Positions 1 to 64,000 of a DNA stretch of 64,000 nucleotides are shown piece after piece. Under the pieces are notes generated by a model. The model searched no databases. It saw nothing but the letters and a program-made list of their open reading frames with translations, and was not told the origin of the DNA. How positions within the stretch are numbered: position 1 is the first letter of the stretch; each line of letters opens with the position of its first letter. Origin of the DNA: Enoplolaimus lenunculus (lineage: Eukaryota); assembly GCA_030248215.1 (NCBI GenBank), contig JASANG010002792.1, forward strand, positions 434,001 through 498,000, in the 5' to 3' direction. Both the position numbers and the translations under genes were made by a program.

Positions 1-363
1 TTGTTGTGAGATTAAAAGTTTAAAACATTAAGCGTGGATTTGTATTCAATTAAACACATAATATATTCGTATACGACGATTCATTTCACAAAGCCAAACG
101 ATTTGCGCAGAGTAAAATGCGACTGGTTTAAGCGTTTATGAGCATAAAATTGGTTTTCCAGACAAATATTTTCTATGATAAAATTCAAATGCATCAAGTC
201 TATCAATGAATATTTCATGAGTTTTAAACGTAATTAAACACTCTTGTTAATATACAAAATAATTTGCGTACGCTTTATAGACAGTTTAGAAAATCACACC
301 AAAGCTTGTTTTCATGCGTATCCTACTTTGAACTCCATTTTCAAAGTTGAGCTATATCCGATG

Positions 364-1260
364 TTAACTTTGCGTTGGGGTTTTAAAATTTTAAGTCGTT
401 TATTAGCTACAGACTAATTTGCATAATTGGTTAAGCCTAAATTAGGGCTTTCAACTTTATTTCACTAATTATTACACTTACAAGCAATCTAAATTCAACA
501 TTAAAAGGTTTTTGGGTACGAGGAATCTAAATAGACTGTTTACAAACCTCCAAAACAGATAATTGAGTAGCTAGCTAAAAGATAATTTCCATATTAGCAT
601 TGTTTATAAGCCTAAATATTGACTTTTTAAAATATTTCAGTAATTATTAAGGTTTAAAGCAATCTAATTTCAACACTATAAAGTTTTTACGTGCGAGGAA
701 TTTGTATAAATTGTTTACAAATCTCCAACACAGATAATCGAATAGTTAGCTAATAGCTAATTTGCATATTAGCTTAATTGACACGACAAAATTAAGACTT
801 TTTAAATTATTTCAATACTTATTCGGGTTACTGAAGGTTTTTGGGCGCGAGAAATCTGAATAAATTGTTTACAAACTTCTAAAACCGATAATTGAGTAGT
901 TGGTCAATAGAAAATTTGCATACAAGCATAATTGATAAGCCTAAATTATGCGTTTTTACAATGTTTTACTAATCAGGGTGACAAGCAATCTAATTTCAGC
1001 AATAATGGGTTTTTGGGTGCGAGGAATCTGAATAAATTGTCTACAAACTCTCTAAACCGATAACCGAACAGTTAGTTAATAGCTGATTTGCATATTAGCT
1101 TAATTGACAAGACAAAATTAAGACTTTAAATTATTTCAATAATTATTAGGGTGACTGAAGGGTTTTTGGATGCGAGCAATCTGAGTAAATTGTTTACAAA
1201 CCTCCAAAACCGACAAATGAATAGTTAGTTAATAGCTAATTTCCATATTATCTTAATTTC
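364..1260. repeat. Degenerate tandem satellite with ~155-175 bp units
   Basis: The block gtttttgggtgcgaggaatctgaataaattgtttacaaacctcc recurs at about 520, 695, 850, 1021 and 1174. A single related unit lies at ~40630-40830. Confidence 0.8.
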
Positions 1261-1590
1261 TTACGTGTCTTCGAGCTTCGCTCAATAAATGTAGTCTCAA
1301 TACGACTGGTATATATATGTACTGTTTTTTTACATTATGACATTTATAGTATGAAGAAAACTTAACAATGCAAGCGTCAACTTCCGTTCAAGGTTCTCCT
1401 AAAAAATGTCAAACGTACCGTTGGGCCGCTGCAGGTCGGAAACGTATATGGAAAGGATTAGAATTACCCTGGAGTTCTAAAATTGCACTAGTAAAGTACC
1501 TATTATTAATATATATGTGTTTTGAATAGATACCAATCATAATCGAGCCCAGTGAAGCCGCATTCTCAAGGCTCTTTTTTGAAGGAGCCA

Positions 1591-1722
1591 CGGGTCCGTA
1601 GCAAAGGGGGGCTGGATGGGCTCAGGTTCCCCTGGAAAAAATCTGGCCCCGCTAGAAAATTTTCAACCTTGCTTGTAAGTGATACGAGAATCCTAGTATG
1701 CCCCTGCTGGGCTACGCGCCTG
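1591..1722. mobile_element. hAT-like MITE (CAGG/CGGG..CCTG termini)
   Basis: Imperfect TIRs cgggtccgtagc / gctacgcgcctg. The 8-bp flanks aggagcca and acgagcca differ at one position. Same family as 8096-8261. Confidence 0.6.
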
Positions 1723-2277
1723 ACGAGCCATTACGATTTTCAATGGGGAAAAATATTTTAGACTTATGTGTTCTCATAAAACTTTTTTAGAGCCTCATCT
1801 GCCTTTAGGGCCTGTTTAGGTTATGATTCGGCCGTGGTTATGAATGGTGTGTTTACATAATATGTAAGGATGTTTCCAATTAAAACATCACAAAATTTAC
1901 CAATAAACGTGTACATTTGAATGATATTGTGAGACAATTTTTTCACGAAACCTTCAATAAAATATACTTGTTTGCTCCTCAAAGCCAGAAGTTTTGCTGG
2001 TGTTTAGCAAAATACAATGGGGCACAGCAAAAAGGGCATCTGATTTTTAAAACCAAATCTTTACATTAATATGATTTAATGCCAAAAACTGCGTTGCCGT
2101 TCTCGCTCGCTTCGCTTGCAAGGTTTCTTCTGTTATAAACTGCGCAAACCCACAAGCGGGGCAGTTGTTCGATCTTCTACGGCAGCGGCACTCGCGGCAA
2201 TAACCATTATGTCACCATCGTCTTACAGCTAAACTTTACAAAAGAGGATCCAGTATAATTAGTATAATTTTTTACAG

Positions 2278-5200
2278 GTATACGCCATAATTTCTGTTAT
2301 TATCGTGGTTGCAAGTGTTGCGTTAACAATTATTGAAACGATTCCATCGTTACGCATTGAGCAATGCCAACATGTGCCAGAGTTGACAAAATATTACAAT
2401 AATACAACCGATCATCATTCTGTAATTGCTTGGCATTCAAAATTCGCGTATAGTCCGCAACATCGTACGTAACTCTTGTTTTCAATTGCTAAACCTTTTG
2501 CAACGTAAAGTATACTATGAGAGGCAGGGTGTAACCTGATATCTGTTTAGTAAATATTGGTATTCGTTTTTGTTAGAGAAATACCGGAAATTCTGTTATT
2601 TTTTACACTCAAAATTGATGATAAATTACGAGTATATCTCGCAATTTTGCATTATGCTGCAATTGTTTGACATGACATATAAATTAAGAAATTCATCCAA
2701 ACGCTTAAAAACGTCGGTGCATCCACCATTTTTTCTTCGAAAATTTAGAAAGCCCGGTGATTATTTACACGTCCTAATTGAGTTGGCAGAAAAGTCAAAC
2801 ATCTTTGAAACTTTTATACATCAATATCCGTTTTCCGTTTAAATTTCGATATTTTGATCACTACTCGTTTTCATTCCGACCTGCATTTGTATACATGTCA
2901 CAAAATGCAAACTTGTCCACGTCATGTCGGAGGCTTTTCACTAAGACTACAGGGTGTTGTCTTCATTCAAGATACGCACAGTATGAGATTGCTAAACCTT
3001 TTCAGGAAATTGTTAAAAAGTTCCATGTGTTGGTGTTTGAAAACTTAATTTTAGTCGCAGTTGAAAGCATTTTCGCAGTAACAAAGTTATACGGTTCACA
3101 TATGATCGTAGCGTTTTATCTGTATTTCATGGTATCACGACAATTTGTCGCCCGACAACTAAGTCCAAAATTTTATCATCGACTCGACCATTCGTCACCC
3201 ATCATTATGCTTAGGTTTAGGCTTGGGATTAGCTTCACATACTGCTTAGATTTATTCCTAGGCTTTAGGACACTGTTGCACTTGAGGTTGTCGGGCGGTA
3301 ACTTATTGTAGATACGTATACCACACCGGCTTCTAATGGACTAAATTTTAGTTACTCTCTTTTGTCCTTGTACGACTTCCGCTACGCAAGCTTAATTTAG
3401 GAACAGTCTTAGGCTTAGGCTTTGAATTGGGTTCCTGAAACGGCTTTAATAAGATTAAGCATGAACCTAAACCTTTGTCTAAATTTTTACCTAAGTCTAA
3501 GCCTAAGCTCAAACTTAAGTCGCCGCCTTACCCTTCAATATTTCACAAAATCCATATTTTTAATAATCAAGTGGGCCAATGTACAGAATAGGACCGTAAA
3601 AGTAGTATAAGCGTATTACTAAGCCTAATCGTAAACCTACGCCTAAACCTAACCGAGACATTAGTCTAAAGCTTAGGCTTACTCTAGTATTGCAGTCCCG
3701 CAAAAAACATTCCTCCCGTACATGGGCTATTGATTGGTGCTTGCATGATTATAACCGTCTGTATGGCTAACAATATGAGCCGTGATGACACATGGAAATG
3801 TTACAGGCGCTGCAGTTCAAGAGCATCTCGAATATTGCCATCAAGCGCGTCTCATACAAGCGTTCCAGTTGTTTGCGGTAATGTTTCTTGTTTGGTTCAG
3901 CATAGACTATATGCTACGAATCTTCACTGCGCCACGAATACTGATGTTCATGATATCTCCTCTCGGTGAGTTAAAATAACGTTTCATAATAAAAGTAATA
4001 GTTTTCAGAATATTGGATATTTTGAAAATTATGAAAACTGCGAGTTCTTAGATGTTTAACCGAATTATAGAACAAAAATGTGATAAGCTTACTAGTCTAT
4101 CTACTTAAGCGTATAGGTTCACTCTTATTCGGTTTTAAGCTGTCACCATTATACTGAAAATACGAAATTTGAGGCTTTACAAAATCGATAATTGGAATCG
4201 AGCGTAAATGCAACATCCACAATAAAATGTTACGTATTTGGCCTCGGAAATCCCTTTAGCGTCATCCCGATGGTTTCCGAATCTGCCGTTGATTGTGTTT
4301 TGCGCTTTACCTTTGCAAAAAGTTTAATATGTCGATGATGTTTTCAGGCATTGTTGATCTAATGTCAATATTGCCACTATACATCGAGCTATTTATGAAT
4401 CCAATGGCGATAACCGATATTATGTACCCACGACGTTCGACTAAATACAATTTCCCGTTTCGAATCATACGATTTTTTCGACTTCTCAGAATTGTAATGG
4501 TATTTAAATTGGCTCGGTTTTCTTCTGGGCTCCGATTGATGGCTCTGGTGTTGCGTTACAGTATGTCAGCGTTGTCTCTTATACTGTTGTACGGTGCGAT
4601 TTATGTTATTATATTTGCAACTGTGTTGTATTTTGTCGAAGGCGAAGACGTCGATTCTAAGTTTAACAGTATTCCTGCAGCGTGTTGGTGGGCTGTTGGT
4701 AGGTTGTTTTGTCGCTCGATTATTTTTTATTCAATTTAAATTTCACATATTTTATAGCATAGTATTTATTCTGTGATGTGATATGGATGTGTCTTTCAGA
4801 CACATATAAGGTTCAAGGGTGTAGGCAAGATTTCATTTCGAAAAAGTATAGCCGGAATTTTGAGTAAAAAATTTTTTGCCGTTCAGGATCAACCAGGTTA
4901 TAATAAACAGTGCAAACGTGTGCTAATTTTTCGTCTCTCAAATTTTTCGGGATAAAGCTGCGATATTTTTCCGCTCTCTCCTTGTATACGTCTCTGGAAA
5001 CGTTGACTTAATTATGTTCTGATATTTTTTGATCTAATATTACATTTTCAGACATGGTAGTAGCTGCCAAGTTTGACCATAACTTTAGAAATGCGTTTGT
5101 GTCTGAATTTAGATTCAGAGATTTAGACACGACCCTGTCAGAATGATTTACAAAAAAATTAACGCGACATATGTGGGCTATTAAATGACCTTCGTTATAA

Positions 5201-7169
5201 TTTGTTACGGCCATTGTAAAGAACAGGGGTGGAACAGCATTATAAGCATATTCCTAAGCCTAAGCCTAAGCCTAAGCCAAGCAAAAACAATAGTCTAAAG
5301 CTCTTAAGCTTATCTATTCTAGTCCCACAGAAAAACGTTCCGCCCCTGATCTTTACATATTCCTTTGTTACTGTTGAGTGTAATATTTTAGTAACTTTCA
5401 TCTTGTTGTATTTAGTTGCTTTTTTTCAGTAACTCTAACAACACTTGGATACGGTGATATGGTTCCGCATACGCCGTGGGGCAAATTAGTTGGCGCAGCG
5501 GCGACCGTAATATCGATCTTGATCCTTGCGTTTCCAGTATCAATCATCGTTGACAATATGAAAAAAGCCTACAGCGAACTGAATGCCGAACAAAAACGAA
5601 CTAAACGTATCAAGCTGCGTAAGCCGTCATATTTGCGAAATAAGGCATGGTCCAGAAGTTTTTCGTCGTTTTCAAGCGGTAAGAGAAGCAGGGTCGCAAG
5701 TATTTATAGAATGGAACTTTTCGTAGTTGGCCTGTTATCTTTTTCCTGTATGACAAGTCTTCATTCCCGAGCTGAATGTTATTGATAGCGTTCATAGAAG
5801 TTTGGAGCAGGCAAAATTTCCTGGTCTCCTTCGAGACCTCATATTTTATTTTCTGTTGTCAATTTCAGGTTGCTGGCTGAGCAAGTTGTTATCACCAATC
5901 CTTGCGTCGGCCGTATACTAAAGTGATTATTAAGAACTCCGGTGTTTCGTTTTTGCAATACTTTGCACTTGAAAAGATTTTGCAACTACTTTATTGCAGT
6001 TTAATATGTTTAACCAAATTCATTTATAGTGATATTCTGATTTCGCTGTAAATCCGTGCGTTTCGAGCTTCATAAAGTAATGATCTTGAATCAACGAAAA
6101 TGGTTGACATAAGTTAAACGCGAGAGGTCCAAGTAATTGAAGCCTGGATTGATAAATAATCAACAGTCCGGTATCGAATCGCAAATTAATAGACGCTCTG
6201 GAAAGACGAAATAAATATCAGTCGCCACACCTCCTAAAGTCGAGTGAGTCACTACAGTATATAAAATTCATTGTGATCGTACAAACATTTGAAGACTAAA
6301 TTGTCGCGCATCAAATTTGTAGTTTTTGTTGAAGCTTTGTGCAAAACGCGATTTTAATTAATAATTTTATAGGTCAGCAAAGCATGCCACGACGATCTAT
6401 TCCAATCGCAATTACACCTCGAACTTTATCGACTTTGGAAACTGAAATTAATAACGTCGGAATAAGGCTTCCAGACGAGGATAGCACTAACTCAGTAGTA
6501 GAGTCACCAATAGTAGACAACTCTGTCTCGTACCTAGCATCACCAGATGAACTTGACACTCCGGAGCCAGTGACTGACCACCTGGAAGGCCGCCATATTC
6601 AGCGATTCCACGATTTCTCTTCGTCATCAGCGCCAGATATGCAAAGTTTTGCCAGTTTTCCCACGCCGGTATCCGGTTTCAATCAAATTGTTCCCATTAC
6701 AACAGACGTCGATTCGCACCGAACTCAACAGGATGGATGCCAAGATGCGGGCGGTCGCAAATTTACATGGTCACCAAGTTATGTTGCAAAACGTGCGTCC
6801 TTGAAGCTTGCAGGCACACTTGATAAACACAGTGGCCTCAAACGACGTAATACGTCAACATTTCAGTTGAAATCAAGTCATAAAGTGAGCCCTGGATCCG
6901 ATTATCAAACAGACACCAATCAAATTCTACCAACCGTAACCTGGTTGCAACATTATTTTAATAAGACAAATGCAGAAAATTTGAAACCAAATTCTGAAAA
7001 TTTAAAAACAAATTCTGAAAATTTAAACACAAATTCTGAAAACTTAAACACAACAAATAAACAGTCTTCACCTTCTGCGCGAATTCGCAGCGTTGCGCGA
7101 GATGGATGCCTTGAAACTGTACCCGAGGAGTCAAATACGTCCCGGCAAATCGATAATACTGATTTTTAA
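2278..7169 (+). CDS. Voltage-gated potassium channel alpha subunit, divergent; S1 to C-terminus (T1/N-terminus not found in window)
   Basis: Phase-consistent GT-AG exons: 2278-2464 (S1, VYAIISVIIVVASVALTIIETIP), 3807-3965 (S2), 4348-4698 (S3-S5; S4 RIIRFFRLLRIVMVFKLARF; SIPAACWWAV), 5430-5678 (TLTTLGYGDMVP pore and S6), 6373-7169 (disordered tail). Confidence 0.88.
6972..7055 (+). repeat. 21-bp coding tandem repeat (NSENLxT units) in Kv tail
   Basis: aattctgaaaatttaaaaaca-like unit about 4 times, translating as AENLKPNSENLKTNSENLNTNSENLNT. Confidence 0.8.
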
Positions 7170-8095
7170 AAAATGAAAAAAAATCGTCAAAATTATATTC
7201 AACGCGGAATTATCTACGAACGACGAATCAAAAATTGGGCCAACAAAGAAATCTATAATGAATTTTACTTGTAATAAAACGTGACATGCATGAATTTTGC
7301 GTTAGCCTAATTTTTCTGTGCATAAAAAGTGTGGAATTACGATAATTCGTCGACCGACTGCCCGTTGATCCAAAACTTGTCATCCAAAATTGTCATCCAA
7401 AATCGCGTCAATTCGGCAATTTGTTAACCATCATTTATTTTTGTTTTAGGCTGAAGATTTCGAATTAAGATTATGCCTATAAGTTTAGATAAGACAGTGC
7501 CGGGCAGTAAGTTGTCCGGCAACGAATTTTAGATTCAGAAAGCGTAGGTACCATTTTTAATCAAAACGACTGGTTTATCCGTTCAGGATAGGTTCAATAA
7601 AGCAAGATGACTGTGCAATTTACAACAGATTTTTCTTTTTTGCACCTTATCGCCTTATGAACATCATCTGTACAGCTCAACTGTGTTTATACTGAGTAAT
7701 AAAATTACGTTTTGAGCAAACAAGGCGTGGGAACTATATAATTATTCACAGGCTTGTTTGAAACGCATGACCAAAATTTTCTCCGATGCCGTGGGCAACG
7801 CACTCGTTGGGGTAATCAAGCGCAATGGTGGGTTTATGAAAGTTCGACGTTACAGGCCGTGGGATATTAGTGGAAAGCTGGCAATCTATTAACCAGAGCA
7901 AAACCAGCCTAAAGCTAATCGCAATTGAGTACGAAATTTTAACACAGAAATTTCGATTCCTGTTGTGTGGCCGCATTGGATTCACCAGTGCTCGATCCGC
8001 ACTAAACCCGGTAAACGAGCCCCTCCCCAATGTTATAAAAATAAGTAGAACGAATGCTGTGAAAATAGAATATTAAGTAGTTAAACGGATACGGC

Positions 8096-8261
8096 CAGGC
8101 CCGTAGCCAGCTCACCGTTCTGGGGAGAGGCTAAAAATTCTTCAGGAGAAGCATTCAAGGGTTTTCAATGGGTTACAATCAAGATTGAAAACTTTCTAGG
8201 TGGTGCCCAAAATTTTCCAGAGGGACTGAGCCCCCCTGGCTCTCCCTCGGCTACAGGCCCG
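8096..8261. mobile_element. hAT-like MITE with perfect 8-bp TSD
   Basis: TIRs caggcccgtagcc / ggctacaggcccg, flanked on both sides by gatacggc (8088-8095 and 8262-8269). Related copies at 1591-1722, ~18051-18209 and ~60732-60893. Confidence 0.75.
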
Positions 8262-9432
8262 GATACGGCACTCGATGTAGCTTAACTTTTCCCATCATAG
8301 AGAACTTACGTACGTATACTGTGAGCATTGAGCAACAAAGTGAAAGCTTTGCACGTAAGCACTGATGGTTTCATGATTCTCATTGTTCGTGGTTCTAAAT
8401 AGTCAAAAAATCACCTGTCCTGCGCACTGTGAATTTCGTACACAGTACTCCGCTGCTCACGGTGGAGACCTACACAGCGAATCGAGCTATGAACGTGGTG
8501 AAAAACTACGCAAGTGAAGAGAGCGAGAAACTAGAAATACTTTGTGTATTTTATCTCAATTGAACGTATGTTAATTATAGTGCCCACCTGTGCCCCCCCT
8601 TTTTCATTATTCTGTGATACGTGCCCCCTTCGGCTCCCAATATCCGTACGCCTGAGCCAAGATAACACGGCTGATGTATATAAATAATTGAACCAACAAT
8701 GCTTTCGTTCGCTGGGACTCATTTCTTGTATAAAAAGTGTCCGATGTCCTAACTTCTGAATTGGCACATTGGTACATGATTCTACATATATAAGCAGGGT
8801 TGGGTACCGGAAAAAACCTACGGAATAAAACGGTTTTTTCCGGTTTCTTTCTGTTTTTTGAGGGAGTGGAAAAAACGGAAAAAAAGCTTTATTTAAATGT
8901 TAGTAAAATTACACGCAAAACTACAACAAACGTCGCGGAAAGGAATTCGTTTTTCCTTTATTTCGCAAGAATCAGCGGCAGATCATGGAATTTGTAAAAT
9001 GGACGCCCTCACAAGATATGAACTCGCGAGCAAAGCGAGTGAAAACGCAAACACAATTTTAGACTTTAGTGTGAAGCCTTATTAATATACAAAACTTTGG
9101 CTTTGATTCTAGTTGGGCCCCTAGGCCGGACTAATCCCACCTTGTATAGGCCAGTGGGAGGAATAGGGGCATACATCGATCTCCGAAATTTGCTGAAAGA
9201 CCAGGAAAACGCATGTTTACAGACTTGTAGAGTACTCAGCTTGATTCTCGTACCCTCCTACAATGAATTCCAAGCTAAACCCCTGGTGTGTTTGCGAAAG
9301 GAATGGTATTCGCTCTGACAGGGTCAGGGTCGGTCTTACCGAGTGCGGTCCTCACAAAAGACAACTGTGCAGTTCCTAAAATAACAAATTTTTATGTCCC
9401 AGTTTGTTTTGTACCTTCGTTCTCAAACGCTA

Positions 9433-9807
9433 TTGTAGTGACCCGAATAACAGGGGGTCTCCATTTTGAGCCTCAATCAATAGAAGTCCGTATCTCTAAT
9501 AAGTGTCTGTAAGCTGATAGTGTCCGTCAACCGCAGAGTCCATAAATGTCAACTATGTTGTGTTCGAAACTTTAAAGCATACTTAAGTTTTGAAAGTACA
9601 TTCCTAAGTATGACCTTGCATTATAGCTCAAACGTTTCATACATGTCAAAAACGTCTAATTCAACGGATAGTTGCAATGCCGTATGTATATTAATAACGA
9701 AGGGCAGCAGATGGCGGGTTAAAAATAAACAGTCCTCAACCGAACAACAGGGGGTGCCCTCTGGAGAGGCAAAATAACTATCAGTCCCCCTCTTCGGGTT
9801 CATACAG
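9433..9807. mobile_element. MITE family B (CTGTAGTGACCCGAATAAGAGGGG TIR, TA TSD)
   Basis: ta|ttgtagtgacccgaataa ... cgggttcatacag|ta. The internal sequence is shared with the other family B copies. Confidence 0.75.
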
Positions 9808-11879
9808 TACTCCCTCTGTAAGTGCATGAAGCAAATTATCAATTTTCGAGGCGTGCAGCATTGGGTCCCACAGACTTTTATATGCGGGGTGCAAATGCTG
9901 GCCCTGTACTATTAATTCATAGCTTACAAGTAGTTGCCTGTATACAACGCAACGGATAGCTACGGCACTTTCTTAAACCTCTGGTAATTTCTCAAAGGCG
10001 GACGCAGGGTGAAAATCGTTGCGTCTCCTCTCGCCTCAGCAGTCCTACGGTGCCGAAAATTAAACGATACAAATGGTTTTCTAAAATCAAAAAAATTCCA
10101 GTTCCATCTTTGCTACTATATACACTTCTTTAATCTTAAAATGATTGCTATATCTGTGATTTTGCTGCGTTTCTTTGATGCAACATTTTATTACAGATAT
10201 ATACTGCCTTTAGTTCCCACCTAATTGCTAATTAATTTTATTTTCCACATATATCAACAAAATTACCAACAATCAATCCCACAAGTTTGTATGGGGTACG
10301 TTAACATATACACCCACCCGAAACCTGGACACGTCCAAAATTAACATGAGACGAAACCTTTTATACCTGAATACCTGTTGTCCGTTTCCGTTATTTTGCT
10401 CACCATCCGTTTTATGCGGAGTCGCTTGAGAAAATATAGGGCAGCCTACTTTTATGGAACAATTCTTTACACTCATAGAGTATACTATGAGCAACTAAAT
10501 ACGAATAGTATACCAGCTATACAGATACTCGAAATAGTATTTAACCATTCTAACATATACGCGCAGTGCAAAATTTCCACAAGAAGTTAGATCCCCTCGG
10601 GCTCAAGCGCCAAACTCCAATACTCAGTGGTAATCGTAAACGCCTCCAACCCGTGAAACTGGTGATCGAATCTTACCTTGAAAATACATCTCATATGCAA
10701 TTGAAATTCTCTAAATTAATCTCATATGAAACTGAAACTATTGATTGAGAAAGGGTTAAAGAACAACAGGTGCGAGTTAACTTCGATGCTACTATATTTA
10801 TTTTTGCAGCATCCAGAACGTCTTATTGTTTTTGCGTATCATTAGGTATTTTTGCACACTAAACGCTCAATGAAACGAAAAAAGACAAATTTCAAAGTAA
10901 ACCCAATCATTGGCTGATACAAGGGGGCAGCCACCCAGAGACACCTTGCAGCGGTTAATACCAAAACTTTGCGCTAAGATATAAACCAAAAAATTTTGTT
11001 TTGCTCTTCGTTAGATCCGCCACTAAACCTGGTTTATTCGAAACTGCTGTAAATCAGGCAACCGTAAAAACTGGTTGTTTATCGCCGATCGATATCAATG
11101 CATTATGTTTCAAAATACATAAACATGAAAATAGTGTCAGCCAATAATAATCGCCCACTCGGTCTGTTAAAACAGTTGAAACTTTACAAGCACTATTGTT
11201 TGGAGTTTGCAATATGTTTTTCAATCAGATCAAAATATTTTGTTCCTATAAAATATACACGAAACCTTTAATGTCACATTTTGGACGCTAAAACAACTAC
11301 TTACGGTAATTTTTGCTTGTGAGACCGAAAGTTGAGATGTAAAATTCAGTTAATAGAATGCAGCAAAATCGTACTTGTTTTCACAGCAATTTTGGATCTC
11401 ACTTTAATTTTTTTTAATTCTAATGCAAAATTTTGAATATATAATTTTTTAAGGAGCATAGTATTCGTTCAAGGTTTACACGCGTTGGGGTTGTAAGGTT
11501 AACGCAAAAAAGATTTTAAGTAGAGCTAATATATACTTAGATCATTTTAAAAATATTCACGCGTTAAAAACGCAATCTGATGAATCTGATGATATTTTTT
11601 GTGGCTGAAACAAATTCGTTATTTTGAACGATGAAGAAAATCACAGACTTAGCATTCGAATACCAGACGCTTTAATGGGCGGTATAACATTAGTCTAAAG
11701 CTTAAACTAGCTCTATTATAGCCCCTTCGGAAAACGATCCGGCCCTGTTCTATACATGGGTCAAAACTTTATTAACAGTGAAGTGCGACGAGCGCTCACG
11801 CTTTAGTGTACAATTTGTACTGTTCGTGCATATAATAATTAGGCTTCACGTTTAGGCTTTAGGCTTAGGTTTAGACTTA

Positions 11880-12095
11880 CACTGCAAAAAATGGTGAGTC
11901 AAATTGACTCTCCCCGAAATAGGCTTTTCCGGAATATACAAATCGAGTCAAATTTGACTCTGCTAGAATCACATTTGACTCACTGAGCGACTCATTAAGT
12001 CGAATTTGACTCTGGCGGAGTCGAATTTTAAGTTTGTTTAGTCCGGAAAAGCCTATTTTGCACAGAGTCAATTTGACTCATCATTTTTTGCAGTG
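11880..12095. mobile_element. MITE family A (CACTGCAAAAAATGGTGAGTCAAATTGACTC TIR, TA TSD; Tc1/mariner-type inferred)
   Basis: Near-palindromic element with TA on both sides, inserted in a TTAGGC-like tract. Further copies at ~17731-17939, 47782-47964 and ~48754-48953. Confidence 0.85.
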
Positions 12096-12591
12096 TAGGT
12101 TTAGGCTCAGTCTTAGGCTTAGGCTTACCTTTAGGCTTTAGGCTATCAGTACTTAAATATGTACTTCTCCTGCGTTGTTTATTGTATTTATACAAAAGAT
12201 TTAATAGTTTGAATCAAGCCAGACAACGCATGTACAATTTCCGAGATGCTCGCATCGAGTAATTTTTAAACATATGAACTGGCTTAGAAGTGCGTCATAT
12301 ACGTTTGCGATATCAAATATGTTACGTCACACGAGTTGGCTGAATTGCGTGAAAAGCTTGTGCGTGGAAGTTATTTTTTTAAAATTCAACTGCCAATAGT
12401 CACAATATTAAAATATTGAATGCGTTTATAAATCAGAACTGGATTACATCTGTCGTAAGTGCTACAAACCCAACGTAGTTGTTGAGTATTTTGATACTGA
12501 ATGTTTTCGTCGCATTCACAAAATTCATGCGCTAGTATTATGACATTTGTACAAACAAAACAGTTTCTAGATATTTTATTGCCGGATGTTT

Positions 12592-13120
12592 TCCGTTTTT
12601 CCCCAGCTCACGTTTGCCCCAAGAATGGTCCGACATTGAAAGTTTTTGCATATTTGAGCTTTTCCTCGCCTGATCATTCCACGCCTAAATTTGAATTTTT
12701 TTAAAAATTGCTATTTTTTAAGGACCCGAGTTCCCCCAGTAGAGATCCGAAATTTTTTGTCGAAAAGGTTAATAAACTATCATTCGACAACGAGTTATTG
12801 TCCAATAATTGTTTTGGCTCGCTGTCAACGTTTTAGGACGGCGTCAAATGGGTTTGACCACATCGTTAACCAATCGTCAAATTGGCAAACATTTAACACC
12901 ATTTGACTCCGCTCAGCAAGTTCGGCCGAATGGTGTATAACTTGTTTAACTTTTTGACAAAATTTTTTTGTGTCCCACCGTGAAACGTGAAAGAATCGAA
13001 TTTGTGATAAATTCAAATTTAGGCGTTTAATAATCAGGGGAGGTCATATAAAGCTCAAATATGCGAAAATTTTCAAAATCGGACCATTTTTAAGTAAACG
13101 CGGGCTGGGGATATAACGGA
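12592..13120. mobile_element. MITE with long (~100 bp) imperfect terminal inverted repeats
   Basis: ccccagctcacgttt..aagaatggtccgacattgaaagtttttgcatatttgagctt is mirrored by aagctcaaatatgcgaaaattttcaaaatcggaccatt..aaacgcgggctgggg. Confidence 0.65.
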
Positions 13121-14194
13121 GAGACCTTTTTTGCTTATAAAACTCTGACTGAACAATTTTTTTCTTGTATAATGAAACTGATTGGTAGTGGTAGCAAAAA
13201 GTTTTAGTTCCATGCTTGTATCTGTGTTTAATATCCGTTTCTAGCGGCGGACCCAGAAATTTCGGACGTGGGATAGGCTGGCAAATGTTATGAAACGCAA
13301 TTTTTACTGTTTGCTCTATATGTGCCAATTTCCTGAGGGAAAATTTGTGGGACCTGAAAACATTTTATGGTTGTTCGTCTGTAATTTTTCCCCTTGAATA
13401 CGTTAATGTTTCTCACGGGCTGCTGGACTGAAACAAATAGCATATGTTGATATTTACTGTAGTGGTCTGCAAAATTTTCTTATTTTAGAGCAAAATTTAG
13501 ATTTTAAATGACATTTCTTTGCACGTGCTTGCCGCTGCAAGATATACATGCAAATTGCAACTGCAAGGTGTCGTAAAAAATAATTGCACATGTGAATAGG
13601 GCTTTACAAGACGCCATCCGCTGCTCAGAATTATTAATTTTTAGACTATATACAGTTTGTTGGTTGTAATGTATCTGAGTTTTGGAATTAAGTATGCTAA
13701 AATCACTCACTATATAAATGATATGAACCTTTGACACTAAATATATCTAAAACAGCGGTATAATATATGGCTTTATGGGCCGGTATAGAATTTTGATCAA
13801 TCACTACTTGAATCTTGCACTACAGTGCCTATTGTTATATTTTGCGGCTCTATCAGCTAAAGTGAGTTCGACATAGTGAATTTGAATTTGGAAGCGAATT
13901 TTTGTATCAAGAATTCACGATAATTTGAGTTTGTTTGAGAAAAAATAGTTTAAATATGTTCCACTCAGCAAAAATTTCAATAACCACCGTTACATCGTTT
14001 TCAATCCAGTATTATCGTTTTCGAAGGACCAACAGCCTGAATACTTATCAATTGCGAACGGTTTGCTGGCTTTCATTTCTATTATAGCAGCTGGTAGAAA
14101 GCGTTGATCTAGCGATTATTTATAAACAACTTGCTTACATTAGTTCACGAGGTTTGAAATATTTTTCACCCTTTTACTGCTTGCTGGTTTTTAG

Positions 14195-17100
14195 CCAACA
14201 ACATTAGCTCCCAGTCCCAATGCCACAGTCGACAACTTACCTGATGCACCAATCGCAGCGAACAACCGGTCCGAGAATGTGTCTACTGCACCAGTGCTGC
14301 CGCCAACATTTTTGACCCCTGAAGAATTCGAGGTCATACGTCAGAATCAAACGATGCGCCAGCAGTTGATAGCTCCACCTTCGCTGTCTGTTCGAAAATT
14401 GCTTGAAAACGCGTCACTATTTGAAGGCGATATTGATACGGGAAACGTGTCCGCCGAAGATTTTTTAAACTATTTGGAATCTTACGAAAAACATCGTATT
14501 CTTCTGGCGAACAAAAATGTTACTTTCGGTGAGGTTTGAGGTTTTTTCTATTTTGGACAGCAGTCTAAAGATTTGATTTAGCGGCTTCAAAACTAACTCA
14601 GCATACAAAACCAAAAGCTTTCTAACCAGGCTGACAGTTTTATAATTGCCCGTTAACGATATTTTCAACCTGTTTTTGATGACAATAATTCAACTCAGAT
14701 GAGAAGTACTGTAGTGAACCGAATAAGAGGGGGGAGGGACTGAAATTTATTTGGCATGTTCAGAGGGTGCCCCCATGTTATTCGGTTTTACGGACTGTTA
14801 TTTATTTTCAACCCACGCTCCGCCACCCTTCGTTACTGATTAATGTCCAGCTCTGCAATTATCCGTTAAATTAAACGTTTATTTGTCTTGTATCAAAAGC
14901 TTGATTGACAATGCAAGGTTATACTTAGGTATGTACTTTCAAAACTTAACGTATGCTTTAAAATTTCGAACTCTAGTTAACTCAAGTTAATTTACGCATG
15001 AAGTTACTTTATGCACTACATCTTATTAGGGTTGCGGACCCCTATTGCTTGGGACTCAAAATGGGGACCCTCTTATTACCCCCCTCTTATTCGGGTCACT
15101 ACAGTAAGTATTTACGATGACTACTAACTAAGTTAAAGGCGTTTGACGCTCGAACCCGATAGGCTCTCACGTTTTGTGGAGACACTTTACTAACCCCAAA
15201 AGTACATACAATCTGCTGTAGAACTTTTTTCTCAACTGCGTTTCAACTGAAACGAAAATATCCAGTACTGCAATTGAATATTTTTGAAGTTTTAAATGAT
15301 ACACATCTTTGGATATATATTTAGATGATTCTTCGACCTGGCGATGGCCTGGAGATCGAATACCGTATGAGATGCAACCGGAGTTGAGTGAAAATATGCG
15401 ATTAGCAATCGCACTTGCAATCGACGATTTTCACAATCGAACTTGTATTCGTTTTGTAAGTTGACCAATGTTTTAAACGTACGAGCCTGCACACTGTAAA
15501 ACAGGGCGGCTGAAGCGGCTGTAATTTATGCAGTCAAAATGCATAGTTGCATGGTATAACCGGATATCCGTCTCCGTTTCTCGTAAAAATCTATGTCCGT
15601 TTCCGATCCTGTTATATATAGAAATAACGGAAATTCTGTAAATGTTACGTTGAATACTAGTTATAAATCGCGTATATATCTCGCAAATTCTTGTGACAGA
15701 TATGCTGAAATTGTTCGAAATGAAAGAAAAATATGAAATTGAACCAAAATCTTGAAAATTTCAATGCATCGACTATTTTTTTAAAATTATTGAAAGTTCG
15801 GTTAATATATGCACGCGTCAATTGTCTTGGCAAAATATAAAGCATTTTTGAAATTTTTCTGCTTCAATATCCGTTTTCCGGTTTCGCTTTTGTTAGTTTT
15901 ATCACTACCTGGTTGCGTTATTTTTACTGCCGTTTACACCCTACATAGTTAAAGGCAATTTTTGTACGACCTTTAAGCTCTTTCTAACAGAGAACTTTGG
16001 ATAAATAATTGCTTATTTTAAAGTTTAATTGGATCATTTATTGACTATTACAGTAACAGGGTGTAATTTAAGAAAAGAAAATTTCCAATTAAATTGACCT
16101 TTCGCTATTGAGCGAATTCTAACATTTTTTACAGGAACCAAGAACTGAACAGGACAGCCTTTATGTCATTTTTTCTGATGGTTTTGGCTGTTCGTCACGA
16201 GTTGGACGCTACAGTGCTCCACAAAAAGTGACACTCGGTTAGTTTTACACGTGTTCGAAATGCCACACATTTGGTTTAACCACAATTCGGTCGACCGACA
16301 ACTTGTAATTCGAAATTTCGTCGAGTCGACAATTTATTGTTAGCCATCGATATGCTGGCCCATGTTACTTTGAGGGGCGTCCAGGTTTCTCGTGGGTCTA
16401 ACAAAGGTTTAGATTGTAGATTACATATTTTTGCTTAGGCTTTTAGGCTTAGTCTTAGGTTTAGGCTTAGGAACTCATTTTTGCAACGCTTAGGCTTGGG
16501 CTTAGGAACTCATTTTTGCAACGCTTAGGCTCAGGCTTGGGCTCAGGTATACGCTTAGTCTACTTACTACGCCCCTTAAAGTAACATTGGCCGATATTCT
16601 TATGCTTACGGCGTAGTCTCAGGTCATTGTCGGGCAAAACTTGTCAAAGGACGAACTGTCACCGATATCTTGCAACATGACAATAATTAAAATTTAAAAC
16701 ATAAAGAATATCCATTACGAGTTTAATCTTCGTAGACTAGTAGAAAACAAATATTTTTTTGCAAAATACATTCATTTACCGTAAAAAAACTTACTGGCCA
16801 CCAATTTAAGAGAGCATCACCCACCTTTCTCAATCAGCACCTTGTCGAATTTAAACAATACCGTCGAATAAATTTCACCATATTTCACCCAGGTAACTAT
16901 TTGACAAAAATCAGCAAACTATTAGTAAAACATTTTGTATATCTTCCATTCCTATATTTTTCAAGATTCTGATTGGATAATATATTGCTATAATATATTA
17001 GTGCACAGGTACAGCCAACAAATTCAGTTGCCTAAGGAGAACTCTAGCACTAAAAGGAACAAATAACCAATATTGCACTTTGCATGCATAAATGCAGATG

Positions 17101-19120
17101 CAAATATATTGAACGAACAACCATCGAAACACAATCTTGCTGATGCGAGGTCGCGAATAAGTTTTCCTTTACTCTGTTTATTTTATTAGCAGGTCTGGAT
17201 TTTGCAGGATACGGATGCGATCATCAAGGACTTGTAATGCACGAACTAATGCACGTAATGGGATTTTATCACGAGCACGCGCGTAAAGATCGGGATGAGC
17301 ATGTTGAAATTTTCTGGGACAACATTTACGAACCGTTTCATAAAAATTTTCACGTGTACACAGTGCAGTATTTGGACAATCTGAACGTTGGCTATGATCT
17401 TGGATCGCTTATGCACTATGAACCGACATCATTTTCTATGTAAGCAGGTCAGAAGTATCAATAAATTTAATAGCGAGTTCAAAAAATTTTTTACCATTAA
17501 TGGTGACAAGATATTTAATGTTGTTCATACAGCTGTACAGCAAACAAAGCGTTTAATTTGTGAACTCATCCAACGTAATATCAATATTTAAGCTGATCCG
17601 AGTATTTTTTGACAGCAAGGTATATAATGAAAACTAGTGTGTCAAAGGCTGTCATTTGAGTCAATCTTAATGAAAACACTTATGAACCAAAAACGAAATA
17701 TTAAAGGTGGCGCTGTGCAGCGTCTCACGACCTGCAAAAAAATGGTGAGTCAAATTGACTATTCCGAAATAGGGTCTGTACGACTACACAAACTGAGTCA
17801 AATTCGATTCCGCCGGAGTCAAATTCGACTTACTGAGTAGCACGTCTGACTATGACGGAGTCAAATTTGACTCAGTTTGTGTTGTCCCGTAGAGCGTATT
17901 TCGGAGAGATTCAATTTGACTCACCGTTTTTTTGCAGTGTGGAAAAAGTAACTTTTAACAAACATGTGATGCGGCGTTGCGCAAAAAAGTATTGCACAAC
18001 CCTAACTCGTGTTTGATTTATACTTCAGCATAGTTTTAAACTTATCCCTCCGGGCCGCTATCCAGAGGTGGGCCAAAAGGCTCAGCGTCCCTCTGAAAAT
18101 ATTTTGGCCCTTCCAAGACAATGTTCAACATTGCTTGCATCGCAAATCTTTGTATGCGCCTTCTGAAAAATTTATCGCCCCTTAGCAAAGCGATCTGGCC
18201 ACGGGCCTGCATGCCCAACGCTAAGGCGTAGAGTGAACACTAGGCTTGCGGTAACGTCGTGTCTCTGAAAATAGCATTCGTAATTTCAGCGATGGTTCAC
18301 CTACGATTCGTGCTCTTAACGGTGTAGAAGAGTTCGGGCAACGCGAAGGAGTCAGTGATAAAGATATCGAAAAAATTAATCGACTTTACGATTGTAGAGG
18401 TAAAACTGCAATATTTTAGCGAAGGCTAAAGTTTTAACGGTGTTCTATTAAAACCTGTACAGCTTACGAATAGAGTACCTTTCTGTAAAACGAGGATATG
18501 GAGTTCGTTAATTAATACAAGCACAAAATACTACAATCAGAAATGGAAACGGGTTGTGATGTTTAACACTAGCGAATAACTGGTCATAGGTATGTATATG
18601 CATCCAGGAGTAGATCATCGTCATATCGTGCAGAGAAAACACGAAATTGATTTTATTTAAAGAAGCGAAGTTTGTATTTTAATATTTATGCCTGGCCAAA
18701 ACTTCAGATTACATCGACTACGCAAAATTCACCGAACCAGCCAACTTATCAACAATCTCATCAAATTCTGACGACGAAAATACATCTGTTGCGGTGCTAC
18801 ATAACACAACATCGCCCGAAACGAGCCAAAGTACAAGTTTACCGCAATCAGAACAGCCTAAAAGCTGCGCTGACGTCACCGGAAACAGTGTTCAGTGTAA
18901 ACAAATTGTCGCAGCTAATCGATGCATGTCGCCAATCGCTAAATCGACTTGCAGTCTCTCGTGCGATTCGTGCAACCCTAATGCGATTACAAGAGCGTCG
19001 CATTCAATTGAAGAAATTGCACTTGCAAAACGATGCCAATTTCATGTTATGCGTGGCGGTTGCAAATCGTTTTTGCTACGAATGCATTGTCATGCTCAAT
19101 GCTTAGCTGCAGCTGCATAA
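14195..19120 (+). CDS. Astacin (M12A, nematode NAS-type) zinc metalloprotease with C-terminal ShKT domain; first exon and signal peptide not resolved
   Basis: Exons: 14195-14528 (prodomain, FEGDI), 15325-15455 (WPGDRIPY..TCIRF), 16135-16237 (GCSSRVGR), 17208-17439 (HELMHVMGFYHEHARKDRD; Met-turn SLMHY), 18290-18399 (GQREGVS..INRLYDC), 18708-19120 (ShKT CADVTGNSVQC..CSLSCDSC). Confidence 0.92.
14709..15104. mobile_element. MITE family B in astacin intron
   Basis: ta|ctgtagtgaaccgaataagagggg ... cccctcttattcgggtcactacag|ta. Confidence 0.85.
16357..16592. mobile_element. MITE family C carrying TTAGGC repeats (GGCC termini, 8-bp TSD; Merlin-like inferred)
   Basis: TIRs ggcccatgttactttgaggggcgt / acgccccttaaagtaacattggcc. 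Flanks are gatatgct and gatattct. The interior contains (ttaggc)n. Confidence 0.75.
17731..17939. mobile_element. MITE family A copy
   Basis: ctgcaaaaaaatggtgagtcaaattgact ... aatttgactcaccgttttttttgcagtg. Confidence 0.8.
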
Positions 19121-19386
19121 GAATTGTACCAAAAATAAAACGCTGTTATAAACACTTTTCGCGTTTCTGAAAACGCAAAACGTTGTTTTGGATGCGGGAA
19201 ACCCCTAAGTGTTTTGTTATAAACACTTTTAAATAAAAAAATGAGTATGTATATAGACAACGGGTTCTTTATATTGAAATTTCCCCGAATGCCCACATCA
19301 GTAATGTTTCGACACTGAGACCTAGAGAGAAAGCCAAAGGTTGTATCGAAAAACAAGTAGCATCAATAGCACCATAAACAAAACTA

Positions 19387-19590
19387 AGCCTATGTTACTT
19401 CTACGGGCGTCCAGGTTTCTGGCGGGTCTATAAAAGAGTAGGGTTAGATTCTACATTACATGTTTTGCTTAGGCTTAGACTTAGGCTTGGGCTTAGGCTT
19501 AGAAACAAATTTTTGCAACGCTTACACTGAGACTTAGGCTTTGGAATACGCTTAATCTACTGTTACACCACTAATAAAGTAGCATTGGCC
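19387..19590. mobile_element. MITE family C copy
   Basis: atgttacttctacgggcgtccaggtttct ... aaagtagcattggcc, with internal ttaggc repeats. Confidence 0.7.
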
Positions 19591-20421
19591 GAAAATATTA
19601 TAGGCCAAATTTCCAGCTGTAGCACCAATCAGCAGTTTATAGGTTAAGCATTTGAACTTTTGCATCTCCGTATAACTAAATCTGCGAAGAATTAGCTGAA
19701 ATATTGTGCCAAATTTTAAGCTATTCATTATCCGGTTTGACAGTTTGTTGGTTTATTACCAGCTGACATTGTGATCGATGCAACGCGCAATTTGAGATTA
19801 TGTAAATTATTTGCGCAATTAAACACAATGTGGATTTTATGTATATATACACGAGCGCTCTGAACGTGCTCATTTCACGTAAGTATAGTCTTGATATATC
19901 TGTCATGTCACAATAGCAAGGCTTTGGTTGAATAAATTGGGATAAGGACTTGATTTCTATTTTTTATGATGCGATTCGTGCGAGATCTTTGTTGAAAATA
20001 AGATCAGAGGGCTAAACTTGAGGTTAAGCCCAAATCTTGAAGTACCCAAAGGTCCAAGGCCATAAACTTCAGCAGATACTGGTTAATCTAGACCATGTGT
20101 TGACGGCGTCTAACATATAGACCAGCTTGTGAAGTCTTGCGAAAGAAACCGCATGCCTGTCCTAACATTGTAACTGCGTAGTCGACCTGACTACGAGCAT
20201 GGTTTTGTAACAATTATGTGCAAAATTGGACCCTTAGGGTAGTTAGGGTTGTGCTATACTGGCCGCACGCCATAAGACACCCGCCTGACACCAACCAAAT
20301 AGCTTTTGCTTATATTTTTGTTAGCAACGCATAGCAGCGTGCGGTGGTGCGCGGCGGTATCCGGTGGCATGGTGAAGCGGCGTGGCGGTGTACGGCAGCG
20401 TTTAGCACAGTAAAATCCGTA

Positions 20422-20725
20422 CTGTATTGACCCGAATGAGAGGAGGAGGGGTAAAAAGAGGGGGTCCACATTGGAGTCCGAATCAACTGGAGTGCGTATC
20501 CCTAGTAAAAGTCCGTAAGCGGATAGAGTCCCTAAACCCTGATTAGAGTCCATAAATGTCAATTTTCTCAATTGTAGCGCATAAATGACTCCAGGACCAA
20601 ATAATTTGAGTTCGAAACTTTAAAGCGTACTTAAATTTTGAAACTACATTCCTAAAGTATAACCTTGTATTATCGCTCAAGCTATTGACACAAGAGAAAT
20701 AAACGTTTAATTCAACGGATAATTC
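20422..20725. mobile_element. MITE family B, truncated copy
   Basis: ta|ctgtattgacccgaat plus the shared internal sequence. The second TIR is absent. Confidence 0.65.
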
Positions 20726-21455
20726 CCTTCTATCGCGGGTATAACTACTTGTAAAGTTGTCATACGGCAGTTTGGTTGTATTTGAGCAAAAATATATTGA
20801 TCATTGTGTGGGGAAGATTAATAGATTTCATTAGTTTTCAATTTTTGAATATGTTCTGCTCTTTTGTTTCTTAGTCGCAATAAATTGTTCGGACTGGCTT
20901 TTTAATACATATGCTTTATATTGTTAAACGGTGCGGACTACATATTATTTCGCGGATGCTAGGCGCAGGGTTGCTCACAGTATACAGAGGCAGGTCCATG
21001 GTTAACCTTGCTGCCGTCTCAAAATTTCACCATCCTATTAAAATAATTTGATGTATGGTTGGAGGTAGGATTTTGGGATTTCGGAATGTTGAGATAGGGT
21101 CAAAGGTGGGATTTTGGCGTTGTAGGATTTTGGGATTTCGGCATATAGTCGAAGGTCGGGTTTGGGATTTTGAGATTTCGGAATATGGTCGAAAATGAGA
21201 CTTTGGGATTTTGGGATGTTGTCAAACTGGGATTTTGAATTTTGAGATCTCGGGATATGGTCGATGGTAGGATTTCGAGATTTTGGGATTTTGGAATATA
21301 GTGAACGTGGGTTTTGAGATTTTGGGAATTTGGGATTTGATCAAAAGTCGGATTTTGCGATTAAGGTGTTTCGGAACATAGACGAAGTTGTTATTTTGTG
21401 ATTTTGGAATTTTTTGAGTTCTATATGGTATGGTCAAAGTGGGATTTTCCGATTA

Positions 21456-21833
21456 CTGTTGTGACCCGAATAAGAGGGGGTAATAAGGGGGTCCCCATTT
21501 TGAGTAGGGAGTCCGTAAGCGGATAGACTCCCTAAACCCTAATTAGAGTCTATAGAGGTCAATTATCCCTAATGTTAAAGTTCGACACTTTAAAGCGTAC
21601 TTAAGTTTTGAAAAGTATTCCCAAGTATAACCTTGCATTACCGCTCAAGCTTTTGATGCAAGGCAAAAAACATTTAATTCACAACGGCTAGTTGCAATAC
21701 CGGATATATATCAGTACGAAAGGGTGGTGGAGGGCTGGTTGAAAATAAATAACAGTCCGTAACCCAATAACAAGGGGTGGTACCCTCTGGAGAGGGCAAA
21801 TAACAAACTGTTCCCCTTGTCGGGTCACTACAG
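21456..21833. mobile_element. MITE family B copy inside minisatellite
   Basis: ta|ctgttgtgacccgaataagagggg ... cgggtcactacag|ta. Confidence 0.85.
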
Positions 21834-21870
21834 TATGGTATTTTGGAATATGATCGAAGGTGTTATTTTG

Positions 21871-22221
21871 CAGGGTGCAACTGAAGGTGAAAAATACTGG
21901 AAACGGAGCCGGAGCCGGAGGTCAATGAAACTTGCCGGAGCCGGAGGCCAGGCGAAATTAGGTAGTAAAAATCTTATGGTTAAGTAGATTTATTTTAGCC
22001 AATATCTGCAATATATTGCAAAGTTGTCTGGTTTTGCGTTAATTTTCTGCGAAATTTCGGAAATTCCTTCCTGAAAATTGTGACAAAAGTAAAACGAAAC
22101 GCGTTAAACAGATAAATTTTGCAATGCACTGAAAATCCGACAACAAATCTACTGGAGCCGGAGCCGAAGTCCGATTTTGTGCAGGAGCCAGAGCCGGCAC
22201 CAGACCTGCGGTTGTACCCTG
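21871..22221. mobile_element. hAT-like MITE with GGAGCC subterminal repeats
   Basis: TIRs cagggtgcaac / gttgtaccctg. The 8-bp flanks are ttattttg and gtattttg. ggagcc repeats occur near both ends. Confidence 0.7.
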
Positions 22222-22560
22222 GTATTTTGGGATATTGGGATTTCGGGATATCGGGATGTGGTCGGTCGGACATGGGATTTTGGGATTTTGGGAATTCGAG
22301 ATATGGTCGAACATGCTATAGTATTTTGGGATTTCGGAATAGGGCTCGAAGGTGGGATTTTGGATTTCGGAATGTGGTCGGAGGTGGAATTTTGGGATTT
22401 TAGAATCTCTGTATATGGACGATAGTGGGATTTTGGGATATGGACGAAGATTAAATATGAGGATTTTACGATATGGTCGAAGGTGGGATTTTGGAATTTC
22501 GGGATATGGTCGCAAGTGGGATACTGGTATTTTGAGATTTTGGGATATTTTCGAAGGAGG

Positions 22561-22909
22561 TGTAGAATATTTGTGGCGATGCGATAATATATGAATTGAA
22601 TGCAATTGGTCGATATAATAATTTGCAATACGCAAACGAAAGACACACAACTCGGCTATTTGGCTCAATCAAATTACAAATTCATTGGTTTAATTAATAT
22701 GAACTTATGGACGAATGTGTAACTGCTTATACAGTGAGGTTTCTGACCTCTGAAAAATAATAATCTTTCTTCCTTCAACGCTATGTATATATATATATAT
22801 ATGATAATTATATAACTAAATGTAAATTTTCAAGCATAAATTTCCTAGCTACAGGAAAAATTCAGAAGAGCGTTTATGCAAATCAACCAGAATTTCGATA
22901 GATTTGACA
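22561..22909 (-). repeat. 3' LTR
   Basis: tgtagaatat...gatttgaca. Matches 29789-30137 except C22712 versus T29940, by eye. Confidence 0.95.
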
Positions 22910-22925
22910 CTCCCGACCGAAGAAT

Positions 22926-24101
22926 CTAACGGACGAACATCCCCAAGTGATTTCGTCGAAAAGAAAAGTTCTCCCTGGCCATCGTAAACGCCACTGATTT
23001 CAGATCGTCGTAAAGTTGGGCGCACTCCTTGAGCACAGTTCGAAACCCCATATGATTGAGATGAAAACAATCGTTGTCGAACAGATTAACGTTGACTGAT
23101 TCCGGAGTCGAGCCACGAAACGGACAGTCGGTGCGAGTCGACCAATTGATGCAGTGGATTGCCAATTTTTTGCAGCGTCGTTGAACGAATTTGGAATGTT
23201 TGGAAATACCCGGAACTGAAGGATGAGGAACGGCAGTGCAAACGACAGTTGCAGGCAAACGGCCGTCAGGTTGAAGACGCAAAAACGACTCAAGCACATC
23301 CCAAGAAGCTCTTTGTCCTGCGACACTTCGTTGAGCACTATTAACACCACAGTTGATGATAAGTATGGCATAATCTTGGATGTTGATGTTGAATTGATGT
23401 GCAGCATCAACCAAATCATGGTATTGCCCACCGGAAATGGCAATAACCAAGCCACGATTGATGTACTGAACGTGCCGTCCCTGGCTGTCCGAAAGCAAGA
23501 GTACTGTTCGACGATAGTGAGGCGGTGGCAATAAATTGTGTGTTAAATAGGCAACACCCGATCCAATGTAGGGAGTCCAATCGGACTCAAAATGGCGTGC
23601 GATGACGACGTCGAGACAATGGCCGTAGTTATTGAACCCGGGATACGAGTGATTGCCGCGGTCGACACCGTATTGTGGGCGAAACCCCGATGTCCATACC
23701 ATTTCGTGAGTAGCCGAGCAAAGGACAAAATGAAGCGAGTTGACATTAGGCATTGAACGCGCGACAGAGTTGAAGGCATCCTTGAAGGCATTGGGTGGAT
23801 GATTAGGATTGACCAATTCCAACATGATGTCAATAACTAACTGTCGGGAATGGAATACCCATTCAGCACTGATACGGACAGCATTATTCCGAATCCACGT
23901 CTCGATCTCTGCCGGATGACGAGCTAGAAACGAATTGTGGCGTAGACGATGAGCAAGATCATCATTTCCCATCTGCTTGAGGATTATATAACATCGAATC
24001 ATTTCGATGGATGTGAACGACCGATCGACAAATCTGAGAGGGGGGTCGAAACTGTAGTACAGCGATAAGGGATGTACGTGGGTGATGTTGAAAACCTGCA
24101 T
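22926..24101 (-). CDS. Retrotransposon ORF2: unknown N-terminal domain plus SGNH/GDSL hydrolase-like domain (391 aa)
   Basis: SGNH blocks in the correct order and spacing: I VLLLSDSQG, II AISGG, III IINCGVNS, V DNDCFHLNHMG. The ORF lies between pol and the 3' LTR on the pol strand. Confidence 0.8.
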   Translation of the reverse strand: MQVFNITHVHPLSLYYSFDPPLRFVDRSFTSIEMIRCYIILKQMGNDDLAHRLRHNSFLARHPAEIETWIRNNAVRISAEWVFHSRQLVIDIMLELVNPNHPPNAFKDAFNSVARSMPNVNSLHFVLCSATHEMVWTSGFRPQYGVDRGNHSYPGFNNYGHCLDVVIARHFESDWTPYIGSGVAYLTHNLLPPPHYRRTVLLLSDSQGRHVQYINRGLVIAISGGQYHDLVDAAHQFNINIQDYAILIINCGVNSAQRSVAGQRASWDVLESFLRLQPDGRLPATVVCTAVPHPSVPGISKHSKFVQRRCKKLAIHCINWSTRTDCPFRGSTPESVNVNLFDNDCFHLNHMGFRTVLKECAQLYDDLKSVAFTMARENFSFRRNHLGMFVR

Positions 24102-24244
24102 ACTGGTTTCTCTGAAAACACAACATACCTGATATTAATTTGTTTTTATTTAATAATTAATTATTTTTGCAAATTAAAAAAAAACTAATAATTAATATTA
24201 ATGGCGCAAAAAAGCTTATTTTTGTTAATTCCAATTATAATCCG

Positions 24245-27200
24245 TTACAGTTCAACAGATTCAGCATCGCTGACATCATTGTAGCTAACTTGGTCGTTGA
24301 CAGTGCCCGGCGTCGAGGGAGATGGAACGCCCTGGTTGGCTCGACCCTTCCCGTCAACGAAGGTAGAAGATTCGAGAGGGAAAAGCAGACGTAACGGGCG
24401 ATTTATTAATTTTTTGTTGTGTAGCTGAAGAATGACTGAGCGGCAACGACCATCGGATCCGTGCTTCAAATCTATGATTTTTGCTAACTTCCAACTGTTA
24501 CGGGGTAAATTGTCTTTCACTATTACGATGGTTCCCACTGCCGGTGTCAAGGGGCTGCCATTGCGATGTTGGGTAGGTTTAGACTGGGATCGCACACCCA
24601 GAAGATATTGATTTTTCCAAATCGTCCAAAAATTGTCCAGCATGCCTTGAATCCTCTTCCACTCAAGGATCAGCTGATCAGGAGTCGAGATTGTAGGGCA
24701 ATTACCCTTCACGATCCGAAATCTTGGAACCTGAGGTTTTGGACCCCCGAGAAAGTGTGATGGAGTCAGTGGTGGAATTGACATGTCCGATTCGGAGTAT
24801 AGCAAAGGGCGGGAGTTGACAATCGCTGAAACTTCGAGGATAATTGTTTGTAGCTCCATCAATGACACGCATCGAGCATCGAACACTTTTTTCAGTGCAG
24901 ACTTAACAATTCCCACCATCCTTTCATAGAACCCGCCCATCCAAGGCGAAAGTTCTGTGATAAATTTCCATTCGATTCCACGGGTTGCTACGAAGTCGAC
25001 TACGGTTGAATCAAGTAATACAGTGCGCCACAACTTGGAAAACATAGCATTGGCGGCTATGAATTGCTTAGCGTTGTCCGAAACAATAAGGCGTGGTTTG
25101 CCAAATCGTGCGAAAAATCGTCGTAGACACAAGATGAATTGATGAGCATTCATTTGCTCGACGATTTCCAAGTGCACTGCTCGAATCACAGTACACGAGA
25201 ACAAACATACCCAAACTTTGGTGAGTGTCTTGTCTGGTGATTTAATCAACAAAGGGCCGAGATAATCAATCCCAACACAAGAAAAGGGTTGGCAGCGGTT
25301 CACTCGAAATTCCGGCAACGGCGGAAGGTTTTGCTCTTGGAAGCAACCGCCATGAGCAATACGACAGATCATACACGCCTTGATCACACGCTTTACCTGT
25401 GCACGACCGGATGGGATCCAATACTGATATCGAAGTTGGGACAACGTATGAGCTGTCCCTGCATGACACAGACGACGATGAATGTCATCAATGACGAGGT
25501 CTGTGAAGTGATTGGACTTCGGCAACAATTTTGGATATTTGGCGTCATCATCAAGATCAGCATATTGCAGTCGACTACCACAACGGATAAACCCTTCCTG
25601 ATCCACAAACAGTTGGAGGGCCTTAAATGAATGGGGAAATTTGCCTTTTCTTCCTTTGGAAAACATGTTGGGGAAGCCTGTTTGTTGCACGCGACGCTCC
25701 CAGAATGCTTGGGATTCAGATAATTCGGCAGCGGTTAAAGGGCCAGACACCGATTTCTTCTGACAATTGTTAATGAATCGCCGAATCCATGCAGTAACCC
25801 GTATCAAATGGGTCAACCGAGAGAATCGATCAATCACAATGATGTCATCTGGCGCAGGTCCTTCAGCATTGTGTTGGATACTGCCGGTAGAAGGGTCATT
25901 CGAGTCATTAAGCAACGATACGGAACCGTCTATGTTCTCTGGCCACGAGTCACGAATGAGCCAATCAGGACCGTTCCACCAGAGATGATTGCTCATTAGT
26001 GAATTCAATGTGCAACCACGAGACGACAAATCAGCTGGATTACACTCGGTTGGAACGTAACGGAAGGTAATATCGCTGTGTGAGTTGATTTCGCGAATTC
26101 GATTCTGCACAAACACAGTGGAAATTGACTCCTTTCGTTGCCAATGCAATACGCATTGAGAATCCGACCACACGATTTTGCTATCAATAGTAAGTTTCAA
26201 TTGTCGAGCAACAAATTGTATCAGGCGGGTGCCGATCAACAAGGCCATCAGCTCCAGTCGTGGAATTGACAAGCGTTTGACAGGAGCGACTCGTGATTTG
26301 GCAAAAACTAGACGTGCGGTGACACCATTAGCAGTCTGTGTACGAAGATAGATGGCGGCAGCGAACGCCTTTGCAGACGCGTCACAAAACGCGTGTAGCT
26401 GGTATGTTCCGTCGGCTGGAGTCGATGGACCGATATAGCGAGTAATTTTGTGCTCGGCGATGCCTTGGAGACTTGATGCGCAGCGTTTCCACTGCTCGAT
26501 AATAGCTGCCGGAAGCTCGTCGTCCCAGCCATATTTTTCGAGCCAAAGGGTTTGGATCAATATTTTCCCAACAACAGTGACGGGTGAGAAATATCCACAT
26601 GGGTCGAACACGCTGGCCAGGCATTTCAGCATCAACCTCTTCGTCGCCACCGAGGATAAATCGGCATTGAACGAAGAACAAGACAGCGTGTCAAATTTGG
26701 TATTCCACACTAACCCGAGTACCTTCGTGATATCAGATTTCCCACGATCTTCCGGAGCAATGGATTCCTGCAATGTCTGACTGTTAGAGAACCATTCTCG
26801 AAGATTCATTGCAGCATCATTAAATATTTGTTTGGCAGACGTGTAAAACTTGATGGCGGCTTCATCCGACGATGCACCGGTAATTACATTGTCCACGTAA
26901 ACGTTTTTACGGATTCGATCAGCAACGGGGTCACTAGACTGTTGCAGGTGATGCTGGATCACTGCCGCCAGGAGAAAGGGACTAGCAACAGCTCCGAAGC
27001 AAACACGGGTGAAGCGATAGGTGATGATGTTGTTGCCGTAAGGTGGGCGGTTTCGATCTTCGACCCACAAAAATCTAGCGACATCTCGTGAGGGCACATC
27101 AAGTCCAACTTGCAGAAATGCCTTCTCGATGTCACTTACCAATCCGACTGGCGACAAACGAAAACGGATGATGAGACCACATAAATCGTCCAGAATTACT

Positions 27201-29593
27201 GGACAACGGTACATGCAGTCGTTAAGACTGGGACTGTCCTTACTGGCTTTGGCGGACGCATCATAGACTATGCGCACTTTGGTGGTAGCTTTAGATGGTG
27301 TAACAACGGCATGATGTGGTATATAATGTGTTGGGTGGCCAGGTTCATCATCTGTAACACGCTCGATGATTCCCTTTGCTTCCTGATCCACGATGATTTG
27401 TTGGTAGGCGTCGAACAGCTGGGAATCAGGAACAACCCGTTTCAGTGTGGAAATAAGACGTTTTTTTGCGAGATATTGATTCGTTGGAAGGGGCGGAGCA
27501 TCTGCCTTCATTGGCCAAGAAACTTGATATCGACCGTCAATGCGTTGAATCGATTTATTAAACAAGCGCACAGCTTCTTCATCTTCATTGGATGACGCGG
27601 GAGGCTTTACACCGATGTCCTCCAAATTCCAAAACTGCTCGATGGCAACGTTGGTGTCCGGAGTAGCGGACAAGTGCATCGCTGTGACGTCGTGTGGGTT
27701 GGACTTTTCAGAAGTAACGATCTTCCCCGAAGCGATAAATCCGAGAGTCGACGATACGAAAAGTAGTCCATCGGAACACTGCACGCGAGCCGTGCCGACA
27801 AAATCGTAATAATAGTCGAGCCCAATTAAAATGTCAACAGGCACCATTTCCGTTTGCTGAGCAATTGGTTCCGCAAGAACGAGTTGTTTGATCATTGGAT
27901 ACCTTGTAGAGTCGATTGCAATCTTCTGGATTGGACAAGAAATTTCGTCGATGACGTTGGCGGTGATGGTCTTAGTTGATCCATTGCTGAGGATAACGTG
28001 AAATCGGGCAATTTCATACTTCTTAGTTTTTCGCTTTGTGTCCGCAAAACCGGCGGTCGATATGTATTCAGTGCCCAACATGCGGGCCCCGATTTGCTTC
28101 ACTAAACGAGTGGTGATAAAAGTCCGAGAACAGCCGGTGTCGAACAAAAGTCTAGCTGTAGATCTGCGTAAACCTTCTATTGGGGCAACAGCAGTTTGCA
28201 GGACGACCTTTTCACCGTGTGACAACAATGACATATTTGCTGGCGTCACAATTCGTGACGGATCAGACCCGTGTGTTATTAAAGCCGAATCCGGCTTAAC
28301 AGCCATTTCATCAGATTTGAATTTGGACAGACACATGCTGCGATGATGTGTTGATTTTTTGCAATACACGCATGGGCGAGAGTGTGGACAAGCTTTCACC
28401 AAGTGTCCTGTTTTGAGGCAGACAAAGCATGCATTGCCAATACGTTTACGCCGAGAGGGAACATCGGGGTAGGTGGCACACTGGTCGCTGAAATGTGCTT
28501 CATCGCAATAGGCGCATCGTGGGCCTTTAGGCTTTCCGTTGGTGTTGTTTGTTAGAAGTGATGCAGAACCACCCGACAAAGATTTCGGACGAGACGAGGT
28601 ATTTTGCTGGCCAGCACGCTGCTGAGAGGTGCTCCCTGAATGACGGTCCGATGGGGCCTTCGGTCCAAACGTCCGTTGACTGAAGTCCCGAGCTCGAATT
28701 TCACTCTTCAGCGATTCTCTGAGATTGCCAAGAGTCCAGGGCTTCGAACCATTTTGACGATATAATTCCATTTTGACAAATGTTGGCAGCTTAGATAAGA
28801 TTATGGGTGTAAATACCTGTCCAAAGGTATCTTCTGGCAGTCCCAAGGCTTTGAGGCTACGAATATGGCGCTCACATTCGTCGTATGTAGTCTGCAGTTT
28901 TTGGGCGTCATGCGTCACGACGGGAAGGGCTAGCATGGATTCAAAATGTGTAAATATCGCTACCTGTTTATTACCAAACCGTTCCTTAAGAATCTCAACC
29001 ACCGAATCATAATTCTCAGTGGTAAGCCTAAACCCATCAACCACTCGCAACGCTTCCCCGGCCAAATACCCTTTTAAATACTTAAATTTATCGATAGTAG
29101 AAAGGTCTAAATTTGTATCGATTGTTGAACTGAAAGTGTCCCAAAACTCATCCCACTTTAGGGGGTCCCCCCTAAATGGTGTTATTTCGAGCTTGGGTAA
29201 CTTTACCGAAGCGTTATGAGAGTGCCCGAAAGATGTATTGTTAGCCGACCCACTAGGTGACCCCGTAACCGGTAGTGTAGAAACGGAATGAAAAAGTTTT
29301 ATCTTAGTTTTTAGTTTAGACAAAGTGTTCAAAACAGATTCATCAATTTCACTCGACTTCTGAATTTCAGAAGAAATATCGTTATCAGTGGTTAGGCTTG
29401 CCAAAATTTCATCATTAAGTGTTTCCAAGCGTGCCCGATAGTCGATTAGTTTTTCAATACATACTTCGGCTTCTTCAATAGTGTTTGAGGTTACTACATT
29501 CCCTATTTGATTAGAATTTTGAATTTCTTTAGTAACATTAGCACGCACTGCACCACGCTGTTTTATACGTGTAGCTATCGTTTTTGAATCCAT
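24245..29593 (-). CDS. BEL/Pao Gag-Pol polyprotein (1782 aa)
   Basis: Gag LPKLEITPFRGDPLKWDEFWDTF; three Cys/His knuckles (CAYCDEAHFSDQC, CFVCLKTGHLVKAC, CVYCKKSTHHRSMC); protease LFDTG; RT SDIEKAFLQV and YVDN; RNase H FCDAS; integrase HHCC, IDYLGP, SDNA, GGFYERMV. Domain order is PR-RT-RH-IN. Confidence 0.97.
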   Translation of the reverse strand: MDSKTIATRIKQRGAVRANVTKEIQNSNQIGNVVTSNTIEEAEVCIEKLIDYRARLETLNDEILASLTTDNDISSEIQKSSEIDESVLNTLSKLKTKIKLFHSVSTLPVTGSPSGSANNTSFGHSHNASVKLPKLEITPFRGDPLKWDEFWDTFSSTIDTNLDLSTIDKFKYLKGYLAGEALRVVDGFRLTTENYDSVVEILKERFGNKQVAIFTHFESMLALPVVTHDAQKLQTTYDECERHIRSLKALGLPEDTFGQVFTPIILSKLPTFVKMELYRQNGSKPWTLGNLRESLKSEIRARDFSQRTFGPKAPSDRHSGSTSQQRAGQQNTSSRPKSLSGGSASLLTNNTNGKPKGPRCAYCDEAHFSDQCATYPDVPSRRKRIGNACFVCLKTGHLVKACPHSRPCVYCKKSTHHRSMCLSKFKSDEMAVKPDSALITHGSDPSRIVTPANMSLLSHGEKVVLQTAVAPIEGLRRSTARLLFDTGCSRTFITTRLVKQIGARMLGTEYISTAGFADTKRKTKKYEIARFHVILSNGSTKTITANVIDEISCPIQKIAIDSTRYPMIKQLVLAEPIAQQTEMVPVDILIGLDYYYDFVGTARVQCSDGLLFVSSTLGFIASGKIVTSEKSNPHDVTAMHLSATPDTNVAIEQFWNLEDIGVKPPASSNEDEEAVRLFNKSIQRIDGRYQVSWPMKADAPPLPTNQYLAKKRLISTLKRVVPDSQLFDAYQQIIVDQEAKGIIERVTDDEPGHPTHYIPHHAVVTPSKATTKVRIVYDASAKASKDSPSLNDCMYRCPVILDDLCGLIIRFRLSPVGLVSDIEKAFLQVGLDVPSRDVARFLWVEDRNRPPYGNNIITYRFTRVCFGAVASPFLLAAVIQHHLQQSSDPVADRIRKNVYVDNVITGASSDEAAIKFYTSAKQIFNDAAMNLREWFSNSQTLQESIAPEDRGKSDITKVLGLVWNTKFDTLSCSSFNADLSSVATKRLMLKCLASVFDPCGYFSPVTVVGKILIQTLWLEKYGWDDELPAAIIEQWKRCASSLQGIAEHKITRYIGPSTPADGTYQLHAFCDASAKAFAAAIYLRTQTANGVTARLVFAKSRVAPVKRLSIPRLELMALLIGTRLIQFVARQLKLTIDSKIVWSDSQCVLHWQRKESISTVFVQNRIREINSHSDITFRYVPTECNPADLSSRGCTLNSLMSNHLWWNGPDWLIRDSWPENIDGSVSLLNDSNDPSTGSIQHNAEGPAPDDIIVIDRFSRLTHLIRVTAWIRRFINNCQKKSVSGPLTAAELSESQAFWERRVQQTGFPNMFSKGRKGKFPHSFKALQLFVDQEGFIRCGSRLQYADLDDDAKYPKLLPKSNHFTDLVIDDIHRRLCHAGTAHTLSQLRYQYWIPSGRAQVKRVIKACMICRIAHGGCFQEQNLPPLPEFRVNRCQPFSCVGIDYLGPLLIKSPDKTLTKVWVCLFSCTVIRAVHLEIVEQMNAHQFILCLRRFFARFGKPRLIVSDNAKQFIAANAMFSKLWRTVLLDSTVVDFVATRGIEWKFITELSPWMGGFYERMVGIVKSALKKVFDARCVSLMELQTIILEVSAIVNSRPLLYSESDMSIPPLTPSHFLGGPKPQVPRFRIVKGNCPTISTPDQLILEWKRIQGMLDNFWTIWKNQYLLGVRSQSKPTQHRNGSPLTPAVGTIVIVKDNLPRNSWKLAKIIDLKHGSDGRCRSVILQLHNKKLINRPLRLLFPLESSTFVDGKGRANQGVPSPSTPGTVNDQVSYNDVSDAESVEL

Positions 29594-29778
29594 TTAAAGC
29601 GAGTATTCTAATAGTACATAGCGCAAAATAATTATACTATACACTGACCGATTGTCCGTTGATTCTCAAATCTGAGAATGTGGCGATCCACAAACAGCTT
29701 GATGCAACACGGAGAGTTTGAAATCTCAAACAAACAGAAGCGAGGTAGAGCAATTCTTAGCAACTGGTTCGATAGTGG

Positions 29779-29788
29779 CGAAGGACCA
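29779..29788 (-). promoter_or_regulatory. Primer-binding site (TGGTCCTTCG, tRNA-Tyr-like)
   Basis: Directly abuts the 5' LTR and is complementary to a tRNA 3' end CGAAGGA-CCA, as in animal tRNA-Tyr (recalled, not searched). Confidence 0.7.
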
Positions 29789-30137
29789 TGTAGAATATTT
29801 GTGGCGATGCGATAATATATGAATTGAATGCAATTGGTCGATATAATAATTTGCAATACGCAAACGAAAGACACACAACTCGGCTATTTGGCTCAATCAA
29901 ATTACAAATTCATTGGTTTAATTAATATGAACTTATGGATGAATGTGTAACTGCTTATACAGTGAGGTTTCTGACCTCTGAAAAATAATAATCTTTCTTC
30001 CTTCAACGCTATGTATATATATATATATATGATAATTATATAACTAAATGTAAATTTTCAAGCATAAATTTCCTAGCTACAGGAAAAATTCAGAAGAGCG
30101 TTTATGCAAATCAACCAGAATTTCGATAGATTTGACA
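29789..30137 (-). repeat. 5' LTR
   Basis: Direct repeat of 22561-22909, followed on the + strand by the TSD GGAGG. Confidence 0.95.
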
Positions 30138-30151
30138 GGAGGAATGATCTT

Positions 30152-30602
30152 TAAGCCTAAAGCATAAACCTAAGCGTAAACCTAAACCCAAGCCTAAAGC
30201 CTAAGCCTAAGCCGAAGTATCAGATTCAGCCCAAGTTTCATTTAGGATCTAATCCATGTTTACACCAAAGCTCATTCCTAAGCCTCAGCCGAATCCTAAA
30301 GCTTATGCCATTTACGGTCTAATTTATGCTTAAACCAAGCCTGCTCCTAAAGCCCAGGCCTAAAACCTAAGATTTATCCCAAGGGACATTCAAGATATAA
30401 CCTGTGTTCAAACTGTAGCCTATTCCTAAAGCCTCTGTCTAAGCCTAAGCCTATGCCATTTACGGTCTAAATCTATGTTTAAACGAAAGCATGCTCCTGG
30501 GTATAAGCCTCAACCCATGCCTTAGCCAGAGCCTAAGCAAAAGCCGAAGCTTAAACCTATTAAACCTAAGCCTAAGATGTAACCTAGTCTAATCCTAAAC
30601 CT
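30152..30602. repeat. Degenerate interstitial telomere-like array (GCCTAA)n
   Basis: Dense aagcctaagcctaa / aacctaa variants, the complement of the nematode telomeric repeat TTAGGC. Confidence 0.75.
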
Positions 30603-30626
30603 ATTATGGCTAATAAAGCACCTCTA

Positions 30627-31064
30627 CTGCATTGACCCGAATAAAAGGGGGACTGATATTTATTTGGCCTCTCCAGAGGGTACCCCATGGTTATTCGGTT
30701 ACGGACTGTTATTTATTTTTAACCCACGCTCCGCCGCCCTTCGTTACTGATATATATCGGGTACTGCAATTATCCGTTGAATTAAACGTTTGTCTTGTGT
30801 CAATAGCTTGAGCGATAATACAAAGATATACTTAGGAATGTAGTTTCAAAATTTAAGTACGCTTTAAAGTTTCGAACTCAAATTATTTGGATCCTGGAGT
30901 CATTCATGCGCAACAAATAGGGTTATTTGTCATTTATAGACTCTAATTAGGATTTAGGGACTCTATCTGCTTACGGACTCTTATTAGAGATACGGACTCC
31001 TATTGATTCGAACCCAAAATGGGGACCCCCTCTTATTACCCCCCTCTTATTCGGGTCAATACAG
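30627..31064. mobile_element. MITE family B copy
   Basis: ta|ctgcattgacccgaataaaagggg ... cccctcttattcgggtcaatacag|ta. Confidence 0.85.
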
Positions 31065-32259
31065 TAATGTCTTTAAGTTTTACCCCGGATCCTGCGCGTA
31101 AATACCCTGTTTAAAACTAAGCCTAAGACGGAGTCTCGCCTAATCTCATTAAACCTTAATCTTGAGACAAAGGATTGTCTAACTCTAAAACTTGAGCCTA
31201 AGATTAAGCCCAAGAAAATGCTTGCGTTGAATTCTATTGAACTCAAGAATTCCGAAACCCCAAAGTCCAAACATCCCATCACGAACAAAAACTATTAAGT
31301 TTTTAGCTGGGACGATGGAATTTTGTGACGGCAGTAAAGTATACATGGCTCAATGGCGGATTCCAAAATTTCTGACTAGGGCGGGCTGGTAAATGCTATG
31401 AAACTCGAAATTTATAACGTAGGGACCTTTTCATCGTAGCACTAAAAATTTTCTCTGGAGTTTTTACAGTGCCTGAAATTTAATATTCGCCTAACTATTT
31501 CGCATATAAATACTTTCAATATCCAAGTGATATTTGAATTCGTCACTCTTCGATTGAGAACTACATCACTTATCATCGTTCAGCTGTAACAGTTTGTAAA
31601 AGATCTAGAATGACGGAAGACCTTAGCGTCTTGCAGAGCACTGCGCATATGTGCAATAAATTGCAGTCAAATAGAGTACCTGTCCTCGCATCGCTTTACT
31701 GCGTAAATTGAGCGCTTGGTTTTTTAATCTATTTTCATTCCACTTAAAAAGGGCTTATTATCAAATTATTGATATATCCCTCAATTTGTCTATTGACTTG
31801 TGGGATTTCTGTCTATAAATGCGTAGCTAGTGGTGTATATTGTTATTTCTTGTGATTCTCATATTTTTAAAACGAGAACCGAGCGTGATACTGGTGGTTT
31901 CAGAGTGGTGTTATTTTCAAATGCGTCGTTACAGTGTTTAATATTATTAACCCCTTTCGCACATGAATATTTTCTTTCCTGCTCCTCCTTGCAAGTTTTA
32001 ACTCCGCAATTATAAATTTTCACACATAACAAATGACAATGCTTGATTAATTTTTAAAACTTGTATATTGGCCGGCCGCTGGCCAATAACCGGCCTACCG
32101 ATCAAACGTCTCCACTATGCAATGCAAAATGCCACAATCCACAATATAGTTGCCCATTGTAATTTTGAGAACCGCAGTAGTATATGTATATTCCAACGCC
32201 TAAGTACAAGATTAGTCATGTGCATAAAGTTATTACAATAAACACAATTTATATGTACA

Positions 32260-35200
32260 ATGTTTGTGCTCGCCCGTATGACTGACACCGTTAAAATTCT
32301 CCCGTCCGATTTTCAGAAAGATTTTCAGGATGTGTTGAAGACTGTTCTGAATGGGAAATTTTCAAATAAGGTAGGTATGTAAGCGGCGCATTGCAAATAA
32401 GGTAGGTATGTAACCGGCGCAACTTATTTAATATAACATTTTATAAGGATGTAAACCATACGCTGTCATCAACTATTGCCAAAGCATAGGCTACGGAAAT
32501 TGAACACTGTTGTACCAAAGCATGGTATTTTTATGTTGCTTACTATGCATAGGTTTAAATTTTATAGTATTGAATCGCCAATACGACTTAAGTATTAGAC
32601 CACATTTGATGGCTACTAATTAAGTATGATTAACTTTTTAGATTTAGACATTTCGTAATGTTTGTCTGTCGTAAAATTGCTTGTAAGGTAGTACTGTATG
32701 TACTAGATTTCGGTTGCCGGTGATTAAAATGTTTGATTGCTTTTGTACTTCGGTTTGTTTATTTTAGGTAGTTCTGAATGTCGGTCTTTGCGTATGTTTC
32801 TTTGATTTTGAACGAATTGAGGAATCTTTTATACTTCCTGGCGACGGAGCTTCTCACACAAAGGGTACTCAAGTAATTATTTAGTCATAGTTTTGGTAAC
32901 CTGTTTTTATTAATAATTTGCTGTCGTTCGTTTTTAGGAGTAATATTGCAAGTTATGTGTGTTTTTCGAAGTTCTATGTTTCCATGCATTACTTAAATAT
33001 GTTCGGGCCTTTGATGTAAGAACGGTTATTCCACTGTTATGATCTCCAACTGTTTTCCCTGGTTTTGGTTGATTGTTATATTATAAACATTTTTAGTTGC
33101 TTCAAATTTTGCTCAGTTACGGCCCTTCTAATTAAAATTTAACGCACACTTAATATCTTTTTGCATATTACATTACAGTACATTTTCGGTTTGTGGTATT
33201 CCGGCCGTTCATTGATGAAATTTTGGTCGGTAAAATTAAGTCGTGCGATCGATCTGGAGTTACAGGTAACGTAGGTGCTGGTGTGTTGCAAACCATGGTC
33301 ATTCATAAGTTTTATTGAAAAGTAGCAAGCATCTGTGAGATTCAATTGCGGTTTTTTAATTAGACGGAATTTAACCGCGACGTACGTACTTTAAACAGAC
33401 TGTAAAACTATTAAAGTTTTTTATCTTGCCACAAATTGTACGTAAAGGTTAACCATGATAATAAAATTATACTATACTACACTCTGGCTTCTCCACAGCG
33501 GGGGGGCAGCACTTTTCGAAATTTTCATTTCCCCACCCGGCGAAAATTTTGCCGCCCCCGGAAAGGCCCCCCGGCGAATTTTCAGCCGCTCCCTAGCAAA
33601 ATGCCCCCAGCAAATTTTTTTGCTGGGGCCCCCACAACTTTTCTAAGCCAAAAGTTTTCAATGTTAAAACATAAAGCCTGGACTTTTTTGAGACGGGCAT
33701 TCGGCAAAATGTGATTTTATATTACGCTGAGTACTCATAATTTTTTATAGCGTTACAAATACCGGTAGTAACTAGTACAATTCAATAATGAACTGAAAAA
33801 AGCACAATTATATAAAGACCGTTTCAGGGCATACAGCATTCGAAAGAACCTTGCAGCATCAAGTTCAACCCGCCTGAGCCTTATGATAAACTGAAGCTGT
33901 GACTAATATATAAAATATATGTTAATCACAGTTTCAATTATAGATTATCTATATTTTATATAATTGTGCTTCTTTCAACTTCTGGTAAAGTTGTCAGTAA
34001 TATTAGATAAAATTATTGTTATTAGCGTTTGCGGGGAATTTTTATCATGTTGAGCGATGAGTAATCTTCAGTTGAGTTGGAAACACGATCTAGAATAAAA
34101 AATGGTCCAAAAAGTCGGCTTGCAAAATTTTAAGCCTGCCCCCCAGGACCCCCCAGATCATCTGGGGGGCCCCCTAAGAAAACTGCCCCCCCCCCCAGCA
34201 AAATTAGCTGCCCCCCCAGGAAACTCCTGCCCCTCAGGAAACGCCCCCGGCGGAAATTTTCAAGCTGTGGAGAAGCCAGATACTCATAATGGTCGTACCT
34301 AGTCATATATTTTCGAAATTTTACGGTTTATAACTATGTTTTACACCAGTATTTATTTTAGTATCGATGGGCTTTTTTGACGATATATTTGTTCCTGATA
34401 GCAGGCTGCCGGAGAATAGCACATTGTAAGTGTATTTTATTTTATTTCATTTTATTCCAACTTCGTATGAATCGGTGTTTGTTTCCGCTGTAACTGAAAA
34501 AATGCGTTTACACTGCTACGTAGAGCGCATACATGCATTTTCTATTACATATACTGTGGTACGTACAACGTACTATTTTATTTATAATCTTCTCGTAAAA
34601 CAGTTCGTTTTTACTATGAAACAACCTATTCACTATTCAGCGTTTAGCATTTTTTCTGAAGGCGTAAATCTACAGTAATGTAATTACTGTTGTTTACGTG
34701 GAGTTGTGCTTTTGAATTCGTGCACACCGAACAAAACTTGGGACCTAGATTTTGACAGTTAGCATAGCAAACAGTGACAATTTCTATTTATTTTGGAAAA
34801 CGTAGTTTCACTCGAGTGACAATTTCTATTTATTTTGGAAAACGTAGTTTCACTGCATTAACGTCCACCAATAGTACACGTAGAGTTTGGCTGCGCTCAT
34901 TTAAATGTCTTGTAGTGTTGCTTACTGGTGTTTATTTTATTGCAGCAATGAATCAGACCAGGTATGGATATGGAAGTACGAAGTAGAACCAGGAAATGTT
35001 GCTGATATGTTCATGGAACCTGGTTTGGATATTAGGTATATATGTAAATGTTACTTCTAGAAATCCGTTAATAGCTTGTTTGATAGCGTTGTCAGTAACT
35101 TTGGCAGACCAGACGCTTAATGTGAAATTAAATTTTTAAGTCGGTAGTAATCACTTCTATTTACAAAATACTTAATCGACATTGTAGATTTCGAGTAGTT

Positions 35201-35770
35201 GAAGAAGAGTTCTATGATAATCAACCGCCACATCCTGGGGAAACTCCGGTGGATGACTACTATGTACCGCTTCAGCCAGGGTCACAGAAGCCGTCTTATC
35301 TGATTCTGGTAAGTTTATTAACCTGTTTGCTAGACAGAATTTCATCTCTGTTGGTTCAATCATGAATATCGAATTAATGAAACTGCTGTTTAAAAGTAAA
35401 TCCGACTCAGATTTAAGTAACAAATTCATCCGTTTTCGAAATGCATAGCAAATCGTTACATCGTGTACTTGTTAAGGCTATTAGCTTCTGTGATGTGCAA
35501 AAAATTGTTTCAGGACATTATAACTTTGCACTCTCCTTTTTTGTTTGCATTATTTGATTTCGGAGAAAAAGTATGACTAGACTAGTGCCAAATGGTTGTA
35601 AAAACATACTCAGTAAATATGAGGATGAATATCCTTTTAGTTTATGAAAGCAGACAGAAAAGAGAAGTAGTGTAGAATATACAATTTTTCGTGTAATTCT
35701 GTGAGCATATTTAGGTTTGTAGGGCTCAATGAATGAATCTGGTTTGGGCTGTATTGATTGGTGGAAATGA
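32260..35770 (+). CDS. POLR3H: DNA-directed RNA polymerase III subunit RPC8 (RPC25)
   Basis: Exons: 32260-32370 ([15 protein letters not shown]), 32768-32864 ([22 protein letters not shown]), 33179-33265 ([23 protein letters not shown]), 34362-34425 ([11 protein letters not shown]), 34946-35035 (QVWIWKY), 35188-35308 (RFRVVEEEF), 35723-35770 ([15 protein letters not shown]). The gene is missed by the ORF track. Confidence 0.93.
33483..34280. mobile_element. ~800-bp non-autonomous DNA transposon in POLR3H intron 3
   Basis: Perfect 17-bp TIR tctggcttctccacagc / gctgtggagaagccaga, with C/G-run-rich subterminal regions and an AT-rich core. TSD unclear. Confidence 0.75.
34773..34854. repeat. 42-bp-period tandem duplication (intronic)
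   Basis: agtgacaatttctatttattttggaaaacgtagtttcact occurs twice. Confidence 0.85.
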
Positions 35771-36473
35771 TCAACAATAAACAACGATCTCATCAACCAC
35801 TATGTATGCCGTGTGGCTATTTAATGGCGACTGTTTCTAAAATACGAATGTCACAATGAAGCATACGCAGCAGAGTTTTTCCGACTTACTATGTACATGA
35901 GTCCGGATAGCAGAGCCTTTCTTTGCTATCGCGACGAGTTTGCAACTCGCCTCGTTGCTGGTTTTCCAAACTCTTAATTCGGCTACTAATACAGATCTTC
36001 TACTAAAATTTAGACATGAAAAGTATGTGTTCAAACGTTGTAGAAGTCTACAAAGTTAAATGAAACCCGGGTATTATCGGGAAATGTTATTGACAACAAC
36101 CAGAAATATGATTTGGTATAGAAAACAAAGCTGATGGGCTTGTTCACAGACTATATATGACCTGCTCATGTAGCGGTTTCTTGCAAGTTTTGGCGAATGG
36201 GTGTCCGTAACTGGCACTTGTGGTGTAGTTGCGAAAATGTTTGTTTAAAAATAGAACCTCGGAACCATTGGAGTATGGTGTCGTTTACATGACTAATTGT
36301 AATTCATTTACCGTCTATAATAGTGCATTGATTTTTTGTTAAGTCTTTGATTACCATTGTGAATTGACACTGTATGCCTCATCTTTGATAGTAAATTGTT
36401 AGTTTTTAAAATAGTTTTGCTATTAAAGCCTACCTTCCCAAAGCTGAGCGATCGGTTCCGCATTGTCGCAACC

Positions 36474-36767
36474 CCCTTCATAGTTGTGATTTCAACAACC
36501 AAGGCTACATGGTACTGTAATAAGTATGGCGTAAACATTGCTAAAATAACTGCTTATGTTAATTGTAGGAATATAGAGGAGACTAGACGGATTAGATCGT
36601 GCGAGCATCGAAAGCAGGCTCCCTTCATAGTTGTGATTTCAACAACCAAGGCTACATGGTACTGTAATAAGTATGGCGTAAACATTGCTAAAATAACTGC
36701 TTATGTTAATTGTAGGAACATAGAGGAGACTAGACGGATTAGATCGTGCGAGCATCGAAAGCAGGCT
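36474..36767. repeat. 147-bp direct tandem duplication
   Basis: 36474-36620 and 36621-36767 are identical apart from one visible substitution (aggaatata versus aggaacata). Confidence 0.9.
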
Positions 36768-37788
36768 AAAGCAGAAAATCGACCTCCGGCTCCGGTACAT
36801 TTTCTCCTGCGCGTTCGGGCACATTCGGTAGTGCAATTTTGTATAGTTTTACAAAATTTATTTAGTGCGTTTCGTTTACTGTTAGTACAATTTGAAGAAG
36901 AAATGAACGATATTTCGTAAAAAACCGTTAAACCCAACCCGAAAAAAAATTTGCCGGGCGCCGGCGCGCGCGCTCTAAAACATTTTTAAAAATTACTTTA
37001 CGCCGGCGACCGGCTCAGTATTATACTATAGCCCAACCCTGTATCAGCGCCTTACAGATATTTTGCTAAGTTTCCGGTAAAAATCGGTGTTCGTTTCGTT
37101 ATCAAAACAATGTAAATTCTGTTGTTTTTACGTTTAGAATTAGTTATGAATCGGGTATTTATATCGCAATTTTTCGTTACAAATATGCTACAGTCATTTT
37201 ATATTATGCATTTGCCGTTTTTCTTTCTTTAAAGTTTTAGAAAGCTTAGTGAATATCGCACGTCTCAATTGTATTGGCAGAAACATGAGAAATAAAAATT
37301 TCTTTATAACTTCGGTATCCGCTTTCTGTTTCCGTTATTTTGAACGCAAAAAGTAGAGTTGGCAGAGTAATGTAAAGTACGTTGTACAGGAACAGTTTAT
37401 AATGTTAGGAGCGTTTGCAGGTAGTTCCAAGTTTAACGTTTTAAGAAGTAAACTGATTTCTGCAGCTGTGGCTGGCAAAATGACTTTCGGAATAAATTTG
37501 TTGCAGAGCTTTTGTATAAACGGCTGATATGACATTTCTTATCGGTTAAGAAAAAATTTGATGCTTTCTTAAATACAGAAAACCGTGTATTCAAAACTTT
37601 GTCTTCCTTGGACGTGTGATAGCAACTGATGTGCACGTCTTAGACGGATCTTGTTCAGTCGTAATCAAAAACTAGTATATAGCCTCTGTAATGAATTCTG
37701 TCGAGTAAATTTTCTTTCGCAAATTTTCATTTTAGCATTGATCAAAACTGAGATCTTTAAATTATTGGCTTATGCTCATCAGGTGTGT

Positions 37789-39966
37789 ATGGAGATTTGG
37801 TGGATCACAATAGCGTATTTCGTAGCTCTTATCAAAACACTTGCTGTATCAATAGAATTGACATTTGAGCTGCCGGATAATGCCAATCAATGCTATTACG
37901 AGGACATTACTGAGAAAACAGATTCTACTGTTGAGTTTCAGGTAGTTCTTCCGTTCGCTAATGTCGTAATGTGCATTAGTTTTTGCTTAATGGGTACAAT
38001 TCGACTTGCTGAAACATCACTTGTCATGTTTTGTGATTGTTTAGTACATGACTTCCAGTGGAAACTGTGACAAAAATAATTATTTCAGGCAAGATGTTTC
38101 TGATTGGTTTAGTATTCCCATACGTGTAAACATTTGTTTTTCGTTACTTGTTTAAGTACATATTTCAAGTTTATTGTAGTCTGTTGGTTCTGTTGTAATA
38201 GCATCTGTAGTAGGCTAAACGCGGACTATTTCTAAGAATATTTGATAATTTTAGGTGGTGACGGGTGGTCAATATGATGTCGACATGTATATAGAAGCTC
38301 CGAATGGTAGAATTCTATATAAAGACATCAAGAAGCAATACGATAGCTTTACTTTTAAAGCCGAGGTGACAGGAGCGTACAAGGTTTGTTTTTAGACTGT
38401 ACCTTGAATTTGAACGTTAATTGAGAGTAAACTCGAGAAATTTGGTATTTATTTTGAATTAATTATGACTTAAAAATGTACTTAAGTTGATAAATGCAAT
38501 GGGTAGGTTCCTTTTTGTTATTTAAAGTTACAAAGTGCGGAAGCGCTGGCATATTGCGTGTATATTTGTGCTATTTTTTAAACCAATAATCCTTCATTGG
38601 CTAAAGTTACGTGCAGCATTATTATCGATGATTCGAACCCTAACTTTTACAGCAATCGTTAGAACCTTTGAAGAGAATTTAGACGTTGTATTCACATTTA
38701 TCGTAACTAAAATCGCGCGACTATGTGCATGCATTCACGTTTGTTTGCTTTGGCCCAATCTAGCGAAGCGAAAATGTTTCTAGGTTTGTTTTTCAAATGA
38801 ATTTTCAACATTCTCGCATAAAATCGTGTATCTTGATTGGCAAATCGGAAACGAACAGCCTATGTTGCCGCAGATGAGCCAACATCTTACAGCTATGACA
38901 GCAGTAAGTTAATAATTAATTTTGAATATTATAGTGCAATGTTATGCTTACTTTTTCACTTGAAATGTTATTCAGTTACGTTTATCAGAATTCTGACCAG
39001 TTACCGGTTTTAGTATGCGAAAACATCAATTTTCAAGATCGCATAGACTTTGTAAGTGTAAGCCTTATGTATTAATGAACTACGTACATTTTTCTATATT
39101 AGGCTGCGCTCAAAATTTAATATATTTCTAGTTCAGGTCGGCACCAGATAAAATGGAAATTTTGTAACGTTGATTCTAGCATACCTATATTTAACCTTAC
39201 ACCAGTCCGCTACGGTTTAATTTATGCTTTATAACGCCAGATTAGAATTTAACATACAGGTTCTTTGCATAAAGACTGTTCGAGTTGTGCTAAATAGAAA
39301 ATGTGTGAAATTAAATCCGCGTATCTAATCCGAAAATTATGAGTACAAATACAATACATGACTTTGTTTTCGATGATTTTCAATTCTTAGCAGTAATGTT
39401 GCAAGTTTTTGTATAGAATACGTCACAATTGGCTGATTAACCAAACGGAATAACTGAAATTTTTCTAAAATTATATACTGCAGTTAGAAAGTTCCGCTCA
39501 AGAAATTCACGAAAAACTGAAAAAGATTGAAGATTATCAAACACATCATCGCCTTAGAGAAGCTACCGGGCGCAAAAGAGCGGAAGACTTAAATGAACGT
39601 GTCCTCTGGTGGTCTGCAAGCTATACAGGGGTCATATTACTGATTGGAATTACACAGGTTCGTTTTGCTTATATATTCTGCTTTCTTTTTCTATCGAAGG
39701 ATATTCTAAAAGAAGTATTACCAGAAACAGTGCCTATAGCACTCAAGTTCACTTAATTTGAGATTGATTTGATTTTTAATACGACGAAAGGAACGGCACC
39801 CTCGTTGAAGAATGTAGTTTTGGTGCAAAATAAGTTAAGTTCTTTAAAGCTTATTGTAAACATCTAATAATGTTATGTTTTCTTTATGTGTTATTGTATT
39901 TTTCAGGTCATTGTTTTGCGATCCTTTTTCACCGAGAAGAGGCCCGCTGGAAGCACGTTTCTGTAG
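37789..39966 (+). CDS. TMED7: p24/emp24 GOLD-domain cargo receptor, gamma subfamily (TMED3/TMED7-like)
   Basis: Exons: 37789-37941 (signal peptide, [16 protein letters not shown]), 38255-38383 ([10 protein letters not shown]), 38784-38903 ([17 protein letters not shown]), 39484-39657 ([26 protein letters not shown]), 39907-39966 (LRSFFTEK). Confidence 0.92.
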
Positions 39967-40883
39967 TCTAATTTATCCATGCCCTGTACATATAATATTA
40001 TGTTACGCGTTGGCTAAGCATCAGTCAGTGCATTCTTAATTAGTGAAACGCGCATCGCAGTTCTGTCCGGCTCTAAATGATGCCAATTGTGTGTAGTTCC
40101 TAATTTAGCTCGTGATATTCAGCGCACGTTTTGCATTGTTGCTGTTGAAACTATTAACATCATTTCGGAATGGTTAACTTTTTAGTTTTGGTTCGGTTTA
40201 CTAAATACGAAAAGCTTTAACACAGTGCGGATTTCGTGCAACGTGATGGCATGATTTTCAGGTTTTAATTTTAGTCAATGTTGAGTTAAACTCGTCATAC
40301 ATTTTCAATGATTTGTGTGCGTTTTAAATCAACGTGTAGAAAAGCTCTAAAAATGTTGCTATTTTGCCACTGAATAAATAGTCGCATTTATTAGTCAAAA
40401 TTTGCATTACCGTAGTGACAAATTGTTTTATTTCCAAGTATTTCATTCTCTATTTGTTTGATGATAGCTGTTTACTTGGTTTTGTATCTGCAAGTAGTAA
40501 TATTCACAGTTCATCAAACATTAGGTTCATTCTTCATTGAATGAAGAAGCTCGGAGTCTTGTGAACCGTTTTATATTTTGTGCTGGTGGGTCGAAAGGTG
40601 GATGTCTGTCCGCCCGTATTCTGGAGTATTAACCTCGCGTTTGGGTTGTAAAATTTATGGCCTAATTTACGTGATTGGTTAAGCGTAAAATAGGGCTTTT
40701 TACATTATTTCACTAATTACAAGCGATTTGATTTCAGTTTTAAAGCGTTTTGGGTGTGAATAATCGGAATAAATTGTTCATAAACCTCCAATGCAGACAA
40801 ATGAATAGGTAGCTACTAAATAGTTAGCATTTTAGCTATGTCAACTCACAACTGTGGCATCTGTGTTGGGTAATTATCATTTT

Positions 40884-41252
40884 GAGTCCAGTTCACACTG
40901 GCAAGTATTTGCAGCAAAAACTTGCACGTACACTTGCATGCGCAAGTTTGGTCACAAAGCAGCTTTCAAGTTCTTGCACTGTATTTTAATTGGTGGATCG
41001 AAAAGAATTAATTCATTGGTATAAATGACCTTGCAAGTGGGATTAATTCATCATCATTGGCTGAACAGATAATTTATAGCATCTGCTTGATATTTATTGT
41101 AGTCGTTATGAAAATTATTCATTTAAATTCATGTCCAAGATTCAGAAAGAAAGTGATGTTACCTTGCAAATACTTGCAGCTGCAAGTACGTATTTCGTGC
41201 AAGCTGCAGCTGCGAGTTCTTGATGCAAAATCTTGCACTTGTGAATAGGGCT
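40884..41252. mobile_element. MITE with imperfect TIRs (PIF/Harbinger-like inferred)
   Basis: agtccagttcacactggcaag versus cttgcacttgtgaatagggct, with repeated ttgca motifs. A related end fragment lies at ~13520-13605. Confidence 0.5.
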
Positions 41253-43236
41253 TTAAGCATTTTTGTGGCGTTAGCTTTAGAATTTTCGGGCATGAGAAAT
41301 TTAACTATAGCATTTAGAAATAGGAACACTTAGATCTTAAAATTACTTAGCTGCACGCTAATTAGCATATTTCCTATTCTATGTATATTTCCGTTCAGTA
41401 CATGTAGTCTCGCTGCTACTGGTATGTATTCGGATACGGGGTTGCTGCAGCTGCCTCGTACACTGTGTTGTGTGTAGAAGCATGTTGCTTGTGTACATGC
41501 CAATGTTTATTTTTTGGCCAATTAAAGTGTCATAGCGCCTAGCTTATCAATTGGTATCTAAACTTTTTTTGTTAATTCCCATACTGGAGACTAAATTTTT
41601 TTTGCGTCATTTTACTGAAAATTATTTCAGAAGTCAGTTAAGCGTATCAAAATAGAGTACATTTTTCACTTTAACTCTACATCAACTCAAAATTGTTTGA
41701 ATTTGATATAAGTGATGAGTTTTTGAGAAACGTGATATTTCTGTTTGGCATGTAAATTTTTGAATTATTACCTGAAAATTTAGGTTAGTCGTCGGCGCCT
41801 AACACCCTGGTATATGTTAATGTTTTAAAGGTCGGTGGATCACATAGTATCTTGGGGATCTAACAATGTTCCTGATGTAAGTGTTAGAAATGTGCGCAAT
41901 TTTTTCCAATATACCTTTCGTATTGTTTATTGGTTCTGTATTATTTGTGAGCCGTGAGTTTTGAAAAATAACATGTGAAGCCGCTCTCAACTATTATTCT
42001 TTAGCAGCTATTACCTGGTCTTTTTTCGCTGTATAATATAATAATTAACATCCCTGTCTGAAAAGTATATATCACGAACCGATTTGTTTGCTACAGCCAG
42101 TCTCGTGTATTTTATGAGAATCGGTGTCCATTTTTTTCTTTTTCCTGTTGTCTAGCTAAACAAACGGAAACAAAAATGTTAATTGTTGTTCAAACCTAAA
42201 GTTTAAGTGCCAGCGGCCGTGATTTTGTTTGTTATTTATGTTATGAGCCCTGTTTTTAATGGTAAAAGCCGACAGGTTGCGCATGTTATTTTCGTTTTAG
42301 TTTAACTAATAAGGCCGATGAATTTTCGTATTACTACTTATCGGTCAGCGAGTTAATGGGCGACGATGAAATATTAATTGCAGGTATAATCGGAATTTAA
42401 TTCTTCATCGTTTCTAACCGGTATTATTGCAAATATATATGCGAGAAAATTCCCTGCAGTCCTGTGAAGTTTCAAAACGACCCTTGCTCTACTGTTACGG
42501 TCCGGTTCTATATATTGGACTCTTGTTTTTAAGACATTCCGACAATTATATGTATCGACGATTTAACCAGAACTTAAACCGAACTCACTGACCGCCTTGA
42601 TTTTTGCTAACAGTGGACGATTTCGTTGTCGAAATTAACGGTGCCTCTGGCAAGAATTCTACCTGAGCCGGAAGCAGACCTCCATTTGTACCGCACTACG
42701 GTAGGTAAAACTTTCCTGTTGTGGTCTGATTTCAAGATTATTCAGTTCCGCTTTGCACCTTGATTAAGTTTAACAGGCAACCGTAGTCCGGAAGTTTGTA
42801 TTTGATGGCTTTAAAACGTACTCATACTGTGGTTAGCAAATTGTCAATGTGTAGCATTACTCATTGCATCCATCTTTTATTTTTGTTTTTATTGTTTTGT
42901 TTCATTCATTCTTTGTGATCCGATTTTTGATGAAAAGAAGTGATTAAGTGTTATTTAATCAGAGTGAAATATGGTGTATTTGAAACACCGATTTTTGATT
43001 TCGGGCGTTACGTTTGCATTGTCTCAAGTCTCTAAAGTATTTGGTTTTCAGGTGCAATCCAGCGCTTTTCAGCCGTTATTTTAACAATCGTTTTCAGCTA
43101 AACTATCCGAATTGCGTTTTCAACAGTTATGTTATACTATTAGCTGGTAAATTTTGATTCATCACTTGAAAAAACAAACTGATTGTCAACTATGTTTAAA
43201 TTAAAAGCCAAGATTTAGCTGTGATTTATTAGTGGT

Positions 43237-46200
43237 TTATTTGTCTTCATCAGACGAGGATGAGGTTTCAATATCGCACGAGTCATTGAGTTCTTTAACT
43301 GTTAGAAAATATTTTCCTGTCAACGCTCTTTCAAATCTTTGTATCGTGCATTGACTAGTGGGACAGCGCGGCAGTGAAAGCCGGTACAGAAAAGCTGTCG
43401 GAGATGACGTTTCGTTGCGGTAGAATATTTCTACCTGAAATTAAAACTTGCAATGTAATCTCAGTTAGTCGCGGTAAAATATCCTTTTATAAACAAAGAA
43501 ACTATACATACGGCGCTAAACGTAACAGACACGATTATGCAATTCATTTCTTAATATACCAGTTTAATCTCACCAAATCTTAGAGCATACTATACTGCAG
43601 ACAGCATTTAATTTTCAAAATCTGTTCGTCAAGCAGCCTGTTTTTGCAGCCGCTAACACATTCCAGTTTTGTTATAAAATACGATCCCTTAGAAACTTTG
43701 AAATTCACATTTCTCATACTGTCAAAAGATATTTTAATAGCTTTCTTTACGATTTACGAACTCACAAAATGATGGCCAGATTTTCGATCGTGATGAAGTT
43801 CGAAAATGAGAGCGGTGGCATAAGGTGGTGCAATACCGTTATACAAATCGAGGTTTTGCAACAGTGGAATAACAGTTCCCATATGCTGTAAAGTACATAA
43901 ATATATATATATATTATAAATATGTGTATATATATATCAAATTTCATCGTATCCGCAGTAAGCTGTGAGTAGCATACAGGAAAACATTTCCCAAAGTATT
44001 CACATTTTGAACGTAAGGGACGTCGTCTGCTTCTGAAAGGAGTCCGCCTACATTGACACGGAGTAGGTACAAAAAATACCATTAGTTGACAGACCATTTG
44101 TCTAGCAGTCTTCCGGTCTTGTCACCCAGAAAAAGTGGTACGTCCATTGCCGAACCGGCCGGAGCGCCGACGATGGCCTTCTGAACGTTTATTTAGAAGG
44201 CGACGCCGAGAATAGTTCGTGTTCTGATTTTCACTAACCGAACTATAAATTCGAAGCTTTTCATTCATATTTTTTGCAGCTTTGCTTTTCAGTCGTGTTA
44301 ATATATCCCCAGTTAGTAGCCCTGAAACAGATAAATGAGAGCGAGATGCAAATGGAATGAAATGAAGCATTTTCTGCGACGCAAATACATTCTGGGTTTA
44401 CGCTGTGCCACTGACTAGCAATTTTCGGTACACACAATCACAGATCGACTGCAAAGAAGCGAATGTCGCGTGCTGTGCTACTGTAAAATAACTTTCAATT
44501 TCTGTTCAAAACGATAAATTGAATTGAAGACAACTGTAAATGCGATAACGATAGTAGCGGTATAAAACGTTTTAGAGAATGAGCGTTGCTTTGATTTCTG
44601 CATTTTACAATTCAAACGAATTCATTTTAAATGCGTCGATCTTAAGGCAATTGGGTGCCATCGAGCAAAGTTTGAATGCAGCGAATGAATCAATAGGAAA
44701 GCGAACTTGGCGTCCTTCGTATTTACAGGTCTTCGTGTTTTAGACAACTGTTTAGTTCTCAAACTGAAGCATAGTACTCAATATATACCATCTTCAGCGT
44801 TGTAATTTTTGTAGAAGCACAAGCGTGACCAAAGAAATTTTGGCTTACAATATCAGTGTAAAAGTTATAATTTTTGTTAAATTAAACAAACCTCCAGCCA
44901 ATTTGTGTTCAATTTCATCGTCAAACTTAAATCGATAATTCAGCTGGTACACTTTTGAAATTGCATCATACGTTGCGTTATTAAACCATGAAGGCAAACG
45001 TGCCCGCTTCCACAACTAAAGCCGATACAGCAATGATATATTAACCCGTGGTAACCAAAAATGTTACCGCTTGCTGTATAGATCGGTTCCGAATTTGAAA
45101 ATATCCGGAAAAGCATACGTAAAGATAAAATATTCTATAACTTAATTGCCCATATTTAATAAAATTTAGTTAATTTAATTTGCAAGATTCGTAAACTGTA
45201 CGTTTGCATGTCGGCAAGTTGTGTTAGAAAAACTTTTCAGGCAAAAATTAGAAATTACACAATAATGGCCATGTTTTAGAAAAAATGTATTAAACTGAGC
45301 TGCAAGGTGTGTGCAAACGCTCAACAAATTTTAAATATCTTATAAATTGTCTCTGCAAGCAGCTAAATCTAGAGAACGTTGTGCACGTTTTCAAATCTAA
45401 CATACTTGCTTCAAAGCTTTAAAGTGGCAAATAATTGACCATATTATATACTTAAATCTTAACCATATTCCATTGCTGCGAGCAGAATATTTTATTGTGT
45501 AGTGCAAGGGGCATACAATATGATGTTAAGAAACATTATATACTCATTAAACTACACTTATAACAAAATTGCTGAAGAAACCCAGGATTGTGCGGCTGCA
45601 ATCCCTACAGGCGCTCATGAACAATGGATTGTTAATTACAGTAACACTTTACCATGGCTAAAATTGGTGCGTAAAGCTTTTTGATTTTTGAAAGTTGCTT
45701 ATATTTTGGCGAAATTTTTGAAAACATTCGAATTATGCGCTGATATTCTGGTCGTTTTTCGAGTTGTCGCCACATTGGATCATCGTGCGCTTTACGCCAT
45801 TTATCAATCGGTTTGCAATCGTATTCGCTTGGTTTAAGAAGCTTAATAGATAATAGGTGATTAGTATTAGGTTTGCTAATTCAATGTACCTAATATCACT
45901 GTGTGCAAGAGCTGTGTATTGTGATTGCAGAATGTAATTTCAAAGTTTAGTCCTTTTAATATTAATTATACAGCTGCTGCCAATTTATCATATTTTATCA
46001 AAGTCCCAACATTTCTTGTCTGTATTATTAAAGAAAATTAAAAAATTACCTATAATGCCAGTATATCTGCGAGTTTGCACGAAATTCATTGCGCAAACTA
46101 CAAAGCATAAACTTAAAACTATGAGTTTAAAAGATATAACTCGTGTGGAATAAGAAAGAAGCGAACTTATTAAAAAACAGTACCGGATCTTTGGTCAATT

Positions 46201-48700
46201 CAACCGTATGAACAGGAACTGGTTGCCAGAGCAGATTTGGATTCCAGATTTCAAAACCTTTAGGCGGAAACAGTCCAGCGAGAACAGCAAGAGCACTCGA
46301 TATTGTCCTGTCAGTGTCGGTTGATCTTACGTAGACCTAAAAAAATTGGTGCCAATGTTATTTTAGGGCCGTAACAGTAGGTTAAGCGCGTTCCTAAGCC
46401 TAAGCCTAAGCATAAGCGTTGCGGAAGCGTTTTCCTAAGCCAAAGCCTAAGTAAACGATGTAGTCTAAAATGTAAGCCTACTCTTTTACAGACCCAGCAG
46501 AAACTGGGACGGCCGTAAAAGTAACAAGGGTCAAAATTGTTATGCTTCAAAACACTAGAAATAAGTTTTTTAATTAATATACCTTCTTCAGGTGCCTATT
46601 ATTCTTGCGTATATGTAACAACGCGGAAAGCAACGAAATTAGGTTTGTGAATTACTAAATATTTCTAAAACAATCGCTGTGTTATTGGTTTATGTATATT
46701 TCGCCATTTATTTACTGGTTTGCCAATAGCACTTGACCGCTACTGCAACTTTGGTTTCTACTTGGTAACGGCCAAGATAGTTAGAGCTTTAGCTCCAAGG
46801 TTTCTAATGCCTGAAGAAGTAAGTTTCATCGCATCACTTACAACACATATTGGTGGCCAATGAATTAGGTGTATATATTTGACAACAGTGCGGTCAATAG
46901 ATGAAAAATTCTACTTTGGTATGCGAACTTTTTAAATTCCGCGCGAAATTCGAAACGTGAGGGTATATATTTCAAATTTCGACGGAAAATTCGAATTTCA
47001 TCTGCAATTTTCCATTTTTGTCGGCAATATTAAAGGTTTGGCAGATTTTGACGGAAAAATTTATATTTTGTCGGGATTCACATTTTGGCTGAAAATTTTC
47101 AAATTTTGGCGAGAAAATAAAAATTTTGGCTAAAAATCTCAAGTATTGGGGGCAATTAAAATTATAAATTTTTAAAGACAACTATTTGTATATAAAATAT
47201 CTCACAACTGTTCTATAGTTAACAGCGGTATTTCCTGTAAACAGCAAGGGTATAAAATGTCCGCTATAGCGTTACCGAAAACACTGTATAATCCGGGTAG
47301 CTACCTATATTGTTGGTTGTTGCATGTGTGAAGCACACGAGAAGTAAGGTAAGTTTTTGTGTGATACAACGTAAGCATAACGGCGTTAGAGGCGTGACTA
47401 GCCTTTATATGTAGACATGACGGTAATATCAGACACAGTTTTAAATGTTGAAAGTAGCAAACTAACCTCTTTGTAATCGTAATGGTTTTTCAGTAGGTTC
47501 TTGTATCGTTCGTGAAGGAATTGACCCAAAAAATAACATTGTTGTGTACCTTTCTGAATTTACCAACACATACATTGTAGCAAATTTCCATTTTCAAATA
47601 AAATAAATTTGAAGGAAAATGCTAATAAAACTGTTCCGCCCCTGTTCTTTACATTGGCCGACGCATGGATCGTATTATAATACATTTGACCATTATGGGC
47701 TATATTTCTTCGGTGTCTCAGTGGTAAAATGACATGCGACTGTTTTACACTTTGTAACACATTAAATGTTAAGGGTTAATACACTGCAAAACACGGTGAG
47801 TCAAATTGACTCTCTTCCAAATAGGTTCTACGGGACTACACCAACTGAGTCAAATTCGACTCCATTAGAATCTGACTCTGGCGGAGTAGAATTTGACTGA
47901 GTTTGCGTAGTCCCGAAAAGCCTATTTCCAAGAGTGTCAATTTGACTCACCATTTTTTGCAGTGTAGTCTTATGTTTATGCACAGGGCAGAGGATTAGTA
48001 TTAGGTAGAAGCTTTATGCAAAGTAGAGCCTTTTCTAAATCCTAAGCTTAAAATTAAAACCTGAGCCTGATATTATTAAGCTTGCGGCAGGAAGTGTATC
48101 AGAGCCTACCTGAGTCAACTCTTCACCTCCAATATTCCAATCGCCTGCCGGAATCCCTGGCGGTAGGTCGTCGTTGTTGTCTGGATACCGGTGACCATGT
48201 CGAAATAGCTGAAGTTTATGTTTTTCACATTTTAAAAATTTAAACAAAACAAAAGATAAACAACGAACTTAGATTAATAATCCAGAAATATTAATGAAAA
48301 GCAGTGTACGGTTGTAGGCAAAATTCCGAATTTGACTAGTTTTATACCAGGAACATTGTCTATGAAAACATTTCTACATGGTTTGAGTACCAATTGAACC
48401 ATATGAACCAGTAAAAAAACTGGCAACGCAGTATTAACAAAATTTTCAAAATCAATTACAGAGTATATACTTGCAAAAAATTTCAAGGCGAAGGGCAAAT
48501 ACGTAATTTCAAAAGAAAAGCTAATGAATTATAATTTAATTCTAAACGCCAATAAACCTTACCACTAAAGAATACACTAATTTACGACCTTCCAAAATGT
48601 CAGATCGCGGTCCAAACAATGATGTTGCAGCTATCTGTGAGGTGTATGGCAAAATGATTGACATTGGTAATAAAATCCAGTATGCTAACGAATAAATCAT
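43237..48700 (-). CDS. Histidine acid phosphatase (clade 2, PAP/ACP2/pho-type), predicted secreted
   Basis: Exons: 48700-48563 (hydrophobic leader), 48208-48110 (LFRHGHRYP), 47553-47467, 46336-46184 ([23 protein letters not shown]), 45841-45653, 45015-44892 (LPSW), 44321-44239 (KLRIYSS), 43885-43766 ([16 protein letters not shown]), 43434-43237 (VEIFYRNET..stop). Confidence 0.9.
46349..46532. mobile_element. MITE family C copy (reverse orientation) abutting a phosphatase splice acceptor
   Basis: gccaatgttattttagggccgt ... acggccgtaaaagtaacaaggg with internal (gcctaa)n. aaaattg occurs on both flanks. Confidence 0.65.
47782..47964. mobile_element. MITE family A copy
   Basis: ta|cactgcaaaacacggtgagtcaaattgactc ... 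caatttgactcaccattttttgcagtg|ta. Confidence 0.85.
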
Positions 48701-48753
48701 GGTATTTTTTTGATTAGAATGAGCTTAAAATTTAGCAAAATAGAAACATCATT

Positions 48754-48953
48754 ACTGCGAAAAATGGTGAGATGACTCTCTCCGAAATAGGGTCTACGGG
48801 ACGACACAAACTGAGTGAAATTCGATCACGCCAGAGTCCAATTTGACACACTGAGTCGCACGTTTGACTGTGGCGGTGAATTTGACTCAGTATGTGTAGT
48901 CTAGTTGAGCCTATTCCGGACAAAGTCACTTTGACTCACCATTTTTTGCAGCG
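48754..48953. mobile_element. MITE family A copy ~50 bp upstream of the phosphatase ATG
   Basis: actgcgaaaaatggtgag ... ttgactcaccattttttgcagcg. Confidence 0.75.
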
Positions 48954-49740
48954 TGCGAGAGCATATTAACCAATCCAAAGATAAAAGTGGGACCCCATGA
49001 AGCGGAGTGATGTGGTGCGGATTTGGACAACCCGTGAAGCAGTTCCCTGTGTGGCATATGGGCGGGCTAAAATACTGCAAATCCGAAAGTAGAATTATGC
49101 TCGACTTCGAAATTTTTAGCTTAGAGATATATAAGCTAAAAAAATGTTTAGACAGGCTAAGTATCTAAACGTTTCATCGTTCATCGAAATTTTCTTGTCT
49201 GCCGCTTGCTAAAATTGTTCTCTAATACGAATAAAAGTGCGTGGAAAGATAGATTAAATATTTTGAAAATATTGAGAATCAACATATAAGCGTTTCAGAA
49301 ATCCCGTTAATTTTTTTGGTTAATATTAAGCTGCTATTTTTATTGTTTAGGAGTGTTTACTGTGTTAGTCATACTTTATTTTTCCAGTCAACAAACGAAC
49401 GCAAACATAAAGATTTAGTACGACTCATCTGATTAAAATAAAATATATACTGCTAAAATTGCATAACATTGACCTAAACTGCTTTGTTTGACTTTTAGAG
49501 AACTTAACTCAATATCAAAGCTGGTGCGCTTTCTATCTGTTCTGTAGTACTTGAACCATATCCGCATATGGTAAACGCTAAAGCAAATTAGCTATTGTCG
49601 ACTCTTACGCGTTTCTCCTATATTTAAGGTTTAAGTACTAGGGTTAAGTGAAGGTTTTGGCAAAGGATTATGCTTAGGCTTGGAAAAGCATTTTTCTAAA
49701 CCTGTATAAACCAAGGCTTAGTCCTGAGCCTGAATTAATG

Positions 49741-49994
49741 CACTGTAAATTCCCGTGAGTTGATTTTAACTCAGAATGAGTTGAATCGCTCTGTCTGAGT
49801 TAGGACTGTCAGAACTCATAATTACGAGTTGATTCAACTCATTCTGATTTAATTAGTCAACTCTCCCGAACTAAACTCAAATCATAGTGAGAATCAACTG
49901 AACTCAGAGTGAGTTTAAGTATATTGTTATTAACTCAGGAATAAAATTAACTTGGCGTCTGAGTTGACTAATTAACTCATTGCCATTTACAGTG
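49741..49994. mobile_element. MITE related to family A (CACTGTAAAT..ATTTACAGTG; GAGTT/AACTC units)
   Basis: 10-bp perfect terminal IR plus repeated gagttga..aactc sub-palindromes. Confidence 0.7.
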
Positions 49995-51275
49995 TGCCTA
50001 GGCCTAAAGGATAAAAGTCGACAAGAGTCAAATTGTTTAAATTTTACTGGTTCCTCAATTGTTAAATTTGGTTAAAAAGGTGGGTTGATGAAGATTTGAA
50101 TCATATTACTGAGTTGAACTTAATTCTCGGAAAGTCAAAGTTTAGTTTGACGCCCACAGATGTCTTGCAGTATAGAAACAAATGTACTTTCTCAGTCTAA
50201 CATCTTTGGCTGTACAAACTAGACTTTGCTGAATGTTTTGCTGGATAGTTTAGCGAGTAACTAAAAAATACGGTAAAAAATAAACAAAGTCTTTATTATA
50301 GTTGAAATTCCTCAAACTTATAAATACGTTTTTGCAGAAAAAACGATCCAACTAGCTGCTAGTAGTATGCAGCAGTGGGCATCGAATATTTTCCCATTTC
50401 ACGCAATCCCGCCGGATATTTATCCCGATATCCGTGCACATCTGAAAGCCGATTACAAAATAAAGCTAAATCTGAAACAGGAACATGATTTTTTTAATCA
50501 ACGACGATTTTATGAAAACAATATTTTACGCTTGGCAGGTGGTTGAACGACTGAATCACGAAAATTCATCGCCCGAATCTTCGTACCTGACATTTCCTAG
50601 ACCTGACAATTTATTGGCCATTATGTCTCTAAGCTAAGGCTTAGGCTTAATAGGTTCAGACTCTATTAGGTTTTAAATATTATGCTTTGGTTTACGCTTA
50701 GGCTTTGCACACTGTAATGCGATAAGTTCTCGAGCAACGAATTGTCGTAGAATCCAACTGGCACCAATTTATAGCGCTGTGTCTTATGCACAGATCGTCT
50801 GAAAATTCGATAGAAAAAATATCCACTTTTGTCGGAAATGTAGTCCGTTAGCTGCTGCTGGACAATCTACGGTGCTATGCGGGATTTTATTATGGAGATT
50901 ATAGGATCTATAACTTAATGTAAACATTGTTTTTGGAGTCAGCAGCACACCATAACGTGAGTTTTGCTGTTGTCTTCAAAGTTTTGCTGTTGTCTTCAAA
51001 CATTTTCAAGGTTATGCATCTGCTGAGGCGTATCCTTTCTCTCTGCTTATAGGATCGATCTAAGTACCGTAATCAGGCACAACTGGGATAGCGGAAAACG
51101 CGGAAGCCGCAGCTGGAGGCGGCGCAAAATTAGGTAAGAAAAAGAACGTTGCATCGATTTGGCTGTTTAGAACCTGTGGAGACAGAGTTATTTAATCGAC
51201 CAGACCATTAGTTATTTCTTTCGGAGCAGGCCAAAACCAATCCCAATCCGTCGTTTCGCCACTGCATTGAGCATC

Positions 51276-54200
51276 TTACAGCTTTCGATTTGGCCGCTTA
51301 GAGGCTGATGTAACAGAACTGTTCGATGATCCGAGGACAACCTTTTTTCGCACATTTCGTTCTGACGCGCTTCGCTCGAATCGTTTTGTTAACTCGCTAA
51401 CTTTGCGTTGTTTTTCAACGTGCCTGCCGTCAAATGGATTCCATCCTAACGCACCCGAGTCTGACGAGCTTGAACTTTCTGATACTTCTATTAAACTTTC
51501 TGGATCGCCTAACGATAACGTTGGGCTTGTTCTTGTTGCGATCACACGCGGAGCAATCTGCAATTTATAGTTAAAACAGGAATATATTCAACATTTACAA
51601 AAGTGTGCGCAACTGGGAACTGAGCACTGTCCCTGTGGAAAATATTGGTGTCTAGCGCGCGTTGCGATTTGTCGTTTATTCCGCCCTGTTTGTAGAGCGT
51701 ATGAAGTATTTAACGTAGCGAATTGCAGGGTTACAATTTTCTGTGTTTTGTCTCGACTTAAAACGTAAAAAGTTTTGAATTTGTCATTTTGAATGTGACT
51801 CAAAACAATCTGAATTGGCGAAAAAGCTAGAAGCTGACTAGTAAAAGATGTTTTTGTGCGCGGAATGAAAATTTTTCTAGCACAATCAATGATTTGTGGA
51901 TATTCTACTGGGGTCGCAAAGCTGTCAGTGAACGAACAATGCTCTTTTTTGAAAACAATCAGCAAACTACAGTTGTATACCTTTTTAGTTGTATCAACTT
52001 GAACAGCTCGATCAATATGATTTAAAGTTTTAAATCGCGTAAGGCCATGACTGTTGTCTTGTTCGTCAATTTCGTTCGCATCTGATTTGCTACGCGGTCG
52101 GAAACAATTTGTGCCATCTGGTTTGTTCTGGCCGTTTACTGGGTCACAGGTCGATGGAATGTGATCGTCGCCTGAATTTTGAGTTGACCTCAGTATGCTG
52201 GAATGCAACGCTTCTAGATCGGACGGGTCTCCGTGCAAGTTTCCAGTGCACACTAATTTCCAAAAATCTGTAATCAGTGTTGGTTTCGTTGCAAGACACT
52301 CTAGAGAATATTTCAGCGTTGGCGAAACGCATTCGGTAGAGCGAGATTTAGTTAGTTTTTTAAATTTCGACCGAAGTGACATTTTTCGACCTGTCGGTGC
52401 TTCATAACAAGATCCATTTTCAGTAATCGTCATTTCCACCATATCTGCCTTATCCTGAGCTTGTGGTAAATCAGTTTGCGCCCCAACCTCATTCATCAAT
52501 GGAATATTTGGCTGTTCGCATTGGATTTGAGCATCTTCCAACGCGTTGTTATCAGTTTGAACACTTATTTCGTCAGAGATCAATAAGCTGAGCAGCGTTT
52601 GTGTGATACTATCAAAACATTCAATCAAAGTCGTTTGCGATGTGGTGTCGTTTTTGTCAACGTCTGTTTTCTCGGTTTGCGAGCTGGTGTGCTGAAACGA
52701 ATCGTCCAAATCAGATCGCAGGGTTTGTGAAGTATTTTGAGCAATTGCAGTAGCATCAGTTTGTGACACTGCATGACGATGATCAAAGTACGACACACTA
52801 GTTTGAGTTTTTCGTTGAGTGCGATTTGAGAGTAATTGCGTCTGACACGCAGAATGTGATTTTGGCCGTTTCGCCGCTGATATACAGCTGTCAATGACGT
52901 CATCCGTTTCGTCCACGTGTAGCAGAGTTAGTTTAGTTTGGTTACACGCCTCGCTGAAAGTTCTCGGTGCTGCTTGAAGCAATAAAGATGTATCTGAAGT
53001 TTTATACGTTAGATCTTGATCACAATCATCAGATTCTGTGTTATGAACAAATTCTGGCACGAGTTGTAACTGCGAATTATCACAAGACAGCGAATTAAAA
53101 GTGGGTTTGAAACTCAATGATGATTGTGAGGAAGTTTCAGACGAATTTGTATTTGAAATAACGCTAGTTTGAGTAGCGGAATGTTGTTTGTCTACGGACG
53201 CCGTTTGTACACCAACAGTTGTGTACGACAAACGCTTCGACGCTTCGCTATGAGCTGCTTGTACAGCTTTGTTGATCAGCGTAGCACAGATTGGGATAGC
53301 GTTTTTGCCTTCGATTTCTAATATTTCAATTTGTTGTTTTGTTGAAGCTAAAATATTTGATTTTGAGTTGTTGTTAATATTGTCTAATCGGTCCATGCCA
53401 TGTTTTACTAAAAAGGCGGCTGATCGGTTCATTTTCAGAATCAGTTCGAGATTCAGCATCGATTTATGATATAAATATGGGTGGAGCAAGGATTTGGAAA
53501 GAACGGGATTTTTCATTGGAATTTCGGCCCATGTTACTTACTTTCAGGGGCGTCCAGCATTCTGGTGGGTCTAAAAAGAGTAGGTTTAGATTCTAGATTA
53601 CAATTTTTTGCTTAGGCTTAGGCTTAGGAATACGTTTAATCTACTGTTACGCCCCTTAAAGTAACATTGGCCGAAATTTCAACGTTGCTGTTTTTCTTTT
53701 TAGAAATTACCTGAATAAACTTCTTAGAAATCGATTGAATACAAAACAAAATAAAGGTTTATTTGACCGTTAGACCTTTTTAGTACGATATTTTCGATTT
53801 TCTACCAAACCGCACAAACTCCATTAATTAATGTTAAAAATGTCACAAAAAACAGCTCATTGCTCATCTAATCGTCACACTAATTTGAGAAAATTTCAAT
53901 TGCAACAACCGATGCGAAATCTGCGTTTGCAGTCAGACACTTTAAGATAAATGTTGCAGTCAACTGCATCCGAAAATACTGTACTGTTGAAACAAAGTTC
54001 ACTGTGATATTAATGATTTGTATCTATTGACCCTTGGACCTTACCGATTGCTTCTTCTGTTGAATCAGCAGATAGAAACTGCGGCAATCCTGTTCGCGGA
54101 TCCAAAATACTCATTATAGCCGGAAGTGTGATGCCCTGCTCTTTTGCTTCTTTTTCAACTTTTACAAACATTAATTGCTTTTTGTCATTGCTAAAATAGA

Positions 54201-57200
54201 GTTCGTTTGTCACTTGGTGCAGTTGAAAGCTTCTGTTTGTACACTTTTGTAAGTATCACGAACGTACAAATTCTATCTTGGTCGTTTTTAATGAATCATT
54301 GTAGGTTTCTAATTTCCGACCGTAAAATAAAAAAATCTACTATTCACAAATTACACTGAACAAACGATGAAACGCGTTTTGTTATCAGACACAAAAAATT
54401 TCCTACTAAAGCTGACAATCTATTAAGTATTACGAGGAAAAATAAATATAACTCATACTAATAAATACCTAAGCAGCATGTCAACAATTTTAATACTCGG
54501 ACTCGAGTTCCACGATTTAATCAAATCCACAGACGCGTCAAATTCACTTTCGCCAGAATCGACAACTTTAACGTAATCGGTGATCAGTTTACCAAGCATT
54601 CGTAAATAAATATTTTCCATTTCCGCTTGAACCATACTAAAGCACACCGATGTTAGTGATAGTCCGATAAAAATAAAACCAATATTCAGGACCATATACT
54701 GTGGATACTTCGGCGCTATGTCGCCCAGGCCTGAAGAAGTACATATTATAAGCTTTCAGAGAATGATAAGGCAACCCTTGTTTGGCAAAATTGTGGTCGG
54801 TCCGTTGTAAATTAGGAAATCAACAGTGAGTTTTATCTTTAGCTTTCAGTATTGCCAATTTTTAATTACATATGTAAACAAGCTAGGACCCATGTAAAAA
54901 TCAGACGAATGGTTTTTACCGAATTGCAATAGAGTAAGCTTAGGATTTAGGCAATTTTTTGCATACATTTAAACTTACGCCTTGAATTGCGTGAGTTCTT
55001 TCTTATGCTTTGGCTTAGGTTTTAGATTTACGAATATGGTTATGCTACGGTTGCGGCCACGTTCTGTGCACTGGCCAAAAACGAGTACGAAGTAAACTTC
55101 AATTTTAGATGCACGCACCAATGTGTCACATTTTAGATGCACGCACCGATGCACGCACCAATGTGTCACATTTTAGATGCACGCACCGATGCACGCACCA
55201 ATGTGTCACATTTTAGATGCACGCACCAATGTGTAACATTTTAGATGCACGCACCATTGTGTCACATTTTAGATGCACGCACCGATGCACGCACCAATGT
55301 GTGACATTTTAGATGTACGCACCGATGCACGCACCAATGTGTGACATTTTAGATGTACGCACCGATGCACGCACCAATGTGTCACATTTTAGATGCACGC
55401 ACCGATGCACGCACCAATGTGTCACATTTTAGATGCACGCACCGATGCACGCACCAATGTGTCACAGTTTAGATGCACGCACCAATGTGTCACATTTTAG
55501 ATGCACGCACCAATGTGTCACATTTTAGATGCACGCACCGATGCACGCACCAATGTGTCACATTTTAGATGCACGCACCAATGTGTCACATTTTAGATGC
55601 ACGCACCAATGTGTCACATTTTAGATGCACGCACCAATGTGTCACTTGCTCGCCTACCTATGGTGCTGAGGCTAATAAAGAAAAAATAAAACGAAGTGCC
55701 GTAATCCCACTGCTCCCAGATACAAAACAGTCCAGCACACGCAAACAACCACAAGAACGTAATAACAATCCATTCCGCAGTTGGTGCGTTGTCTGTTTTT
55801 GTTTTCAGATGAAACTGATGAGTATAGCGATCAATCTAAAATTAACAACTTTTTGAACTAAATACACGAATAGCAAAAATAGCGCAAACGAAAACGGAAA
55901 CGATACTGATCGACAAAACGGCGAAACCGGATATTGAAGTAGAAATCGTTTCAAAGATGTTTTATTTTGTTCTGCCGATCCAATTGATGCGTGCAAATAT
56001 TCACTGGGATATTTTTATTTTGCAAGAAACAAATAGCGGATGCACCCAAATTTTAAACGATTTTGAATGAAGATGCCGCATTTAATAGTTTCATATCAAA
56101 AAATCTGCATAGTGGAATTTAAGCTATTTCATTAACGGAAACAGACATCGATTTTCTCCACAAACCGAAATAGCAACAAATACTCAATAGACCGCATTCT
56201 ACTATGGCATTGGGGGGACACACATGTCCTCCAACGCATGCGAATTTTTTAATAAATATCAAACGAGATAGGAATTTGTTATTAAACTTTGACATGACAG
56301 CTGCTAACTTTTAGCTCAACACATAAAATCATTCATTGCTTACCGCTGTATAAATATCACCACTTGGTCGAAATACTGCTCGGCTGGTTTTTGGAACATT
56401 ACGATCAGATCTTTTCGCAATAAATGAACGTATCGGTGAGTAACAGAACAATTGTTGCGATTTAATCAACGCACAGCTATGATGACTTAAAAAATTAATT
56501 AATTTGAGAAGAATTTTGCTTATATCATTCAATGAGACTAACGCCAATGGAATGCCAAACACAGCGTAGACTATTGTTGCCAGTCGGCCTTGACGAGTCA
56601 CACAGGCAATATGCCCGTATCCTGAAATATATTACAGTTTGCCTTTACAAATTCGAGCGAATAATTAAGTTTTGATTTTGCTTGATCACAAAAGAGAGTT
56701 TATTAGCGTCCTACCGAAATTTATCATATGCAAAACAATTGCTTCTGTATATATTAATTTCGCCTCAATTAATTATTTCGAACGTAAGTTTTTGAATTGA
56801 CCAAAGAGAGAATGTTAATTTGAACTACAGGTACACTGTGAAGTGATCGTTGAAACATTTTATTGATTGTCATCAGCATATACAGAACCTTGCACTGATA
56901 TTATTTTAAAGTACTCATTGTGATCTTATAGGCAGCTAATTAGTGCTCATTTTGTTCGTGAACACAATAAAACCCAGCTGTTTGGTTACAGTAGCAGTTT
57001 TTCGTTGGCTTACGCCAAGTATTTGCTCCCCTCGTCAATTTTTTGTTTTTGCTTTAGAGACTGTGTTTAATACGTCAAGGCACTATAGGCAAATTTACGT
57101 CAATAAACGCAAATTAACATAACTAGGTACTGTAGTGACCTGAATAAGAGGGAGGACTGATATTTATTTGGATTTTCAAAGGATGCCCTCGGTTGATCGG

Positions 57201-59440
57201 TTACGAACTGTTAGTTATTTTTAAACCCACCCTCCGCCCCCTTACTGATACACATGTAGTATTGCAACTGTCCGTTGAATTAAACGTTTATTTGTCTTGT
57301 ATCAAAAACTTGAGCGATAATGCAAGGTTATACTTGGGAATGTACTTTCAAAACTTAAATATGCTTTAAAGTTTCGAACTCACAACTTTATTTGGTCCTG
57401 GAGTCATTTATGCACTAGAATTAGGGATAATTGATAATTACGGGCTCTAATTACGGTTTATGGACTCTATCCGCTTACCAACTCTTATTAAGGATGACGA
57501 CTCCAATTGATTGGGTCAGTACACTTATGTAAAGTTCAGTGCCGTGAAACGTGCCCCCCAATCCGCCGGTCGGGTGGGAGCAAGCTATCAAAGACCCAAT
57601 TTTGCCAGAAATAAAATTACGTTATGTTCAACACCCAATGGTGTGGACGACATGTGAAATTTTTGCAACACCTTATAGATATGTGTCGTTCCGAAACGTG
57701 TACTTAATTTGACTTTAGCAATTTCTGTGAATACAAATTTCGCTCCGTCGCATCAACTTCGCGGTCGTAGACTTCCCAATGTCGGCCGTGAGTACATTTA
57801 ATCAATTCAACTATATGACAGCGGTGCACAACAATACCAAGATAACTCTGACAGGCATTAATAACTGTCTTGATACGAAAACGACTACTAAGTTCTGCAC
57901 TGCCGTATACTTCAGAGAACAATTTCATGACAACGTTTAGCGTCATGCGGGCGGACGCCTCGTGAAAATTAGTATATTTACATGTGGCACATTTTTCTGG
58001 TTTGGGAGGTTTAATACCACCTAATCACTGCCTTGTGTAAGTTTTTCAAACCAGAACTTTGTTACTCACAACAAATCAAGTGCACCTAAAAACTGAAGCA
58101 ATTTTTCCAATGTTTTTTTAGCTCAATCCTCTAATGTGAACTTGGACCGTTTTTTTCACATGTGTATAGCAACTATCATCAGCTAGGAATAGGTTTTGAA
58201 ACTCACTAACTATTGCAGTTGTTAAGCTCAAACGTGGTACATGAGTAGAACAAGTCATATGTAAAAAATGTGCTGAAACTTTAGCCTCAGCATTCACTGG
58301 TTCGAAAGTAGCAAAACCTACCACCTACTGGTGACAAAATTACCAAATAATGTGAAAATTTTTGCTCGGCACTTTCGCTGACAGAATAGCTCCCATATGC
58401 CCTTATATCCGTCAGTGTTGCATTCATCGTTAAGTCGCTCTCATTCAACGACGCAAAATATTTCTGTAGATTCATCTGAGTTATTGACACAATTATTATT
58501 AGTATATCATTTGTGTAAAGACGGTGTTGCCCGAAGCGCTAAATGATGTATCAACCTTCCAAATAAATATGCGTAACAATATGGTAAGGAACGCGGAGAA
58601 TTGAACGCGTCTGCTCTTTTAATTCAATAAAGATTGTCTTTGATTTCGGCGACATTTCTGCTTTACAGCCTAGACGGTATACCTATACTCTACAGGGTTT
58701 CTAGCGTTTCACACGTGTGTGTTATCAAACAATTAAGGTAAAAATAAATCTAAAAAGATTTAAAGTACACGTTTACTCTCCATCAACACAAAGTTCATCT
58801 GCAAATAATGACGGGACAATAAAATGGTCTTAGGACAACGTTAAGCTAAAGCTTGAACCCATCTCTTAGGCTTAACCTTAGGATGTCTTCATTGAAATTA
58901 ACACAAGCGATGGGTAAAGTAAAGCAAGTGGCACCAACAATATGTCTTACCAATAGTTGTATAAATTGTAACCGAGTACAAAATAGCGTTCCACGTATCC
59001 CAATCGGTTTCAAGCTCCACGTTAAGTTCTGATTGAGCATTTTCGTACGCCAACAACAACGACCGCAGATACTGATCAAGGGATACTCGGCGAACAATTG
59101 CCGCAGTGAATTGCGCACGTTTAATGTCAGAAATTAAATTTTCACGCGCACGAGTAATTTGTTGTTGACGTTGATGTTTTGTGGTAATATCTGCGTTTCG
59201 TTCGAACGCTTGAAACATTAGCGTTCCAATACCGGTGTAAACAACTAAAATTGTCACTGATATTAAATGCTTTAGTTGGAGCATATGCGATGCTGTCGTA
59301 ATTATGGATTTTACTCGATGTGGGCAACAAGTTGAACGGTGAGATGATTGCAACTTTGGTTGTGGTTTACTATTGAGTTCGGAAGCAGTTATTTGATTCT
59401 CTGACAGTTTGTGTTCACGTGCCGATTCTACATCCTCCAT
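51276..59440 (-). CDS. Two-pore-domain potassium channel (K2P/TWK family) with long C-terminal tail
   Basis: Exons: 59440 (first in-frame ATG; true start uncertain)-58951 (M1; WNAILYSVTIYTTIG), 56621-56344 (YGH..VFGIPL, M2), 55814-55658 (M3; YFFFISLSTIG), 54730-54469 (LGDIAP, M4), 54190-54045, 53407-51981, 51557-51276. Phases are consistent. The two pore loops read TTIGYG and STIGLG. Confidence 0.88.
53527..53672. mobile_element. MITE family C copy
   Basis: ggcccatgttact..ggggcgt / acgccccttaaagtaacattggcc. Flanks are ggaatttc and gaaatttc. Confidence 0.75.
55103..55645. repeat. 28/40-bp minisatellite (ttttagatgcacgcacc[gatgcacgcacc]aatgtgtcaca)n
   Basis: Highly homogeneous tandem array with an optional 12-bp internal duplication, in a K2P intron. 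Confidence 0.95.
57130..57523. mobile_element. MITE family B copy (degenerate right end)
   Basis: ta|ctgtagtgacctgaataagaggg plus the shared internal sequence. Confidence 0.75.
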
Positions 59441-62400
59441 TTCGAGTCCACGCAGACAGTATACTGATTTGACGTTCTGTGTTGGTTTCTTCAAACACGC
59501 TGTATTCTTGTCGTATACATTTTTGTTTTTGATACAAATCTTTTTTGTCAATCAAACGCAAAAATGCTTTTATTGTAGCATTTCGTCAATATTTATCTAA
59601 ACGTAACCGTACTATTGATTAAAGTTAATATTAAATACATCTGCTTTTGAATGGAAATCAAAGTGGTCAACTTCTCGTGTTAAAACTGGATCACGGCATA
59701 TATAAATGGGAAAAGCTTACAAAGCTATTTTACTGATGATGCTTGCGCTTTGACAAACACATAAAACATGCGCTTTAATTGCGTTTTGGTGCTCAAATGA
59801 TTCTTCTTTATAGTTTCCGCACCTACACAAAATCGTATTGAAAGATACTGTTTCAAAAGCAAAAACGTTTTTCGCGACCTCGCCGCAGCGAGGTCGTGTT
59901 TAGATGGTTGTTCGCTCAATTTTTGAGTTGCATATGCATCATGCACGTAAATTTTATGTTGGTTATAATGCAAGAATGTGTTATTGCAGTATATTATCAA
60001 AACAGAGTTTGTTAAAATGGAAATAAAGGCGTATCTACAATACATAGGAAAGTAAACAAAAAGACTAAACATGGTTAATGAAGGAATAGCTTAGGAATAC
60101 ACGGGTAAAGGTTAGTTTCAAAGTGTTGTTAGAATAAACAGAATCCGTGGACGTAGATGTTGAATCGTAGTGATATGTTAAACAACCTGTTTCGAATCGG
60201 ATTTGCGAAGCGTCTTAATACAGAATGCGTACAAATATGCTGAGTTTAATGGCAAACTTTTTATATCCAGCAATAAATCTGTTTTGCAAGAAATTTCACT
60301 TGTTATAGTGTTACTTGTCACACCATCCCATAATCTTGTTTTAACTTATATCATTTTATCTTGTTTGTTGTTTTTACTCGGCCTGTTGCCAAAGATGGCA
60401 GATGGGTTCAACTCAACGTGAAAAAATTAGCTGCCAGTCCCAAGCAAAAATTTCATCTTTTTACAGCCCTAAAAGTAGCGTTGGCCCTCGCTTGCATATA
60501 GGTCGTGGATCATGCAAATTTTTTGCCTATCCACCTGAAAACATTACAGTACTTCATCATGTAGAGCTGACTGAGTGATTGGATTTGTCTTGGTGTGATG
60601 GAGAATGTATATAAAATTAAAAAATTTATTGATCCGATTGAAACAACCACTCCTAGTTTTTATGTTTATATACATTTAATATTATTGGTAAAACCCTTCA
60701 GCTCTTATAATTTTGTTGAATAATTACAATCACAGGGCTCATAGCCAGACGGTGGCCAGGGGGTTCAGCCTCCAGAAATTTTTTCGCACCTCTATATAGA
60801 TAATATGTAGCCTAGCTTATAAGTCATCTGAAATCCTTGGAGGCCCCTCTTAAGAATGTTTCCAGCAAGCATGGTGATAGCTGGCTACGGGGTAGCTTCG
60901 ACAACCGTTCATTGTTGTAAATTTTTCCAAAAAAAGACATTGTCACTTTTTTAAATTAATGAACTCAAAAACGTTTTACATAGAATTAAAAATTTATAAA
61001 ATTTGGTACAAATTTCATAGATTGATACGTATGATATTGCTTGAGTATACAAAGTTCCTATGCATTGACTGACCTACTGTACCTATATCTGCTATACGCA
61101 TTTCTACTTTAAAAAACTTGATGTTCAACCTAAAGGAATAATTGTAGTTTTATTTTAAGTTGTGCTGGTTCCAGGAAATTCACGACTTTTAATTCTTGTA
61201 CCCTTAAGTGTCATAATGAAGATATAACAGACAAACGAAACCAGCCTCCAAATTATACTCGCCTTCATATGGAGCGGTCACGTTTGCACCAGGAAAACAC
61301 TAAACGGCAGCTAAAAAGAATATGATGCATAACTGTGTTAAGTGGATGACAAAGCTCTCGGTAAAAACTGTTCCACCTGTACACGCCAAGAGTGACAAAA
61401 TGCACTCCAGCACACCAGTGAACATTAAAAAATTAACACGAGTTGTGATATTTAATAATATAAAAGGGTTTGAGCAAAAAAAATATTAAACTTCTCAAAT
61501 ATAATAACTGTCTTTAAGGAAAAGCTAAAAATGGTGTTGGAGATGCAAGCGCAGTGTATTTTATGACGAAAATGTTTCTCAATCGCCGGCGTTTCTCATT
61601 GTGCTTCTTTTGTGATGAGCGGCCACGTATTATAAATGCTTGTGCCGACAAAATGTGTAGGTATCGTATTATTTTGTGAGTTTTAATATATAAACATTTT
61701 TAATTTTTCCTAAATATAATGCCATTTTAAATCAAAGGACAGGCGGTTGCATTCAATGGGATATGAAAGTTTTGAGTCTTCAAAATTTTTGGATTTATCG
61801 AATTTTGACATATCTCATTAATGTACGGTATATTATCTGAAATGTGATGAACATCATCACCGGGTTTGGATAAAAAATGGTTACGGCTCCGTATCGATTG
61901 TTGTATTATAATTAATTATAATTTTCGTTCTTTCGGTTCTTTTACCATAAACCCGGAAAAGACCGATATAAATGTGTTCACCTTTGAAGACAACTGCTCT
62001 CGTAGACCGAAAAGGATAAATATTTTTTTAATTTCGCATTAATATGATGGCGACTGTTTGTTGTCAATCATATTGTAATATACTTTGAGACGTTTTCTGT
62101 TATTAGAAACAACACAAGCTTTTAATAAATCATCAACTTCCGCTGTGTTGCATGTTGTATTTTAAGTATGCCTCGCAAAACGGGAATTGTGCAATGAGTA
62201 CACTGCGCGATACGACATGATATTGTGTGGTGACGCGCTCAAAACGAAAATTCGTTCATCATCGTGAATAGAAGTGGACCAGTCAACGTGGTAGCAAATT
62301 TGCAACCCTAAAATATTCTTCACAAAACCTTTTAAGAATGTGTTCTAAGTTGCATATAGGTATATGCTCTCTCTGGTTTATAATATGAAACAGTCGTTAC

Positions 62401-64000
62401 AACAGCTGGAACGCTGCCCAAAATACGTATGTTGGTTGAGTGTTTCAGCTTTACACAGATATAAATAAAATTTCGTTGTGATTTGTCTTCATGCTAAGAA
62501 CCATGGACACATTTTGGCCCCCTAGAAAATTTCAAGTGACAGACGAGGTGTTACAGTAAAACAAGGTATTATTAAAACTGCAGTATATATTGCGAAAGCG
62601 TTTTTCGCTTTTCATCACCACATAATGAAATCTTTTATGTATGACTGTCATTCACTTGCAAATTATCAATGAGTATAAAAGGTCATTATCAGCACATGTA
62701 ATCGTTTTTGTGTCTCAATGTGACCTCAACAGTGCCAAAGCAGATAGAGTTTGGGGCTCTCCACGGACGCCCCAAGCATAGTGGTAGATGCAAGATTTCT
62801 CAGTGATCGATCAGAGGTTCTCCGTCCGAGCTCACACTCGTGTTTGATAGCTGTGAGGACAACCTCCCAAAATGTTTCACACAGAAGTTGCAAAAAGGCG
62901 AGTCTAGAAACTGGATAATGAATCACGCTTCTCGCACAGTGGGAAATTTTTAAACATTGTCTGCTAAAGTAGCTGAACAGCTCACATATTTAGTAAAACT
63001 TTACCAATCTTCATATGCTCTAACACACGGCACACCTCACTTAAAAATTTCTTTTTACCTTCTTTATTATTTCGTTTCATGAGAATCATTTTATATTTAA
63101 GTAAAATTGTAAACCAGCGAGCGTAGCGAGCGAAAAAATTTGTTAACATTTAGCCGCCAACTGGATATTGTAAGGGCTGTGCAGTGTCTAAGCCATTTAA
63201 AAAATCACAGAATGGTAGGATAGTGTCAAACTCGCGTGCGAAGCGACTGCGAAGCCAGACGTATTTCAAATCTTCGGCGTTTTTGGTTCATCGGTTAGGG
63301 CGGAGACCACCAAACGGGGAGTAGGGTGGCTGCTCCGGCCTAAACATTCGAAGCGCTGAAAAAGTGTGTTCTGCAGATGCAGATGATGCTGGATTGACAG
63401 ATAAAGTTCAGCCTTCAACTTCAATCTTTCTACGTCAATATATATCTGCTATACCTATTGTTTTTCAATAATCTGAAGCTCAGGCTGATTAATTTCGTAA
63501 CTGAGCCGGTATTTCTTTTGCGCTATTTGGACTTTTTCTGACATTTCTTGACCATTCTATAAATCCATATGCGAATTTGAGTTTTGAAAAATTTATTTTT
63601 TTGCGTCAAATCACAAGTTTGGACAAAAAATTGTCAGAAATTGCAACGATTACACGAATTTTTCGAAGCTGAACCTAACAGAACTAAGTTTATGGGTCTC
63701 CGACCATATGAGTATGTCATTTTCGCTTCAATTTTATACATCCCACCTGCATGACATGGATAAAAGTTCTAATATATTTGCACAGAATACTTACAGGCGA
63801 GGTCCCACCACTTTGTTTTGGAATTTTTGTTTACAGTAGGAAATCTTCAAAATCATCTGTTGCTTTCGCTTCGGTTTGTTGACTCAAGGTATGTCCGCAG
63901 TAATAACAAAGTATTTCATTTTCACAGCTTTTTAAAATGATTCCAAAAACAATTAATAGCGAAACAATTTTTCTGATGGAACTGTGGAAAAACTCGAGCA

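Follow-up and report, generated by a model that had tools for sequence, protein, structure and literature searches.

A BEL/Pao retrotransposon with a predicted NADAR-like and SGNH esterase fusion protein in the envelope position

The only third gene that the ICTV profile names for BEL/Pao retrotransposons is env, and the same holds for a survey of BEL/Pao elements, in whose main text, in its accessible portion, neither "esterase" nor "hydrolase" occurs. An element within the DNA analyzed here, a 64,000-nucleotide stretch from Enoplolaimus lenunculus (hereafter the window), carries in this position an open reading frame, ORF3, that a first-pass annotation had read as a hydrolase of the SGNH/GDSL esterase type captured by a BEL/Pao lineage. 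This locus raises the question of what kind of protein such a gene encodes, how firmly the gene is tied to BEL/Pao elements, and what the protein could do for them.

Results

The element is a young, intact BEL/Pao copy

The element lies on the minus strand and spans positions 30137 to 22561, both LTRs included. The 5′ LTR (29789–30137), with TG...CA ends, and the 3′ LTR (22561–22909) are each 349 bp long and agree at 348 of 349 positions, the remaining base being different. A 5-bp target-site duplication, CCTCC, is found at 30138–30142 on the 5′ side and at 22556–22560 on the 3′ side. Because the LTRs differ at one base and the CCTCC duplication is present, the element must have inserted recently. 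It is a young and intact BEL/Pao copy. Its 3′ end sits within a high-copy, short-unit repeat (22039–22560).

A likely primer-binding site, beginning with TGG, directly adjoins the 5′ LTR (29766–29788). It resembles a BEL-type tRNA-Arg site in which a short insertion, containing a 3-nt repeat, follows the tenth nucleotide. The ICTV profile gives tRNA-Arg or tRNA-Gly as the belpaovirus primer. Downstream, a single open reading frame (24245–29593, minus strand) encodes a Gag-Pol protein of 1782 amino acids comprising Gag, protease, RT, RNase H, integrase, and DUF5641, wherein Pfam matches to Peptidase_A17, DUF1759, DUF1758, and DUF5641 constitute the BEL/Pao domain set. The order Gag-PR-RT-RH-IN with Pao-type domains places the element in the Belpaoviridae, and the translation includes the RT motif YVDN, which is described as a belpaovirus motif (PMC9094657).

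The Gag-Pol stop (24245) is followed by a spacer of 143 nt with 20% GC (24102–24244) and then by ORF3 (22926–24101, minus strand), which is an intact frame of 391 amino acids. The 16 nt that separate the ORF3 stop from the 3′ LTR at 22909 (22910–22925) end in a short purine-rich run, the likely polypurine tract. These coordinates agree with the first-pass placement of an intact 391-residue frame inside the LTRs, 143 nt beyond Gag-Pol and 16 nt short of the 3′ LTR.

Elsewhere in the window, host exons occur among positions 4293–5785 (plus), 37630–38070 (plus), and 58898–59551 (minus); they encode a voltage-gated ion channel and a p24/GOLD protein (both by Pfam) and a piece of a two-pore potassium channel that was recognized by eye and has no Pfam match. 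A 649-codon open frame (51588–53537, minus) is rich in Gln/Thr/Ser repeats and likewise has no Pfam match. A dispersed repeat family (11878–12103, 17763–17946, 47780–47972, and 48781–48961) looks like a small non-autonomous transposon. The window also includes a 40-nt minisatellite (55068–55679) and a near-perfect 147-nt tandem duplication (36474–36767). The hexamer TTAGGC, which is the nematode telomere unit, occurs 71 times in the window versus 24.8 expected, an indirect sign that the host is likely a nematode.

ORF3 represents a protein family with two predicted domains

Single-sequence searches with ORF3 alone gave no match in Pfam, NCBIfam, PHROG, or the PDB sequences, and its score against a profile of 13 bacterial SGNH sequences was no better than that of shuffles. 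With no database match of its own, the window protein owes its SGNH assignment to its family. This family was reached through Pol: among the best 120 of 2350 Pol relatives, which were screened with ORF3, one BEL Pol (P0056; 46% identical to the window Pol) carries an ORF3 homologue at its end (29% identity, 86 bits) in which every esterase motif is present. A profile of the window ORF3 and P0056 retrieved 84 proteins (P0056 and 83 others) at E ≤ 0.001 among 1.84 billion. The best of these relatives are ~31% identical to the window ORF3, and many are 390 to 450 amino acids long with both halves matched. The 20 relatives that we looked up derive from assemblies of JGI, ENA, and Logan. Several relatives (P0152, P0153, P0162, P0163, P0173, P0176, P0180, and P0207) have long, low-complexity C-terminal tails rich in Arg and Ser that are absent from the window protein.

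An AlphaFold model of ORF3 built with 75 sequences consists of two domains (pLDDT 94.2, pTM 0.91). We are highly confident that ORF3 has a two-domain architecture in which a NADAR-like domain is joined to an SGNH domain, wherein both folds and their packing are predicted from the AlphaFold model, the Foldseek comparisons, and the profile match. Conservation of residues is counted below over 56 two-domain members, or over fewer where a column is uncovered.

An envelope fusion glycoprotein was considered for ORF3 and rejected, since a transmembrane anchor and a fusogen fold are absent and the model matches enzymes. The highest 19-residue hydropathy in the window protein is 0.96, which indicates that it has no transmembrane helix. 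The first-pass annotation had likewise seen neither such a helix nor a fusion envelope.

The C-terminal half is a predicted SGNH domain with its catalytic residues in place

The SGNH domain (residues ~197–365; 23007–23513, minus strand) carries the Ser, Gly, Asn, and His of blocks I, II, III, and V together with an Asp three residues before the His. These are S206 (encoded at 23486–23484), G224, N254, D344, and H347 (the last two within 23072–23061), and they lie in the blocks that had been picked out in the initial reading. A loose version of the SGNH motif set, composed after the protein had been seen, occurs in 4 of 20,000 shuffles of the ORF3 protein. Ser, Gly, Asn, and His are jointly kept in 47 of the 56 two-domain members, and Asp is present at position 344 in 38.

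The AlphaFold and Foldseek check that had been proposed for this fold supports the assignment. Against the PDB, 38 matches have E ≤ 0.001, all 32 rows listed from the top 50 ranks are of the SGNH/GDSL type, and the probability is 1.0 for many SGNH structures. Among the 83 relatives, 25 match Lipase_GDSL_2 at E ≤ 0.01, with 5 above cut-off. The best match of the family profile to PDB sequences is 4c1b, the esterase of the zebrafish LINE ZfL2-1 (E = 5.5e-8). This proximity to retroelement esterases makes transfer among mobile elements more likely than acquisition from the host. The SGNH domain of ORF3 is probably an active serine esterase.

A separate observation concerns a 926-nt contig in a Ruminococcus albus assembly (L006), whose esterase is 100% identical to E. 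coli TesA and which is likely contamination.

The N-terminal half resembles NADAR but lacks two canonical residues

The other half of ORF3 (residues ~1–175; 23577–24101, minus strand) resembles NADAR/YbiA domains. The Pfam family NADAR (PF08719) matches 3 of the 83 relatives, and weakly, such that the ORF3 family is nearly missed by Pfam. When an alignment of the N-terminal half (53 rows) was compared by hhalign with nine bacterial NADARs, the probability was 94.9% (E = 4.5e-8), whereas among the controls none of the 30 column shuffles exceeded 1.05%, the reversed alignment reached 0.4%, and a comparison with an SGNH alignment reached 0.2%. In BFVD, the ORF3 model matches the structure of a Marseillevirus NADAR (E = 1.4e-4, target TM 0.72, rmsd 3.3) as well as two phage NADARs (E < 0.001). 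No solved NADAR was present among the Foldseek PDB matches listed or in the PDB sequence searches. Regarding the captured hydrolase of the first-pass annotation, the SGNH domain is supported, but it is not a lone hydrolase, as it is fused to a NADAR-like half that had been overlooked.

The pocket of this domain is partially preserved. The ribose-binding Glu of the first helix in known NADARs (E43/E88) corresponds to Glu33 in the window, and this residue is kept in 21 of the 38 members that cover the column. The phosphate-binding Lys of known NADARs (K50/K95), located two turns past that Glu, is missing: the window has Ile40, and no Lys is conserved across the ORF3 family. The register at this site includes a gap of ~6 to 7 residues, and His44 may substitute. 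At the last-strand catalytic position, which is Glu, Asp, or His in known NADARs (E125/D171), the window has Leu127/Cys128, and Glu occurs in 5 of 56 members. The remaining pocket residues of the window, Glu133, Trp136, and a G-x-N motif, fall in columns with Asp or Glu at 133 in 52, Trp136 in 26, Gly155 in 54, and Asn157 in 41 of 56 members.

Of the three residues functionally tested in a characterized NADAR (PMC11543638), the window protein therefore keeps one, Glu33, and is without the other two. Given this loss, we call the domain NADAR-like rather than a member with the activity of the family, and the absence of the phosphate-binding Lys makes even ADP-ribose binding doubtful. Residue comparison suggests that the N-terminal half is likely a NADAR-derived domain whose canonical catalysis has been lost.

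The gene is old and very probably tied to one BEL clade

Two predicted proteins, P0056 and P0180, consist of a BEL Pol followed by an ORF3 homologue, which is the order seen in the window. Two further relatives share their source and exact contig size with a Pol (P0138 with P0019, 7567; P0152 with P0011, 8445), a circumstantial link found for 2 of the 20 looked up. BEL context is hence indicated for 4 of the 83 relatives, and the other 79 could sit in other elements. All four linked Pols fall within the clade of the window Pol (P0180 as placed by the integrase tree), which in the RT tree contains 12 of 121 sequences with a support of 0.90, although support inside the clade is uneven (0.25–0.96 in the RT tree and 0.04–1.0 in the integrase tree). 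The linked Pols are 39 to 46% identical and their ORF3s 23 to 31% identical. Such divergence within one Pol clade indicates that the arrangement is old, and the ORF3 gene is very probably tied to this one BEL clade.

The same organism also holds a diverged sibling of ORF3, found in contigs of all three sequencing runs (X1–X3) that match window positions 23325–23360 and 23842–23864. In the X3 sibling, both domains are matched and the distance between them preserves the frame (487 versus 481 nt). Across three loose ends of 30 nt each, the residue is unchanged at 15 of 30 codons, of which 9 differ silently, and the frame is free of stops; these codons were counted by hand in stretches adjoining matches, which biases the count upward. 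Other contigs of this organism match parts of Gag-Pol, indicating that sibling BEL families are present. In place of the single capture by one BEL/Pao lineage that had first been envisaged, the data indicate a diverse family of long standing with ties to a BEL clade.

Phlebovirus-type env (PF07245) is present in 4 of the best 120 Pol relatives, and the env-bearing relatives form a separate clade of six (support 0.64, RT tree). Five Pols (P0058, P0073, P0107, P0111, and P0112) are joined in frame to a phlebovirus-like envelope; two of the five are named Plectus sambesii, and their clade is apart from the one linked to ORF3.

ORF3 may be expressed from a spliced RNA

The spacer includes an AATAAA sequence (24150–24145) and a splice-acceptor-like site, TTTTCAG (24118–24112), located 10 nt ahead of the ORF3 ATG. 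An acceptor-compatible dipeptide is present in the five residues before the Met in 8 of 12 upstream-extended relatives versus 12 of 321 background windows, wherein the dipeptide set was chosen after examples had been seen and the relatives were judged from protein rather than DNA. The site before the ATG and the signature in relatives together suggest that ORF3 is likely expressed from spliced or trans-spliced RNA.

Loose ends of the X3 contigs map to window positions 22962–24103 and 24074, and in one case the adapter is attached 2 nt upstream of the ORF3 ATG, which hints at a start there, although contigs cannot establish one. We presume that these ends derive from a template-switch cDNA adapter, though our guess is that run X3 is DNA.

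Discussion

SGNH and NADAR domains are each already known from other retroelements, whereas their fusion and its BEL/Pao context are apparently new. In the full-text literature, which for this purpose included few subscription journals and no supplements and left Repbase and Dfam outside, there was no paper on a NADAR-SGNH fusion and none on an esterase or a NADAR in BEL/Pao elements; the one paper that came up for the two domains together is on lipase biocatalysts. The accessible part of a review of giant transposons also lacks NADAR.

The Vesta LTR elements of bdelloid rotifers resemble the window element in having a GDSL/SGNH gene as a separate ORF3 in the env position, with intact Ser, Gly, Asn, and His and no transmembrane segment (PMC5408684). 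In contrast with the window element, they are not placed in BEL/Pao, and no NADAR is named, in the available text of that paper. Moreover, Vesta esterases group with those of Athena and with host GDSL proteins, apart from LINE esterases (PMC5408684), whereas the best solved match of the window family is a LINE esterase. That esterase, from ZfL2-1 (4c1b), has its Gly, Asn, Asp, and His at +22, +52, +136, and +139 from the Ser (PMC3905857), compared with +18, +48, +138, and +141 in the window. In ZfL2-1 and in CR1, L2, RTEX, and Penelope elements, the esterase belongs to ORF1p, behind a coiled coil and in a non-LTR setting (PMC3905857), whereas the window esterase belongs to an LTR element and follows a NADAR-like domain. 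Ngaro elements (PMC9210276) and Helitrons, the latter with texim (PMC4021074), are other mobile elements with SGNH cargo, and the portions of these reports that were accessible name no NADAR.

Retroelement-borne NADARs of the YbiA family are reported from the Pol of Ectocarpus Gypsy elements and ORF1 of oyster Tx1 LINEs; these are highly conserved and lie within Pol or ORF1 (PMC12477816), whereas the window domain is degenerate, resides in a separate ORF3, and is fused to an esterase. With the NADAR/YbiA ADP-ribosyl hydrolases (PMC11543638, PMC11125620, and PMC12945103), it shares the fold and several pocket residues but not two of the three tested ones. The env of nematode belpaoviruses such as Atlas virus occupies the same BEL slot but is a transmembrane fusion glycoprotein (PMC9094657).

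The explanation that we favor, with a probability of roughly 55%, is that ORF3 is a conserved accessory gene for a soluble protein whose NADAR-like part would bind and whose SGNH part would cut an ester. The NADAR-like domain, likely non-catalytic, would bind a target that bears ADP-ribose or a nucleotide, and the SGNH serine esterase would then cleave an ester on this bound target. The protein would act inside the cell, on the RNA-protein particle of the element. A more specific version casts ORF3 as a counter-defense reader and eraser of ADP-ribose esters made by the host. Ester-linked ADP-ribose products of hosts include Asp/Glu-ADP-ribose on proteins and O-acyl-ADP-ribose. We propose an ADP-ribose ester as the substrate tentatively, favoring it for two reasons: it would account for the persistence of a NADAR partner, and the NADARs found in animal RNA viruses have been proposed to act against ADP-ribosylation by the host (PMC9503650). 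More doubtful is the full form of this idea, in which the place of an envelope is taken, in a BEL/Pao clade, by a reader-eraser fusion whose dead NADAR recognizes ADP-ribose and whose esterase acts on O-acyl-ADP-ribose or on ADP-ribose in ester linkage.

Since the phosphate-binding Lys is missing and the ZfL2-1 esterase binds lipids, another model is a close rival. In it, the SGNH domain would bind lipids or trim them and the worn NADAR domain would retain RNA or cDNA of the element, such that particles become attached to membranes and can be assembled, transported, or passed from cell to cell without an envelope. The closest solved sequence is indeed that esterase, whose lipid ligands are anionic and whose turnover is low (PMC3905857). 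Likewise, ORF3 occupies the slot of the phlebovirus-type env of related BEL elements, and the Arg/Ser-rich tails of several members could bind RNA. We nevertheless consider such a membrane adaptor unlikely. The window protein has no transmembrane segment, and 19-residue hydropathy exceeds 1.8 in just 3 of 53 members. The transposon-specific residues of ZfL2-1 are not conserved at the presumed columns (His 250 in 9 of 56; Ser 288/289 in 18 or 4 of 56), and the choice of an ADP-ribose-related fold as partner would be left unexplained.

Less probable again is that ORF3 comprises two working enzymes, with a NADAR domain that removes ADP-ribose from bases through a changed active site and an independent esterase. 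The kept Glu33 and Asp/Glu133, a family-specific His44 (25 of 42), and the five members with a last-strand Glu are compatible with this, and even among the nine reference NADARs, three lack that Glu and two lack the Lys. However, mutating either the Lys or the last-strand Glu cripples the characterized NADAR (PMC11543638), no ORF3 member combines Glu33 with a Lys at columns 39 to 41, and the last-strand Glu is replaced by Leu/Cys in the window. Finally, a host or foreign gene carried as a passenger with no role for the element is very improbable: although context is seen for few relatives only and rotifer ORF3s showed neutral variation within genomes (PMC5408684), ORF3 has been kept with intact catalytic residues beside Pols that have diverged as far as those described above, the sibling gene diverges at silent sites, and among the 20 members looked up there was no named host gene.

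The accessory-gene reading bears on a question asked since such enzymes were discovered in LINE ORF1 proteins, namely why retroelements repeatedly acquire SGNH esterases. A fusion partner related to ADP-ribose points to a class of substrates and makes this question testable; at hand are a confident model of a small soluble protein and more than 50 natural variants that have both domains, a NADAR catalytic residue being kept in five. ORF3 also extends the contents of the env slot in BEL/Pao elements beyond envelopes. If the protein does recognize and erase ADP-ribose esters, the chemistry by which it removes the ADP-ribose mark would be new, and it would provide direct evidence that animal hosts turn ADP-ribosylation against LTR retrotransposons.
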